From contig CAWEPZ010000013.1 of assembly GCA_963811105.1 (NCBI GenBank), forward strand, positions 96,001 to 160,000: 64,000 nt of DNA. Reading direction: 5' to 3'. The position numbers and the translations under genes are program-made. How positions within the stretch are numbered: position 1 is the stretch's first letter; every line of letters starts with the position of its first letter. This document shows positions 1 to 64,000 of this stretch, in pieces. The stretch comes from Candidatus Bathyarchaeota archaeon (lineage in GTDB: Archaea; Thermoproteota; Bathyarchaeia; Bathyarchaeales; Bathycorpusculaceae). The notes under the pieces were generated by a model. The model was not told the DNA's origin and searched no databases. It worked only from the letters and a program-made list of their open reading frames with translations.

Positions 1-41
1 CCATATAGTTCACCGAAAAAAAAGTAGGCTCTTGAGCCACA

Positions 42-84
42 TGTGGGGTTCGGCGACGTAAGCATGATTTCTGTATCGCTTCAA
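42..84. repeat. 43-bp element downstream of histidine kinase 1 (copy A; copy B at 34825-34867)
   Basis: TGTGGGGTTCGGCGACGTAAGCATGATTTCTGTATCGCTTCAA aligns ungapped at 32/43 nt with 34825-34867. Confidence 0.7.
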
Positions 85-98
85 ATCATACTATTCGC

Positions 99-3000
99 CT
101 ATGAGTCTATTTGATAATTTTCTTTTCCGTGTTTGTTTAGTTTTGGAATGGTTATGGTGAATTTGGCTCCTGTCCCGGATTCTCCATTCTCTTCAATTCT
201 CCAGCCATAAACATCCATCATTTTCTTAGTTAGGAATAATCCGAAGCCTGTGCTGCCGCCTGTGCTAAAACCTTCTTTGAAAAGATTCGGTTTATTCTCC
301 AAAGGCACACCTACACCATCATCCTCATAAACCAACTTTAAGCTATCCTGATCCGCCTCTTCGAAGTGCACTCTTATGGTTGTGGTTTTCTTGCCGTATT
401 TTCTTGTGTTATCAATAAAATTGTAGAACAGCTGTCTTAGAAATGAATCCGCCAAAACAGTCAGGCCATGACATTGATTTATTACAGTTGGGAGTGAACC
501 GGAAAAGAGAGTGCATGCTTCGTTTATGTTGTCTTCTACGTTTATCGGGGTTAGTTTTTCTGCCCCTAGTTGCTCATACATTTTGGCGAAATCAAAAATT
601 CTAACAGTCTCTTTAACAGCCTGCTCCATCTTACCTAACCCATCAACAATATCCGCCTGATCAGCATGCTTCTTCTTGAGTATATACGCATAACCAGTCA
701 CGGCTGAAAGCTTGTTACGAACATCATGCCTAGTTAAATTGCCCACAACACGCAATTTCTCATTCATCAACTCAATCCGCTCACGATCCTCATCCAACTG
801 CTCCTCAGCCTTCTTAAGTTGAGATATGTTCACTATAACGCCTCTCAATCCAAGCTTACCATCTTCAAGAATTATCTTTTCAGAAAACACCAATCCTGGG
901 AACGTACTTCCATCTTTTCTTAGAAACATGAATTCGTTTCCTGATGATTTTTCTCCTTGTATTCTCTTCTGGATGGTTTCTAATGCTGTTTGCCGGGCTT
1001 CCGGGATCAAAAACTTAAAAACATTCATTTGTTGGAGTTCATCTTTGGAGTAGCCAATGATCTCACCAGCTTGCCTATTCACAAAGGTGATTTTCCCTTT
1101 GTCATCAGCTTCAAAAACAATTTCAGGTAGAGAATTCGCAAACTCGCGATATTTTTGTTCGCTCTTCTTCAGCGATTCTTCCGCCTTCTTGCGTTTAGTG
1201 ATGTCTGCAACCAGTGCAAGTGTTCCAATGCTGTTGCCAGCGTCATCCTGAATGGATGAAGCTGCAATATTTGCGTACAGATGGGTACCGTTTTTTTGAA
1301 TAAACTCAAACTCGCATTGCCCCTGGTTGCCTAGTTTGCATTCTTCCAAATTGTGCACAGCAAGATCAGTGTCGGGATTATCCATGAAAGAAGCTAAATT
1401 CTTTCCAATCATTTCACTTTCACTGTATCCTAGCATGTTTGCCATGCGGGGATTAACAAAAACAGTGCGACTGTCGTTATCTAGTGCCCAAACACCTTCT
1501 TGGGCGAGTTCAATTAACTGTCGATACTTCGCTTCGCTTTCAATCAATGCAATCTCAATTTTCTTAGCTTCCGTTACGTCTCGGTAAATACTGAGGACGA
1601 ATTTTTTTCCAGACAATTCAATCGCCTGAGAAGTAGCTATAACATCTCTAATCTCACCGTTTTTGGTTCGGTGTTTGGTTTCAAATTCAGCTATTCCTTC
1701 TCGCAATATCTTATCTATTCTAGCTTTCATTTCAACTGGAGTCTCATCTGCTTTGTAATCAAAGATGCGTAGTCTAGCAAATTCTTCTCTGGAATACCCT
1801 AATTGTTGATGAGCTCTTTCATTAAACTCAACTGGTACCGCGGTTTCAGGGTCAAAAATCAGAATACCAACTGGTGACTGATCAAACAATGTCCGATACC
1901 TCTTTTCAGCTTCCCGAATCCTGGTTTCCATCTGTTTTCTTTCTGTAATGTCTCTGGCAACATGAATTACGACTGTTTTTCCTTCGGAATTTTTGACAAG
2001 GCGAGCTGAAATATCCACAATTCGTTCATTATTGTTTTCATCAAAGTGTTTATGTTCAACCGTTGTAGTTTCTTTGGTTTCAAGTACTCTCTGAATTGGG
2101 CAGATGTGTTCTGGAGAATTACAGGGAGTCAATGAGCGGTGGGTTGTTTCATAACATGTCTTTCCAATTAGTTCTTCCTTCCTAATTTTTAATTGTCTTA
2201 ATGCTTCTTCATTGGTACTAATTATTTTATAGTCATCGGGGTCGATTACTAACAGGGCATCGTCAAGCGAATCTATTATTCTTTCATAAAATTCTTTCAA
2301 ATTTATCAGTTTTACTTCAGCTTTCTTTTGTTCTGTAATGTCTTTTGCGATGTGTACGCATTGAATGAGGTTTCCTTCTTCGTCAAGAACTGGCGAAGTG
2401 GTTATGAGTAAAGGCAAGCCTATGTTTGGGTCGTTAATTTCTGCTGTCACAGTTTGTTTTGTTTCAAATGTCTTTCCTGCGGGGCAATTCGACCAGGGTA
2501 CATTGGTTCTGTGCACAACTTCATAACAATGTTTGCCGATCAAGTCTTCCGGCTTTTTCTTTAAGACATCGCAAGTGCTCTTGTTAACTCTAGTAATGAT
2601 TCTGTTTTTGTCCATGACAAAAAGTAGATCCCCAACGCCATCCAAAATCTTATTGACTTCATCGGACTCTTTGGTTTTTTCTTTTGTTGTATTGTTGCAT
2701 TCGATGATGTCTTTGCTTACGTGGATTATTTGAACTATTTTTCCATCTTTGTCTTTCACTGGGTGAACTGCAACTTCTACATCTACCGGTTTGTTATTCT
2801 TGTCAAAATGCTGGTGAACTATTACGGAAGATTTGCCTGTCTTTATCGTTTTTTCTATTGGACAAGCGTCCTGAGGAGAGGTGCAAGGCGTTAACCTGTG
2901 ATGTGTGGCTTCGTAGCATGTTTTGCCAATTAACTCTTCTTTTACTGATTTCAGTTGTTCCAAAGCAGCTTTGTTTGCGTCTATTATTGTGTAATTAATT

Positions 3001-3491
3001 GGATCAATTACTATAAGGGCGTCGCTAATTGAATCAATTGCTCTTTCGCCGAATTCTTTCAAAAAGATTATTTTCGCCTTAGACCTTTTTTGTTCCACCG
3101 TTATATCAATCGCGTGTGCCAGTTCAAAATACACAGTTTCTGGATCGCCATTCTTATTGACGTAGCGATCAGCGCCAAAATTCAGGGCACTAATAATAAC
3201 TTCTTCTCTGCCTTTTCCTGTGAACATAATAAAAGGAATATCGTTTTTTTGTTCTCTAAGTTCTTTGAGAAATTCTAGCCCATTTTTTGTAGGCATTTCA
3301 TAGTCAGAAACTACAACATCATAACTTTCATTTGCCAGTTTACTGAGGGCTTCATCAACAGAAGAGGCATGATCTATCTTAAAGTTATCCATATCCATTA
3401 GAATCTGCTTTGAAATCTCCAGCAGGGAAAGGTCATCGTCAACATGCAAAACGTTGATAACACTAGTCTTCTCTTCAGTTGAGATAACCAA
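99..3491 (-). CDS. Hybrid sensor histidine kinase: N-terminal receiver, about six PAS domains, HisKA/HATPase
   Basis: REC motifs LHVDDD, SDYEMP, FTGKG; repeated PAS/PAC units (DIT.RK); H-box RHDVRNKL; N-box FYNFIDN; G-boxes EDDGVG and GSTGFGL. Start placed at TTG 3491 by analogy with the paralogue start at 37981; the ORF is open to 3548. Confidence 0.93.
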   Translation of the reverse strand: MVISTEEKTSVINVLHVDDDLSLLEISKQILMDMDNFKIDHASSVDEALSKLANESYDVVVSDYEMPTKNGLEFLKELREQKNDIPFIMFTGKGREEVIISALNFGADRYVNKNGDPETVYFELAHAIDITVEQKRSKAKIIFLKEFGERAIDSISDALIVIDPINYTIIDANKAALEQLKSVKEELIGKTCYEATHHRLTPCTSPQDACPIEKTIKTGKSSVIVHQHFDKNNKPVDVEVAVHPVKDKDGKIVQIIHVSKDIIECNNTTKEKTKESDEVNKILDGVGDLLFVMDKNRIITRVNKSTCDVLKKKPEDLIGKHCYEVVHRTNVPWSNCPAGKTFETKQTVTAEINDPNIGLPLLITTSPVLDEEGNLIQCVHIAKDITEQKKAEVKLINLKEFYERIIDSLDDALLVIDPDDYKIISTNEEALRQLKIRKEELIGKTCYETTHRSLTPCNSPEHICPIQRVLETKETTTVEHKHFDENNNERIVDISARLVKNSEGKTVVIHVARDITERKQMETRIREAEKRYRTLFDQSPVGILIFDPETAVPVEFNERAHQQLGYSREEFARLRIFDYKADETPVEMKARIDKILREGIAEFETKHRTKNGEIRDVIATSQAIELSGKKFVLSIYRDVTEAKKIEIALIESEAKYRQLIELAQEGVWALDNDSRTVFVNPRMANMLGYSESEMIGKNLASFMDNPDTDLAVHNLEECKLGNQGQCEFEFIQKNGTHLYANIAASSIQDDAGNSIGTLALVADITKRKKAEESLKKSEQKYREFANSLPEIVFEADDKGKITFVNRQAGEIIGYSKDELQQMNVFKFLIPEARQTALETIQKRIQGEKSSGNEFMFLRKDGSTFPGLVFSEKIILEDGKLGLRGVIVNISQLKKAEEQLDEDRERIELMNEKLRVVGNLTRHDVRNKLSAVTGYAYILKKKHADQADIVDGLGKMEQAVKETVRIFDFAKMYEQLGAEKLTPINVEDNINEACTLFSGSLPTVINQCHGLTVLADSFLRQLFYNFIDNTRKYGKKTTTIRVHFEEADQDSLKLVYEDDGVGVPLENKPNLFKEGFSTGGSTGFGLFLTKKMMDVYGWRIEENGESGTGAKFTITIPKLNKHGKENYQIDS

Positions 3492-3572
3492 ATCAGTTGT
3501 TTCTACAACTATTTTATTTTGATTGAGGTGTTGTATTAACCATACCACAACTTAGATTGTTGATGAATTGAT

Positions 3573-3597
3573 AATAAATCAGTTGTGAATTCAGAAT
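3573..3597 (-). promoter_or_regulatory. Shared extended promoter motif (upstream box + BRE/TATA), copy A
   Basis: Minus strand ATTCTGAATTCACAACTGATTTATT; 20/25 identical to the copy at 40635-40659. Confidence 0.6.
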
Positions 3598-4408
3598 ACT
3601 GAACAAAGATTACGCCAATTAGAGATAGAATTGGAAAAAAAAATTTGTTAACCTTTATTTTATACTTTTGAAAACCAGCCAAAAGCCACAGCTCCCCTTG
3701 CCGTAACATAATATTCCCTGTGGATATGCACAAATTTTTTCTTACTGCGCATTGATGAAACGCTTTTTGCAGAATTTCTTCAGCCTCCTTGAAACGAGAG
3801 CTCTGGGTCTAGGGAGAATTGGGGATGACATAAGTCCTCAGTTTTTAGTGAGAGAAAATTGAAATCTTATGTTTCCAGTCGTTGTTTGTGTTTCTTCCAA
3901 GACGTCACAGCATCAGATTGTTCACTCTTTGGTGATTCGATCTAATCCCAGTATTTCTGTATGGTATTTTGTACAGGCATGCCCACGCCTTTTCCTTTCT
4001 ATTTTTTGAGGTTTGTGGGGTCAGGGAAATTTATGATTAGTTTGTACTGTAATAGTGATCCTTAGTTATCGAGACTATTATCTCGTTTGTTAGATTCTTG
4101 ATGCTACTGATAGAAGCTATTCTATTAGCATCAAGTTGCACCCAAAAAAATAAGCCAGTTCGAAGCGTTCCCAGTGAAGGTGAAGTAAAACAAAAACAGA
4201 ATTGTATATCGACTTTACGCTTTGAAAGCATATACAATACGTGAAGTTTTGGGGCATAAGCTGAAATGGAAAGCAAGCGGAAAGCTACTCTGTTAGCGGA
4301 AAAACTAAAATTTAATCCCATACACTGACATGCCTAATAATCAACGTTTAATATTCGAATAATATAATTAGTATTGTAAGTTAGGTACAGATTTGAGAAG
4401 GTGAGACT

Positions 4409-5695
4409 ATGAAAACAGAATCATTTAATGTTGACAAAAAAGTAATGGAAATCGTCATAGAGGACGACATGGCAAAAAAGAGACAGTTAGCCAAAAAGAT
4501 TTTCGATGTTGCTTACAAAGAGGGGATTTACCCCTCAAGTATTCATGAGTTTTACATGGCTCGCGGCAGGGGCGAAATCGCGGGTTTCACTGTCCCAGCG
4601 ATAAATCTAAGAAGTATGACCTATGATTTAGCTCGCTCAATATTCAGGGTAGCAAAGAAAAATAACTCTAACGTTTTCATCTTTGAAATCGCTCGATCTG
4701 AAATTAGCTACACAAATCAGCCGCCGATCGAATTCGCAAGCATGGTAATGGGAGCTGCGATAAAAGAAAACTATTTCGGTCCAGTCTTTATCCAAGGAGA
4801 CCATTTTCAAGTTAATGCCGCCAAGTATAAAGAGAGCCCTGATGCTGAAATTGAAAATTTGCAGGCTTTAATCAGGGATGCAATTAGTTCGGGTTTTCTG
4901 AACATCGATATTGATTCATCAACGCTGGTCGATTTATCTAAACCGAATTTGAATGAACAACAGCTTCTTAACCATGATGTTTGCGTAAGGCTTACGCAAT
5001 TTATTCGCCATTTTGAACCAAAAGGGATAACGATTTCGGTGGGTGGAGAAATTGGCGAGATTGGGCATAAGAATTCGACGCCAGAAGACCTTCACGCCTT
5101 TATGGCTGGTCTCAAAGAGAAGCTGGGCAAGGATTTGGCTGGCATTAGTAAAATTTCAGTTCAGACGGGAACAACTCATGGTGGTGTAGTTCTGCCTGAT
5201 GGGTCAATGGCGCAAGTTAAGCTTGACTTTGACACGTTAAAGATTCTTTCTGAAATCGCCTGTAGAGAATATGGGTTGGCGGGGGCTGTTCAGCATGGAG
5301 CATCAACTCTGCCTTCTGAGGCATTTCACAAGTTTGTCGAATGTGAGACCGCCGAAGTGCATTTGGCTACAGAGTTTCAGAACATGATTTACGATTCAAA
5401 GCATTTTCCAGATGATCTAAAAAAGAGAATTTATGCCTGGCTAAAAGTCAACGCCATAAGCGAGGCTAAGCAAGGCGAAACTGAGGATCAATTTCTCTAT
5501 AAAACCAGAAAAAAAGCGTTTGGTTCTTTCAAGAAAGAAATAATGAGTCTGCCCCAGGAAACGCGTGATGCTATTGCAGCTGAAATCGAGATTAAGTTTG
5601 ATTTTCTCTTCAAGCAACTCAACATTGCAAACAAGAGAGACTTATTGAATAAATACGTAAACACCCCGTCGAGCAAAGAAAACCGTACGCCATAG
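4409..5695 (+). CDS. fba: Class II fructose-bisphosphate aldolase family protein
   Basis: Motifs QGDH, GGEIGEIG, GTTHGG and VQHGAST are typical of metal-dependent class II aldolases; GGTGA SD upstream. Confidence 0.85.
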   Translation: MKTESFNVDKKVMEIVIEDDMAKKRQLAKKIFDVAYKEGIYPSSIHEFYMARGRGEIAGFTVPAINLRSMTYDLARSIFRVAKKNNSNVFIFEIARSEISYTNQPPIEFASMVMGAAIKENYFGPVFIQGDHFQVNAAKYKESPDAEIENLQALIRDAISSGFLNIDIDSSTLVDLSKPNLNEQQLLNHDVCVRLTQFIRHFEPKGITISVGGEIGEIGHKNSTPEDLHAFMAGLKEKLGKDLAGISKISVQTGTTHGGVVLPDGSMAQVKLDFDTLKILSEIACREYGLAGAVQHGASTLPSEAFHKFVECETAEVHLATEFQNMIYDSKHFPDDLKKRIYAWLKVNAISEAKQGETEDQFLYKTRKKAFGSFKKEIMSLPQETRDAIAAEIEIKFDFLFKQLNIANKRDLLNKYVNTPSSKENRTP

Positions 5696-6502
5696 CATCC
5701 AAGAGGAACTTTTCTAAAATCTGTTCTCAGATTTTACCCTTTTTCATTATTACCAATAAACATTAGACTTAATCATGACTCGAGCTATTACTCACAGAAA
5801 ATATTAGGTGCGCTTAAAAGCAATACTCGCTTCCGACAATACCTCTTACCTCACGTTGATTTTGTCTTGCTTAGAAACGTATACTCGATTCCGACTATCC
5901 GCAAGTATGACTTTTTGACCGCGGAGAAAGATATTCTATGCAACGAGTTTTCGGATATTGATAGGTCGGCTTTCCATGATATTGACTTCGCGATTTTTTG
6001 CTTGCATTTAGTTGGAATCTCACAAGACTTTCACATCAACACTTTGCATAGAGGAAATAAATCTTGGTTTGAGAAATAGAAAAACAAATGCCGATTTCTT
6101 ATGCATATTTTTGTTTAAAGTTGATGATAAAAAGGGCATTGGGACAAAACTTGGGAAGCTCTTTGTTTTTGGCAAAGCCTTGTTTGCTTTAACATCATGC
6201 AAAACGGCTATTTCAGAGTAGTAGAACAAATCCACCTCATCCTCAATTTAGAGATGGGCTTGACGGGCTTTGCGATAGCATATTTTGTTTACATTTTCGC
6301 TCACTTTGTTTTTTCCAACAGATAAAACTTCTTTTCCCCTCAAAATGATCGTCTAAACCGCAATTTTTGAGGAGCTGAGCTGCTTTTTTAGAAGATCTGC
6401 GAAAACCCTATAAGCGATGAAAGCCCACCTTATCGGAACTATGCCCGAGGCGGATTCAAAAATACGGAAGGAAGCCGGAATAGTGAGCAAAAAATTCAAC
6501 AA

Positions 6503-9478
6503 ATGCTCAGTTCTGAGGAGCTTTTAAACCTTCCAACTAATGAGCTTCTTTCTCGATTAAACACTTCATCAAATGGACTTACTTGTTCGGAAGCAGAGAA
6601 ACGCCTTGAAGTTTATGGTCGAAATGAATTTGCCAAGAAAAAGAAAAGGGCAGCTATTTTCAATTTTCTATCTCGGTTCAAAAGCCCACTAGTAATAATA
6701 TTAATAATTGCAGGTGGAGTTTCTGCAGCCCTCGGAGCAATTCCTAGCGTAATAGTAATCTATACAATGGTTATCCTAAGTGTATCTCTTGCATACTATC
6801 AGGAAAACAACGCTTCAAAAGCAGCCGAGCTACTAAGAGAAAAAGTCGCCACTTTAGCCACGGTCCTAAGGGATAACACTAAACAAGAAATTAAGCTTCC
6901 ACTAATTGTTCCTGGCGACATAATTTATCTTTCAGCGGGAGACATCACACCGGCTGATGCCCGAATTATCGAGGCTAAGGACCTTTTCGTCAACCAATCA
7001 GCATTAACTGGTGAATCATTTCCAGTCGAAAAAACGTCTGCACCAATAAAAACTAAAAGTGCTTCGATAACTGAATGGAATAATTATCTGTTTATGGGCA
7101 CTTCAATAGTTAGTGGATCAGCTTCAGCAGTGGCTGTGCGGACTGGCGGTTTTACAGAATATGGGAAAATAGCTGCAAAACTTGTCGAGAAAGCTCCCGA
7201 AACAGAGTTTGAACGGGGCACAACGCAATTCGGTATTCTGATAATGCAAGTCACTTTTTTGTTGGTTATGTTCGTTTTCATGATAAACGCACTTCTTCAT
7301 CCTAATGCACAAGGCATATTGCAGGCTCTTCTTTTCGCCGTTGCTCTCGCGGTAGGTTTGACGCCTGAGCTCTTGCCCATGATTATTACCATAAATCTTT
7401 CAAAAGGGGCTCAAGCTATGTCTAAGAAAGGCGTTATCGTAAAGCGTTTGTCGTCAATTGAAACCTTTGGCAGCATGAACGTTTTGTGCACTGATAAAAC
7501 TGGTACGCTTACTGAGAACCAAATTAAACTCTTGTTGCATATTGACATGGAAGGGAAAGAAGATGAAAAAGTACTACTTTATTCCTTCCTAAACAGTCGT
7601 TTCCAAACTGGACTCAAAAGTCCACTTGATGAAGCCATCCTCAAGCATCAAGAGATTGACATAACAAAGTTCCAAAAGATTGACGAGGTACCGTTCGATT
7701 TTGTTAGAAGACGTGTCTCAGTTGTGGTTGAAAAGGACCGGCAACGATTCTTTATCGCTAAAGGTGCCCCAGAAGAAATACTCAAAGTATGTGCCTTCTA
7801 TGAAATCGAAGGCGTAATTTCTGATATATCTGAAAGAATACGGAGAAAGATTGAGCAGAAATATTTTGACCTAAGCGCTGATGGGTTAAGAGTTTTAGGT
7901 GTTGCATCCAAGAAACTTCGTGAAGAAAAAGCTGTTTATTCTATAAATGACGAAAGGGAAATGACTTTTTTGGGGTTTGTGGCATTTCTTGACCCTCCTA
8001 AAGAAACTGCTAAACAATCTCTTCAATTGCTCAGCAAGGCAAAAGTGGAACTGAAAATTCTAACGGGTGATAACGAATTTGTTACCAGAAAAGTCTGCAG
8101 CGAACTGGGTTTTGAGGTTAAAGCTGTAGCTTTGGGAAATGAGATTGCCCTGATGAGTGATGAAGCTCTTTCGGCGGTTGTTGAAGAGGCTAACGTTTTT
8201 GCAAGGGTAACTCCTGCCCAAAAAGACCGAATTATTAATGTTTTGAAAACCAATGGGCATGTTGTCGGTTTCATGGGTGATGGCATCAATGATGCGCCTT
8301 CGCTCAAGACTTCAGACGTGGGCATATCCGTTAACAATGCAGTTGATGTTGCAAGGGAGTCGGCCGACATTATTTTGCTGAAGAATGATTTGACTGTTTT
8401 GGGCGAAGGTGTATTGGAAGGAAGAAAAACTTTCGGCAACACTATGAAATATATTATGATGGGTGTAAGCTCTAATTTTGGCAACATGTTCAGTGCAGCT
8501 GGAGGTTCAATATTCTTGCCGTTTTTGCCTATGTTGCCTATCCAAATTCTTTTGAATAATTTGCTTTACGATACATCGCAAACGGTTATGACCACCGATA
8601 ATGTGGATGCAGAGTACATCGAAAAGCCAAAACGTTGGGATATTTCTTTCATCAGAAGGTTTATGATTATTATTGGCCCTGTAAGTTCTCTGTTTGACTA
8701 TGTGACTTTCTTTACGATGTTATTTGTTTTTCAAAAAATGATAGATCCGAAGCTGTTTCCGTCCTCGTTCCAAACTGCATGGTTTATCGAGTCACTTTGT
8801 TCACAAACACTCGTGGTTCTTATTATAAGAACTAGACGAGTGCCTTTCTACAAGAGCAAACCAAGCAAATACCTGGCTTTAATGCTCCTGACAGTCATCA
8901 GCTTTGCCATAATAGTCCCGTATACGCCATTAGGTGCATTCTTCGGATTTACTCCGCCTCCACCTACGTTTTACTTGGCTTTAGCTGGAATTCTGGGTGC
9001 TTATGCAGTGCTTGCTGAAACTGTCAAAAAATGGTTTTACAAACGTTATGGTAACCGGGTGGAGCAGGTTTTGGTGCCGAAGAGAAAGACTATTTACTCG
9101 AGCAGAACGACGAAGCTGATGCAGGATATGATTGCTGCGATTAGTCTACGTCCGGAAGGCCAAATTTCGATTGAGGCTCTAACAGATGACTTGAAAGATG
9201 TTTTGAATTATCCTTTTAACTCAGACCAGATGGTTCGAAATCTTCAGTATTTGCATCGTTTAGACTATATAAGTGTGGACTGGCTGAGAAGAACGATAAA
9301 ACGTGATGCTTCATTGAGTGAATACGTAAAGAAAAATGTCACAGCGAGCCAAAAGTGGGCGACTTTAGCGGACGATTGGCGAAAAATAGGCAAATTAATT
9401 CAAACCAAGCATAAGAGCTTAAATAAAGAATACGAAGATTACTTCCTCGAAAACAAAGAAAAAGAGCACCAGTCTTAA
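6503..9478 (+). CDS. mgtA: Magnesium-translocating P-type ATPase (P3B) with a ~130-aa C-terminal extension
   Basis: TGES, GLTPELLP, phosphorylation site DKTGTLT, KGAPEE, GDGIND, SSNFGN, LLNNLLYD and FQTAWFIESL signatures. The true start may be ATG 6441 with a 1-nt homopolymer indel. Confidence 0.93.
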   Translation: MLSSEELLNLPTNELLSRLNTSSNGLTCSEAEKRLEVYGRNEFAKKKKRAAIFNFLSRFKSPLVIILIIAGGVSAALGAIPSVIVIYTMVILSVSLAYYQENNASKAAELLREKVATLATVLRDNTKQEIKLPLIVPGDIIYLSAGDITPADARIIEAKDLFVNQSALTGESFPVEKTSAPIKTKSASITEWNNYLFMGTSIVSGSASAVAVRTGGFTEYGKIAAKLVEKAPETEFERGTTQFGILIMQVTFLLVMFVFMINALLHPNAQGILQALLFAVALAVGLTPELLPMIITINLSKGAQAMSKKGVIVKRLSSIETFGSMNVLCTDKTGTLTENQIKLLLHIDMEGKEDEKVLLYSFLNSRFQTGLKSPLDEAILKHQEIDITKFQKIDEVPFDFVRRRVSVVVEKDRQRFFIAKGAPEEILKVCAFYEIEGVISDISERIRRKIEQKYFDLSADGLRVLGVASKKLREEKAVYSINDEREMTFLGFVAFLDPPKETAKQSLQLLSKAKVELKILTGDNEFVTRKVCSELGFEVKAVALGNEIALMSDEALSAVVEEANVFARVTPAQKDRIINVLKTNGHVVGFMGDGINDAPSLKTSDVGISVNNAVDVARESADIILLKNDLTVLGEGVLEGRKTFGNTMKYIMMGVSSNFGNMFSAAGGSIFLPFLPMLPIQILLNNLLYDTSQTVMTTDNVDAEYIEKPKRWDISFIRRFMIIIGPVSSLFDYVTFFTMLFVFQKMIDPKLFPSSFQTAWFIESLCSQTLVVLIIRTRRVPFYKSKPSKYLALMLLTVISFAIIVPYTPLGAFFGFTPPPPTFYLALAGILGAYAVLAETVKKWFYKRYGNRVEQVLVPKRKTIYSSRTTKLMQDMIAAISLRPEGQISIEALTDDLKDVLNYPFNSDQMVRNLQYLHRLDYISVDWLRRTIKRDASLSEYVKKNVTASQKWATLADDWRKIGKLIQTKHKSLNKEYEDYFLENKEKEHQS

Positions 9479-9639
9479 AACAAGAAACTTCCCCAAGGTC
9501 TTTCAAGTGGTAATATTTTGATAGCCACAAACGCTTGAATAAAGAATTGTTTTGTGTCCCTATAAAAAAAGCCCTTCTTGAGTAAAAAGCATGAGCCCTT
9601 CTTTCTTTTCAGCGCACAGTTAGGCTGTCGCTAAATATT

Positions 9640-9975
9640 GGGCTACCCGCTTTTGGAAGAAGATGGATAATTCTCTTCTTCGTAGTCGGAGTTGGGGATA
9701 TGGAATTCTCGATTAACACTCTTGGCTACAATGTTTTAGGGGTTAGTTTGATTATTAGGTCTTGTCACTGCATATAGCCGGTTTATTATTCCAGCATTAT
9801 ATTTGGCAAACCTGCATCTTCGCAAAAAAAGAGTAAAAATACTCTTTATCTTGCTGCGCATCTTGAGCTGATATTTGGCGCTGTTGATATTCTTTCCAGA
9901 ATTTCTTTTGGCATCGACCTTCATATTGTATTTTGGCTTCCTTATCAATGATTTTTACTCTTAATCTTAGGCATC
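9640..9975 (+). pseudogene. Degraded small membrane-protein remnant
   Basis: Hydrophobic stretches (WIILFFVVGVG, LALLIFFPEFLLASTFILYFGFL) are split across frames by stops and indels. Confidence 0.3.
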
Positions 9976-10096
9976 GCAAGTCTTTTCTTTGCCAAAACCC
10001 GAAAGTGACTGATAATTATGTATTTGTGTTGTACATATCTGCAGGTCTTAGATAGAATTCTGAAGGTTTAAATTTAAGTCGGACAAAATTGAAGAT

Positions 10097-10228
10097 ATGC
10101 CTCAACAAAGCAACCGGAAATCAAAGCAAATATTTAGCAAGCTACCTAACTATGGCTATTCAGAAAGAGCTGCTAATCTAATTTGGGAATGGTACAATCC
10201 CTCGGAGAAAGTTGACGCAATTTTCTAG
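10097..10228 (+). CDS. 43-aa microprotein (MPQQSNRKSKQIFSKLPNYGYSERAANLIWEWYNPSEKVDAIF)
   Basis: Clean ATG..TAG ORF below the track cutoff, with TATA-like TTTAAAT ~25 nt upstream. GYSExAAxxIWxWY resembles small Bathyarchaeia proteins (from recollection). Confidence 0.65.
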   Translation: MPQQSNRKSKQIFSKLPNYGYSERAANLIWEWYNPSEKVDAIF

Positions 10229-10263
10229 TTACTTATTTGTTATTCAAGATTTTTGGTTAATTT

Positions 10264-10704
10264 TTAGCCAAGTTTCTTTGAGTTACTTTCCGAGCAGTGT
10301 GGATTGAAGCAATGAAGACACCCTTTAGGGTAGGTTGAACAGAGTTGTTTCTTTTTGAAACCCCATTTCTTTCTTAATTCGTCAGCTTGTGCCTCTTGTT
10401 CTATTTTGCTTTTTGTTTTTGTGTAGCTGAGGTAGGCGTGGGCGATTTCGTGTGCTATTAGGGATTCTGAATCAGTTCGTTTCAGAATTATCATGTAGGG
10501 TTTTTTGATTTCGTCAACTTGTATAGTTTGACTTTGACCTGCTTGGAAAGAGATTTTCTGTAATGTAAATTGATAAACTTCTTCGGGCAGTCTGGCGAGA
10601 GTATTGAGTAGTCTTCCGTGGAGGTTTTGCCATCTTTGAGCAAGACGAATGAATTCAGCTATATCACTGTTGGAATCTATTATTGACCTGTCTCTTCTTT
10701 TCAT
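10264..10704 (-). CDS. Small zincin-like metallopeptidase (ImmA/IrrE-like) with C-terminal Cys cluster
   Basis: IAHEIAH (HExxH), downstream EAQAD third-ligand motif, C-terminal C-x5-CxxC-x4-C. Confidence 0.7.
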   Translation of the reverse strand: MKRRDRSIIDSNSDIAEFIRLAQRWQNLHGRLLNTLARLPEEVYQFTLQKISFQAGQSQTIQVDEIKKPYMIILKRTDSESLIAHEIAHAYLSYTKTKSKIEQEAQADELRKKWGFKKKQLCSTYPKGCLHCFNPHCSESNSKKLG

Positions 10705-10873
10705 ACTTAATCTCTATGTTTCTTTCTGGGATGCTCTATTTACTTAGATATTTCTATGAATGTATTGTTAAGATTATTACTTGACCAATGGAAAATTTTG
10801 GAACTAATTGTTTAGAGTGCACAGCATATTTTTTATTGTTGCATATTTGTAACCACAATTCTTTAAGTACTTT

Positions 10874-11143
10874 ATGAAGCAAATATTAAGTAAATGGTTA
10901 ATTAGGATGGATTTTGCTCAAGCAGTAGAGTTTTCAAAGAAATTTCCCGCTTGTCGTCCAAAAATATACAAAGGATTCGTTGAGTGGGGTATTTGTGACA
11001 CTGAAACAGAGGGCTATGTAGTTCTGGCTGACTCAGCTTCGGCTAAGAAATCTTGTTTAAATGAGTTAAACGATTATGTTAAGACCCACAAATTAAGAAT
11101 AGATCAAGGCAAGAATTATTTGATGATTTACACGCTTTGCTAA
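10874..11143 (+). CDS. Hypothetical protein
   Basis: 89-aa ORF with normal composition; the start may be the second Met (MDFAQAVE). Confidence 0.6.
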   Translation: MKQILSKWLIRMDFAQAVEFSKKFPACRPKIYKGFVEWGICDTETEGYVVLADSASAKKSCLNELNDYVKTHKLRIDQGKNYLMIYTLC

Positions 11144-11269
11144 GGACTTACAAAGATATTAATTTTAATAAATTGGAACATGAGAGCTTTGAGTTGATTT
11201 TTAAAAATAGAACCAGAGGTAACTACAATTTAAAAGCCAAGTTTCCGGTCATCGTCAAAACTAGGAAAA

Positions 11270-11870
11270 AAGAAAAAATTTTGTTGTTTCTATTGGGCTT
11301 TGCTCTGAATTGGAGTTTGTGCTCGTTTTTTTTCTTTTTTCGTCTGCGGGCTGCCACCAAGAGTAATGCAAGCAGTAGTAAAGCAAACAGGATGAGCGCT
11401 GATTCGCCTATAGTGTATAAGCTTGTTGATGGAATCGTCCAGGTGACTGTCTAGGTAACGGGGTTATTCATGGTTACCGACTGGAGTGTTCCGGCGTCCG
11501 TGTATGCGCCTTTACCGGTTCCGTTCCATTTGAGGAATTCGACTTGGTTGCCGTTGTAGTCAGTGGCGGATGGGTTACTGTAAACTTTGCTGTTGGACCT
11601 GAATTGTACCATCCAGTGCCAGCTGTGTATCCGCAGTCCGAGATAACGTTGAGGTAGTATTGTTCTTGCCAGTTGAATATAATTGTGTGAGCCGATTAGA
11701 CGTTGGTGAATGTGTAGCTTGTGCATGAAGTGTGGTGCTGCGTTATCGACGGAGTAGCCAGTGGATTTCCATCTGTGGGTTTCGTCACCATTGTGGTTAG
11801 TTACTGTGGCTGTGAAACTTGCGCTTGCCGTAACGTTTACTGCGGCAGCAGGTGAGCTGTGGGCGTTTAT
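11270..11870 (-). pseudogene. C-terminal remnant of a cell-surface protein (Ig-like repeat + TM anchor)
   Basis: KWNGTGKGAYT...VTMNNPVT*TVTWTIP...ALILFALLLLALLLVAARRRKKKK, with an in-frame TAG at 11451, frameshifts and no N-terminus. Confidence 0.6.
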
Positions 11871-11982
11871 TACATTTATCTTGAATATTGGTTCTGCAGA
11901 TTATGTTGTTGAGATATAAGATGAATTCCAGATAAACAAACCTTAAGTAGAAAATGAAGCATCTTCAAACGGTAGAACAAAA

Positions 11983-12537
11983 ATGGCAAAAGTGAATTCA
12001 ACAACCGAAACAGAACAACTTTTACTTAGCCTAGAAGATATGGTAGATGAAATGACTCATGAATCGCGCAAAAGCGACTTGTCATCAAAAGAAAACTCCG
12101 AGGAAGCAGGTGATGCTTCAACAGTGTTGTTAAATGAAAAGAATGCAAGGTCGCAAAAGTTTGATGGATTCTTAATTGAAGCTATTGATGAAGCATTAAT
12201 CTCGCTAGGGGAACCAGTTAAAAACACAGTATATTTCCAGTTAGAAAACAGCTTTGGCATCCCTAAAAATGAAATTCCTAAACGAATCGATGATTTTATC
12301 GTTATCATACACAAAATCTTTGGTTTAGGCGCAAGTCGTCTTGAACTTAGATTTATGAAAAATCTTTACGCCAAAATAAACATCACTGTAGAATTTGCTC
12401 ATTATGAAGGTCCCTTGTCTAAGTGGATTATTGAGGATGTATCTTTCATAGAATATGTTCAGAGAATGCGTGAAAACTATTGCAATTGCAATCAAAATTC
12501 TGAGACAACTACAAGACCCAAAAATGGTACCACATGA
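11983..12537 (+). CDS. NitrOD5/DUF3227-type output-domain protein
   Basis: LIEAIDEAL..LGEPVKNTVYFQLE..FGIPKNEIP..IDDF...IHKIFGLGA..LE pattern; paralogue at 38901. Confidence 0.75.
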   Translation: MAKVNSTTETEQLLLSLEDMVDEMTHESRKSDLSSKENSEEAGDASTVLLNEKNARSQKFDGFLIEAIDEALISLGEPVKNTVYFQLENSFGIPKNEIPKRIDDFIVIIHKIFGLGASRLELRFMKNLYAKINITVEFAHYEGPLSKWIIEDVSFIEYVQRMRENYCNCNQNSETTTRPKNGTT

Positions 12538-12597
12538 TAGGAGTTATTTGATAACAAATTGATGTTTTGGTTTGCAAGAATTGAGAGGTGAAAAAGA

Positions 12598-13035
12598 TTG
12601 GAAAAAAATGCTAGAATCATAATAGTTGATGACGACGAAACCATAAGGAAAACTATGAAAGCAATACTCGAGGATGAAGAATATATTGTAGATTTGGCGG
12701 CTACTGGAAAAGAAGCCATCGAAATGACTCAGAAAACAGTCTATAACGTTGCCCTATTGGACATTCGATTGCCTGATATGGAAGGTATAGAATTGCTGAA
12801 CCGGATTAAGGATTACGTCCCGAGGACACGAAAAATAATGGTGACAGGATACCCATCAATGGGAAACGCAATTTCAGCCCTAAATAAGAATGCCGACGCA
12901 TACTTGGTCAAGCCAGTTGACGTTAAGAACTTGCTCGAGGTAGTAAAAAAGCAACTGCAATTACAGGAAGAAGAAAAGAATTTTAGTGAACTAAAAGTCG
13001 CAGAATTTATAGAAGCACGAGTCAATGCTATATAG
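12598..13035 (+). CDS. Stand-alone response regulator receiver protein
   Basis: IIVDDD, LLDIRLPDMEG, MVTGY, YLVKP motifs. Confidence 0.92.
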   Translation: MEKNARIIIVDDDETIRKTMKAILEDEEYIVDLAATGKEAIEMTQKTVYNVALLDIRLPDMEGIELLNRIKDYVPRTRKIMVTGYPSMGNAISALNKNADAYLVKPVDVKNLLEVVKKQLQLQEEEKNFSELKVAEFIEARVNAI

Positions 13036-13322
13036 GAAACTCAGAATACCATAAATAGCAATTTTTTTATTTCTATTTTTATCAAGAAAAGATAGTTTGA
13101 TTAATCAATTGGAATTTTGTACGATGAGCTACTCCAAATATCTTGAATGCGAATAGGCATTCAGGATCTATGTTTGATCGAATTTCCCAAAATTGTTGTC
13201 CTAATAATCTTACTTATGCAATTATGCCAAAATTGACTGAAAAGAAGCCTTGCCGTCACATCAAAACCAAAGATAGGACCCTCTTGTAAATTTTTCTAAT
13301 AAGAAGACAAGATGTGGTGGTG

Positions 13323-14513
13323 TTATTTCTTTCTTATCCCAGTTAATTTATTTATGAATGAATTTTTTGACTTGTTTTCAGGTTTCTTGTTTTTAACTTC
13401 GTACTCAATTAATTTCATTTCAATTCGTGAATCAATTTGCTGTATTATGTTGTCGATACTTTCTTTTTCATCTGCAGAACCTTCTATCAAAAGAATCTCA
13501 TGACCTTGCACAATTTTTTTGGCAGTTTCACTTAGCTTAGGCATTGCGACAAAAACTGGAATATCAACTTTCACTTCGGATGTTTTATAGATGTACAGTA
13601 TAACCGGTGACGCTTGAACCTCTGATTCGCTTATTGCATGATCAAGAGCTATATTTATTTCGTACCCTTTGACTTGTTTTTTAGCCATTAGACTGAAATG
13701 ATGAGTCATTCCGCTCTTTTGTCCAGTTGCTAATCCGGGTATTTCAACTTCAAATCCCATGCTAACCAAGAGTGCCCTAATATTTTCTAAGCTTGCTACG
13801 TTTTGTCTTATTTCCTTTTTTCTCTTCAAGTTCAATGAAAACTTTGGTATTTCTCCCACTTGTGCCTCCTTTATCGTGAAGTTTTTGTTGCAGTTTCGAC
13901 AAATTAGGTCATATTCGGGGTTCTCGAATTTTTCGCCGCATTCCTGGCATACGTACCAGCGACCCATGTTTCTGAATTGCCCTTCAAGAAGGGGTTGTTC
14001 GCATTTTGGACATCGATTTTGTAAGTATTTATTTCTTTGGTCGATGTATCCACATGGAATATGTTCAGTTAAGCTTGTTTTTTCGACATTGTGGCTTTTA
14101 CATTTTGGGCATCGATTATGCAATGTCAGGTTTGTTGATTCGCAATTTGGGCAGGTCGATACTGAATCAAAGAATCTTTTTTGAAGTATGTCTAATTGTA
14201 CAAGGTTTTCTAAACATTCTCTTGAGAGCTGATTTACTTCGTTTTTATTTGAAGCATTTCCAGTTATTTGGTAAACAAATCCTATTCCTGGAGTGTAGAT
14301 GGGAATTATTTCTTCTTCATCTCCATCTTGTAATAGTTTTCTAAGGAGGTCGCGTGTTTCAGGTTCAATATATGCCTCTCGTCGTTCCAATTCTACTTTG
14401 TCTTCGGCATCAAATGCTTTGATTGTGACTTTGTTTTTATCTGAAATAATATTTGCTTTTATTTGCTCCGCTGTTCTTTTCATAACTGTTTCTTGTTCTT
14501 GGTTTTTGTTCAT
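13323..14513 (-). CDS. TackOD1-domain multi-zinc-ribbon protein
   Basis: Series CPNC, CPKC, HIPCG, CPKC, CQEC, CRNC followed by a C-terminal GxSGxxHxF restriction-endonuclease-like segment. Confidence 0.8.
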   Translation of the reverse strand: MNKNQEQETVMKRTAEQIKANIISDKNKVTIKAFDAEDKVELERREAYIEPETRDLLRKLLQDGDEEEIIPIYTPGIGFVYQITGNASNKNEVNQLSRECLENLVQLDILQKRFFDSVSTCPNCESTNLTLHNRCPKCKSHNVEKTSLTEHIPCGYIDQRNKYLQNRCPKCEQPLLEGQFRNMGRWYVCQECGEKFENPEYDLICRNCNKNFTIKEAQVGEIPKFSLNLKRKKEIRQNVASLENIRALLVSMGFEVEIPGLATGQKSGMTHHFSLMAKKQVKGYEINIALDHAISESEVQASPVILYIYKTSEVKVDIPVFVAMPKLSETAKKIVQGHEILLIEGSADEKESIDNIIQQIDSRIEMKLIEYEVKNKKPENKSKNSFINKLTGIRKK

Positions 14514-14572
14514 TGGTTTTTGCGACTTTCCTTTTCAAGGATGGTTTCTAATTTTTCTTTATATTGGTTCGT

Positions 14573-15397
14573 TTAACGGAGGAACAAATAGAAAGCTAAT
14601 CCAGAAGAAATAGCTAGAATAGCTACGTATTTTAGTCCGTCAATGAATGAATCTTCGTTGATTTTTCCTGCGATTAATCCTCCGAAGAGTGCTTCCAGTA
14701 AAGAGGCGTGCAGAAATAATCGACGTGATGCGTCTTGTGTTATTATTGGCTTAATAAAAGAAGCGGTTGTTCCTGATTGGCTAAGGGGAGTGAACATCAT
14801 ATTCGAAATTATAATGATTATGAATAAGAATATGAAAACTGAGAAGAAGAATATTAGAACATAAGGTTGCGTTTGCTGTCTCCGTTTTTGAGACCAGGAA
14901 TTGATGTTTTCAAGGAATTTTGCGGTTGAGTCAAATATGTCTGATAGGTCCCCTCCATGTTTTCCTGCTTCATTTATCAAAACGGTTGCTTTCTTTATGA
15001 GAGGTATATCTACTCTGTCACTTAATTCTATTAGGGCTGCATCGAAGTTCATGCCCCAACTCATGTGCGCTACTAATATTTTCAGTTCATGTGTTAATGG
15101 ACCGTAGAGACGCTTGGAAGCATGTTCTAAAGCTACTTGCAAGGGTATTCCAGTTCTTGACGCCGTAGCTAAGTCCCTAAGAAATTCAGGGGTTGCCCTT
15201 TCAATTTTTGTTCTCCATCTACCGTGTATCATGCTTGTAATGGCTGGAGGTATGACACCTATTGCTAGAGCGATTACCAGCATATAATCTAGTGTTGGGG
15301 ACAAAAGGTAGAAAAATGAAGCAGCAATGAAAAATATTACGGCTGCAGCTACAGAAATGATGGATATTCGTTTTATTGTTTTTTTGACTATTCTCAT
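14573..15397 (-). CDS. Type IV pilus platform protein (T2SS-F/PilC/TadC family)
   Basis: PEFLRDLA..SRTGIPL..AL, YGPLT.EL and GGDL motifs with several TM helices; downstream of the pilus ATPase. Confidence 0.88.
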   Translation of the reverse strand: MRIVKKTIKRISIISVAAAVIFFIAASFFYLLSPTLDYMLVIALAIGVIPPAITSMIHGRWRTKIERATPEFLRDLATASRTGIPLQVALEHASKRLYGPLTHELKILVAHMSWGMNFDAALIELSDRVDIPLIKKATVLINEAGKHGGDLSDIFDSTAKFLENINSWSQKRRQQTQPYVLIFFFSVFIFLFIIIIISNMMFTPLSQSGTTASFIKPIITQDASRRLFLHASLLEALFGGLIAGKINEDSFIDGLKYVAILAISSGLAFYLFLR

Positions 15398-15404
15398 TTA
15401 ACTC

Positions 15405-16286
15405 TCACTTTTCAAATGTTGACATTATAACCATCATTATTGCACCCATGATGGGTATTCCAAGGTAGGTTAGTAAGTAAAGAACTAGGGACATGCTCAT
15501 GCCGCCAAATGAACCGCTTCCAATCATGCCTAACGTAACAAAAAGAACGATGAAAAGTAGTGGGGCAGCGACTAACATCATGATGTATATTTCTGCCATT
15601 GCTGAAAGTGATTCTAGCATCATGTCTAGTTTGCTTAATCGGTCTTTTGTTACTGTCTCTGTTGTAATTTTCAGGTATTCTGTGGGGTTTCCACCTGTTC
15701 TGACTGTCGCCACGTAACCTTCGAGGATTTCACCGAGTTGCGCATTGGGTGTTAGTTTGGCGTTTTCGACGATCGAGGTCATGAGGTCATTGCCAAAAAT
15801 GCTTATGTCTCGTATAATGTTGCTAAATTCTAATCGGACTTCTTTGAGGGAATCGATTTTGGCCATCGATTCGAAAATAATGCTCGGGGGAACATTTGAA
15901 CTTGAGAGAAGAGTAAGAAAGTTAGTAATATAGGGCAAGTTCTTATTTATTGGTCCGTTTCTGTTGCTTGCTTTCATTCCGGGATAGATGTACATTACTA
16001 ATAACGTTATTAGCGCTGCTGATACTGCGGTGACTAATGTGAATGCGAAGTTCATTGCTGACAGGTACGGAATGCCGGTTAAAAGCGGTATGAGGATAAA
16101 TGAAAGGGGGATTGCGGCTGCAAAAACAACTATCGACATCAGTACCATGAAGGCGATGTATGCTTTGAATGCTATTAGCACGCCGCCTTTTTTGAGTTGA
16201 ATATGGATTTCTTGAAATTTCGGGTATACTCTTTCTAACTTCTTGTTTAGTAGGTTGTATGCTGTTGCCCAGGGTTGAAATTTCAT
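15405..16286 (-). CDS. Type IV pilus platform protein (T2SS-F/PilC/TadB-C family)
   Basis: LPYITNFL.LLSSS.VPP, FG.DL and TGG motifs with TM helices; 2 nt from the ATPase stop. Confidence 0.88.
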   Translation of the reverse strand: MKFQPWATAYNLLNKKLERVYPKFQEIHIQLKKGGVLIAFKAYIAFMVLMSIVVFAAAIPLSFILIPLLTGIPYLSAMNFAFTLVTAVSAALITLLVMYIYPGMKASNRNGPINKNLPYITNFLTLLSSSNVPPSIIFESMAKIDSLKEVRLEFSNIIRDISIFGNDLMTSIVENAKLTPNAQLGEILEGYVATVRTGGNPTEYLKITTETVTKDRLSKLDMMLESLSAMAEIYIMMLVAAPLLFIVLFVTLGMIGSGSFGGMSMSLVLYLLTYLGIPIMGAIMMVIMSTFEK

Positions 16287-16288
16287 TC

Positions 16289-17920
16289 TTAGCTCACTTT
16301 TGCTTTTCGGTATATCTGTTGTGGGTCTGAGAAGTAATCTAACACTAATTTGGAGACTTCTTCGTATGAGCGGAGGTGTTTTCTAACCATGTATTCGAGA
16401 ATTGTTTGTCTCATTTGTAGTTCTTGATCTATTTCTTCTTGGGAGTATCCCCATTGGGTTGCTATTCTGTCTAGTAACGGGCTTCTTCCTATCTTGATGT
16501 AGATGTCTTTTTCGACGTCCCATCTGAATATGTCTTGAATTTTGAAGTCGTTTTTTTCTCTGTCCCAACCGACCATTTCTGATACGCTTATTGTTCTTCT
16601 TAAGGAGACGTTGTTTACGACTAGTCTTCGGACGATTGAGATTGCGTTTAGGTTTTCAACTTGTGTTTGAGGGATGTTCATAGGTTTTGTTGTTAATCTG
16701 TGCAGGACACCTTGTACGTGTTCTGCGTGTATGGTTGTTAAGCCTAGGTGTCCGGTTGCCATGGCTTGGAATAGTGCGTATGCTTCTTCGCCACGTATTT
16801 CTCCAACGATGATGAAGTCTGGTCTTTGTCTTAGGGCGGCTCTTAGGAGGTCGAACATGCTGATGCTGCCAATTCCGGCTTCGCCTACTGCTCCTGCGCC
16901 TGTGCCTAATCCTTGTCTTGTGACCATCATTTCCCAGTTTTGATGGGGTAAGCGTATTTCTTGTGTGTCTTCTATGCTGACAATTTTTAGGGTTGGTCTA
17001 ATGAATAGGCTGATGGCGTTGAGCATTGAAGTTTTTCCTCCACCGATGTCGCCGCCGATCATAACTGAGTGCCTGTTTTCTATTAAAAACCAGTAATAAG
17101 CTGCGATTTCGGGTGAGAGAGCCTTGTATATTATTAAGTCGATGATAGTGAGAGGGGTCTTTTTGAATTTTCTGATTGTGAAGGTGCTGCCTTTGGGTGT
17201 CACTTCTGTTCCATATGTTACTTGGGCTCTGCTGCCATCTGATAGTGTTCCGTCGAGGATTGGTTGTGCGATGGATATATGTCTGCCACAAAGGTAGGCA
17301 AGTTTGAAAACGAAGTTTTCTAGTTCCTGCTCAGTTTCGAATATTACGTTTGAAGGTATGGATTCGTATTTTCTGTGCCAAACAAATATTGGCGAGTTAG
17401 TGCCATCGCAAGAGACATCCTCAATGTTTTCGTCTTTCATTATGCCATCTATTTTTCCAAACCCTAAGAAATCTCGGGTAATATAATATTGATATTTGCT
17501 AAGTGTGTTGGCATCTACATTTATGCGGTATTTTATTGCCGTATTCAAAATTTTGTATTTTAAGAATTCTTCTGCTTCAACTCCGTTTTTAAAAGTTTTT
17601 GTGTTAATTGAAAGCTCATCCCAGAGAATATTTTTTAGCTCACCTAGCAATTGTTTATCCAATTCTGTTAATGTTGGCTCAAGAAGAGAATATTTTAATT
17701 CTTTTTTTTCGTCTTCAACAATTGCGGCATATGAGAATGGAAGTAAAAGAGGATAATGTTCTTTGTATGTTTCAGAAATATCTGAACCCACCGCAGTGTC
17801 AATGTGAGCTTCCACAGCAGGACCAGGCATAGTCTCATCTATGACAGAAGCATTCTCCGTTGGTAATTGTGATAGCTTGGATTTTTTTTCGCGTTTCCAC
17901 ATCTTCAATTTAGCAGCCAC
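16289..17920 (-). CDS. Type IV pilus assembly ATPase (archaeal PilB/ArlI, VirB11 family)
   Basis: Walker A GDIGGGKTS, Asp box SIEDTQE, Walker B LRQRPDFIIVGEIRG, His box TGH...TTIHA. Confidence 0.93.
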   Translation of the reverse strand: MAAKLKMWKREKKSKLSQLPTENASVIDETMPGPAVEAHIDTAVGSDISETYKEHYPLLLPFSYAAIVEDEKKELKYSLLEPTLTELDKQLLGELKNILWDELSINTKTFKNGVEAEEFLKYKILNTAIKYRINVDANTLSKYQYYITRDFLGFGKIDGIMKDENIEDVSCDGTNSPIFVWHRKYESIPSNVIFETEQELENFVFKLAYLCGRHISIAQPILDGTLSDGSRAQVTYGTEVTPKGSTFTIRKFKKTPLTIIDLIIYKALSPEIAAYYWFLIENRHSVMIGGDIGGGKTSMLNAISLFIRPTLKIVSIEDTQEIRLPHQNWEMMVTRQGLGTGAGAVGEAGIGSISMFDLLRAALRQRPDFIIVGEIRGEEAYALFQAMATGHLGLTTIHAEHVQGVLHRLTTKPMNIPQTQVENLNAISIVRRLVVNNVSLRRTISVSEMVGWDREKNDFKIQDIFRWDVEKDIYIKIGRSPLLDRIATQWGYSQEEIDQELQMRQTILEYMVRKHLRSYEEVSKLVLDYFSDPQQIYRKAKVS

Positions 17921-18328
17921 ATCTTTAATTCCTTAAGAGTCAATATAAACCATGTTAACTCCAAATTCACTATTATCAGGAGGCACACTATTGATTTTTA
18001 TTCTCCTTCCAAGAGTCAGTAAAGAAGCCAAAGAGTGAAATCTTCAGAAAAATCGAAATAAGAGCTGCAAACGTTTATTTCATATTGACAGGAGAAAAAT
18101 GCTGCGAAGCAAGCCTCAAATCGGCACTAGTAAGAAAAACGAAATGTATTGTTAGATTTGATTCAGGTTCTTTTTTGTTATTAGCCTACATACGTAATAA
18201 CACTTTTTCTGAGCGAAATCAACCGAGGCATTTCTTGTGTTGCATGTGATATAAAAGATGATGCTTGTATGCATTCTGTAAAAACGATATTACAAAAAAG
18301 AAAGCTAATGCTTATGAAGTTCGTGCTA

Positions 18329-21300
18329 TTATGGTGCTACCAAACAGACCGAGTCAATTTGCCAAGTTGATTGAACGATGTCGTTGGTTGTTGTGCCATC
18401 GGTGAATCTAAGCTCGTAGGTAGAGCTTGTAAGAGTAACAGAGAATGTATTTAGACTACTGGCAGTTAATATACCCAGATTAGCCCAGATAGCTCCATTC
18501 CAATAATTGACTGTTATGGTTTCTGAGGGGCTGCTAAATGTGCCTGTTTGTATCTGAAGCTGAGTGTAGGATGCAAAGTTACTTACACTTGAGAATTGAA
18601 CCTCTGAGTCGAGTTGGTAGTTTCCTCTGTTAACGGTAGCGTAGAATGCACGGTAGTTTACTGTACCGCTGGACGCGTCTGTTGGGTCTGATGGGGTGGT
18701 GTAGCTGTTTGTAACGTCAGATATGCTAATGCCACCACTTGATGCGACATAGTAGAGCCTAAACGTATTGCTTTGTGAGATTATCAAGATCTCATAAGTT
18801 GAACCCGCGGTAATTGTTGGGGGGGTAGTGAAGGTAGCTGTTCTAGACTGCTCAGTGGTGCTGCATGATACGGTATTGCTTATGCCGTTTGCTAAGATGT
18901 GCCCCGTGCTATCAGTTATTATTACTTTTACGTTGAATGTCCCAAATGATGTTCTGCCATAAAAAGTGACGCTTGCCACACTTATTGCGTTGGCGGGTGC
19001 TGTGAAAGCTTGTCCTGCTATATCGTCTATGGCTATTGCGGTGTACAATGTGCCTATGTTGGTAGTTGTTCCCATCGTAGTTGTCGTTGGAATAGTATTG
19101 GCTTCTGTTAATGTATTATAAACCCCGTCAGGTCCAGCCTGCATCGCTACTAGACTGCTGTAAGTTCCAACGTTAATGTCGTGGAGTGCGTTGGCTGTAT
19201 CAACGTAGTGTGGGGCGTACTTCACCGTCAAAGATGTCGTAGTAGTCTTGCCTGAATAAGCGGCTTGAATAGTATAGGTACCAGCAGTGTGCGAAGTGTA
19301 AACATTGCTCGACCATGAGCCACCGTCGCCGCCAGCTGGAATACTCCAAGTTGCCAAAGTACTGACAGCCCAAGTGTTACCATAGACGTCATAAGCAGTA
19401 GCTGTACCAGTCGCCGTAGCCGGAGCCACAACGGTAGTCGGACTCACAGAATCGGTTATGTGATCCACCGCCGAAGCATGAGCCACCGTAAACGAGTTAC
19501 TCGTACCAGTGTTGGTGCCATCAGTAGCCGTAATCGTAACGCTTGAACCAGCAAGAGAAACCGTAACTGAAGTCGACCCTACACCGCTAACGAAAGCATT
19601 CATAATGCCAGGATTAATTGACCCAGCAGAATACGTCAAAGACGGCATTCCAATGTAGCCTGTAACAGTGTTCCCAAATGCGTCTTGAGCAGTAACCGTT
19701 AAACTGAAAGCCGATCCACCAATCTGAGCTCCAACTGAATTAAAGATAAAGTGGTCTAGTGCTGCTGGATTCACAGTGATCCCAGTACTCACAGCTGACC
19801 TCGTGGCATCAGTCACAGTAATCGTTCGTGAACCCACAGTCTTAAGCGTAAACCCAGCGAAAACATGCACACCAAGATCTCCACTCAAAAACGTATACCT
19901 ACTACCCGAAGTATAAGGCAAAACAGCAACACCATCAGTCGACGTAAAGTAAACAGTACTAGTGAAGTCAGTCTTGATGTTACCATATATATCATTAGCC
20001 GTGACAACTACGCCGCCAAAGCTTGCACCCGCCGCCACCGAACTAGGATACCCAGTTACAGTGAAACTCGCAATCGCCGCAGGATTCACCGTGATCCCAG
20101 TCTGAGAACCAGTAATCAAACCAGTCGCCGTATCAGTAGCAGTAATCGACCGTGTAACAGTAGTCTTCAAAGTCACAGTAAACGAAGAAGTACCACTCGC
20201 CAACGCGTGATCAACCGGAAGCACAGCCGCACTATCACTAGACGTAATATGAACCGTTCCAACGTAACTCGTAACTGTATTTCCATACGGATCCTTAGCT
20301 GTAACCGTAACAGTGCCAGCAGTGCCAGCCACAACAGGATTAGTAAAACCAGAAACCACAAAGTGATCAACAGAAGCAAAACCTACAGCAATAGATCCAC
20401 TGAGAAGAGACACTGAACCATCAGTCACAGTAATAGTCTTAGAACCACCAGCAACAGTTTTCAAAGCAAACCCAGAGAACGTATGAACACCATTATCCAA
20501 CCCAGAACCAGAAGTAAACAGATACTTACCAACAGAAGTGAAAGGCAAAACAGCCGCACCATCAGTAGATGTAAAGTAAACTTGGCCAGTATAGTCAGTT
20601 TTAACATTATTGTTAGCATCATAAGCAGTAACCACAACGTTGCCAAACACTTGACCAGCAATAACTGAAGCAGGAAGACCAGCCATCGTGAAGTGGTGAA
20701 TAACACCAGGATTCACAGTGAACGCATTACTTGTACCAGACTTGACTGGAGCGCCTCCAGCAGTGCCGATAGTAACACTCGGGCCTGCCCCTGCCAATGT
20801 TACCGAAATTGTCTTAGTACCGCTAGCAAAGTTCCCTGTTGTAGTTGGATTAATTGTTCCAGTTGAAACCGTTAATCCATTTGAGCTTACATAAGAAGTA
20901 ACTGTATTTTCATATGCGTCTTTAGCAGTAATCGTAATGCTAAAGGCTGTACCTGCAACCTGAGAACCACTAATACTGTTAAATATGAAGTGCTCCAAGG
21001 TAGCAGGATTCACAACGATGGTAGTACTATTAGATTTAGTTCCATCAGTAACTGTGAGAATTTCAGAACCCGCCGTCTTTAGCGTAAAACCAGATCCAGC
21101 AAATGTGTGAACACCAACATCATTCGTCGTAAATGTGTACATGCTTGTAAAAGTGTTGGGCAAGAGAGCTTGACTATCTGAAGATGAGAAGTATACTTGG
21201 CCAACGTAGCCCTTAAGCACGTAGCTATCGGCGTCGTAAGCAATGACTACTAAGTTATTTGAAGCAAAATTCTGACCTGCGTTTGCGGAGGACGGATAAC

Positions 21301-23319
21301 CGTCTAAATTGAAATGGTCGAGAGCAACTATTTTGAAACTGCAGTTGCCAACATTTCCGCTATCATCTGTAACATTTACGGATTTGATACCTAAGCTTGG
21401 AGATTGTGCAGTGAAAAATAGATTAGAGAAGGAACCAGTAACATTGGTAGATGGGTTTCCTGAAATAGTAACCGCAATTCCTTCAAATGTCACTATGAGG
21501 TTTGACTGAGCAGCAAATCCCTGTCCAGATATTGAAACTTGAGTACCAGTAACACCGCGTGTAGGTGTGATAGAAATTGTAGGGGTTACAACGAAATTAG
21601 TATTTACAGAATTTGCTCCGTCATTCGCTAAAACTGTTCTATTGCCTGCTGCAACAGGAGGAATAACAAAAGTTGCAGAATAACTTCCAGTGGCAGTTGC
21701 AGTCACAATAGAAGGATTGGTTATTACAGGATTTCCATCAAAATTGATAGCTATTATGGAATTATCAATAAAGTTTGAACCTGTTACAGTGACCACAGTT
21801 CCAACCGGACCAATCTGGGGAGTCATATTTATGCTGGAGGTTGTTACAGTGAAATTAGCTGAAGCATAATTGAATTTGTTATCTATAATGTTAACTGTTT
21901 TGAGTCCTGCTGTTGAACCTTGAGGGACAGTGAAGGTAGCTCCTAGATGGGATATTTCCCGTGCCATCAGCTAGTGAAGCTAAAAGGAACTTGTGCACCA
22001 TCAAATGTAGCTATGAGCCGGGAGTTGGCGGCAAAACCACCCCCAGAAACCGTAACTGGCTGACCAATTGGACCACTGCTAGGTGAAAGACTCATAGGAG
22101 CGTACTGGAGGTGTTACAACCAATTTCACTGCGTCTACTATGATAGCCCAATGGTCTGTTAGAAGGTAAAAGTGCAATTTACTGGCAAGTTGAGTGTTGG
22201 TTTTCCGTTATGAGCCTAGTTTCACCCAGACTGATCGGGGATAGAGTCGGGTCGTCCTGCGGCGCCCACGTAACTTGTGCCAGGCAAAATTTGTGCGAAA
22301 CCTGCACCTGGAGTTATTGTGGGGGTAAGCGAATCAATTTCAAATGCACCTATTACTAAATTCATTAGGAGTAATTGCGTGTTAATTGTATCTTGGGCTG
22401 GACTGGATGGGCCTGTATCGATAATTGGTCCTGAATTGTCAAATGGGGAAGCAACATTGACATCGCTGATTGCAAAAGCAATTGCCGCCCAATAATAATC
22501 GACATTAATTCAGTGCCACGTTACAGTAGAGGGTGATGTGTTATTGTTCCACCTGTGTGCATAAAGGCATAGAAGGTCTTCAATATGGCGTCCCCGCTAT
22601 ACAGACTTGGATCTGATATGGTCCGTTGAAAGATATTCCTTGTTTGCCAGTTCAGGATAGGGGTTGAGGTGGGGAGTATAGAGTATTTCCGTCATCGAAT
22701 GCGACGATCAAATAGATTAGGTCATTCGGTTTAGAAGAGTTAAGATACAACGTTACGGCGTTAGTGATCGTCAGCGAAATTGGAATTTTGTCAGCTACCT
22801 AGGAAAAGCCCCGATGAGTGATATGCCGATAAACTGATTGATCAGGGGTAAGCTGAAATGAGGTTTCCTCTCGTTGTTACAAACCAAAAGCTAAACTGAT
22901 CATAAGATGACAGCGTTTAAACAGGAGACGGAGTTGAAGTATTTAGTGCTGCTTCCGGGTTGAAGGATAAGTGATGGACGTCAATGTCATGTTACCAATC
23001 GTATTATTCGTTAAATCTTTAATCCATAAACGTACCAATTCAGTAGGAAGCGTACCATTGTTTGTGATATCGCAGAGTAAGTAAACTTATTGTTTAACAC
23101 AGCTGTTTCAGGGTTCGCAATGGATACGGTTTGGAGTTCTGTGTAGCGATCCAAATCCAGCTGTTTTGCTTGTATTGTTGTCTGTTCTAGACCGGTGTTT
23201 TGACTGAGAATAATGACAAAGCTTGCAAAAACAACCATGACTATAAGTAGGAAAAATACCATTCCGAATACTGTACCGATTCCCTTCTTGTTTCTTTGAA
23301 AATTATGGCGTAAAATCAT
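18329..23319 (-). pseudogene. Giant pilin-like adhesin (~1,660 aa if intact): class III signal peptide plus many Ig-like repeats; frameshifted at ~21945-23090
   Basis: N-terminus RNFQRNKKG|IGTVFGMVFFLLIVMVVF. Reading continues across single-base indels (ITNNGTLPTELVRLWIKD, FWFVTTRGN) into the intact 1212-aa ORF 18329-21967, which has IPT/Ig-like and GVHTF.GF.LKT repeats. Confidence 0.75.
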
Positions 23320-23854
23320 AGTCAAAAACACCCCCGCTTTTAGTTATTAAGTGAATAGTGTAAATTGAACCTGATGAAAGAGAGATGCCTTTTCCTGATA
23401 TGTCCTTCCATAATGTGAAGTAGCATTCTTTCCCAACATTCAGACTCGAGATTGTTGGTATCGGTACCCCCGAATTAATTGGTTTTAATGCAGATATCGA
23501 ATCAGTAGAATTCGCCGAGTACACTCCAACAAGGTTATAACTTGAATTGTAGAGGAATACAGAGTTGATTTGTATGTTATTTGCGCTTCCGCAATTAATT
23601 ATGTAAACAGTCAATTTCGATGAAGATGAATCATAACCTACGTTTTCAAAGCCTATTCTCTCTCCTATTGCTTGTTGACTGTCAGCCAAAGAGCTAGAAT
23701 AATTATTTGTAGCGGTTGTAGTGAGATTACTCGCATAGTAATAGGTAACTGAACCAAAAACGATTATTATCGTGGCTAACAAAACGGTTGCAAATATCGG
23801 ACTAAGCGCACGCTTATTACTTGACCAATTACCAAATTTTCTCAAATACGGCAC
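23303..23854 (-). CDS. Archaeal type IV pilin (minor)
   Basis: Class III signal KRA|LSPIFATVLLATIIIVFG; ERI.FE, YIINCG and ITKSG motifs. Confidence 0.88.
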   Translation of the reverse strand: MPYLRKFGNWSSNKRALSPIFATVLLATIIIVFGSVTYYYASNLTTTATNNYSSSLADSQQAIGERIGFENVGYDSSSSKLTVYIINCGSANNIQINSVFLYNSSYNLVGVYSANSTDSISALKPINSGVPIPTISSLNVGKECYFTLWKDISGKGISLSSGSIYTIHLITKSGGVFDYDFTP

Positions 23855-23955
23855 CTATCAATTTACCTTGGATTTTCCATTTTGATGTACTGCGATATAG
23901 CTGAAACTTTATTTTTTGTTTTTCCGGCATTTCATTTAGAGAGTTTGCTAATAAA

Positions 23956-24300
23956 CTATGTTTCTTCTGGTACTGGTACTATTTCGTCTGTTCCATCCTT
24001 TCTTTCGAAGTCTGTTACTTTTCGTCTGCTACTTAATGGATTTATTATTGGAATGGGCTTTCGTGACACAACTTCAAAGGCATAAAGAGCCCTATCTGTT
24101 CCCCATCCATTCATTAGTTTCCTGTCTTTGAAAGAAGACATCCTGAATTTCAACTTCTTCAATGATTTTGCAATCTTTAAGTGCTAAATCGCATTTGTGA
24201 GCATCAAAGTCTTTAGCGAAATATTTTTCTGCTATGAGAACATTTAAGAATCAAACCGAACCAAGCTCTTCTATCTCGCTTTTTCCCTTCTGGTTATCGG
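23956..24300 (-). pseudogene. Degraded hypothetical gene inside the pilin cluster
   Basis: Protein-like segments (FDAHKCDL..., LMNGWGTDRALYAFEVV) lie in different frames. Confidence 0.3.
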
Positions 24301-24549
24301 GAAAAAGACCACTCCCCTATTATTTTCATATTTTCAGCTACTACCTTCGAGTCAAGACTTATCAAATGGAAATTCGCTGTCTTATTCGAATTAGAGTTGC
24401 TATTAGTTGAGGATCACATGGCTTCTTTGGATGGCAAAATTGAAGCTTAGCATATTCCAGATACAGAAACTAATCATAGATAAGACTTTGAATTATCTTC
24501 TGAAAAACTAAACAAAAAAGAAATAAAGTTTAGCGGAAAAACCGCTTAT

Positions 24550-25020
24550 TTAGACTGTAAAGCTTGGTGAGATGAAGTTACCGCCTGCGCTAGTAACCAA
24601 TGTTGCTGTGTAAGTTCCAGCAGTCAACGTAGTTGAGCCAGTTATAGTGTATAATGTTCCCTGAACCATGGCACCTACTGGGCTTGGAGCTGGAGAAGCT
24701 GGGGCTGTAATTGCCGCTGTAACAGTTGCAACTGTGTTTCCTTGCGCGTTCTTTATTATTAGGCTGTTAACAATCGGGGTAGGTCCTCCAGTGCATTGAG
24801 CATAAACAGTAACAGTTCCAGAGGTTCCGGTAGTATATTGTGCTGCTTGTATCGAAATTTTCTCTTGTGCTGCGCCTCCGCCTCCAGTCATGGTTGCTAA
24901 TGTCCCGCTTGTAAACATGTAAACGACTACACCAGCGATAACTGCAATAGCAATGAGAATAAGAGTTGCGAAAATTGGTGAAATAGCTTTCGAATTCTTC
25001 ATAAATTTCCTGAAATTCAT
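24550..25020 (-). CDS. Archaeal type IV pilin (probable major pilin)
   Basis: KA|ISPIFATLILIAIAVIAGVVVY class III signal, strong GGAGGTG SD, own TATA (TTTATAA) upstream. Confidence 0.92.
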   Translation of the reverse strand: MNFRKFMKNSKAISPIFATLILIAIAVIAGVVVYMFTSGTLATMTGGGGAAQEKISIQAAQYTTGTSGTVTVYAQCTGGPTPIVNSLIIKNAQGNTVATVTAAITAPASPAPSPVGAMVQGTLYTITGSTTLTAGTYTATLVTSAGGNFISPSFTV

Positions 25021-25454
25021 TTTTTTCTTTACACCTCCTCATAGATCTAGTGTGTGACATTCAATTCCGAGCGTTTGCTTATAAACTGCGTTTCTTACCA
25101 ATACATATTGCAAATTCAGATATTTTACAGGTCAACGTAATGGAATCAAAAAGATTAGCTTTGATCTATTTGGCAATATATTTGGTAAAAAGAAGACACT
25201 CCCAACCGAATGGAAAGCGAAAGCTGCAGTTTTGAAAATATTTGTTGAATAGTTAAATCTAAAATGTGTGCATGCCCCTGCGAATTTCTTAGATAGACAA
25301 AATACACGTGTATCTATTCATTTTTAATGCATTTATTCATGGAAAAAGGGGAAAAGGAAAAAAATAAGATGCTGCGTTTAAATTCCGAGTCGCAAAATAG
25401 CAGCTTAACTAACTACAAAAGAAAAAAAAGGGAAGAGATTGTTTTTTCTTGACT

Positions 25455-28106
25455 TTATCTTTTTCGTAGAATGAGTACGCCCACTATTGCTATGGCGATA
25501 ATTATAGCTATGACACCTACTGCGATGGCGCTCATTATTGGCGTGTTATCAACTTCCAAGGCCACTGTTGATGAGGTAGGGCTATTTGTTGGCGCTGCTC
25601 CAATTGATATTGCTGTTGCTGCTCCGGAACTGCCGTAGGAATCATCGCCTTGAAAACTAGCGATTATCTGATAAGTTCCTTCCAAGTCTGGTGTCCATTC
25701 TTTGGCAAACGTGCCATAGTAACCGTTGGTTGTTGCAGTGCCAATGTTTATTGCGTTGTTGTTTGGATCAATAGCGGTAAGTACTACTGGAACTCCAGTT
25801 ATTGTTTCGTTGTGCCATATGCCATCAATTGGCAATTGTACGTGGATATGTTCCATTTGAAGGGCCATCGAATCCTTGGAGACACATGGCGTGTTAGGCT
25901 GCGCAGGCGATAGGTCCATCACTGTGCCTTTTATGACTACGCCGGTTCCTTTTGGTACAACAACGTCTGGTGCTGTTACTGTAGTGGCGCTTTTGCCCTT
26001 GCCGAAAACATATGTATAACCGTCGCTTCCGCCAAGCGCCAAGTATCCGTCTGCAACTGGGCCCACATCGGTGGTGTGTTTAGAGCCGCCTCCTGGTATG
26101 CCTACTTTCCAAAGGTCTTCACCTGTTGTGGCGTTGACGCAGTGCATTTGCCAGCCTCGTGTAATAGGTACGCTGGCTGAGTGTTCAGTGTTGTAGAAGT
26201 AGTATTTTCCATCAGCGATTGCGCCTCCAACGTTTGTTGAATAGACTGTTGTGCCATTAGCGTCAGTGTATGGAGTTTCGTATGGGGCTGCAGCTACTGA
26301 ACTATACCTCCAAGCTATGTTGCCGGTATTCCAGTCGAAAGCGTAGACTCCGCCATAGCCATTTCGGAATAGCAAGCCGTATGCCGATAGTACGTTGTAG
26401 CCTCCAAAACCTGGATCATCCCATGGATAACCCATCTTTTGACTCTTCCATACTAACGCGCCTGTGTTGATGTTTAATGCGGTAAAGTAGCCTTGTTCTG
26501 AGAGCATGGCGAATTTGCCGTGGTCAGCATAATCGGTGCTTGAACTGTATTCCCATTCGTCAAGCGAAACGTTCCATATCTGCTTGCCTGTTGCCAAACT
26601 GGCTGCCATGACATTAGTTTTGTATGGTGCTCCACCAATGAATGTTTTTGATGTCAGAATAGCCACGCCTGCTTGGTAATCGGTGATTTCGGGGAAGCTG
26701 TTCCAGGGCCAAGTGATGTTGCTGGCGATTCTTGTTGAGAATGTGTTTGAGGTCCCAAATGTGGTCCAGTTAATTAAGCGGTAACGTTGGTCCGCTGAGA
26801 CTGAGGCGCCAAGGTCTTGAAGCCCCATGACATACCCATTCATGTAGTATATGTTGGTGCCAGTCATTGGTGCAATCGAGTAGTTGCCAACCATTGCTCC
26901 AGTCCATGGGTCATACTTTCTTAGGAAGCCATTACCGATAGATAGGAAATTCACCGATGTCAAGTGTTGGGCTACGCCAGCTACTTCTCCTCCGGGTAGT
27001 AGACCTTGGTTGAAGTACTCAATAACTGTTGGTGCTGATTCACCTGCCTCTAAGGGTCTTTGCCATATCAACTCACCTGTCCGAAAATCATTACATCGCC
27101 AGTAGGGTATCGCTGTTTTGCCAGTACCAGGTTGCGATACGTCTTTGCCAGCATAAGAATCATAGCCATTGTAAGTGTAGGCTCTTCCAGAATATACTAT
27201 CGTTGGAAAACGTCCAACTCCGCTACCTGAGAATAGTGTTACGTCTGCAATTTCTGTCCCATAGTCTCCGCCGGCGATGCCGCCTATAGCAAACTGTTGT
27301 TTCCAAGCTACATGTGCACTGTTTGGTCCTTGAACCCAGGGGGTGAAGGTGCCTCTCCAAGGACCGCCCATGCCGCTAACCTGGTATCCGCCCCAATATG
27401 GATTGGTATTAGGGTAAAGAAGATCCCACATGGGACCGCCGCTGGGACCACGCCATGGGAAGTTTCCTGCGATTGGCCACCATTCTCTGTAATCATAGGA
27501 TACGGGTCGTGTCCAATAGTCGGTTGGAAGTGGCATTGAGGGGTAAGACTGAACCAAGTCTTGCTGGACAGTTATGTTCATTACTGGGCTTGTTGAAGGA
27601 CTGTAGTATACGGCGTCAGTGTAGACTGTTCCTCCTGTCGTTGCGGTTATGATTTGTCCGTTAAGGTATCTGCCTGCTGGGAAATACATTCCTGTGAAGT
27701 CGAACTTGAAGCTCCATGTGCCTACTTGGTCAGGGGTACGTTCGAACCATGTTGTTCCGTCTGCTGGATAGGAATCTTTTGTGACTACTTCGGTGGTTCC
27801 GTCTGGTTTTGTGATTGTTACTTTCAGGTCTTTGAAGACGCGTTCTGCGTTTGGCGCTGGCACTGGAAACAGGTTCACCATGAATTGCTGGCCAAGACCT
27901 AAAGTTGTTGGTCTTATACTGATGTAGGCAACGGTAGCAACTGTGAAGTTAACAGTAGCACCTGAAGGTAAAGGTCCGCTGACTGGTTGTATCGCTGCAG
28001 CTTGGGCTTTTGTTTGTACGCTTAGGAAGGGGATTGCAGAAGTCATCATGAGTATTAACATTGCGATTACTAGAGTGTCCTTTCGGTTTCCTTTCAATAA
28101 TTGCAT
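25455..28106 (-). CDS. Secreted PQQ-like beta-propeller repeat protein with C-terminal TM anchor
   Basis: Signal peptide, PLPTDYWTRP, GPNSAHVAW, repeated ATG..W blades, Ig-like tail and TM+RKR end; a family expanded in Bathyarchaeia. Confidence 0.85.
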   Translation of the reverse strand: MQLLKGNRKDTLVIAMLILMMTSAIPFLSVQTKAQAAAIQPVSGPLPSGATVNFTVATVAYISIRPTTLGLGQQFMVNLFPVPAPNAERVFKDLKVTITKPDGTTEVVTKDSYPADGTTWFERTPDQVGTWSFKFDFTGMYFPAGRYLNGQIITATTGGTVYTDAVYYSPSTSPVMNITVQQDLVQSYPSMPLPTDYWTRPVSYDYREWWPIAGNFPWRGPSGGPMWDLLYPNTNPYWGGYQVSGMGGPWRGTFTPWVQGPNSAHVAWKQQFAIGGIAGGDYGTEIADVTLFSGSGVGRFPTIVYSGRAYTYNGYDSYAGKDVSQPGTGKTAIPYWRCNDFRTGELIWQRPLEAGESAPTVIEYFNQGLLPGGEVAGVAQHLTSVNFLSIGNGFLRKYDPWTGAMVGNYSIAPMTGTNIYYMNGYVMGLQDLGASVSADQRYRLINWTTFGTSNTFSTRIASNITWPWNSFPEITDYQAGVAILTSKTFIGGAPYKTNVMAASLATGKQIWNVSLDEWEYSSSTDYADHGKFAMLSEQGYFTALNINTGALVWKSQKMGYPWDDPGFGGYNVLSAYGLLFRNGYGGVYAFDWNTGNIAWRYSSVAAAPYETPYTDANGTTVYSTNVGGAIADGKYYFYNTEHSASVPITRGWQMHCVNATTGEDLWKVGIPGGGSKHTTDVGPVADGYLALGGSDGYTYVFGKGKSATTVTAPDVVVPKGTGVVIKGTVMDLSPAQPNTPCVSKDSMALQMEHIHVQLPIDGIWHNETITGVPVVLTAIDPNNNAINIGTATTNGYYGTFAKEWTPDLEGTYQIIASFQGDDSYGSSGAATAISIGAAPTNSPTSSTVALEVDNTPIMSAIAVGVIAIIIAIAIVGVLILRKR

Positions 28107-28593
28107 ATTTTCTTCTCCTTACGATTTTACAATTGCAAAGCGATCGAATGTTTCACAAGTCAATATTTGAAGTGGTTTGTATTTATATTTTTTGAATGAA
28201 CTGAACAGACGAAATCGCCACGTTCTCTGTAATCACAGCATGATAAGTAAAATAGGACACCATTGAGAATTGAGTTAGAAAAAGAAGAGAATCAGATCGT
28301 ATATCCAACCCAAATAACCAGCGACTAAATCAAGCGAGATCTAACTGCAAAGATGTCGTCCGAGAAAAATCTAAAAAAACTATCTTTAACAACAATGATA
28401 ACGTAGAAATGGAAAAATAAAATTTCAACAAATAATCCATAGGGTTCCTCAGAGGATCCTGAAAATTGTTTTGGTTTTTCCTACCCCATTGTCCCAAATG
28501 GAACACAAATACTACAATTTGTGACATAAAAGTCGCAATACTTAAAAGATATCGACATTGACAGATACATTAATCAAAACAAGTGAAAGATAA

Positions 28594-28812
28594 ATGACAA
28601 ATCCTGCAAATTCAAAATTTCAGAATATTGAAAACAAACCAAAATGTCCAGACTGCGATTCAGAGCTAAGTATTCCCCTTGACGTAGAAAAAGGAGAAGT
28701 ACTAAGCTGCCCCGGTTGCGGACTTGAACTCGAGGTTAAAAAAACAACAGATGGAGGTGGATGCTTAGATCTTCAAGAGTTAACCATTGAAGGCGAAGAT
28801 TGGGGCGAATAA
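28594..28812 (+). CDS. lysW: LysW/ArgW amino-group carrier protein
   Basis: CPDC...CPGC zinc ribbon, acidic, ends in the hallmark EDWGE. Confidence 0.88.
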   Translation: MTNPANSKFQNIENKPKCPDCDSELSIPLDVEKGEVLSCPGCGLELEVKKTTDGGGCLDLQELTIEGEDWGE

Positions 28813-28954
28813 TTATATTTGCCTAAATTTAACGTATTTTTTAATGTTTTTCTCATTTTTTATTTGAATTTTCAGTTTGAAAATGTCACTTTGAAAAAAA
28901 GTTCTTATTTAAGACAGGCTTTTCTGTTAGTGTTGATTGCGAGGTCTGCAATAA

Positions 28955-29125
28955 TTGACAGTTCTATGTCCCGTATGTGATTATGTTTTCTCTGATAAAG
29001 AAGATTTCTTAAAGCACTTTGCTGTGGGAGAGACAATTCAATGTCCTGTTTGTGAAACAGAGCTTGAATTAAATAAGGACTTGCAACTGGTAGAAGTGGA
29101 TTTAGAGAGTACAGATGACGAGTAA
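28955..29125 (+). CDS. 56-aa LysW-like zinc-ribbon protein lacking EDWGE
   Basis: TTG start with GAGGT SD; MTVLCPVCD...VGETIQCPVCETELEL...VEVDLESTDDE*; below the track cutoff. Confidence 0.75.
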   Translation: MTVLCPVCDYVFSDKEDFLKHFAVGETIQCPVCETELELNKDLQLVEVDLESTDDE

Positions 29126-29262
29126 CATCGTTATTAGAACGTTTATAATCTGTACGGAAAAGATTAGTTTTAATTCAACTCAAAAAGTGCTTGTAACGTT
29201 TGTCTACAAAAATTGTTTATAAAGTAAATTCAGTTATGAAAATTCAATATGTTCTAAAGAAA

Positions 29263-29618
29263 ATGCTAGATTATGAGTCCACCATTGAGGATATTAAGAA
29301 AAACATAGGTGTTGTGCTTGATAGTCTAAGCCCATTTCACAAGACGTGTCCTTCATGAATGGTCGGAAATGAAAAAAATATTCGTTCTTAAAAACAAAGA
29401 TGCCCGCAAAACACTGGGAACTTATGGGTTTAGCTGTTGCAGCCACCATCAAATGTCCATACCGCACGCCGTCAAAATGAACGAAGCTACTGACGACGAA
29501 ATCGCCGAAACTGCATTTCTTGCCAGTTTTACGACAGGTTGAGCGAAATGATGCATGCAACAAGTATTGATTTAGAAACATTCAAGATGCAATTTTCTGA
29601 AGCAGAAGCATTTCTATA
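29263..29618 (+). pseudogene. Carboxymuconolactone decarboxylase/AhpD family pseudogene
   Basis: MLDYESTIEDIKKNIG / KMPAKHWELMGLAVAATIKCPY / ATDDEIAETAFLAS segments occur in different frames with stops. Confidence 0.7.
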
Positions 29619-29817
29619 AAAGAAAAATAGTTTGCCAAGAATAGTCAAACCTTCCACTTTTCTTTCCAAAGTTCAAGCCTAATTGAGAGAGAAAAAGATT
29701 TTTGACAATTCTGGATTAATTTGTGTGATGGCACAGAGGGGTTTGGGATTAAATCTTATTCATCCAAGACGGGCTACATTGTCGACAGTCCGATACAGCT
29801 TGTAACCTCTGTTTAGT

Positions 29818-30024
29818 TTATGTGGAAACTACAACGAGTTTTACTTGAATGTCCCTAGATTCTAGGGCTTTCTGCACAATGCGCTTGTACTTTAGCTGCA
29901 ACATTTCATAGTCATCGATATCAGGATCTTTGACTCTAAGCTTAACAAATAAGAACAGACTTCTTTCTCGTACTCCAATCTGTGATTTAATATCGTTTAA
30001 GTCAATTGGTTTATTTTCTGCCAA
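29818..30024 (-). CDS. Hypothetical small protein
   Basis: 68-aa ORF with GGTGA SD before the TTG start. Confidence 0.55.
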   Translation of the reverse strand: MAENKPIDLNDIKSQIGVRERSLFLFVKLRVKDPDIDDYEMLQLKYKRIVQKALESRDIQVKLVVVST

Positions 30025-30487
30025 ACTATATCACCGTCCTATACAAGAATTCTGGTATCTATTGGGTTTAGGCTTTCTACTTATAACTTTTGGCACTATC
30101 AACTGCTCCAATATTTTGGAAAGAAAAAGGCACACAGAACCCAAATTATCAGACCATCACAAATTTATCTAAGAAAAAGCAGAATCCGCTAGAACTGAAG
30201 GATCAGCTTAGCCTAAAGATGTGCTGTTACTCCAACGGATAGTGCCATTCCTATTTCTAAGGCATTTACTTTCTGACCTGCCATATGACGGTTAATAGAT
30301 TCTAGACCGAGTATTCATTGTAACTTTGAGACCTAGGCGCACTTGGAATTCAATCACTTTCTAGGAGGATCCAATTATGATAGATTTTAAATACAGCGAG
30401 CAATATCAAGATTAATTAGGAGTTACTCGTGCAAAAGAAGTACCTTTCGAGTGCTTTTCTGTTTTTTGCGATAGGAGGTGGACCTTA

Positions 30488-30856
30488 TTGAGTAGAAAAG
30501 GAGTGATCGCTTTCGCACTTTTAGGCTTAGTTATTGGATTAATTATAGGATATTCGATATCTATCGTAGTACCATTTCAATTGGCTGGTCAGAAACCATC
30601 TATCTCGTTGAATTCAAATGAAGTCAAGGCAGGCGGGCAATATACTGCCACGCTTACTGGTTTTCCGGCTAATACCGAAATATACGGCTGGACAGTAAAT
30701 CAGAATGTGTCTCAATGTTTTACTGCTGGAACTACTGACGCAAACGGCAAACTTGTAGTATCATCAAGTGCGCCTCAAACAGTGGGAACATTGCCCTTAG
30801 TTGCGTGCGACAAATCAGAAACTATCTGGGTGGCTACATATTTAACAGTGACCTAA
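30488..30856 (+). CDS. Small membrane-anchored/secreted Ig-like protein
   Basis: N-terminal TM helix followed by a beta-rich domain (TGFPANT, TTDANG); GGAGGTG SD. Confidence 0.7.
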   Translation: MSRKGVIAFALLGLVIGLIIGYSISIVVPFQLAGQKPSISLNSNEVKAGGQYTATLTGFPANTEIYGWTVNQNVSQCFTAGTTDANGKLVVSSSAPQTVGTLPLVACDKSETIWVATYLTVT

Positions 30857-31154
30857 GTACAAGAAAGGTCAATGCACTGATCTGGACTCTCAGAAAGCCT
30901 TTCTTTATAATAGGACAATGAAAGGAAAGCAGTCTGAAGTCTTTTTCTTTTACACACTTTTCTTGAATTTAAGCTCATGCAAGTAAGCCATAAAAAAAAT
31001 TAGATTTTGATTCAATACCTACTATCATTCGGTTAAAAATTGTTTTTCTTTGAGAAAGAAAAAGAGCGTAAAAAAGTCTACGTTCTATTTTTGGGCCACC
31101 TTCAACGCACGGAATAAGGGTCACTGTAGAAAATTAATCAGTAATTTGTTTAGA

Positions 31155-31700
31155 TTAGGTAGCCTTACCGTCTTTGCAGAAGTAGAGTGTAGGTTTGGCT
31201 TTCATCAGATTATAATCTTTGAAGACTTGGCATCCGTTGCAAATGCACATTTTGCTGAAATCAAGATCTTTACATATTGCAGTACCGTTGGCACAATAGG
31301 GTCCAGGCATGTCTTCTGTTTTAGGCTGCATCATCGCAATCTGCTCTTTTGGCATATTCTTCATCATTTCGTCACTCATTTTCTTCATATCTTCCCGACT
31401 CATGCTCAACATTTGTTCTATGCCCATATTTTTTACTATTTCGGCGTTCTTAATCATTCCTTCGTTCTTCATTATGTCGGGGATCATGTTTTTCATTTCT
31501 TCAGGGCTCAAGTGTTTCATCATTTCGGGGTCCATGTTCTTTGCCATTTCAGAATTTCTTACCATCTCCAATCTGGTTGCTATTTTGGGTTTAGCGCATT
31601 CACTATTTGCTTGAACTGGGCATGATACGCACTTGCATTTCATCATTACATCAAAGGTTAACGGAACATTAATTGCTCGTTTGTGACCTAAAAAATCCAA
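31155..31700 (-). CDS. DUF2769-type Cys-rich protein with Met-rich internal repeats
   Basis: CKCVSCP...C and YC.NG...C...CICNGCQVF...YFC..G motifs; GGAGGT SD before TTG 31700. Confidence 0.75.
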   Translation of the reverse strand: MDFLGHKRAINVPLTFDVMMKCKCVSCPVQANSECAKPKIATRLEMVRNSEMAKNMDPEMMKHLSPEEMKNMIPDIMKNEGMIKNAEIVKNMGIEQMLSMSREDMKKMSDEMMKNMPKEQIAMMQPKTEDMPGPYCANGTAICKDLDFSKMCICNGCQVFKDYNLMKAKPTLYFCKDGKAT

Positions 31701-32018
31701 AAGTATACCTCCAAAAAAATCTAATTTAGTTAAAGACATAACGGCCAATTAAACTTTACTTCAGAACAAATTATTTTCAACATATTAATCGCCCATTTTA
31801 ACAATGAATATCTAATCATATCCGTTTCTCCAGACGTAAATCACTTAAAGCAAGCTTTGCCGTCAACTCGTACTCCCCATTATGAGAGTGTTACCTTAAT
31901 CAGTAAGTGAGCCACAAAAGCAAAAAACAAGCAAGCATACAACTCTGAAAATCTTATTATATTAACAGCTTTGAATCTAAAAAAAGGTGGAGACTATAGA
32001 AATTATGCGAACGACGGC

Positions 32019-32228
32019 TTATTTTTCTCTTTGCACCACAAAAGCAATTTTGACGACCGCTCTGTATTCAACGATTTTGTTGTTTTCTACTTTTGCCTTG
32101 CAACTTTTCAAGTAAATAGATTTAATGTTCTTAACTGTCAGTGCTGCTTCTGCCAAGGCATTTTTCGCCGCATCTTCCCAGTCTTTTGGTGAGCTACCTA
32201 TTAGTTCTATGACTTTTACAACTGCCAT
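32019..32228 (-). CDS. Dodecin family flavin-binding protein
   Basis: VVKVIELIGSSPKDWEDAAKNA...EYRAVVKIAF. Confidence 0.9.
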   Translation of the reverse strand: MAVVKVIELIGSSPKDWEDAAKNALAEAALTVKNIKSIYLKSCKAKVENNKIVEYRAVVKIAFVVQREK

Positions 32229-32332
32229 TTCTTAAACTATCCAATATATAATATGTTTAACTCTCTATTATTTTTTGCATTGTTTGCATAAAGTTTTTGA
32301 GGAACTTTTCTATCTTTATTCGTGGTGATATT

Positions 32333-32515
32333 GTGGCTGAACCAGTTTTTGAGTGGTATAAAGATAAAGTGGGAAAATATCGATTTAGGTTGAAAGCAGC
32401 TAACGGAGAAATAATTGCAGTCGGTGAATCGTATTCTTCAAAAGAAGCTTGTGTAGCCGGCATTGAATCTATTAAGAAGAACGCTCCAATTGCCAAAATA
32501 GTGGAAGCAAAATAG
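32333..32515 (+). CDS. YegP/DUF1508 family protein
   Basis: FEWYKDKVGKYRFRLKAANGEIIAVGESYSSK...GIESIKKNAP; GGTGA SD before GTG. Confidence 0.88.
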   Translation: MAEPVFEWYKDKVGKYRFRLKAANGEIIAVGESYSSKEACVAGIESIKKNAPIAKIVEAK

Positions 32516-32729
32516 TAGTACAAAAACCAAAAGCCCTACAAACAAAAAAATTGCTTACAAGGTAAGGGAAAGCTGCAAGAGATCGACGATTTTCTTAATT
32601 TCTTTCTTTTTTTGATTTCATTTTCTTTCTTTATATAGCAGTATCTTCGAGCGAGCAGCTGAATTAGGGCAAGACATAGCTCGATCCATGAACTTAAAAG
32701 GGAATGGCTCCTAAACAATGAATTGGAGA

Positions 32730-33100
32730 TTGGACGAAATGTACTTTGTGTATCTGTTGATACAAATCGTTGTAGCTACCGTGATACTTGCTCCAGTGTT
32801 GTGGATTGTTGGAAATTAGTTTGCAGTCAAAGAGAAGGCAAAATTCACCGATGCAGTTTGAATTGGAGTTCTGGGAGTAGTAATTAGTGAAGTCATTAGC
32901 TTCTTTTTCAGCGACTTGCTTAGATCAATACTTGGAACATTAATCATGATAGTGGTTTGGCTGGCGTTGATCACTCACCTCTTCGACGCGGGTTGCTTAA
33001 AGAACTTGTTATACCCATAATTGCAGGGATAATCTGCTGGGTCATATCAATAATACTATCGGCAATAACAGTAGCATTGGAGTTCTCACCACTGCCTCTT
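32730..33100 (+). pseudogene. Multi-pass membrane protein remnant
   Basis: IVVATVILAPVLWIVG*...KAKFTDAV*IGVLG...VWLALI, with internal stops and a frameshift. Confidence 0.55.
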
Positions 33101-33691
33101 TGTGGTAAAAATCTGATAAGAAATCCTACCTCTCACTTTTTTGGTTGCAACTTCTTAATCTATGCGATCATGGCTCTATACTCCATTCTTTCTTTCGCAA
33201 GCAAACTACCGCTCTTACATAGCAAAAAATAACATAAACTATTCTTGAGTGGTTCTATAATGCCAATGAGAACACACATTTAGCTAGATAAAATGCACGA
33301 TTCATATTTTTGATTCATAAAGCTTATCTTATTTCTTGAACTTCACTGATTAAGAAAGATACACGAAAACCGGACATAAAGGCATATTTTACAAAGTTAT
33401 CAAGAGAGACATAAATGAAAAACCAAAAGAAACGCCAAAGGGAAAGACGCAGGAAAATTTTAGAGAATGAAGAATGAAAGCTAACGATAAATGTCCTTCG
33501 CGCAGTTCAACTGAGATCGAAACAGATTATGTAAGCGAATCAGTATTTATTGTTTGAAAGATTTGCAGAGCAATACAGTCAAAAAGCTAGTTTAATAAAT
33601 ACTATTTTAAACATATGTGGGTATTAAGAGTTAAGTATCAAAGATGATTAATATGGCATCGAGTTTCTCTTTTCTCACCCTCAAGTTTCCT

Positions 33692-33943
33692 TCAATGTAT
33701 CTCTGGCAGGTTTTGTAGAAAAGAAAAACCATTCAAATGAATTAACTTGAACACGAGTTACAGCGAATAACAAGCTCTTTCAAACCTTGCTTGTTGTAAC
33801 CTTCGCCTCCACAATTGAATATACCTCTTTGGTACAATTCATCAGGAAATATGGCAGCTCTATGTCTGGGGCAGGCCAAATCTCCGCTTCCATCTATTTT
33901 TGTTAAATCCAATCTACACATTTGTGTTTCCTTATTTTTTCAC
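33692..33943 (-). pseudogene. Small zinc-ribbon protein remnant
   Basis: LDLTKIDGSGDLACPRH...FPDE / ELVIRCNSCSS / IHLNGF across frameshifts; AGGAG SD before GTG. Confidence 0.5.
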
Positions 33944-34114
33944 GTCTCCTTTGAAAGGTTATTTTCTGGGTCTCTAAGATGCAAAAATATTGATCGATTT
34001 ATCAGATTTTCAGTAAAATCTTAACCAAATTCATACGGGATTCACTTCATCAGTTACTTGTTATAGCTTCCAGACAATCACACATGTTTAATTGTTAATC
34101 AACATGTAATTCTC

Positions 34115-34351
34115 TTGTGTGCTAAAATGACAATTAATGACCGACTGGGAATTATCCGTTTCTGCGAAAGACCGAAAGACAAAGGCAGAATTATGGACCG
34201 GCTAGGTTTGAATTATATTCAGACAGAATCCTATTTGGCAATTCTCACGAAACAAAGTTTACTTATGCAAAACGATGGGAAATATGTAGTTACTATGAGA
34301 GGACAAGGCTACCTTTCTTCCAGCGACAGAATCAGCAAAATCAAAATCTAA
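34115..34351 (+). CDS. Small winged-helix transcription regulator
   Basis: IMDRLGLNY...YLAIL....LL...GKYVVT.RG pattern (COG3432-like). Confidence 0.7.
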   Translation: MCAKMTINDRLGIIRFCERPKDKGRIMDRLGLNYIQTESYLAILTKQSLLMQNDGKYVVTMRGQGYLSSSDRISKIKI

Positions 34352-34824
34352 ATTTCGGCTGGAATAGATTTTAATCTCGCCCGAAAACGACCCATTCTGA
34401 TAAGTGCAAATTATAAAGAAGCAGGCTTAAGCCAAAGCCATTAAAAACTACCTCTCGAATCTGTTTTTTTTCGCGATAATTGGGAACAATTCGGGACAAA
34501 TGAGGACAATTAGGGATATTTACAAGGGATATTTCTAGACGCACCTGCAAACAAAACAAACATTAAATCAAAAAAACCAACCCAAAACACGAAGAAAAAA
34601 AATTCTCAGCAAAACACCAATAACACCCACCTACAGAATTCTGATAAAACAAAACACAAAAAACGCCTTTAACTTTCTTTGACTTCTTTTGACTTAACCT
34701 TCAAACTATTCAAACCCTAATTTAGCCTGCAAATTTACTGGTTTTCCTAAACCCTAGTTTAAACTTCACTGACTAAGAGTGAGTTGTTCGGTCATAAATG
34801 ACTTTCGGCTATTTCTCTGACATT

Positions 34825-34867
34825 TGTGGGTTTCGGCAAAATAAGCGTTACTACAGTATCAATTCAA
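34825..34867. repeat. 43-bp element downstream of histidine kinase 2 (copy B)
   Basis: TGTGGGTTTCGGCAAAATAAGCGTTACTACAGTATCAATTCAA; 32/43 identical to 42-84. Confidence 0.7.
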
Positions 34868-34915
34868 CATTTTTGTCTAAAATTGAGATTGAGTTTGGAT
34901 CTTTTTGCTAGTTGA

Positions 34916-37900
34916 TTATTTAGGTTTTGTTGGAAGAGTAACTGTGAACTTTGTTCCCTTGTTTACTTTTGTTTTCACTTTTATAGTGCCCCCATGTGCC
35001 TCTATGATACTTTTACAAATAGCTAAACCAAAACCCATTCCTTGCGCCTTCGTAGTGAACAAAGGAGAGAAAAGTTTTTGCAAAGTCTCCTCAGGTATAC
35101 CTGTGCCAGTGTCAACGAAAGCAATTTTCACATGGTCTCTTGTTTGGCAACTACTTATTTCAACTGTTCCCTTATCAGGCGTCGCATCAATTGCATTCTT
35201 GATAAGGTTTATGAAAACACGCATCATCTTGTCAGCGTCAACCCAAATCTGAGTCTCTTCATGAACATGGTTTACGATTCGTATTCGGTCTGGAACCTGA
35301 ATCATCCTCGTAGCCTCATCCACAAGGGTACGCGCTGCATATTTTGTGAGCTCAAGACGCATCTTTCTTGAATAATCTAGCAGATCGTTTATGATTTTGT
35401 TGGAATGGTCAATGCATTTGTCTATGGTTTCAAGCATTTCTTTAAACTGAGTTTCAGAAATTGCTAGACCCTTCTTCTTCAAGAAATAAGCAGCATTTTT
35501 TATGCCTGTCAATGGGTTACGTAGATCGTGCCCAACCATGCCAGCTAGTTCGCCTATAGCTGCTAAACGTTCAGAATTGACAAGTCTCTCATTAGCATCC
35601 TTCAACTGGGCAGTTCTCAAATCAACCATGCATTTCAAATGCTCCGAATAGTTTTTTACTTTTCTTTCCAAAACCTTGCGGTGCTCTTCAGCTTTCTTGC
35701 GTTCAGTTATGTCTATGGCAATCTCCACTGCCGAAGTAATATTTCCATGCTCATCCGTAATTGGGGTAGCGATTATTTCAACCCAATATGGATTGCCATC
35801 GACGGTCGTAGAGAAGTATTCATGGGAGTCAAGATTTGTTTGTCCAGCGTAAATTTTTGCCACACCGCAATCTGAGCATGGTGCATCTAGATTGTTAAGT
35901 GTTGAATAGCACAATTTTCCGACAGTATCGCCTTTGTATCGTTTTATAAAGTCGTTTGCCCAAACCACTTGGTAGTCTTTATTGACAATTACCAGACCAG
36001 CACCGATTGCTTCCGAAACTGATTTAAACTTATTGCGCTCTTCCACAAGGAACCCTTCAGTTTTCTTGCGCTCTGTGATGTCAATGACTAAACCTCTAAG
36101 TCCAATTACTTTGTCTTCAAAAATAATGGGCGCTGTTCTAACTATCGCTGAATACTTTGAGCCGTTTTTTCTGTAAAGTGTATATTCGTGACCTTCACGA
36201 CCTCTCCCTGATAAAGCCTTCTTTATGTTTTCTTTCGCAATTTCTCGTTCCTCTGGAACAACAAACTGCAGCATATTCATACCCTTTTCGAGTTCTTCGG
36301 GTGTGAAGCCCGTTAATTCAAAAGCTCTTTGACTGAAGAAAGTAATCTTTCCTGATAGATCAGCCTCAAAAACTATATCAGGCAAAAAGTTAGCCAGTTC
36401 TCGATACCTCGCTTCACTTTTTCTAACAACCTCCTCAGACTTCTTGCAACTGGAAACATCTCTAATTACACCTAAGGTAAGTTGTTGATGGTTTGCTTCA
36501 ACCACAGAAATTGAAATCTGCAAAGGAAATATTTGTCCACTTTTTCTGATACCAAAAACTTCACGATTTTGCACTTTTCCATCTGACCGAAGATTAGAAA
36601 CTATTTCTTGTATATCTATTGGGTTTGCCCATAAACTAAGTTCTAAAGAAGTCTTACCTATTGCTTCTAGTCGATTATACCCAAACACTTCCTCAAAGGG
36701 TTCGTTAATCTCGAGAATTTTGCCATCATCTAAAGTGCCAATATAAAAGGCATCAGGGCTTGTAAGAAATGCTTTCCTAAATCTCTCTTCACTTTCGAAT
36801 AATGCCTCTTCGTTTGTCTTTCGTTCCGAAATATCTAAGACAATGCCTCTAAGACCTGTGACTGTATCTTTACAGATACGAGGTGTTGCCGTAATTAGTG
36901 CAGGGAAAGTTGTACCGTCTTTCCGCAAGAACGTGTATTCAGCTGGAACATAGCTGCCTCCTAACAGTAACCTTTGGATGTTTTTTGTTGCTCTTGCTCT
37001 ATCTTCAGGAATAACAAACTGTATTATGTTCAAACCTTTTTCAATTTCAACAAGAGAATAGCCAGAAATTTCTGCAGCCCTTTCATTAGCAAATTCTAAT
37101 TGTCCTCTTACATCTGTTTCAAAAACAATATCAGGCAAACAATTTGCCAGCTCTCTATACCTCTGTTCACTTTCACGCAGAATCTCCTCAGAAATCTTAT
37201 TTTCATTAATATCTAAGAACATGCCCTGAACGGCAGGCTGTCCATCAAAATCAATCCTATTTGCGAACGCGCTCAACCAAGTTACAGAACTGTCTTTTCT
37301 TACCGCACGAAGCTCATAGTATTCATCTGCAGGTTTGCTCATCAAACGATTTTCCATGCGTTTAAAAAAAGCAGCCCTGTCTTCATGGTATACCAACTCC
37401 ATTATTCTCTCGGGCGAAAGAGACATTAACTCATTCGGTGAATAACCCAAGATTTTACCAATTGCATCGTTGGCAAAAACTAGCCTGAGCGGAGCCGCTT
37501 TCATTACTAATATACCTTGAAGTGATTTCTCTACCAGCACGCGATATTTTGATTCTGATTCCGCAAGTAGCTGTGCTGACTTTTTCCGTTCTACGGTCTT
37601 GTTTATAGCATGTACTAATTCACAGTAAACAGTTTCTGGTGAACCGTTTTTATTGAGATAACTATCAGCGCCTAAATTCAAAGCTTTCACAGCAACATCT
37701 TCTCTGCCTTTTCCTGTGAATAAGATAAATGAAATTTGATTGTTTTGTTCTCTAAGTTCTTTTAAAAAGACTAATCCGTTTTTCTGGGGCATTTCATAAT
37801 CGGAAACCACTACATCATAAGTTTGTTGCTCCATTTTATTGAATGCTTCTTCAACAGATAAAGTAGTGTCGATCTCAAAATTATTCTCCATTGACAGTAT

Positions 37901-37981
37901 CTGTTTTGAAACTTCAAGAAAACAAATATCATCGTCAACATGCAAAATATGGATGGGACTCTTATTGTTTGAAGCCGCCAA
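34916..37981 (-). CDS. Hybrid sensor histidine kinase: receiver, about five PAS domains, HisKA/HATPase
   Basis: LHVDDD, SDYEMP; PAS repeats; H-box GHDLRNPL, N-box NLIKNA, DTGTG, FTTK, GMGFGL. Confidence 0.93.
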   Translation of the reverse strand: MAASNNKSPIHILHVDDDICFLEVSKQILSMENNFEIDTTLSVEEAFNKMEQQTYDVVVSDYEMPQKNGLVFLKELREQNNQISFILFTGKGREDVAVKALNLGADSYLNKNGSPETVYCELVHAINKTVERKKSAQLLAESESKYRVLVEKSLQGILVMKAAPLRLVFANDAIGKILGYSPNELMSLSPERIMELVYHEDRAAFFKRMENRLMSKPADEYYELRAVRKDSSVTWLSAFANRIDFDGQPAVQGMFLDINENKISEEILRESEQRYRELANCLPDIVFETDVRGQLEFANERAAEISGYSLVEIEKGLNIIQFVIPEDRARATKNIQRLLLGGSYVPAEYTFLRKDGTTFPALITATPRICKDTVTGLRGIVLDISERKTNEEALFESEERFRKAFLTSPDAFYIGTLDDGKILEINEPFEEVFGYNRLEAIGKTSLELSLWANPIDIQEIVSNLRSDGKVQNREVFGIRKSGQIFPLQISISVVEANHQQLTLGVIRDVSSCKKSEEVVRKSEARYRELANFLPDIVFEADLSGKITFFSQRAFELTGFTPEELEKGMNMLQFVVPEEREIAKENIKKALSGRGREGHEYTLYRKNGSKYSAIVRTAPIIFEDKVIGLRGLVIDITERKKTEGFLVEERNKFKSVSEAIGAGLVIVNKDYQVVWANDFIKRYKGDTVGKLCYSTLNNLDAPCSDCGVAKIYAGQTNLDSHEYFSTTVDGNPYWVEIIATPITDEHGNITSAVEIAIDITERKKAEEHRKVLERKVKNYSEHLKCMVDLRTAQLKDANERLVNSERLAAIGELAGMVGHDLRNPLTGIKNAAYFLKKKGLAISETQFKEMLETIDKCIDHSNKIINDLLDYSRKMRLELTKYAARTLVDEATRMIQVPDRIRIVNHVHEETQIWVDADKMMRVFINLIKNAIDATPDKGTVEISSCQTRDHVKIAFVDTGTGIPEETLQKLFSPLFTTKAQGMGFGLAICKSIIEAHGGTIKVKTKVNKGTKFTVTLPTKPK

Positions 37982-38062
37982 GTCAGGTAATTCTACAACT
38001 ATTCGATTTTGGTCGAGGTGTTGAATTAGCCATGCCCCAACTTACGTAGTTAATGAGTTGAT

Positions 38063-38087
38063 TATAAGTCGGTTATGAATTTAGGAT
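38063..38087 (-). promoter_or_regulatory. Shared extended promoter motif, copy B
   Basis: Minus strand ATCCTAAATTCATAACCGACTTATA; 22/25 identical to 40635-40659. Confidence 0.65.
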
Positions 38088-38345
38088 ACTAAATGCAACC
38101 TATCCTAAATAGAAAAAGAATTGAAAGCATGTAAGTATTACTCAATACACGACTTTTGAATCGTATCCGTTTCTCTGGAGTACCTATTGGATAGCATTTT
38201 CAGTCATAATAGCCTCAGCTGTTTTGCTCCTTCGGAAACGTGCAGACAAAACAAGAGACGACACAAAAATCGTCCTAAACAAACTTCTTTTCCTCTTTTT
38301 GTTTTATCAAACAAGTATTCAAAACCAAAAAATGAGGCGTACAAA

Positions 38346-38703
38346 ATGAGCGGTGAAAGAGTAACAAAAGCTCTAACAAGATTTGGGTTTGCAAAGAAGG
38401 ACATGGAGGCTTATGTTTTTCTTGCACGAATGGGACTTGATGAAGCGACTTCAATTGAAATGGCGCTAAATATTTATTATCAAGGACTTGCTAACCGCTT
38501 AAAGATTTTGGAAAGCAAGGGAATAATTAGAAGAATGGGGAATTAGCTTTCTGTACATTTTTTGCCGATCTATTTGAAAAAGCGGTGGATCTGTGTTTGA
38601 GGCTAATTTGAAGCAAGCTGAGGCTGCTGAGAGAAACAAAAAAGTGATTCTGAAATATTGGGCTTCTATGCTGAAAGAAAACATGATTGATGATCAGCCC
38701 TGA
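38346..38703 (+). pseudogene. TrmB-family wHTH regulator, disrupted
   Basis: MSGERVTKALTRFGF...AYVFLA...LKILESKGII, then TAG at 38544; the tail FEKAVDL / EANLKQAE...ILKYWASM continues in other frames. Confidence 0.65.
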
Positions 38704-38900
38704 AGAGAAGTTTAAATTGTTGGTTGACTGCTTTGTCGTTTTGGCGCACTGAGTTTAAGTGAATTCTTTTATCAGTTCTTATGTCTTTTTTGTATATATC
38801 AGTTTTCGTAATATGTCCAAACCTGAAATAATGCTATATTAAGTCTTAAGATGCACGTAAGTAACAAGACAGATCCAAATGCATAAGAGAGGCACAAAAT

Positions 38901-39266
38901 TTGAACCGTATACAAAATGAATGTTTGGAGGAAATTCCCCTAATACTCAAAACCTCAGGTTTTGAAAATATCCTTATTGAAGCAATAGACGAAACGTTTT
39001 CAAAGTTAAGTATGCCTGTGAATAAAGCGTTCTATTCTTTCTTAAAGGTCAACTACAAATTAACCAAAGAGAACATAACCAGTGGAATCGGGGATTTCGT
39101 AGATGGGCTCCAAAAAATTTTTGGAACAGGTGCACCTCTACTTGAAATTGACATAATCAAAAACTTGCAACAGAAAACTCCTTCGTTTATCTACTTGCTG
39201 GATAGCCCAGATTTGAGTTTTGAAGATTACTTGCAATCATTAAATCGCTATCTTGAAAATCTTTAG
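38901..39266 (+). CDS. NitrOD5/DUF3227-type output-domain protein
   Basis: LIEAIDETF...FYSFLK....L...I...IGDF..GLQKIFGTGAPLLE; paralogue of 11983. Confidence 0.72.
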   Translation: MNRIQNECLEEIPLILKTSGFENILIEAIDETFSKLSMPVNKAFYSFLKVNYKLTKENITSGIGDFVDGLQKIFGTGAPLLEIDIIKNLQQKTPSFIYLLDSPDLSFEDYLQSLNRYLENL

Positions 39267-39541
39267 ATAATTTTTTAGATTTTTTCGTTATTTTATTGCG
39301 TATTTGTGTTGTGCAGTATTTTTTAGCTGTTTACTTGGCGTTTGCGTGTAAGTTCTTAATGGGGGTTGGCTTGTTTTTTCATTATTTTTTGATTATTATT
39401 GGCTTTTTGTTGCAGTTTGATATGCTTGCTTTATGTCTTAAGCTTTATAGGGTGCCTTATTCTATATTGAGATTCATGCAGCAATATGTCTGATTAAGGA
39501 CATATTGTACACATGTACAACAAAAATACCGAGGGAAAAAA

Positions 39542-39940
39542 ATGAGCATAATGCACAAAAACATCCAAGCAAAACTTACGAAGAATCTGTTAGACCTAAT
39601 AATTCTCCAACTACTCGAAAACCATCCAATGCATGGTTACGAGGTAATAATGACAATCCGCAAAACCTTCGGCGTAACCTTCGGCGCCAGCACAATATAC
39701 CCTCTACTAAATACTATGGAAAAAAAGAGATACATAAAATGCGAATGGAACATGAATAGCGAAAGACCAAGGAAAGTCTACGCATTAACGAACGATGGCA
39801 AAAATTTGCTTGATTACACTACTGGTTCCCTTAGGACAATTTGCAGAACCATAGGTACAGATATTGTTAATGGCCACGATGACCATGTTCAAATCAAAGT
39901 TGCAGAAAGTCAAAATCACAAAGAGCATTACGCTGTTTAG
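39542..39940 (+). CDS. PadR-family transcriptional regulator
   Basis: LLDLIILQLL...PMHGYE...TIYPLL...RPRKVYALT.DG. Confidence 0.9.
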   Translation: MSIMHKNIQAKLTKNLLDLIILQLLENHPMHGYEVIMTIRKTFGVTFGASTIYPLLNTMEKKRYIKCEWNMNSERPRKVYALTNDGKNLLDYTTGSLRTICRTIGTDIVNGHDDHVQIKVAESQNHKEHYAV

Positions 39941-40089
39941 AGTAAAAAGTATAGTTTGTTCTGCTTGAAAGAGCGTCAATCGCTTGGAATAGCTTATAGT
40001 TGGATCAGCTTAGTAAGTTATGAATTGAAAATCCAAAAAATCTGGTAAATAATGTTTGGAGCTCAATTAACAGAAAATATAAAAAAAGT

Positions 40090-40383
40090 TTAGCAGAGAA
40101 AAGGTGCTTGTCGAATTTCGTTTTCTTCTATAGGAAATACTTGTTTTATTTGGCCGAATGCTTTTAGTATTGAAAAGCCTCTTGTGGTAATTGCGTAGAC
40201 GACTTTTTGTTTTCTAAGAATTCTCTTTTCAACCAAGCCGTTTTTCACTAGAAATTCTAATTCAGTTTTTAAGATTTGGCAATTAACGTTCGATTTGTAC
40301 ATTATATGAGTTAGCTTCAGCTGCCCTTTGAAAGCTAAAACTTCAAGTATGTCTATGTATACTTCAAGCTTAGATCGTCGCAT
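40090..40383 (-). CDS. Winged-helix transcription regulator (COG3432-like)
   Basis: MRRSKLE.YIDIL...LTHIMYKSNVN...L.FL...GLV...YAIT.RG. Confidence 0.88.
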   Translation of the reverse strand: MRRSKLEVYIDILEVLAFKGQLKLTHIMYKSNVNCQILKTELEFLVKNGLVEKRILRKQKVVYAITTRGFSILKAFGQIKQVFPIEENEIRQAPFLC

Positions 40384-40588
40384 TTGGAACTTCGACCCCT
40401 ATGTTTGAATAGTACTGAAGTTTCAATTCCGCCTCGTTTAGTGCTATCAGTCTGTTTTCGAAGGCTGTTGCAAGATCATCTATTAGTATGTCTTGCACTC
40501 CAGCTGAAAGCGATTTGATATTATCGTATAAGGCTTCAGCCATTTTATGTTTCAACTGCGCCCGATTCTTGCTCACTATTTGTTTCAT
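40370..40588 (-). CDS. Small hypothetical protein overlapping the wHTH gene
   Basis: 72-aa ORF overlapping the next start by 14 nt; ILIDDLATAFENRL helix; SD and TATA upstream. Confidence 0.7.
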   Translation of the reverse strand: MKQIVSKNRAQLKHKMAEALYDNIKSLSAGVQDILIDDLATAFENRLIALNEAELKLQYYSNIGVEVPNATI

Positions 40589-40634
40589 TTTGTTTTCCTT
40601 CCCTAATTCTCAACACCCACTATGAATGTGAATA

Positions 40635-40659
40635 TATAAGTCGCTTATGAATTCAGAAT
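40635..40659 (-). promoter_or_regulatory. Shared extended promoter motif, copy C
   Basis: Minus strand ATTCTGAATTCATAAGCGACTTATA, 47 nt upstream of the 40588 start. Confidence 0.65.
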
Positions 40660-40910
40660 CTATATGAACGAAGAAAAAAGCACGGCTTTAATTGATTAAT
40701 TTATTCTATTTTTAGTCCTCTTCTTTTAAATTTGTTACAGCAACTATTTTCACCATGACCAATTTATATGCTGTGGCACCTGAGTGTTAGAACATGTGCT
40801 TTGTTAAAACCTGAAGATTTATTGACTAAACAGTTCCTCTATGCAGTGTCTAGCATGAAGCAAGTTAGGCAACAACAAAAAAAAAGGGTAAGAATTTAAG
40901 TTTTTTAAGA

Positions 40911-43115
40911 CTAATATTTGTATTTCGATTGTTTTTGCAGTTCTTGAAGTTTTTTGAGATTTGGTGTTTTCTTTCGTTTTACTAAATATAAACTACTTAT
41001 CACTGCGGCAGCTGCGGCGATTATGATAATGGCAATGATTATTATTAGATTGTAGTTGTTCGAGGTGTTTCCATTATTACTTGTTCCGGTCAGCGTTATG
41101 CTAAGTGCCAACGGCTGGCCGTTATAGTCGATTGTTTCGTTTTGGGCAGGATGTGCTTGGTTAATTATTCTGAAAGTGTATGGTCCGGCTGTTGCATTTT
41201 GGAAGGTTACGTAGCCTGTCGCGTTCGTTATGTCAAATAATGTTGGCACGCCTAATGGTTGGGCGGTTGATGAAACTATTGTATTGTTTAATGGTATTCC
41301 TAGGCTATCCTCAATGAGCAACGTTATTGTCCCTCCGTTGGTTTTAGGGGTTAGCGTCGGAGTTGGCGTTGGACTTGCGGTCGCCGCTGGTGTTGAGGTG
41401 GGGGTTGGGGTTGTTGTGGGAGCGGGAGTTGGCGTTTGGGTTGGAGCTGGGGCTGGTGTGACGATTACTTGTGTCGTTCCCTGGGCGCTCAAGTATCCTG
41501 TTTTTGACCCGCTTGCCGTTATAGTGCAGTTTGTGGTTATGGAGAAACTTGGAGCAGTGAAACTTGTGTTGTAATAGCCGCTTCCTAGGTCTGTAATTGT
41601 TGAGAAGATTCCGCCGTTGTTTGACGCAAATGCGACCGTTGCTCCTGCCACTGGGGCTCCATTGGCGACTACGTAGGCAGTTATTGCCGTGTTATATCCA
41701 TTATTGATGCTAACTGGGCTAGCTGTTACTGTTATTTGTAGGGCTGAGAAATCAATTAGGTAGGTTGTTATTTGAGCTTGCCCGGTGGTATAGCCTGATG
41801 CTTGCGCAGTGATTGTATTGGTTCCTGGAGCATTTGTTACAGTGAAATTTCCTGTGGCTTGTGTTTTGCCAAAAGGTATTGTTAGTGTTAGACTGGCGGC
41901 TCCAACTGTTGGTAATGATGAGAATAGATTTATGCTTACGTTTGTCTGTGGGTCTTTTGCTGGTCTTCCCTGTGAGTCTTGCAGTTGTACTTGGATTGTT
42001 TGGTATGTTGCGTTATCTGATGGTAGACTTGCTGGAGCGCAGTAAACTGCTAGTTTTGATGGGTTGAAACCGGTTGTTGTTATAGTTTGTTGATCTCTTA
42101 GGAAGTTTGTGGCTACCGCGGTTATGGTTGCGGTGCCTGCTTTGTATGTCGAATTAATCGTTGCTAACGCGTAGGTTTGTGTTTGCTTTATCGTGATTTG
42201 TGAGTCAATTTTTCCTACTGTCTGGTCGTTTGATGCTACGGTTACAATTACGTCTGATTGAGCTAATGAGGAGTAACCTGAGGCGTTCTGCAGTTCGATT
42301 GCGATTTGTTGGTAAGAGTTTTGGTCAGCGAGAACTTGGGGCGGTCCTAAGAAGATTTTGAGTTGGTTTGCATTTGATGCTATCGGTGTAGTGTTGATTG
42401 TGACTTGTTTGGATGTGTAGCCTTGTGAAACAGCTGTTATTGTTGCTGATTCTGGCTTTGGATTAACTTCTGTTTCTGCTTTTGTTGTTGTGTTAAAGTT
42501 AACTGTGGCGTAAGTGTAGCCTTCAAGGATTGTGGTATTTTGATCCACTGTTCCTACACTTGTATCTGAGCATGAAAGTGCCACTTGTACGCCTCCTTGA
42601 GGGGCTCTAGCAGGTGAACCGGTTGAATCTTGAAGTTGTACCATTATGGATGGGTATGAGTTTCCGTCGGCAGGCAATGTGGATGGAAATCCGTAAACTG
42701 CTATTGCGGAAGGGATTGGTCCAATGGTGGCTACAAATGCTTGTACGGTTGCATAGCCTGTGGCAGAGGCTGATATTGTTGTTGTTCCTGGGCTGAATGT
42801 AGAGCTAAAATTTGCTGAAGCGTAAGAAGCTCCTTTAGGTATAGTGATTGATGAATCAATTGTGCCTACGTTGGTGAGTGAGGATGATAAGCTTATTGTT
42901 GTATCTTCTACTGCTCGGGTAGGTTGTCCGTTTGGATCCTGTAATTGTACAAAAACACATTTGTATGTATTATTATCTGCAAGCACGCTTGTTGGACCGA
43001 TGTAAATATTTAGTTTGGGAGAACTACTTGCAGAGCTAATGTTCTGAGTTGACACTAAAAATATCGCTGTTACAATACAAATAATTGCTGAAATTGTCGT
43101 TATTTTTTTTGACAT
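40911..43115 (-). CDS. Cell-surface protein with tandem Ig-like (invasin-type) repeats, Pro/Thr linker and TM anchor
   Basis: Signal peptide; four repeats P..L.AD..(S/T)Y..I.VQLQD..G.P; TPAPT linker; C-terminal TM + KRKK. Confidence 0.85.
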   Translation of the reverse strand: MSKKITTISAIICIVTAIFLVSTQNISSASSSPKLNIYIGPTSVLADNNTYKCVFVQLQDPNGQPTRAVEDTTISLSSSLTNVGTIDSSITIPKGASYASANFSSTFSPGTTTISASATGYATVQAFVATIGPIPSAIAVYGFPSTLPADGNSYPSIMVQLQDSTGSPARAPQGGVQVALSCSDTSVGTVDQNTTILEGYTYATVNFNTTTKAETEVNPKPESATITAVSQGYTSKQVTINTTPIASNANQLKIFLGPPQVLADQNSYQQIAIELQNASGYSSLAQSDVIVTVASNDQTVGKIDSQITIKQTQTYALATINSTYKAGTATITAVATNFLRDQQTITTTGFNPSKLAVYCAPASLPSDNATYQTIQVQLQDSQGRPAKDPQTNVSINLFSSLPTVGAASLTLTIPFGKTQATGNFTVTNAPGTNTITAQASGYTTGQAQITTYLIDFSALQITVTASPVSINNGYNTAITAYVVANGAPVAGATVAFASNNGGIFSTITDLGSGYYNTSFTAPSFSITTNCTITASGSKTGYLSAQGTTQVIVTPAPAPTQTPTPAPTTTPTPTSTPAATASPTPTPTLTPKTNGGTITLLIEDSLGIPLNNTIVSSTAQPLGVPTLFDITNATGYVTFQNATAGPYTFRIINQAHPAQNETIDYNGQPLALSITLTGTSNNGNTSNNYNLIIIIAIIIIAAAAAVISSLYLVKRKKTPNLKKLQELQKQSKYKY

Positions 43116-43155
43116 TATTTTTTTCCTCGAGTTAATGTGTTTGTTATTTATTTTT

Positions 43156-43515
43156 TCAACATTTTTGACGTTTTTGTTTTTTTGAGATGAACAAGGCAGG
43201 GTTTGTTATTTGGCCACTTTGTGCTATTTGACAAAAAGCGCAGGTGATTTCAGATAATTCTATGTGCGAATGAAGAGGTGATTCTTTGCATTGTTTAACT
43301 CTGCAATTGGAGGTTATTGGAATGGTGTTATTTGTGTCATTTTTAAGAATGAAAAAAGTGCATTGATCATTTTTTGCAAAAACGCAATTTGACTTTTTTA
43401 TTCCGCCGAAAAATCCTATGTTTGATAATATTTCCACAAGTGTTAATACTTCTTGATTTCTGTCGTTTTCTAGTCTGTCAATGCGTCGATTTAGCTCTTG
43501 TAGCTGCGTCTCCAT
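43156..43515 (-). CDS. Hypothetical coiled-coil + Cys/His-rich protein
   Basis: N-terminal heptads; C-x6-C...C-x4-C...HSH...CAFC metal-binding-like residues. Confidence 0.65.
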   Translation of the reverse strand: METQLQELNRRIDRLENDRNQEVLTLVEILSNIGFFGGIKKSNCVFAKNDQCTFFILKNDTNNTIPITSNCRVKQCKESPLHSHIELSEITCAFCQIAQSGQITNPALFISKKQKRQKC

Positions 43516-43619
43516 TTGGTATCTGACTTCCGACGATTAATTATATAAGTTTCCTTATATAGTGAGAAGAAAAACTCTGGAAGTTCAAGGTGCGCGATTG
43601 CTTATAGGATGCATGCTAT

Positions 43620-44447
43620 TTACATTACTGCAATTACTCTGGCTGCTGATATTGATTCAATCAGTTTTCTAATTTTTGCTTCATTTGTATAGACTGTTCT
43701 TTCAGATATTTGAAATATTCTGCCAATTTCTTCTTTAGAAATCTTTGTTTTATTTTTTTTGCATTCATTGTAAAAGGCGCCTGCTCCAAGGCCGATCGGG
43801 TTTCCGCCTGATTTTTTTATTTCCAGCAATGTGTTTTCGGCATTTATGATTAGTTGTTTGTCTTTTGTTATTTTTCCGGCATATTCATGCAGATAGTCTA
43901 TCGCTGTTTTTCTATGAGTTCTTAGGGGTTTTGCTTTTTCGTTTAGTGTTTTGTTTAGTAACCAGGCGTGTTTTTTTACTTCTCTTGGGTCGAGGCTGAG
44001 TTCTTTACTTATTTCTTTTAATGAACGCAATTTGTCGTATTCTTTAAGTGTTAAGTGTATTAGGGCAGCTACTGTTGCTCTTTTGTTCTTTGATAGTTTT
44101 TGTGATCGAAATATCGCATGATTTTGGGTGCGTAGTGTGCGTGCTGCTTCTTCTCTGTAGGGAAAGTTTGGAATGTTTAATTGGCAAGAAATAGTTCTTA
44201 GAGTATTTAGCCATTCTTTGAGTGTTTCTGAGTCCTTTTCGCTCCAGTTTGAATACCATTCAGGAACCCATTGCGTAAATCCTTTGAAAGTTGGAGTTTC
44301 ATCTATGACTAATCCGCAGTGCGTACAGATTTGTTCTCCACTCAAGCCTTCTGGATAAACTACTGTACCTTCACATTTTTGGCAGTTCAAACTTTTCTCG
44401 TTCCTTCTATCGGTTGATTTAATATTTGCGATATCATGAAATAGCAC
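43620..44447 (-). CDS. Divergent transcription factor B (TFB/TFIIB) paralogue
   Basis: Zn ribbon CQKC...GEQICTHCGLVI; cyclin folds with AALIHL..K...RSLKEI and GGNPIGLGAGAFY...ISKEEIG..FQISERTV (HTH); B-reader/linker appears shortened. Confidence 0.8.
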   Translation of the reverse strand: MLFHDIANIKSTDRRNEKSLNCQKCEGTVVYPEGLSGEQICTHCGLVIDETPTFKGFTQWVPEWYSNWSEKDSETLKEWLNTLRTISCQLNIPNFPYREEAARTLRTQNHAIFRSQKLSKNKRATVAALIHLTLKEYDKLRSLKEISKELSLDPREVKKHAWLLNKTLNEKAKPLRTHRKTAIDYLHEYAGKITKDKQLIINAENTLLEIKKSGGNPIGLGAGAFYNECKKNKTKISKEEIGRIFQISERTVYTNEAKIRKLIESISAARVIAVM

Positions 44448-44719
44448 TTTTTACTAAGTCCATGACGCTTATAACACTTAAGAATCAGAAATACACATTT
44501 ACTCACAGCACTTATTTTTGGAAAATCTGATAAAAAATTTTATAATTCTTTTGGATTTAATTATTATTGGTTTTGTTTTGTGGCGTACGATACGCAAAGA
44601 TTTGAATAAATTTTTCAGCTATTGTTTATGCTAATGTCGTTTGATTTTTTGCAACTTGACTAGTTTTTTTTCCGTTTTGGTTGATTTTAGGAATTGGTAT
44701 AATGAATTTAGCACTTTTC

Positions 44720-45070
44720 CAGCTGAAATTTCTATTTGCCCTTAATACTCAATTCGATTTGAGATCCACTCAGCCATATTATTGAGCTTCTCTTTTCGCG
44801 CTGCACCAAACTCAAAACATGACTTTGACTATCCAATTTGGAAACATTTTTTGCGATTAAAATAGACTCTTCTGTCCTCATGACACACTAATTTCAATAA
44901 TTTTTTCATGGGAAAATAACATAAGTTCTTGAAGAGAATAGATAGAATTTTTTCTAGTGCGACGTTGCTGAAAACCATTTTAAGGGATTTGTTTACATTA
45001 CTGGATTCCTTGAAGTGTATTCTCAGCCAAAGTGTGATATTTTGATTCAGATTCCGCACGGATAAATATG
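44720..45070 (-). pseudogene. Orphan PAS-domain remnant homologous to PAS1 of kinase 34916-37981
   Basis: AESESKYHTLAENTLQGI / PLKMVFSNVALEKIL / LVCHEDR / IIWLS / NRIEY match AESESKYRVLVEKSLQGI / PLRLVFANDAIGKIL / LVYHEDR / VTWLS / NRIDF. Confidence 0.7.
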
Positions 45071-45227
45071 AACAAACGTACAATAGAAAGCAGTTTTGAT
45101 CTATTTTTTTGGAAATTTGAGTCTTCTCATTTTAATATTTTGAACAAACAGAAAGATGTTTAAGCAACTTGTGGGATAATTCTATTTAGGAAAAAGTGTT
45201 TGAAAATAAAATAAACCTGAGGAATCT

Positions 45228-45518
45228 TTGATGACAGTTCAAGAACCTATAGATCATTGGAACAACTTCACTATTCCGGAGTTGAGGGAGATTCTGGAAC
45301 ACTGCAACGCATTAGTGAGACTTGGTATTGCTCAAGATGAAGAAATGATGATCTCTATTGAAAGAGACATTGCGTTACGAGAAAAGAAAATTAGTCTGCG
45401 TTTTGAGCCTTTTGAATCCAAACATGCAAAAATAAAACGAGTAGCAGAAAAACAAAATCACAGAAAAACAGTCAAAAAACAACAACCGCAAGCGTTCTTA
45501 TTAGAACAGAACGCGTAA
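45228..45518 (+). CDS. Hypothetical protein
   Basis: 96-aa ORF with GAGGA SD; helical composition. Confidence 0.6.
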   Translation: MMTVQEPIDHWNNFTIPELREILEHCNALVRLGIAQDEEMMISIERDIALREKKISLRFEPFESKHAKIKRVAEKQNHRKTVKKQQPQAFLLEQNA

Positions 45519-45662
45519 AAGGTTAGACTTGCAAGAACGTACGTTGTCATTTTAAAACCAAAGTAGACGTTGCTGAGTTTCGGCGATTGTGTTAGCTGAA
45601 TTTGATTTTGAGTCAGTGGAGCGCTTATATGTCGATTGGCTGAATAATACCTGAGGGTCCGT

Positions 45663-46442
45663 GTGGAAAGTAGAGTCTATAGTTATCGAAGATTTGCAAA
45701 CATTTTAGCCTTCATTTTGGTAGTGATCGTTAATGCTGTAGCGGGAGGCACCTCTATCATCGGCGGGAGGAATACGGCCCAAGTTTCCAATGCTTATCCA
45801 ACGTTGATAACGCCAGCAGGGTATGTTTTTTCAATTTGGGGAGTAATCTACTTCTTGCTAGGTGTTTTCGTTGTTTATCAAGCATTGCCAAGTCAACAAG
45901 GCAAAAGCTTTCAAAGCAAAATCGGCTGGCTTTTTGTATTAATTAGCTTAGTAAATGTTTTTTGGCTTTTTCTTTGGCAGTTTGAGTTCCTGATATTTTC
46001 GGTATTTTTTATGTTTTTGCTTTTGGCATCTTTGATTGGTATTTATGTCAGAGTTGGAATAGGCAAGATAGATGCTCCTGCAATAGAGAAGTTAGCTGTT
46101 CATGTTCCTTTTAGTGTTTATTTAGGGTGGATTACTGTTGCCTCAATTGCCAATGTTGCTACAACATTAGTGTCGTTGAATTGGGGGAGATTTGGATTAA
46201 GTGCCCAAATATGGGCTACATTAATTGTTATACTCGTTCTAATTATTACAACGCTCGTTATTGTAACCCGAAGGGATATCGCTTACACTTTGGTTATTAT
46301 TTGGGCTTTGGTAGGGATTGGAATTAACCAAGATTCTAATCAAGCAGTGTTTTACTTAACTGAAATTAGTGCCCTAATTGTTGCAGTATTGCTGGTTGCT
46401 CGGATCTTTGTTGTCAGGTTAAGGAAAAATAGGAAACGCTAA
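45663..46442 (+). CDS. Tryptophan-rich sensory (TspO/MBR-related) membrane protein
   Basis: ITPAGYVFSIWGVIY, N..WLFLW, PFSVYLGWITVASIAN, VIIWALVGI motifs. Confidence 0.85.
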   Translation: MESRVYSYRRFANILAFILVVIVNAVAGGTSIIGGRNTAQVSNAYPTLITPAGYVFSIWGVIYFLLGVFVVYQALPSQQGKSFQSKIGWLFVLISLVNVFWLFLWQFEFLIFSVFFMFLLLASLIGIYVRVGIGKIDAPAIEKLAVHVPFSVYLGWITVASIANVATTLVSLNWGRFGLSAQIWATLIVILVLIITTLVIVTRRDIAYTLVIIWALVGIGINQDSNQAVFYLTEISALIVAVLLVARIFVVRLRKNRKR

Positions 46443-46561
46443 TGGTAAACAAACGTTTTTTCGGTTGTTTTCCGACTTTCTCTTCAAGCTCTGTGTCTGC
46501 TGCTTAGTTCCTAAATGTGGTTATAGACTCGGTTTATGAAAAGTCTGAGAATTGCAGGAAA

Positions 46562-46654
46562 CTATAAGTGTCCAGCGAGAATGCCCGCTATTATTGAAAC
46601 AATAAAAAGCACAATAATACCGATAACTAAGATTTTTTTAGTTGCATGCTTCAA
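46562..46654 (-). CDS. Possible 30-aa single-TM microprotein (MKHATKKILVIGIIVLFIVSIIAGILAGHL)
   Basis: TTG..TAG ORF; basic N-terminus followed by one hydrophobic helix. Confidence 0.35.
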   Translation of the reverse strand: MKHATKKILVIGIIVLFIVSIIAGILAGHL

Positions 46655-46934
46655 TGATTCTGCATCTCTTTTGTGTTAATTGTCAAGATTTACTTTGCAT
46701 TTTAATTAACGTTTTATTAATTCAGAATGTAGATTTTAGAGTTTTCGGTTTTTTTCAAGAATAGTATCTGCATCGCATTGAAACAGCGTAACATGGCAAA
46801 AAGATACAGCGGTTATTACTGTTGCTGTTGTTAGACTAAATTTTGTTCACTCTTATTACGTTTGGGTTTGGATTGGATTAGAAAAGAATATACCTATGCT
46901 TGTATCCAAATATTTGTGGAGTTTTTAGCAGAAG

Positions 46935-47447
46935 ATGGTTGATCAATTAATTGTGGGTACCCTAACTTGGTTTCACATAATTTCTGTAATAGGGTGGTCT
47001 GGGGCTGCTCTCACATTTTTGGTTTCAATTAAGCCTTCGCTTGCAAAATTTTCGCCTCAGGCAAGCGGTGAATTTATTTTAAAGGTGTTACCAAGGTTTG
47101 TAAGGTCAGTGCAAATATTTTCAGTTTCTACAGTTGTTTTTGGACCATCTCTGGCCTATACAATGGCTGATGGTCCACCAAATGCTTTTGATCTAAAATC
47201 TCCGTGGTCTATATTCATAGTAATTGGCGCATCGATTGGAATTAGTGTGTTTCTGGTTGTTTTCTTTCTCCTTACTCCAACCGCAAAGAAGCTAACAGCC
47301 ATAATTACGAATATGAACCAAAATCCTCAACAGCCTCCTCCTGCCGAGTTGAGAAAAATGCAGAAACGCTTAGCGTTAATTCCACCTCTAGCTGTGACGC
47401 TTTTACTCTTGACGGAAGTATTTATGGTAGCAGCTGCCCAGTTTTAA
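46935..47447 (+). CDS. Four-TM membrane protein (CopD/DUF2269-like)
   Basis: WFHIISVIGWSG N-terminal motif and four hydrophobic helices. Confidence 0.7.
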   Translation: MVDQLIVGTLTWFHIISVIGWSGAALTFLVSIKPSLAKFSPQASGEFILKVLPRFVRSVQIFSVSTVVFGPSLAYTMADGPPNAFDLKSPWSIFIVIGASIGISVFLVVFFLLTPTAKKLTAIITNMNQNPQQPPPAELRKMQKRLALIPPLAVTLLLLTEVFMVAAAQF

Positions 47448-47449
47448 AT

Positions 47450-47482
47450 TAGACTGGCGGACATGTTTCCGCCAAATGTCTA
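47450..47482. terminator. Inverted repeat just after the 47447 stop
   Basis: TAGAC-TGGCGGA...TCCGCCA...GTCTA stem followed by TTTATT. Confidence 0.4.
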
Positions 47483-47595
47483 TTTATTCTGTTGATGGAG
47501 TGATCTTAAGTAAGCTCAACTCTTCCTTAAGAACAAAATTTAAACTATAGCTTTGATATTGTTCTAATCTTTGGACCTTCCCATGGCAAAATAAA

Positions 47596-47883
47596 ATGTC
47601 AAGTAATTTGAAAGCTAAGGTTCTCAAGGAGCGAAGAAAAATAAAACCTCTAAACCAAAAAAATAAAGACCGCCTAACAGTTATAGGAATCTTGGCTTTA
47701 GAGGCATTTTTTATTTTTGGTTCCGTAAGCAATTTTTATAGATATATATTTTTAAAAATATATCTCGATATATACCTCGCTATTTTCTCGACTATCGGAG
47801 CTGTAATTTTATTCGTATTCATAATAGTGATTCTCGTAAGCTATTTGGATAAGAGAAAATTTATAAGAAGTTTTCAAAAATGA
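47596..47883 (+). CDS. Small two-TM hypothetical protein
   Basis: Basic N-terminus and two hydrophobic helices. Confidence 0.55.
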   Translation: MSSNLKAKVLKERRKIKPLNQKNKDRLTVIGILALEAFFIFGSVSNFYRYIFLKIYLDIYLAIFSTIGAVILFVFIIVILVSYLDKRKFIRSFQK

Positions 47884-48051
47884 GCGAGGAGAGGAATTGT
47901 GTTCTTTTTGTTCATCATTGTCTGGTGACCGGTTGAGGATATATATTGAGTTTTGGCAAATTAGATGTCGAGCTTGACGGGCATGTCTCAAAAAAAGGGT
48001 TTTTTAGTTGAGCCTTGAATCAAATTGGTTCTAAAAAGGAGAGGGTGAGAT

Positions 48052-48495
48052 TTAGTTCGCAATTTCATAGAACCAGGCGCAGTTGCCAATTGGTCTTTGT
48101 TTGCGGCTTTCTTTTAAGCGATCGTTTTTGATTTTGAGGTTTTCAGAAAGTGCTCCTGCTGGAAACAAGGACATGGCGCAAGCGGGCTTAATTTCGTATC
48201 TTTCTTTTACGAGCTTGCCATGGCATATGCAGGGGCCACGGTTTTTCATGATGTAGTTTTGACCTTGTTTTTCAACAGTAATGTTTTCTGCAAGTTTTAG
48301 GTTGTCGCGGAGGTAATCCGCGATCTTCTGCATCAAGGCTTCGAGGTTTTTGGCTGGAGGTACGGAGTTACCCGTGGTTTTTCCGAGTGCATTATTTACT
48401 TTTGTGAATATCTTTTGGTTCTCTTCGCCCAAAGTGCGTTGAATTGAACATAAAACTTCTAGAACGGGTTTTGAGGAATCATTTTTTCGTCAGAC
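48052..48495 (-). pseudogene. V4R/MetOD1-like small-ligand-binding protein, 5' end disrupted
   Basis: PCICHG...PACAMSL...GAL...GNC Cys pattern; upstream ATG region has a stop and frameshift. Confidence 0.4.
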
Positions 48496-48776
48496 AATCT
48501 CGTTTCACTTCCCCAGGGTGTATTTCGAATTTGGGAGAAGCTAGACTAGCGTTAAAGTTAAGGTGTGTTTAAGATTTGGCAACTAGTTTTTTTCTGTAGT
48601 TTGCGATAAACATTGCAAATGCGCATTTCTGAAGCCAGTTACATTTCGAATTTTTGATTGTAACGTATCGAAAATTGAAATATTGCCGAAACAAGCCGAA
48701 GGCAGTTATATTGCGCCTGCGAAAGAGAAGAATGTATCGTGTATGCAGCGATTCACGATAGAAAGGAGAAAAGAAT

Positions 48777-49400
48777 ATGCAATACATTGAATTATTAATC
48801 AAAGAAAAAATCAGTAGTATAGACCAATCCTTAGATCTTCAAGGCGCAGACCGAAAAATGCTTCAACTCGCATGCAAAGACTTTGGCAACTACATGAAGT
48901 TTAACAATAAAACAACACAATACATGCATTTTGACGAAAATTTAGAAAAGCTCCCCAAGGAAGAATTATCAGAGCTTGAATCGTTCTTAACCATATGGAC
49001 CGCCAAGTGGATGAAGAAGTGGCAAGAACGGATAAAATTGCTAATCGGAAATAATTGTAAAAATGAACTTTTCCAACTCCAGCAGATTTTGGCTAAAGTT
49101 GGACCCATGTGGCAAAAATTAGAGTTCAAACAAGAATTAATTGACATTGTTGTTTCCACCTTAATAAACAACGGAGAAATTTGTGCCTCAGATATTCTGG
49201 CGGAACACGCCGTGAAACTGGAGTTAGCCAATAACAATTTAAATATCGCCGATAAGGCGCAAGCGCTTATCTTTTTGAATAAAGTAATGCGCAGGGCAAA
49301 TGATATGGCAAAAAATAGTGGCCCCCTAATGTTTATTGAGGTAGGCAAAGCATATTTCAACTCAGCAACGACATCATCTCCGCTATGTGTAAAAAGCTAA
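48777..49400 (+). CDS. Hypothetical protein
   Basis: 207-aa ORF with AGGAG SD; WTAKWMKKWQERIKL motif. Confidence 0.75.
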   Translation: MQYIELLIKEKISSIDQSLDLQGADRKMLQLACKDFGNYMKFNNKTTQYMHFDENLEKLPKEELSELESFLTIWTAKWMKKWQERIKLLIGNNCKNELFQLQQILAKVGPMWQKLEFKQELIDIVVSTLINNGEICASDILAEHAVKLELANNNLNIADKAQALIFLNKVMRRANDMAKNSGPLMFIEVGKAYFNSATTSSPLCVKS

Positions 49401-49686
49401 GAAATTTAGTTTTTCGAATTTGGTCGTGACTGTGATTATTCAATCACATAAATACTAAAACAAGAAAATCTTTGTTAATGATTTAGAGAGAAACGCTTGC
49501 TTACTAAAGGTAATCTTACTTTGGTTATACTGTTTATGAGTTAGGAAGAGGCACTAATGCAGCAAAAGAGCGCAACCGTGGACAAAACAGCTAATGAAGA
49601 TAAGGAATTTGTTCAAAATTAGAAACAAAGCAAAAGCTATACCACATAAAACTGTTTTTAGCGCGCATCTTCATTTATTTCCACCC

Positions 49687-50583
49687 TTAAGTTAAGAACC
49701 GTTTGCAGTTAGGACAAAATTGGGAATTCTGCTGAATTTCTGAGTTGCAGAACTTACATGTTTGTATTGGAGAAAACCACTTTGAAATCATTGGTTGTGT
49801 ATTAGTAGTGCCCGATTTGTGTTCATATCTTTTGCCTGCAAAGACGCTTATTTCAACCAACAATGCTAAAGCTACAAACAGGTACAGGTCTCCTTGAGGC
49901 GTTGCACCAGGCGAAATGAGCATCGCGGCGATTGCAAGTCCGGCGTATATGTATTTTCTTTGTTTGGTAATCGCTTTTGTATGTAATACACCAAACTTTA
50001 CAAGAAGCACGAAGAAAGATGGAATTGTAAAAAGCACTCCGCTTATTATTATGGTGAAAAAAATTATGCCGTAAAAATCCATAAGTGGGAACAACTGCAT
50101 GGCGTTGACTGCCGAGTAAAAAGGAATGAACCCCTGAATAAAAGAAGGAGCAAGAACATAAAATCCAAAAATGGAACCAACGATAAAAAGAACTGTAACT
50201 ACTCCAGTGAAGGGAAAAATTGCTTTTTTCTCATGTGGATAAAGCGCTGGATCAATGAACCTATAAGCTTCATATGCAAAAACAGGCAAAGTTATGCCGA
50301 TTGCGAAGACAAGGGCAGCGTATACATAAAGAGTAATGGGGTCAGACATAGAGCCAGCAAATAGCTGAGACCCTTGAGGCAAAAACATGTTGCCGATATC
50401 TACCAGAAGAACCGACATAAGTGGTTTATAATTGCTAGTCATCGCAAAGAAGTCACTGTTACCGGGAAGAATAAGCATGACAAGCAAAGCAACCAAGAAC
50501 GTGCCTAAAACCACCTTCATACGTTTTATAAATTCGGTAAGGTGACCCCAGAAATCTGTAAAGAAATTTTGTGTTTCAGGCAT
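49687..50583 (-). CDS. tatC: Twin-arginine translocase subunit TatC with C-terminal zinc ribbon
   Basis: FWGHLTEF..R, YEAYRFIDPALYPHEK, six TM helices; downstream of tatA; C-terminal CKFC...CPNC. Confidence 0.92.
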   Translation of the reverse strand: MPETQNFFTDFWGHLTEFIKRMKVVLGTFLVALLVMLILPGNSDFFAMTSNYKPLMSVLLVDIGNMFLPQGSQLFAGSMSDPITLYVYAALVFAIGITLPVFAYEAYRFIDPALYPHEKKAIFPFTGVVTVLFIVGSIFGFYVLAPSFIQGFIPFYSAVNAMQLFPLMDFYGIIFFTIIISGVLFTIPSFFVLLVKFGVLHTKAITKQRKYIYAGLAIAAMLISPGATPQGDLYLFVALALLVEISVFAGKRYEHKSGTTNTQPMISKWFSPIQTCKFCNSEIQQNSQFCPNCKRFLT

Positions 50584-50759
50584 GTTAAAGACCCTCCAAT
50601 ATTTCTTTTTCAACCGCAGCTGTATTACGAGCTAGATAGAAGATGGAAGGAGGAGAAAAAATATCGACCAAAGAGTGATTCTTCAACTATAACTCCCCCT
50701 CATATTTTTTTAGCGAATCCGATACCTTTTCGTGAAGAAAAAAACAAATTTAGAAAAGA

Positions 50760-51098
50760 TTATTGTTCGGCGCCTAGCAATTTTACTTTGACGGATATTT
50801 CTTCGGATATTTGCTCTCTAGTTTTGCCATCGGTAGGTATTCCAAGCCGCTGAGCAGTCTCAAGCAACATCTCATCCTTAGTCTTTATTGCAGGAGCAGG
50901 CCGCTGTTCAACAACAACGGCATTGTTAGTCATAGCAGCAGATGAAGTTGCAGCATCAGTAAACTCTTTCTGCGCCTTGCTAAATTCACCTTTAGCCCTC
51001 CCTAAAGATTTCGCAAACTCGGGAATCTTCGCCGGACCCCACATAATAATAACAATCGCAACAACACCGATGATAATCCATTCCCATCCTTCAAGCAT
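50760..51098 (-). CDS. tatA: Twin-arginine translocase subunit TatA
   Basis: EWIII...WGPAKIPEFAKSLGRAKGEF. Confidence 0.93.
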   Translation of the reverse strand: MLEGWEWIIIGVVAIVIIMWGPAKIPEFAKSLGRAKGEFSKAQKEFTDAATSSAAMTNNAVVVEQRPAPAIKTKDEMLLETAQRLGIPTDGKTREQISEEISVKVKLLGAEQ

Positions 51099-51277
51099 TT
51101 TGAAAATGTCTCCTTGAATTGTTTATTTTAGTTATTCTTTTAGTCCCTTTTTTAATAAATAGCTTTGTTGTTGCACATTACCAATCACAACCGCTAGAAA
51201 CTTTAAGAGTGCGCTGTCTTTCCAAACTGCATTGCCTATTTAGCAAAATGCTATATCAAGAATCAAGTTTCCAACAC

Positions 51278-54200
51278 TTAACTATTCAGTACTGCAATAA
51301 TTGTTGCGCCTCTGGCTCTTGGACTAGGATCTCTGATGCTAACTGTAGGAGCTGAAGTATAACCGGTGCCCGGATTCGTAAGCACTATGCCAAGGATTAC
51401 GCCATTTGAGACTCTTGCAGTAGCCGTAGCGCCTGATCCGCCTCCTCCCGTAATGATTACAGCAGGAGTAGTGTAACCACTACCACCACTCACAACATTG
51501 AAACCTGTGATTGTAGAAGTTGCAAAAACTGTAATTGTTGCATTGTTGGACTGGACAGATGCGGTATTGTTGTCGGTAACTTTTAGGTAGATTGTAAAGT
51601 TTCCTGGCGTTGCTGGTGTGAATGTCAAAGTGCTTGCGTTAGCATTTGGTATTTGGCTCCCGTTAAGGTACCATTGATAAGAATAAGGTTGAGCTCCGCC
51701 TGAAATGGTCGAGTTAAACGTCTGGGGCATCCCAACAGTCATGTTACTGAAGACTGGACTAATAGAAACGTTTAGTTGAAGGTAAACTGTCACGTCTGTC
51801 ACAATATTTGATTGAGCTTTGACGTTGAGCGTGTCAGTTATGTTGAGGTAGACTTTGTAAATTCCAGCAACTGTTGGTGTGAAGGTCCAGTTCTGGCTAT
51901 TTGCTCCTGAAACAGCTGTGTCGTTCAGACACCATTGGAAAGTGTATGGTTTCGTGCCTCCTAAAACAGAGGAGCTAAACGTCTGGTTCTGTCCCACGTA
52001 CATTTTCACGTGTGTTGGAGAAATGTTAACAGTAATGCCTGTTTGAACATTTGCAGTTGCATTGTTAGACTTTACAGAGACTGCGCTGTGGTCAGTGACG
52101 TTTAGATAAATTTTATAGGTTCCAACTGTTGCTGGGGTAAACGTCCAACTTGCGGCGGTTGCCCCTGAAATGGCGGTGCTATTCAAGTACCATTGATACG
52201 AGTAAGGTGCGGTGCCACCTGTAACGTTGGAGACAAAAGTCTGTGACGCTCCAGTGGTCATGTTAACGCTGATCGGAATTATGGTAATTGTCGGCTGAGA
52301 ATTCACTGTTATGTCGGTTACTATGTTGGATTGAACTTTAGAGTTTAGGGCATCGGTTACATTAAGGTAGACTTTGTAGTGACCAGTTGTTGCTGGTGTG
52401 AAGTTCCAGGTGGTGGCGGTGGCTCCTGTCACAGCAGTGTCATTCTGATACCATTGATAAGCGTAGGGGATGAGTCCACCTGTTGTGGTAGAGGTGAATT
52501 GTTGTGTTGTTCCAAATGTCATGTTTACTGAAGTAGGGTTGATTATTACTGATGGTTGTGAATAGACGTAGATTGCTGCTGGGTTGGATTGGGTTTTGTT
52601 GTTGAGGTTGTCGGTTACGTTCAGGTAGATGTTGTAGGTTCCGGTTGAGTTTGCTTTGTATGTTAAGGTTGGATTTGTGGCGCCTGTTATCTTGGTGCCA
52701 TTGGTGTAGTACCATTGGAAAGTGTAGGGTGAGAGGCCTCCTGTTATGGTGGAGTTAAACAGTTGAGTGCCTCCCACCGTCATATTCACCGAGGCTGGGT
52801 TGATGGTTGCGACTGGCTGTGAATAGACGTTGATAATAGCCGTATTGGATTGGGATCTGTAGTTTAGGCTGTCGGTTACGTTGAGATAGATGCTGTAGGT
52901 TCCTGTGAAGTTTGCTTTGTATACCAAGGTCGGAGTTGTCGCTCCTGATATTGCATTTCCGTTCGCATAGTACCACTGATAAGTGTATGGGGCGAGGCCG
53001 CCAGTAACTGCAGAGTTGAACTGCTTCGATCCTCCTGCAGTTATGTTTGCGGATGTTGGGCTAATAGAAACCGACGGTTGACTGTAAACTATGATATTGC
53101 TAACGACATTGGAGTTTGCTTGATTGTTGAGGCTATCAGTAACTCTAACGTAAATGTTGTAATGTCCACTTTGAGTCGGAGTGAAATTCCAGTTAGCGCC
53201 TGTAGCTCCTGACACTGCAGTGCCATTCCTATACCACCGATATGTATAAGGTGGTCTGCCTCCTCCAGCAATGGAAGCAAACTCTTGCGATTGACCCACA
53301 TCAATGCTTGCTGCGGTCGGGCTAATGGAAGGGTGCAGAGGCGTCATGTAAATGCCAATCGCCCATAGCCAATCATATCCTGCACCATCAACAGCAGCTA
53401 CCCAACCGTTTCCAGACCACCAAGGATTTACAGTATGCATTGCTTGTGCATTCCAACCGCTAGTGCCAGTTGCATGTACGAGAGGGCTTCCATCAACCTC
53501 GTGCTCGGCATAAGTTGTCGTGGTTAGTGTATCAACTTGGAACGCCCTTACACCTTGTCCATACAATTCCTGGGTCAACCGAATAATGCGGTCATTATCA
53601 AATACGATTGCTCGTCCTGCACCACGAACCTTCATTGAATCTGAGTTTATTGGGCTCATAGGATGCATATGCCATGCTGAAGGGTTCTCGAGATTGTAGG
53701 AATAGTAAAGATATCCTAAGTCGCTTTCGCTGCTTGTGAACATCCACCACATATTATTGTACCTGAACACGGATGAATCCACAGGATTGTAGCTCTGTCT
53801 TGAGAGTATACTGGAAACGTACGTCCAACTGTAGGGAAAATCGGTTGCCTTGTAGAGTCTTACTTCACTTTGCGAGTAAGTTTCAGGAATTAAATAATAT
53901 GTTCCATTCCACTTAAAGATGCAAGGATAAGCTAGACTGAAGGGTTCTGAAAGCACAATTTGCTGGTAAGACCAATCAAATCCATCATTACTGGTCGCTA
54001 AACCAATTTCTGAATAGTCCGTGCTGCTCCAGTGAACTTCAAAGAACATGTACCATAAACCGTTCTCATGATAGATGAAAGGGTCTGCAACATAATCAGC
54101 TGCCCGATCAGTTACGCTTGCCCCTGTTAGAACTGGTTCAACCGTTCCCGGAACCAAGGTGAAGAAATCATGTTTAACTTTGGACCAGTCTGGTACTAGC

Positions 54201-55480
54201 AAATCGGGTTGGGACTGACTATAAACTACAAAGTCATCGACTGTATTAGATTGTGCGGTTTGTCCATCGGCATCAGAAACGCTGGCTTGTAAACTGTAGC
54301 TTCCTGGCGCGGTGGGTGTAAAGGTTAAAGTTGGGCCATTTTGACCTTGCAAGAGGGCTCCGTTCAAGTACCAAGTGTAAGAATAGGGTACGGTTCCTCC
54401 CAGAGTTGTTGCAGTAAAGACTTGGGATTGATTAAGGTACATGCGAATGATTGGCGGATTTATTGTTATGGAGGGTTGAGAAAAAAGTTCAGTATCAAAT
54501 TCCTCGTTATAGTCTAAGCCCAAAATTGGGTTATTCCATATGTTTCTTCCGCCAATAACGTACAGATTGCTACCGATTACTGCGCACCCAACACCGTCCC
54601 TCGGATAAACTCCAGAAGGAAGCTGCGTCCAAACTTCCGTGCTTGGATTATAACTATACATGTAGTCGTAAAAGCTACTATCGTGTTGCCCTTGACCATA
54701 TCCATAGTAAATTATGCCGTTAATTACCGGATTGTCGCGTAGTGTTCCGTAAGCTCCGTATGGAGATGGGTTAATAGTTATCCAGTCATCGAAGGCAGGT
54801 CTAAAGTAGGCACATGTATTAGTTGCGTCACTGATCGATAAATCGTAACCTCCGAGTAGGTAAATTCTGTCTTCGCCATTTACGTTAACATACGCGCATT
54901 CTGCCCAATCTTTATTGTATGGAGCACTGGCCAACTGGGTGTAATCGCCAGTTTCGGGATTATACGAGTAGGTTGAAGACCCGTAGAAAAGGTAAATTAG
55001 TGAACCAGAGGTTACCGCTTCTAAACCTTGGTTAAAAACATTATTTGGGAGATCCTGCTTGGTAACCCAACTATCCGACGCAAAATTGTACGCTTCTACC
55101 GCGGAGCTGGCATATCCCTGATAGTCTCCACCAAATACATACGCTTCATCGTTATACAAGGCTGCCGCGTCTCCCCAACGAGGATAACTCATAGATGTTT
55201 TCTGAGTCCAAAAGTCTGCTACAGGATCATAGGAATAGACCTCGGCTTGCCCAAGGCTCCAAGAATCATGATAACCCCCGAAAACATAGATTAAACCATC
55301 GTATGCTACGGCTGGCAGATCTGCCCTTATCTCAGGCAACGCCGCTTTTGTGATCGATCCAGTTGGAAGTGCAGATACGTCGCCTACTACTGAGGCAATA
55401 TTTACGAAAAATGACAAAGTAAGAAACATCAAAAACACTGTTAGCGGTTTCTTAACTCTGTACCTTACCATGAATCTCAT
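51278..55480 (-). CDS. Large secreted protein: Kelch propeller, Ig, GH43/GINT1-like five-bladed propeller, about seven PKD/Ig repeats, conserved C-terminal domain
   Basis: Kelch IYVFGG...YDP...W repeats; ADPF...WYMFFE...LAYP...YYLIPET; GG..PY.Y.WY.N repeats; ends RDPSPRARGA with no TM anchor. Confidence 0.85.
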   Translation of the reverse strand: MRFMVRYRVKKPLTVFLMFLTLSFFVNIASVVGDVSALPTGSITKAALPEIRADLPAVAYDGLIYVFGGYHDSWSLGQAEVYSYDPVADFWTQKTSMSYPRWGDAAALYNDEAYVFGGDYQGYASSAVEAYNFASDSWVTKQDLPNNVFNQGLEAVTSGSLIYLFYGSSTYSYNPETGDYTQLASAPYNKDWAECAYVNVNGEDRIYLLGGYDLSISDATNTCAYFRPAFDDWITINPSPYGAYGTLRDNPVINGIIYYGYGQGQHDSSFYDYMYSYNPSTEVWTQLPSGVYPRDGVGCAVIGSNLYVIGGRNIWNNPILGLDYNEEFDTELFSQPSITINPPIIRMYLNQSQVFTATTLGGTVPYSYTWYLNGALLQGQNGPTLTFTPTAPGSYSLQASVSDADGQTAQSNTVDDFVVYSQSQPDLLVPDWSKVKHDFFTLVPGTVEPVLTGASVTDRAADYVADPFIYHENGLWYMFFEVHWSSTDYSEIGLATSNDGFDWSYQQIVLSEPFSLAYPCIFKWNGTYYLIPETYSQSEVRLYKATDFPYSWTYVSSILSRQSYNPVDSSVFRYNNMWWMFTSSESDLGYLYYSYNLENPSAWHMHPMSPINSDSMKVRGAGRAIVFDNDRIIRLTQELYGQGVRAFQVDTLTTTTYAEHEVDGSPLVHATGTSGWNAQAMHTVNPWWSGNGWVAAVDGAGYDWLWAIGIYMTPLHPSISPTAASIDVGQSQEFASIAGGGRPPYTYRWYRNGTAVSGATGANWNFTPTQSGHYNIYVRVTDSLNNQANSNVVSNIIVYSQPSVSISPTSANITAGGSKQFNSAVTGGLAPYTYQWYYANGNAISGATTPTLVYKANFTGTYSIYLNVTDSLNYRSQSNTAIINVYSQPVATINPASVNMTVGGTQLFNSTITGGLSPYTFQWYYTNGTKITGATNPTLTYKANSTGTYNIYLNVTDNLNNKTQSNPAAIYVYSQPSVIINPTSVNMTFGTTQQFTSTTTGGLIPYAYQWYQNDTAVTGATATTWNFTPATTGHYKVYLNVTDALNSKVQSNIVTDITVNSQPTITIIPISVNMTTGASQTFVSNVTGGTAPYSYQWYLNSTAISGATAASWTFTPATVGTYKIYLNVTDHSAVSVKSNNATANVQTGITVNISPTHVKMYVGQNQTFSSSVLGGTKPYTFQWCLNDTAVSGANSQNWTFTPTVAGIYKVYLNITDTLNVKAQSNIVTDVTVYLQLNVSISPVFSNMTVGMPQTFNSTISGGAQPYSYQWYLNGSQIPNANASTLTFTPATPGNFTIYLKVTDNNTASVQSNNATITVFATSTITGFNVVSGGSGYTTPAVIITGGGGSGATATARVSNGVILGIVLTNPGTGYTSAPTVSIRDPSPRARGATIIAVLNS

Positions 55481-56128
55481 CTCTCTTTACGATCAGCCCA
55501 TCAGGGGCTAACTGAATTTAAATTATGCTACGAAACGAGGAATATTCCATGGACAGAAATCAAAGGTAGCTAAAACAGAGTTGTTCGATGCGGAAAGAGT
55601 TGCCATAAAAGATACATCCTATCCACAACATGTTCGGACTTCTAAGTCGCATCGCAAATTGAGCCTTGTTTCCATTTTCGGATAGTGCTTGACACAGTTC
55701 AAGTTTCTTCGTTAAGCGTCACTGGCAGAGTTTTAAGCACATTGAACAAATGGAAGTGTAATTCACTAAAATAATTGACAGGATTCCACAATTAACTTCA
55801 GATTAACATGACTAATAGCCCCGTCCAAAGGACTAATGGTTCTCGTAAGTTGAATTATCAAGTTGCAAGTACTATGTTGAATTTTTGGTTTGTTATATCT
55901 ACAAATAAATTGGTAATATTGCGAAATAGAAACATAACTTTATATTCTGAAGAACAGTCAAATTTTCAGGAAAAACACGAAAGAGATAGCTAAGGTTTCG
56001 AGGGCTTAGACTTCCGAGCTATATGATTTCGAGAACCATATTGAAAGCCTGTTGTAAAAGCACCTCAGCGAATTAACCCATCAATCACTCATGTTAAAAT
56101 TTATTAAAAATTGGAAACGGAATGAGAA

Positions 56129-56965
56129 ATGAGCGGGAAAAATCCAGACTTATTTTCAAAACATCCTCTCGTTTCAATAGTTATTCCTTGTTTTAACTAT
56201 GCGCATTTTCTTGCAGAGTGTATTCAAAGCGCCTTGAATCAAAGCTACCCTAATCTTGAAGTAATAGTAATTGACGATGATAGCACAGATAACACAGGTG
56301 ACGTCGCCAAGCAATTTTCAAAGGTGAAGTACCTTAGAATAAAGCATCAAGGAAATGCTACGCCTGCGCACGCTCTTAATGTCGGTATTCAGGTTAGTAC
56401 TGGAGATTTTATTATCTTTTTAGGCGCAGATGACAAGCTTGACCAATTATACGTATCTAAATGCCTTGAATTGTTCAATTGCAAAACATCTGGAAATAAG
56501 AATAGAGTTGGTTTCATCTGGACAGGTTACCAATCTTTTGGAGATAAAAAAATAATAGATCTGCCTTATGTCGAAAAACTGACTAAATGGAATTATGATC
56601 ATTGTGGAGGGCAGATAGGTTCGATGTTAGTGCCAAAGCCCGTATACTTACAGGTCGGAGGCTACGATGAATCACTGCCGCAATATGAAGATTTGGACTG
56701 GGCAATTAGGGCTTGCAAGAAGGGGTATGTCGGCTTCAGTGTAAAAGAGCCTTTGCACAATTATCGTTTCCACGGATTTACAGTAAACAGCAATCCGCAC
56801 GAAAAGGCAAACCGTGAGGCTCTGTTCCGCAAGCATCCTTCTTATAGAATTCTGAGAGCAACTCATAGAAACCTGAACAAAGGTAAAAACTACGTGATAT
56901 ATTTTCCAGATTACGCGACAGCATTATACAAAAAAATAAGGCGAAGAAAAAAACGGACTAGTTAA
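56129..56965 (+). CDS. Glycosyltransferase family 2
   Basis: VSIVIPCFN, VIDDDSTD, ALNVG, GADD, VGGYDE, EDLDW. Confidence 0.92.
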   Translation: MSGKNPDLFSKHPLVSIVIPCFNYAHFLAECIQSALNQSYPNLEVIVIDDDSTDNTGDVAKQFSKVKYLRIKHQGNATPAHALNVGIQVSTGDFIIFLGADDKLDQLYVSKCLELFNCKTSGNKNRVGFIWTGYQSFGDKKIIDLPYVEKLTKWNYDHCGGQIGSMLVPKPVYLQVGGYDESLPQYEDLDWAIRACKKGYVGFSVKEPLHNYRFHGFTVNSNPHEKANREALFRKHPSYRILRATHRNLNKGKNYVIYFPDYATALYKKIRRRKKRTS

Positions 56966-57164
56966 ATTTCCCTCGGGTTATTAATTCGGACAAGGGAAAG
57001 GCGCTGTCAGCGAATAACCAAATACTTAAGCTTTGTTTTTTGGGGCAAAGTATCTGCTTGATCGTATTATCATTGCTATCTTGTCTTGCAGGGGCACAAA
57101 TAGTTGAAAGTGAAAATACAGCGTTAGCCATTTTTAACTGCAGGAACTTTTCCAACCTTCGTTA

Positions 57165-57190
57165 AGGGTTCAAATCCCACCCCTGCACAA
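57165..57190 (+). other. tRNA 3'-end (T-arm/acceptor) fragment, possible att-site scar
   Basis: GGGTTCAAATCCCACCCCTGCAC resembles an archaeal tRNA-Leu 3' end; no 5' half is present. Confidence 0.45.
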
Positions 57191-57361
57191 ATGTGAGCAA
57201 AATGGTTAAGCTGATTTGTTTCTGAAGTTTTAATATGTTGGCGATCGCGTTTTTTTGAATATTTCAACCATTTTTATAATCCAACACAAAAAAGAAAAGG
57301 GTTTCGAAGGCCTTCAATTCTTGCCAAATAGATGCTTTAATCCAACCCAAAAAGCGTGGTA

Positions 57362-57505
57362 TTATTTCGATTCTTCTCCTGTTCCATGGCACCTTGGGCA
57401 AGTTTGCTCAAACACATTTGGCCATCTGGGCATTTTCCCTTTTCCTCTACACATAGGACAAGATTGGTGAGTATGTGTGCAAATATCATATCTCCCAGTG
57501 CTCAT
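57362..57505 (-). CDS. 47-aa DnaJ-type zinc-finger microprotein
   Basis: MSTGRYDICTHTHQSCPMCRGKGKMPRWPNVFEQTCPRCHGTGEESK*, containing two CxxCxGxG motifs. Confidence 0.7.
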   Translation of the reverse strand: MSTGRYDICTHTHQSCPMCRGKGKMPRWPNVFEQTCPRCHGTGEESK

Positions 57506-58024
57506 GAAATTAACCTGAAGAAAAAAATTAACTCTTTGTTAAATATTAATCTGCTTGCGATATTTCCAATATTCCATTTTAGGAAATATGGACTCGAAGT
57601 TTTTCCCTTTCCCTAAATGGACTTGCAATTAGCTTAATTATAAGTTTGTTGAAAAGTGGCGAGTGTCAACAAGCAGGTTACTCATAAAAAGTTAAACTAC
57701 TTGTTCAACAAAAAAAAGTCAAAAAAAAAAAACATCAAGAAACCAAAAGGTTTCACTATCGGCTATTTGACTTCTACTTTTGAAGTTTCTAAAACTGTAA
57801 ACTTCCATACAAAGACACCTACTCTGCTACCATTTGGGCACTTCACCCACAATAAACTCTTCAACAAATCTAACTCAGACTCCTTCGGCAACAGCGTTTC
57901 CAGCGCCGGTGCTTGCAGTTTTGGCCCGCTTGAGTAGATCAGATTGCTAAATTGTCCAACAATAAAAAAGGGAAGGTCTAGTCCAAATTCTGGGTGATCC
58001 GCGTGATGCAAAACGACAATTTGA

Positions 58025-59338
58025 TTATGGGATCACTGAAATGACAATTGTTGCCCATGCGCCTTTGGCTCTTGGACTAGGGTCCCTGAAAACAACGTTA
58101 GGTGCAGAAGTATATCCGTCACCGGGATTTGTTAACACCACGAAGAGAATAACGCCATTTGAAACCCGTGCCGTAGCAGTTGCGCCTGTCCCTTCGCCGC
58201 CCAATAGAAGGATAACAGGGGTGGTGTAGCCGCTTCCACCTGAAATTACTGTTACGCCTGTTAAAGCAAAGTGCAACGGAGGCCAGGTTCTCATCAGCGG
58301 ATAACGGTCAGAGTTGTTTGTGTCAAGAATGTAAGGGCTATCCCCTATCCCATCATGGTTCGAGTCAGTTCCATTGTAATTGTTCCAGTGGTTTCCGCCA
58401 GAAGGATAACCATCATCCCAAACATTCACATATCCGACCATTACTAAGGCCTGTACTGTGTTATCGATGAAGTTGTTATGGTAAACATGGTTGCCTGAAG
58501 AGGAATTGAGGTTGATGCCAAAATTGTTATTCATTATGTTATTTTCACTAATGTTGCTGCTGTTAAATTGTCTCAGGAAAAGGCCAACTCCATTATTATT
58601 TGCTACCGTGTTCCTAACTATGGTATTATTGGAGCCGTCCTCGATACTTACGCCACCTTTATTGTTTGTTATTTTATTTTCAGAAATTCTATTGTTTAGA
58701 CTTCTCCACTGGAGCCTGACACCCCAAACGTTATTGTTTGTTATGTTGTTCTTGGAAATGGTGCCGTTCCAAAAATCATCGAGAAAGAGACCGTAATCAT
58801 TATTTGTTATACTGTTCCCAAAGATGCTGTTCTGGTTTGTATAGTCAGAATTGACACCTAATACATTATTTACTATGTTGTTTCCAGAAATGGTGTTGTT
58901 ATAAGAATTCCACCAGAGTCTGATCCCATAAGTATTGTTTGTGATGTTGTTTTCCAATATAGTGTTATTATGAGCATCAGGATAAGGTTGGATAAGTATC
59001 CCATCGGCGAATCCTCCGATTGCCAAGTTCTTAACTGTAACATTGCTTCTCCCTGACAAGTCTACTCCGGTTCCGTTTCCTACACCCTTAAGATCATGCC
59101 CTGCACCATTTACTACGATGTTGTTGCGCTGTACCACGATTGAGCCGTTAACGTCATCTACAAATGTGTAGGAGACGTTTCCAACATTCAAAATCGGCGC
59201 AGATGAAGGATCAATCGTCCCATTCGCCCTGATGTAAATCGTTCCTGTGTACGCTTTTGCTAGCTCTAAATTTAACATAGGAGAAATGAAACAAAACAAA
59301 AGCAAAGCTGTTACAATCAGAGAAACATTTTTTTTCAT
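58025..59338 (-). CDS. Secreted NosD/CASH-type parallel beta-helix protein with conserved C-terminal domain
   Basis: Signal peptide, IYIRANG.IDP, Asn-rich beta-helix repeats, WDDGYPSGGNHW, DGIGD.PY...DRYPL, then the RDPSPRAKGA domain. Confidence 0.88.
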   Translation of the reverse strand: MKKNVSLIVTALLLFCFISPMLNLELAKAYTGTIYIRANGTIDPSSAPILNVGNVSYTFVDDVNGSIVVQRNNIVVNGAGHDLKGVGNGTGVDLSGRSNVTVKNLAIGGFADGILIQPYPDAHNNTILENNITNNTYGIRLWWNSYNNTISGNNIVNNVLGVNSDYTNQNSIFGNSITNNDYGLFLDDFWNGTISKNNITNNNVWGVRLQWRSLNNRISENKITNNKGGVSIEDGSNNTIVRNTVANNNGVGLFLRQFNSSNISENNIMNNNFGINLNSSSGNHVYHNNFIDNTVQALVMVGYVNVWDDGYPSGGNHWNNYNGTDSNHDGIGDSPYILDTNNSDRYPLMRTWPPLHFALTGVTVISGGSGYTTPVILLLGGEGTGATATARVSNGVILFVVLTNPGDGYTSAPNVVFRDPSPRAKGAWATIVISVIP

Positions 59339-59584
59339 TCCTTATTTCCCTTTTCCCTGCAAAATACATTATACGCTAATTTGCTTATAAAATTTGGCAA
59401 GAAACATGTCTTCAGAGAGTTCACTTGATGATGCACTTTCATGATTATACTCTTGTTTGACAATAAAGGGAGATGATAACCGGCAGGAGCATTCGATGAT
59501 TCGTTTCTTAGGAAGGTTTTGGTTTAGGAGTTGTCAACGCCTGACGTTGCTCGACAAATTTCCTCTTGGAAGAACTTTATTATC

Positions 59585-60570
59585 TCAACCTTCGCTAAAA
59601 TTAGGGCGATTTTCGATTTCTGCTTCTTCACTTTTTCTTTTCCCAAATAGTTTTTGCCATTGCAGAGTAAGAACGAAAACGAGAATAACTACAATCATAA
59701 TACCTAAGAATGCAATAACGTAGGTGAAAAGCATGTTGCTTCTCGCCTGAAGGTATATCACAGTGCTCTGCAAAAAGAAGCGTCCATCATAGGTAGCACT
59801 CGAGTTAGAACCAATAGTAAATTTCAGGCTTATCGCAGCGGCTTCTCGTGAAACTGCGTTATCCGGAACTAGGGCAGAGATCTCCATACCATCTGGGGAC
59901 ATCATAACTGCACTAATATCACGTCACGGCCCGACCCAACTGTCAAACTGATTGTTTTTTATTAGAATTTGGGCACCGTTTAAGTGATTTGGGTCTCCCC
60001 TGAAATCTTGGTCGGATCTTACTACGGCAATGAGTCTTGTCCCTGCCAGATTATAGCTGCCATCGATATTTTGTTCAGTTTCATTTAAGAACACATTTTT
60101 CAAATCTAAGAATAGTTCGGCGTAATCATCAGCATGATTTAAACTTGCATTTAGTATCCAGGTTCCATTGCTATACTCCAAATTCGCGGCTCCTGATCCT
60201 TGTTGTTTCCAACCAGCAGTGGGGGGAATATTTTCTGAAATTGACTTTTTGCCTTCCGAAAAAAACGTTCCTATGAGGAGAGCGGAACCTAAGAGTGAAC
60301 CAACAAGTATGGCTAGGATAAATGCTTTTGCGATTCCCCCCTTTATCGTTGGCAGTCGCTGGAACAGTGAGGGCTTGAACCATGCTACAAAACCAATGAT
60401 ACCCAGAATAACACCGCCTACGATAAGCACTAACTGGACATTGAATTCAATCTCATGTAATATGTTTGGAAGGGTACACGACCAATAATTCCAACGAAAC
60501 AGAAAAAAATTCCACTGGAAAATGAAATTGCCGGAACAGTTCGTCCATTTGGAATAGCTTGAACACCCAT
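59585..60570 (-). pseudogene. Membrane protein with extracellular beta-sandwich (CBM-like) domain; frameshift plus in-frame TGA
   Basis: ATG 60570 frame shifts into ORF 59924-60430, which stops at TGA and continues in frame into ORF 59585-59905 ending in a TM helix. Confidence 0.6.
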
Positions 60571-60915
60571 TCCTTTGCTTCCTCTCCTATATAGTATATT
60601 ATACGATTAAAGTTATAAATTAGCTGGATTTTAGACTTGTTGGGTTCATCTTTAAAAAAATGTTTTTGTCGAAACTTGCGATTTCAAAGCTTGAGATGTT
60701 TTTGCAATATTTGAATCTATTTTTCTGAGTAACTCAACGTTAAGCCAGTATACCATTCTATCTAGCGCCTATACTTTAATTTTAGGAAAAACAATATGGC
60801 TCCCAGAGTGAGCAAAAATTCGACTTTGTTAAGATTCAACTATGAAACACTTGGTTGCTTTCGATTTAGAAAGAGAGAAAGATTAAAATTTAGTTTTCTT
60901 CCTTCCTTATTCGCT

Positions 60916-63258
60916 TCAGCTTGTTAGGACGGGTTCAGAGGGTGTTGTGCCGTTTATCCACGTCCACCCTGCATAGATATTTGTATTCAGGTTTAGCGAA
61001 TTCTGCCAGAGCGTATTGCCATCTAAACCCTCTACTACAAAGTAGAGCGTGTTGCCTACTACAGTAGCGGCTGGGCTCATGCCCGTTGAACCTGCTGAAG
61101 GCCCGCTCCATCCTTGCCATGCGCCGTTGAATTGGTTGATGTATATGTTATTATCTGATCCTCTAACTACCAAAGAGTAGCCGGTTCCATTCTGCCATAA
61201 CGCTAGAGTTGGTGATGAGGTAAAGGACCCAGGTATCCATGTCCATCCTGAGAATGTGTTTGTGTCTAGGTTCATTGTACTCTGCCATAACGTGTAATTG
61301 TCGTTTACATTTGTGCTGCTAAAGCCACGTACTACCACGATGAGTTGGTTGCCTTGCATGACGGCTGTGATCTTGTCGCAGGTTAACTCGACGGAGAAGC
61401 CTTGCCAATCATTCCAAGTTTGGGTCTGAAGGTTGTAAACCCTATAGTAGATGGAGTTGTCCGTCGCACGTACAATCAAAGTGAGTGCTGTACCATTCGA
61501 TGTAAGTGTCGGCGAAGAGGGTGAAGAGCCGCTAAGGATTGTCCATCCTGAAAAGCTATTGTCCGTTAGATTCACTGAGCTGAACCATAAGCTTGAGCCG
61601 TCCGTTCCTCGGACCACGAAATATAGTTGGTCGGAAGCACGAACTGCTGCTGGACTGTCCATTGTAGATCCGCTTGGCAAACCATTCAAGTTGTTCCATG
61701 ACTTTGTGGAGAAGTTGTATGTGCGATAATAGATGACGTTGTCACCTCCGCGAACTGCAAGATAACTTGTATCTTGTGGGTTGATCGAGAAAGTTACACT
61801 GACTGTGGTTGGTCCGGTAATTGTTAGTCCTAAATTTGTGACTGCGCCTTCATCGATAGTTCCGTTTACTACGACGTCAGCGACGTTGTAGCCTGGATCG
61901 GGAGTAAACACAAAGTTCTCAACTGAACCGGAAGGGACAGCGCCGGAGGCAATGTTCGATTGGCCATTGGGACTCACGTTTACCGTTAAATCAACTGTTT
62001 TGATTGCGAAGGTTACGTTAACGGTGGTTGGTCCGGTAATTGTTAGTCCTAAATTTGTGACTGCGCCTTCATCGATAGTTCCGTTAACTACGACGTCAGC
62101 GACGTAGTAGCCTGGATCGGGAGTAAACACAAAGTTCTCAACTGAACCAAGAACGACAGTACTATTGCCAATATTTGATTGACCGTGTGGACCCACATAA
62201 ACCGTCAAATTTGCGCCTAGCTTGAATACTTGGACTAAGCTATTGCCTGGATCTGCTACGTAGATGTTTTGGCTTGAGTCAACAGCTATCGCACCGCCCC
62301 AAGGTGTACTCTGAGCGGTGAAGTAGAATTTGCCGTTACCGCCGTTATTGCCAGCTCCATAGCTGCCGAACGTGGTAATGAAATTGCCGTTCTGATCGAA
62401 TACTTGTACTCGTTCGTTGTTGGTGTCTGTAACGTAAACGTTTCCGCTGCTGTCGATAGCTATCCCATAATTGTAAACGAATTGGCCATTGCCTGAACCG
62501 AAGCTTCCGAAGGTTTTAAGGTAGACTCCGCTTGGGCTGAAAATCTCCACTCTGCTATTCGCATCATCTGTGACATACACATATCCTGTTGAGTTAATAG
62601 CTACTCCTGCGGGATGAGTGAATTTGCCTGGATTAGTGCCAGAGCCTCCAAACCATTTAACGAAGGTGCCATTTGCTTGGAATATGTCAACTCGATTGTT
62701 GTATGTATTTGCTATAAAGACGTATCCTGTTGCGTTAACTGCGATTCCAGTTGGATTATTGAACGAGCCGTTTGTAGAACCAAATTCGCCAAATTTGAAT
62801 AAGAAGTTGCCGCTGGCATCGTATACCATGACACGATGGTTGGGATAGTAGTCGAAGACATATACAGTTCCATTGTTTGGGTTAATACCTATACCGTAAG
62901 GATTTCCAAAATCGTAGTCGCCGTGAGTTCCAGTGTCTTGTTGGCCCCATTTATTCAGATAATTGCCACTTGTATCGAATACTTGAATGCGATAGTTATT
63001 GGTGTCTACCACGTAGAGGTATCCGTTGTATGGGCTTAGGGCAATTCCATATGGATTGTGAAGATACCCGTTGCCGTTACCAATTGGGGTGCCCCACTGT
63101 TTAAAAAACGCGTAGGTTGTAGCTTGCGCAAGTGCTGTAAACGTTGCAGAAAGCAGAAGCAGCACAAAGGCCAAAGCAATGATGCTTTTTCCTTTATGAT
63201 TCCCGCTGTTGTTTTTCCGCAGATTATTCGTTTTTACTAATTTCCTTAATATGTTCAT
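60916..63258 (-). CDS. Secreted NHL-repeat propeller, two duplicated Ig/B-repeats and C-terminal lectin-like (PLL/fucose-lectin-type) propeller
   Basis: FG..G...G.F..P.GIA....YV.D..N.RVQVF repeats; LVVRG.DN.IY...W..W repeats; no TM anchor. Confidence 0.85.
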   Translation of the reverse strand: MNILRKLVKTNNLRKNNSGNHKGKSIIALAFVLLLLSATFTALAQATTYAFFKQWGTPIGNGNGYLHNPYGIALSPYNGYLYVVDTNNYRIQVFDTSGNYLNKWGQQDTGTHGDYDFGNPYGIGINPNNGTVYVFDYYPNHRVMVYDASGNFLFKFGEFGSTNGSFNNPTGIAVNATGYVFIANTYNNRVDIFQANGTFVKWFGGSGTNPGKFTHPAGVAINSTGYVYVTDDANSRVEIFSPSGVYLKTFGSFGSGNGQFVYNYGIAIDSSGNVYVTDTNNERVQVFDQNGNFITTFGSYGAGNNGGNGKFYFTAQSTPWGGAIAVDSSQNIYVADPGNSLVQVFKLGANLTVYVGPHGQSNIGNSTVVLGSVENFVFTPDPGYYVADVVVNGTIDEGAVTNLGLTITGPTTVNVTFAIKTVDLTVNVSPNGQSNIASGAVPSGSVENFVFTPDPGYNVADVVVNGTIDEGAVTNLGLTITGPTTVSVTFSINPQDTSYLAVRGGDNVIYYRTYNFSTKSWNNLNGLPSGSTMDSPAAVRASDQLYFVVRGTDGSSLWFSSVNLTDNSFSGWTILSGSSPSSPTLTSNGTALTLIVRATDNSIYYRVYNLQTQTWNDWQGFSVELTCDKITAVMQGNQLIVVVRGFSSTNVNDNYTLWQSTMNLDTNTFSGWTWIPGSFTSSPTLALWQNGTGYSLVVRGSDNNIYINQFNGAWQGWSGPSAGSTGMSPAATVVGNTLYFVVEGLDGNTLWQNSLNLNTNIYAGWTWINGTTPSEPVLTS
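61805..62148. repeat. Near-perfect 125-bp direct repeat, period 219 bp, inside the NHL protein gene
   Basis: 61805-61929 and 62024-62148 differ at about 2 positions; encode VENFVFTPDPGY.VADVVVNGTIDEGAVTNLGLTITGPT. Confidence 0.9.
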
Positions 63259-63624
63259 TTTCTTTATCTCATATTTTTCAAGTTTATCTAAAACATTTTT
63301 AGAAAAAATCTTTCCAGGAAGAATTTAAGCCTGTGTGGGTACTTGGGAGGTAATTGAGGTGCTGATTAAACTTTTCGATTGCCTGACTAAGGGGGGCGTC
63401 TTTTAACGTGTCAAACACGCTTACCATTTCTAACACTCTCAGTTCATGTAAGAAACAAGCATTATATAAAATCTACTAATGACCAATGCGTGTTTGGTTT
63501 CCTAGGTGAGGCTGAAGCAATTTTAACTCCTTGATTCTTGTTTGGGTCTTTGGGTCTAACAGAGAGAGTAAGAGAGTGAGTGAGTGTCCTTCTCAACTCC
63601 ATGTCTAACAAGTTCATCAACCGT

Positions 63625-63770
63625 TGCAATCAGAACATTTGCCGTCAATTGGACCTCCATAGACTACACCGTTCACAACATCAGCAGATGACCAGACACC
63701 TTGGCAAGTGGTGTAGTTCCAGAGTTTGGCGCCGTTGACAGCATTCAAAGTATAAACATTGCTTCAGGCG
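63625..63770 (-). pseudogene. PQQ/BamB-type propeller blade remnant
   Basis: NVYTLNAVNGAKLWNYTTCQGVWSSADVVNGVVYGGPIDGK with no intact gene around it. Confidence 0.5.
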
Positions 63771-63847
63771 CTGATGAAATAGACGATAGGCTTTGTCTGC
63801 TGAAAGAATGTTGTAGCTTATTCTTAGGCAGCGCTTTTTGGAGCCAT

Positions 63848-64000
63848 TTATGGACTGGCATAATTGATTGCTGCTACTGCGCCTTTAGCTCTTGGACTGG
63901 GATCCCTAAAGATTACTGCAGGTGAAGATGTATAGCCACTGCCTGCATTAGTGAGCACTACCGAATATGACACCTTGAGACACGCGTGCTGTTGCGTGGC
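63848..64000 (-). CDS. 3' end of a gene running off the window, encoding a third copy of the conserved C-terminal domain
   Basis: ATARVSQGVIFG/VLTNAGSGYTSSPAVIFRDPSPRAKGAVAAINYASP*, with an indel near 63960. Confidence 0.75.
   Translation of the reverse strand, partial: ATQQHACLKVSYSVVLTNAGSGYTSSPAVIFRDPSPRAKGAVAAINYASP

Follow-up and report, generated by a model that had tools for sequence, protein, structure and literature searches.

A predicted beta-barrel with an RDPSPRA loop on secreted proteins of Bathyarchaeota: probably a binding or spacer module of a large phage and bacterial family

Introduction

In the sorting systems PGF-CTERM/archaeosortase, the T9SS C-terminal domain, dockerin and SLH, a terminal element is common to diverse secreted cargo. 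The module described here, which ends two proteins encoded in a Bathyarchaeota genome, is such an element too, but it has neither a TM helix nor a basic tail and is not confined to the C-terminus. It can equally be set beside CBMs, Ig-like, PKD and FN3 domains. Like them, it is promiscuous and extracellular, stands at protein ends or between the Pro/Thr linkers of glycoside hydrolases, and is common to phage particles and cellular proteins; unlike them, it has no membership in any of these sequence families.

The nearest solved fold is domain I of the T4 tail sheath protein gp18 (residues 98-188; PDB 3fo8, 3foa). The portions of a review that deal with this domain (PMC3004832) describe a protruding six-stranded barrel without sheath contacts, name the baseplate and the retracted long tail fibres as its binding partners, and report that loop mutations abolish fibre retraction. 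Domain I and, by prediction, the module are six-stranded beta-barrels of the same size, and both are exposed, non-catalytic and inserted as a module. However, domain I has an extra helix (same portions of PMC3004832) and no significant sequence similarity to the module, and the link is structural only.

A much closer group is a “GSGY” double-repeat family found inside PHROGs 701, 708, 460, 4406 and 19630; it also occurs in large FtsP/CotA-like multicopper oxidases and in neck, baseplate and structural proteins of cyanophages. Its members have two GxGY..P loops and a GGGGxGA loop as the module does, with the same predicted fold at 30-50% identity across 75-80 columns. The subtype in our window differs in carrying RDPSPRAxG in place of the second Gly loop, and in occurring as single copies, often terminal, whereas the family forms long arrays.

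Results

The window, meaning the whole stretch of 64,000 nucleotides that was analyzed, contains two complete genes that carry the module and the end of a third:

51278..55480, minus strand: gene with module copy 1, a 1400-aa ORF
51281..51517, minus strand: module copy 1, the last 79 residues of the 1400-aa protein, a predicted six-strand beta-barrel domain of the RDPSPRA type
58025..59338, minus strand: gene with module copy 2, a 437-aa ORF
58028..58273, minus strand: module copy 2, the last 82 residues of the 437-aa protein (NosD / right-handed beta-helix)
63848..64000, minus strand: second half of module copy 3 (VVLTNAGSGYTSSPAVIFRDPSPRAKGAVAAINYASP), closing a broken gene whose remainder lies beyond the window

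Translations of the 1400-aa and 437-aa ORFs finish with a common module of about 75 residues, ...SGGSGYTTP..GG.G.GATATARVSNGVI..VLTNPG.GYTSAP.V..RDPSPRA(R/K)GA, followed by 8-11 residues. Copies 1 and 2 are 66% identical (alignment A1), and a profile made from five copies in the genome matches them with domain E values of 1.1e-38 and 1.8e-39; at such values (1e-38 to 2e-39), chance likeness is excluded. The cargo is indeed unrelated, as a preliminary description of this DNA had stated. The 1400-aa protein runs from a signal-like N-terminus through a Kelch propeller, a GINT1_N-like domain and about nine PKD/Ig repeats to the module, while the 437-aa protein consists of a signal-like N-terminus, NosD/beta-helix and the module. 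The signal peptides claimed for both proteins agree with their N-termini as judged by eye, and the hydrophobic stretch and basic tail that end the proteins at 25455 and 40911 are absent from the module proteins, again as described. The same description counted three proteins with the module, which holds for the two complete ORFs but not for the third. In copy 3, the second half alone is in frame, and other frames hold the first. The gene upstream of copy 3, which lies beyond the window, falls into more than 10 frames, with pieces of a subtilase (Peptidase_S8) and a PQQ propeller. Because it is split in this way, this gene is probably a pseudogene or badly assembled, not a third intact example.

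The preliminary description proposed a new archaeal sorting or anchoring system. In its strictest form, the module would be a C-terminal signal that a dedicated enzyme cuts or transfers at the invariant DPSPR, and hence a new archaeal counterpart of PGF-CTERM/archaeosortase or the T9SS C-terminal domain. The T9SS C-terminal domain is close to the module in size, which counts for this reading. Structure prediction speaks against it. AlphaFold run with 29 sequences gave five models of copy 1 (pLDDT 92.9-96.9), all with six strands, the last of them formed by residues 69-78, C-terminal to RDPSPRA; a separate model of copy 1 (pLDDT 94.3) also has six. According to these models, the RDPSPRA tail amounts to an entire domain of about 75 residues, predicted to fold independently as a six-stranded beta-barrel. 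The 8-11 residues after the motif are modelled as its closing strand and not as a tail, and DPSPRA is placed in a loop of a confidently predicted barrel, which leaves the idea of a processing signal at DPSPR without support. The two halves of the module also align with each other, RDPSPRAxG standing opposite TGGG--GSG of the first half-repeat, with a score equalled by 0 to 23 of 500 shuffles in the seven copies tested. On this alignment, RDPSPRA is the counterpart of the GGGGSG loop. The barrel would have arisen by internal duplication of a unit made of a strand, a GxGY(T/S)xxP loop, a second strand and a Gly-rich loop, and in the RDPSPRA subtype the second Gly-rich loop (GGGGSG) would have been swapped for RDPSPRAxG.

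That the module resembles no recognised curated family was borne out. Pfam returned 0 families at E<=10 for the module and NCBIfam 0 matches for four copies, and neither gave a match to PGF-CTERM/archaeosortase, the T9SS C-terminal domain, dockerin or SLH; this silence of both databases would fit a new sorting element. Whole module proteins matched Pfam domains, none of which spans the module. Pfam also left the module uncovered in 6 repeat-rich members of the wider family, one of which matched only GH64 and dockerin, and NCBIfam found nothing for 5 members. Sequence-profile comparison with the PDB gave noise only (E>=0.29); of two repeat-rich family members compared with PDB sequences, one had 0 matches and the other a weak filamin match (E 0.003). 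Foldseek against the PDB found nothing at E<=0.001. In structure comparison, two independent models placed gp18 domain I first, with Z 6.3 and 6.2 (74 residues aligned, rmsd 2.9-3.1 Å), although a Z of about 6 is below the level that the comparison tool treats as safe; the next unrelated row is well below, at 3.4-3.5. By sequence, hhalign gave the pair a probability of 0.6%, and pairwise scores were equalled by 4 to 275 of 300 shuffles. The loops PGSNY and TGKNY of domain I are of GxxY type by eye, a likeness at the level of motifs only. Among the literature matches listed for the sequence motifs GSGYT and GGSGY, we found no account of the domain; VrlC is described as a baseplate protein, with no mention of a GSGY repeat in the sections of PMC4621102 and PMC7029224 concerned.

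The statement in the preliminary description that GSGYT..P units occur in phage structural proteins proved right. All four copies tested matched PHROG families, with E down to 3.8e-13, and among the matches listed for copy 1, 13 of 22 families reached E<=0.001, all of them structural or of function unknown. A structure search of BFVD with the predicted model of the module found 32 viral models at E<=0.001; among the rows listed, those with TMq 0.83-0.90 have rmsd 1.0-2.8 Å over 75-83 columns, with predicted models on both sides. Fifteen annotated phage records match the module, under neck, tail or structural proteins, and 498 of 613 candidate stretches in IMG/VR were confirmed. In the ESM Atlas, every one of the nearest clusters is labelled “hypothetical protein”; some are viral, and they have no Pfam family in common. 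Judged by its sequence, the module is a member of the very large GSGY double-repeat family, which is without a curated name and comprises 16,322 representative proteins at E<=0.001 (6,405 at E<=1e-10). Its domains are found in neck, baseplate, fibre and “structural” proteins of tailed phages and in secreted proteins of bacteria and archaea, frequently as long tandem arrays; each of the top 150 members has 7-41 matched stretches, and such proteins can be as long as about 7,000 residues. Two further points count against sorting by the module: phage and bacterial proteins predominate in the parent family, and some bacterial members have sorting signals of their own (e.g., PF18962). Naming this family, which has more than 16,000 representatives but neither a Pfam or NCBIfam model nor a sequence-matched solved member, would give an annotation to many phage structural and surface proteins now called “hypothetical”.

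In the genome (G000), a profile scan that covered all 34,926 six-frame ORFs found about 10 copies of the module. The preliminary description expected such a search to yield many matches, nearly always C-terminal. Of the eight full-length RDPSPRA-type copies, four are C-terminal and four are N-terminal or internal, with the chain continuing for 59 to 1,024 residues past the module. One of the latter follows the Tat-type signal of a multicopper oxidase, which has a second, generic copy as well; another comes directly after a signal peptide; and the remaining two are flanked by Pro/Thr linkers, in one case within a GH5 cellulase (PF00150, E 6.6e-27). Internal placement, named beforehand as an outcome that would tell against the proposal, is thus found in this genome. 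When the loci of relatives are added, 13 of 23 full copies end 3-10 residues before the stop and 10 do not lie at the C-terminus, the added loci having been chosen for their resemblance to a C-terminal copy. Copies that lie exactly at the C-terminus are in real excess, though subject to that selection, and many such copies on signal-peptide proteins without TM anchors are what a sorting signal would produce.

Within the genus, 18 of 120 genomes have the module, and in the order's other families 0 of 16 do, a patchy distribution that sits poorly with a sorting system. The exosortase family PF09721 is found in 107 of the 120 genomes and therefore does not track the module; a co-occurring enzyme, sought by phylogenetic profiling with this one sortase-type family, did not emerge. 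Set against PGF-CTERM/archaeosortase, where a TM helix and a basic cluster come after a motif at a strictly C-terminal position and a sortase co-occurs, the module proteins have an 8-11-residue tail predicted as a beta-strand, variable placement (4/8 and 10/23 copies not C-terminal), and no matching pattern for PF09721. Apart from a few metagenome proteins, all finds of the RDPSPRA loop itself were in Bathyarchaeota genomes; of the 80 viral loci kept, 0 have it. On these finds, the RDPSPRA type is a Bathyarchaeota-restricted subtype of the larger family.

Discussion

The module is probably a binding or spacer unit moved between secreted enzymes and not a new archaeal sorting signal. More specifically, we are inclined to regard the RDPSPRA barrel, a local subtype of the GSGY family, as a mobile, non-catalytic binding module, a function that we infer with some confidence. 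It would have moved onto about 10 secreted proteins, in which it ends the chain, directly follows the signal peptide or lies between Pro/Thr linkers. There it may bind as CBMs and Ig-like domains do, its ligand being a glycan or protein of the cell envelope or of a polymeric substrate, and this binding would hold enzymes that have no membrane anchor near the cell or the substrate. No sorting enzyme would need to recognise or cleave it. From its placement only, the GH5 copy between PT linkers suggests a polysaccharide-binding, CBM-like role. The absence of a TM-plus-basic tail from the module proteins also fits a dedicated attachment role, and a docking domain, the weaker alternative of the preliminary description, is our best guess at function among its proposals. 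Because it marks a set of anchor-less secreted enzymes in these uncultured soil archaea, the module is a practical handle on how such cells retain exoenzymes nearby.

It is also possible, though we find it doubtful, that the module is a passive structural unit, that is, a spacer, stalk or stabilising element without a specific ligand that has spread by robust extracellular folding. The arrays of the parent family fit a spacer as well as a binder, the module adjoins spacer-type domains (PKD, FN3, NPCBM_assoc), and no ligand-binding family in Pfam or NCBIfam matches it. However, a lone copy at a protein end or between the PT linkers of GH5 makes a poor spacer and sits where binding modules usually do. 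The RDPSPRA loop, which is specific to the subtype, is conserved among paralogues whose identity is otherwise 56-70%, and gp18 domain I, the nearest solved fold, binds other proteins by its loops, according to the portions of PMC3004832 cited above.

A narrower form of attachment, in which the RDPSPRA barrel serves some soil Bathyarchaeota as a docking module holding anchor-less secreted enzymes on the envelope or on each other, seems to us unlikely. Its cargo would be hydrolase-type and beta-helix proteins and the Tat-exported multicopper oxidase. The RDPSPRA and GSGY loops would form the contact surface, to which the fibre-holding loops of T4 sheath domain I may be equivalent.

Still less probable is an assembly module whose copies bind each other, or a module-bearing adaptor, and so build a cellulosome-like multi-enzyme complex. 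The candidate adaptor is a 201-aa protein on contig C10 that consists of a signal peptide, the module and one more beta domain. Such a complex would agree with the sharing of the module by hydrolase-type and oxidase-type cargo and with the clustering of module genes, four of which share a stretch of about 18 kb of contig C13 and two of which adjoin on contig C1. It would also agree with the pairing of a C-terminal-module protein with a following multicopper oxidase in 5 of 12 Bathyarchaeota loci (L007, L010, L012, L013 and L016). On the other side, T4 sheath domain I has no subunit-subunit contacts in the same portions of PMC3004832, and tandem arrays within one chain need no contacts between chains. 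A sorting or processing signal, which would have been new biology, is very improbable in view of the mixed positions of the copies, a parent family that is not archaeal and the patchy distribution, and the evidence does not back it.

Two simple origins of the copies were also considered and rejected. A viral source of the RDPSPRA subtype is at odds with the 80 viral loci kept, in which the loop does not occur. Recent local duplication as the sole source is contradicted by divergence, as all but two paralogue pairs are only 55-66% identical in DNA. The two recent pairs have DNA identities of 90% and 87%. Since protein identity in most pairs is 56-70% at that level of DNA identity, most module paralogues appear from their sequences to be old copies maintained at the protein level.

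Module-bearing genes in the window

The module, an RDPSPRA-type domain of about 75 amino acids, was found in three minus-strand genes of the window, both by translation and by a profile scan of the genome under study (G000), in which the window spans C13:96001-160000:

51278-55480, minus strand: 1400-aa open reading frame with a C-terminal module (copy 1)
58025-59338, minus strand: 437-aa open reading frame with a C-terminal module (copy 2)
63848-64000, minus strand: open frame with the second half of a C-terminal module (copy 3), part of a broken gene at the window end

As the preliminary description had it, the two complete proteins end in a shared sequence (copies 1 and 2 are 66% identical) and carry unrelated cargo, which Pfam resolves as Kelch, GINT1_N and about nine PKD/Ig repeats in the 1400-aa protein versus a NosD/right-handed beta-helix in the 437-aa protein. 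Both N-termini have a signal-like hydrophobic segment, judged by eye. The distinction from membrane-anchored neighbors also held: a hydrophobic stretch with Lys/Arg ends the proteins at 25455-28106 and 40911-43115 and is absent from the ends of the module proteins. The third gene fared less well, as its second half of the module is in frame but the first is spread over two other frames, and the copy is not intact. Taken whole, this gene (L005:1848-5343; G000:C13:159848-163343) runs past the window end and is scattered over more than 10 reading frames, which match pieces of Peptidase_S8 (E about 2e-10) and a propeller of PQQ type (PQQ_2, E 2.4e-26). Because the long genes beside it are intact, it is probably a pseudogene rather than general assembly noise.

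Three other genes of the window, all on the minus strand, were noted. A gene for a TatC translocase (PF00902, E 2e-34; 49687-50613) is separated by about 660 bases from the 3' end of the 1400-aa module gene. A 780-aa signal-peptide protein (60916-63258) contains NHL repeats along with other repeated domains at its C-terminus, and carries neither the module nor a transmembrane tail. A 1212-aa open reading frame (18329-21967), without a Pfam match at E<=1e-4, adjoins a type IV pilus/T2SSE-type ATPase gene (16289-17920).

Position of the module across the genome

A profile built from five copies was compared with all 34,926 six-frame open reading frames of at least 40 aa in G000, and about ten module copies were identified. 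Outside the window, these were:

C1: C-terminal copy in a 584-aa protein; NPCBM_assoc is the only Pfam match
C13:163646-165772: C-terminal copy in a 709-aa secreted-type protein, the module severed by a one-base frameshift
Residues 184-257 of a 1281-aa multicopper oxidase (PF07731, E 3.8e-07) with a Tat-type signal: non-C-terminal copy
Residues 664-726 of the same oxidase: non-C-terminal generic copy, without RDPSPRA
C10: non-C-terminal copy in a small protein, directly after the signal peptide
951-aa frame: non-C-terminal copy between Pro/Thr-rich linkers; a GH5 cellulase (PF00150, E 6.6e-27) makes up the C-terminal part of the frame
C11: non-C-terminal copy between Pro/Thr linkers

The 584-aa protein has, by eye, what we take to be a serine-peptidase-like motif. 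In the 709-aa protein (L005:5642-7772; G000:C13:163642-165772), the reading frame of the module is lost at a single base, located after ...TTPHIFL and before IGGEGTGATA...; the protein as a whole gave a weak GH127-like match alone (E 0.0014, below the cut-off). The domain had been described as C-terminal, but across the genome it also occurs elsewhere in proteins. When the count was limited to RDPSPRA-type copies matching 55 or more profile positions at E<1e-8, which leaves out the split copy at C13:163642, four of eight were C-terminal and the other four were N-terminal or internal. DPSPR occurs only once in G000 outside the module (...GDPSPRARGF..., in a 1315-aa frame without the module, C1:39058-43002, plus strand), and this was taken as a chance pentapeptide match. 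The frame may encode an RNA polymerase large subunit.

A large phage and cellular family

Neither Pfam nor NCBIfam contained a match covering the module, whether in its copies or in other family members, and the PDB gave none by sequence. Of the 22 PHROGs families listed for copy 1, 13 had E<=0.001, the best being virion structural protein (3.8e-13), baseplate wedge subunit (5.3e-12), and head closure Hc2 (6.1e-12); three other copies gave similar results. Against 1.84 billion representative proteins, the module profile had 16,322 matches at E<=0.001, of which 6,405 passed E<=1e-10 and 892 passed E<=1e-30, and the best 150 of the 16,322 contained 7 to 41 matched stretches per protein. Of 6,495 candidates from a word-indexed search, 3,908 proteins reached E<=0.001. 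These included many named FtsP/CotA-like multicopper oxidases, as well as proteins with Phage-Gp8, Phage_stabilise, autotransporter-associated repeats, FN3, GH64 or a T9SS tail; among the sources named were Planctomycetota, Dehalococcoidia, Akkermansiaceae, Methanoperedens, and Chlorohelix. Fifteen GenBank phage records, named neck, tail or structural proteins, also matched, and at least 498 module stretches were confirmed in IMG/VR (498 of 613 candidates among those listed). Among predicted viral structures in BFVD, 32 matched the module unit at E<=0.001, and the matches listed with TMq 0.83-0.90 had an rmsd of 1.0-2.8 Å. These matches place the module in a very large family found in phages and cells. 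Of the 80 viral loci retained, none had an RDPSPRA-like loop.

Fold and relation to T4 gp18

AlphaFold gave one confident model of five with 8 sequences (pLDDT 94.3; the others 52-60) and five of five with 29 sequences (pLDDT 92.9-96.9), and both runs agreed on the six strands. The sixth (residues 69-78) is the "tail" after RDPSPRA. When the halves of the module were aligned, ...P.V.I-RDPSPRA.G-A... fell on ...P.V.I-TGGG--GSG-A..., a score reached by shuffled second halves in 0 to 23 of 500 trials across seven copies. In internal copies, the chain runs on past the sixth strand. RDPSPRA therefore looks like a loop variant within the domain, not a cleavage or recognition tail.

Against the PDB, Foldseek found no match to the module at E<=0.001. 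With an independent structure aligner, T4 tail sheath gp18 domain I ranked first for both module models, with Z of 6.3 and 6.2 (74 residues, rmsd 2.9-3.1 Å, 18% identity), values under the Z of 8 below which a match can mean a common arrangement only. A Klebsiella phage sheath was second (Z 5.6), and the next unrelated structures had Z of 3.4-3.5. Sequence comparison of the module with gp18 domain I was not significant, either by hhalign (probability 0.6%) or pairwise (of 300 shuffles, 4 to 275 scored as high). By eye, PGSNY and TGKNY of the T4 domain stand in the places of GGSGY and PGTGY in the module. Inspection of residues 90-195 of T4 gene 18 (L022:13804-14121) shows three units of GxxY/W type (PGSNY, TGKNY, and GSNW...SSSSSG), which recall the GSGY...GGGGSG units of the module, a likeness without statistical significance.

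Passages of PMC3004832 describe gp18 domain I as a six-stranded barrel plus a helix that protrudes from the sheath, makes no subunit-subunit contacts, and attaches to the baseplate and to the long tail fibers in their retracted state. According to the same passages, three mutations that lie in two loops (G106S, S175F, and A178V) prevent the fibers from retracting. Counting the first Met, the mutated letters fit positions 107, 176, and 179, and the Gly at 107 is that of PGSNY. Judged from aligned ranges rather than a residue-level alignment, the two mutation loops may be counterparts of the GSGY and RDPSPRA loops.

Distribution and age

The nearest relatives of the module (69-92% identity) were all RDPSPRA-type and lay in 12 loci of MAGs titled Candidatus Bathyarchaeota; three other loci kept were bacterial and of the generic type, whose second Gly-rich loop (GGGGSG) is replaced by RDPSPRAxG in the subtype. 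Nine full copies in the 12 loci were C-terminal, on a variety of proteins (PKD/Ig, FN3, NPCBM_assoc, and a GINT1_N/PKD protein of 1913 aa), and six were N-terminal in multicopper oxidases or their fragments, a ratio biased by the choice of loci for likeness to a C-terminal copy. Within the genus, 18 of 120 genomes had a match at E<=1e-5, G000 included, as did 10 of the 73 high-quality genomes; G000 had the most copies (ten). Across the order's other families, the module was absent from all 16 genomes. The exosortase/archaeosortase family PF09721, the one enzyme family profiled, was present in 107 of the 120 genomes and therefore does not track the module.

Most paralogue pairs share 55-66% DNA identity and 56-70% protein identity. 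Two pairs are recent: the 1400-aa Kelch/PKD protein with the 584-aa C1 protein (90% DNA, 84% protein), and the C11 copy with the GH5 copy (87% DNA, 84% protein). The module has therefore long been kept as protein and is still being moved.

Possible role of the module

The module is a folded, mobile, extracellular domain whose position in proteins varies and whose occurrence among close relatives is patchy. We infer that it is a putative non-catalytic binding module, because it is placed terminally or between Pro/Thr linkers on enzymes without anchors, is abundant on phage parts that meet cell surfaces, has a conserved subtype-specific loop, and has gp18 domain I, with the behavior described, as its nearest solved fold. 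That it is a passive spacer is less probable, and that it is an assembly unit less probable again. A sorting or processing signal at DPSPR, as initially proposed, is the least likely, with RDPSPRA predicted to be a loop before a sixth strand that internal copies continue beyond.

A conserved gene pair with multicopper oxidase

In five loci of relatives (L007, L010, L012, L013, and L016), a C-terminal-module gene lies directly upstream of a multicopper oxidase gene. The same pair is present in G000, on contig C1 (L001:3358-9225; G000:C1:93358-99225). The paired oxidase has a Tat signal, is about 1270 aa long, and carries two copies, an RDPSPRA-type one close to the N-terminus and a generic one inserted mid-chain. 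Large multicopper oxidases with module-type repeats are common in metagenomes.
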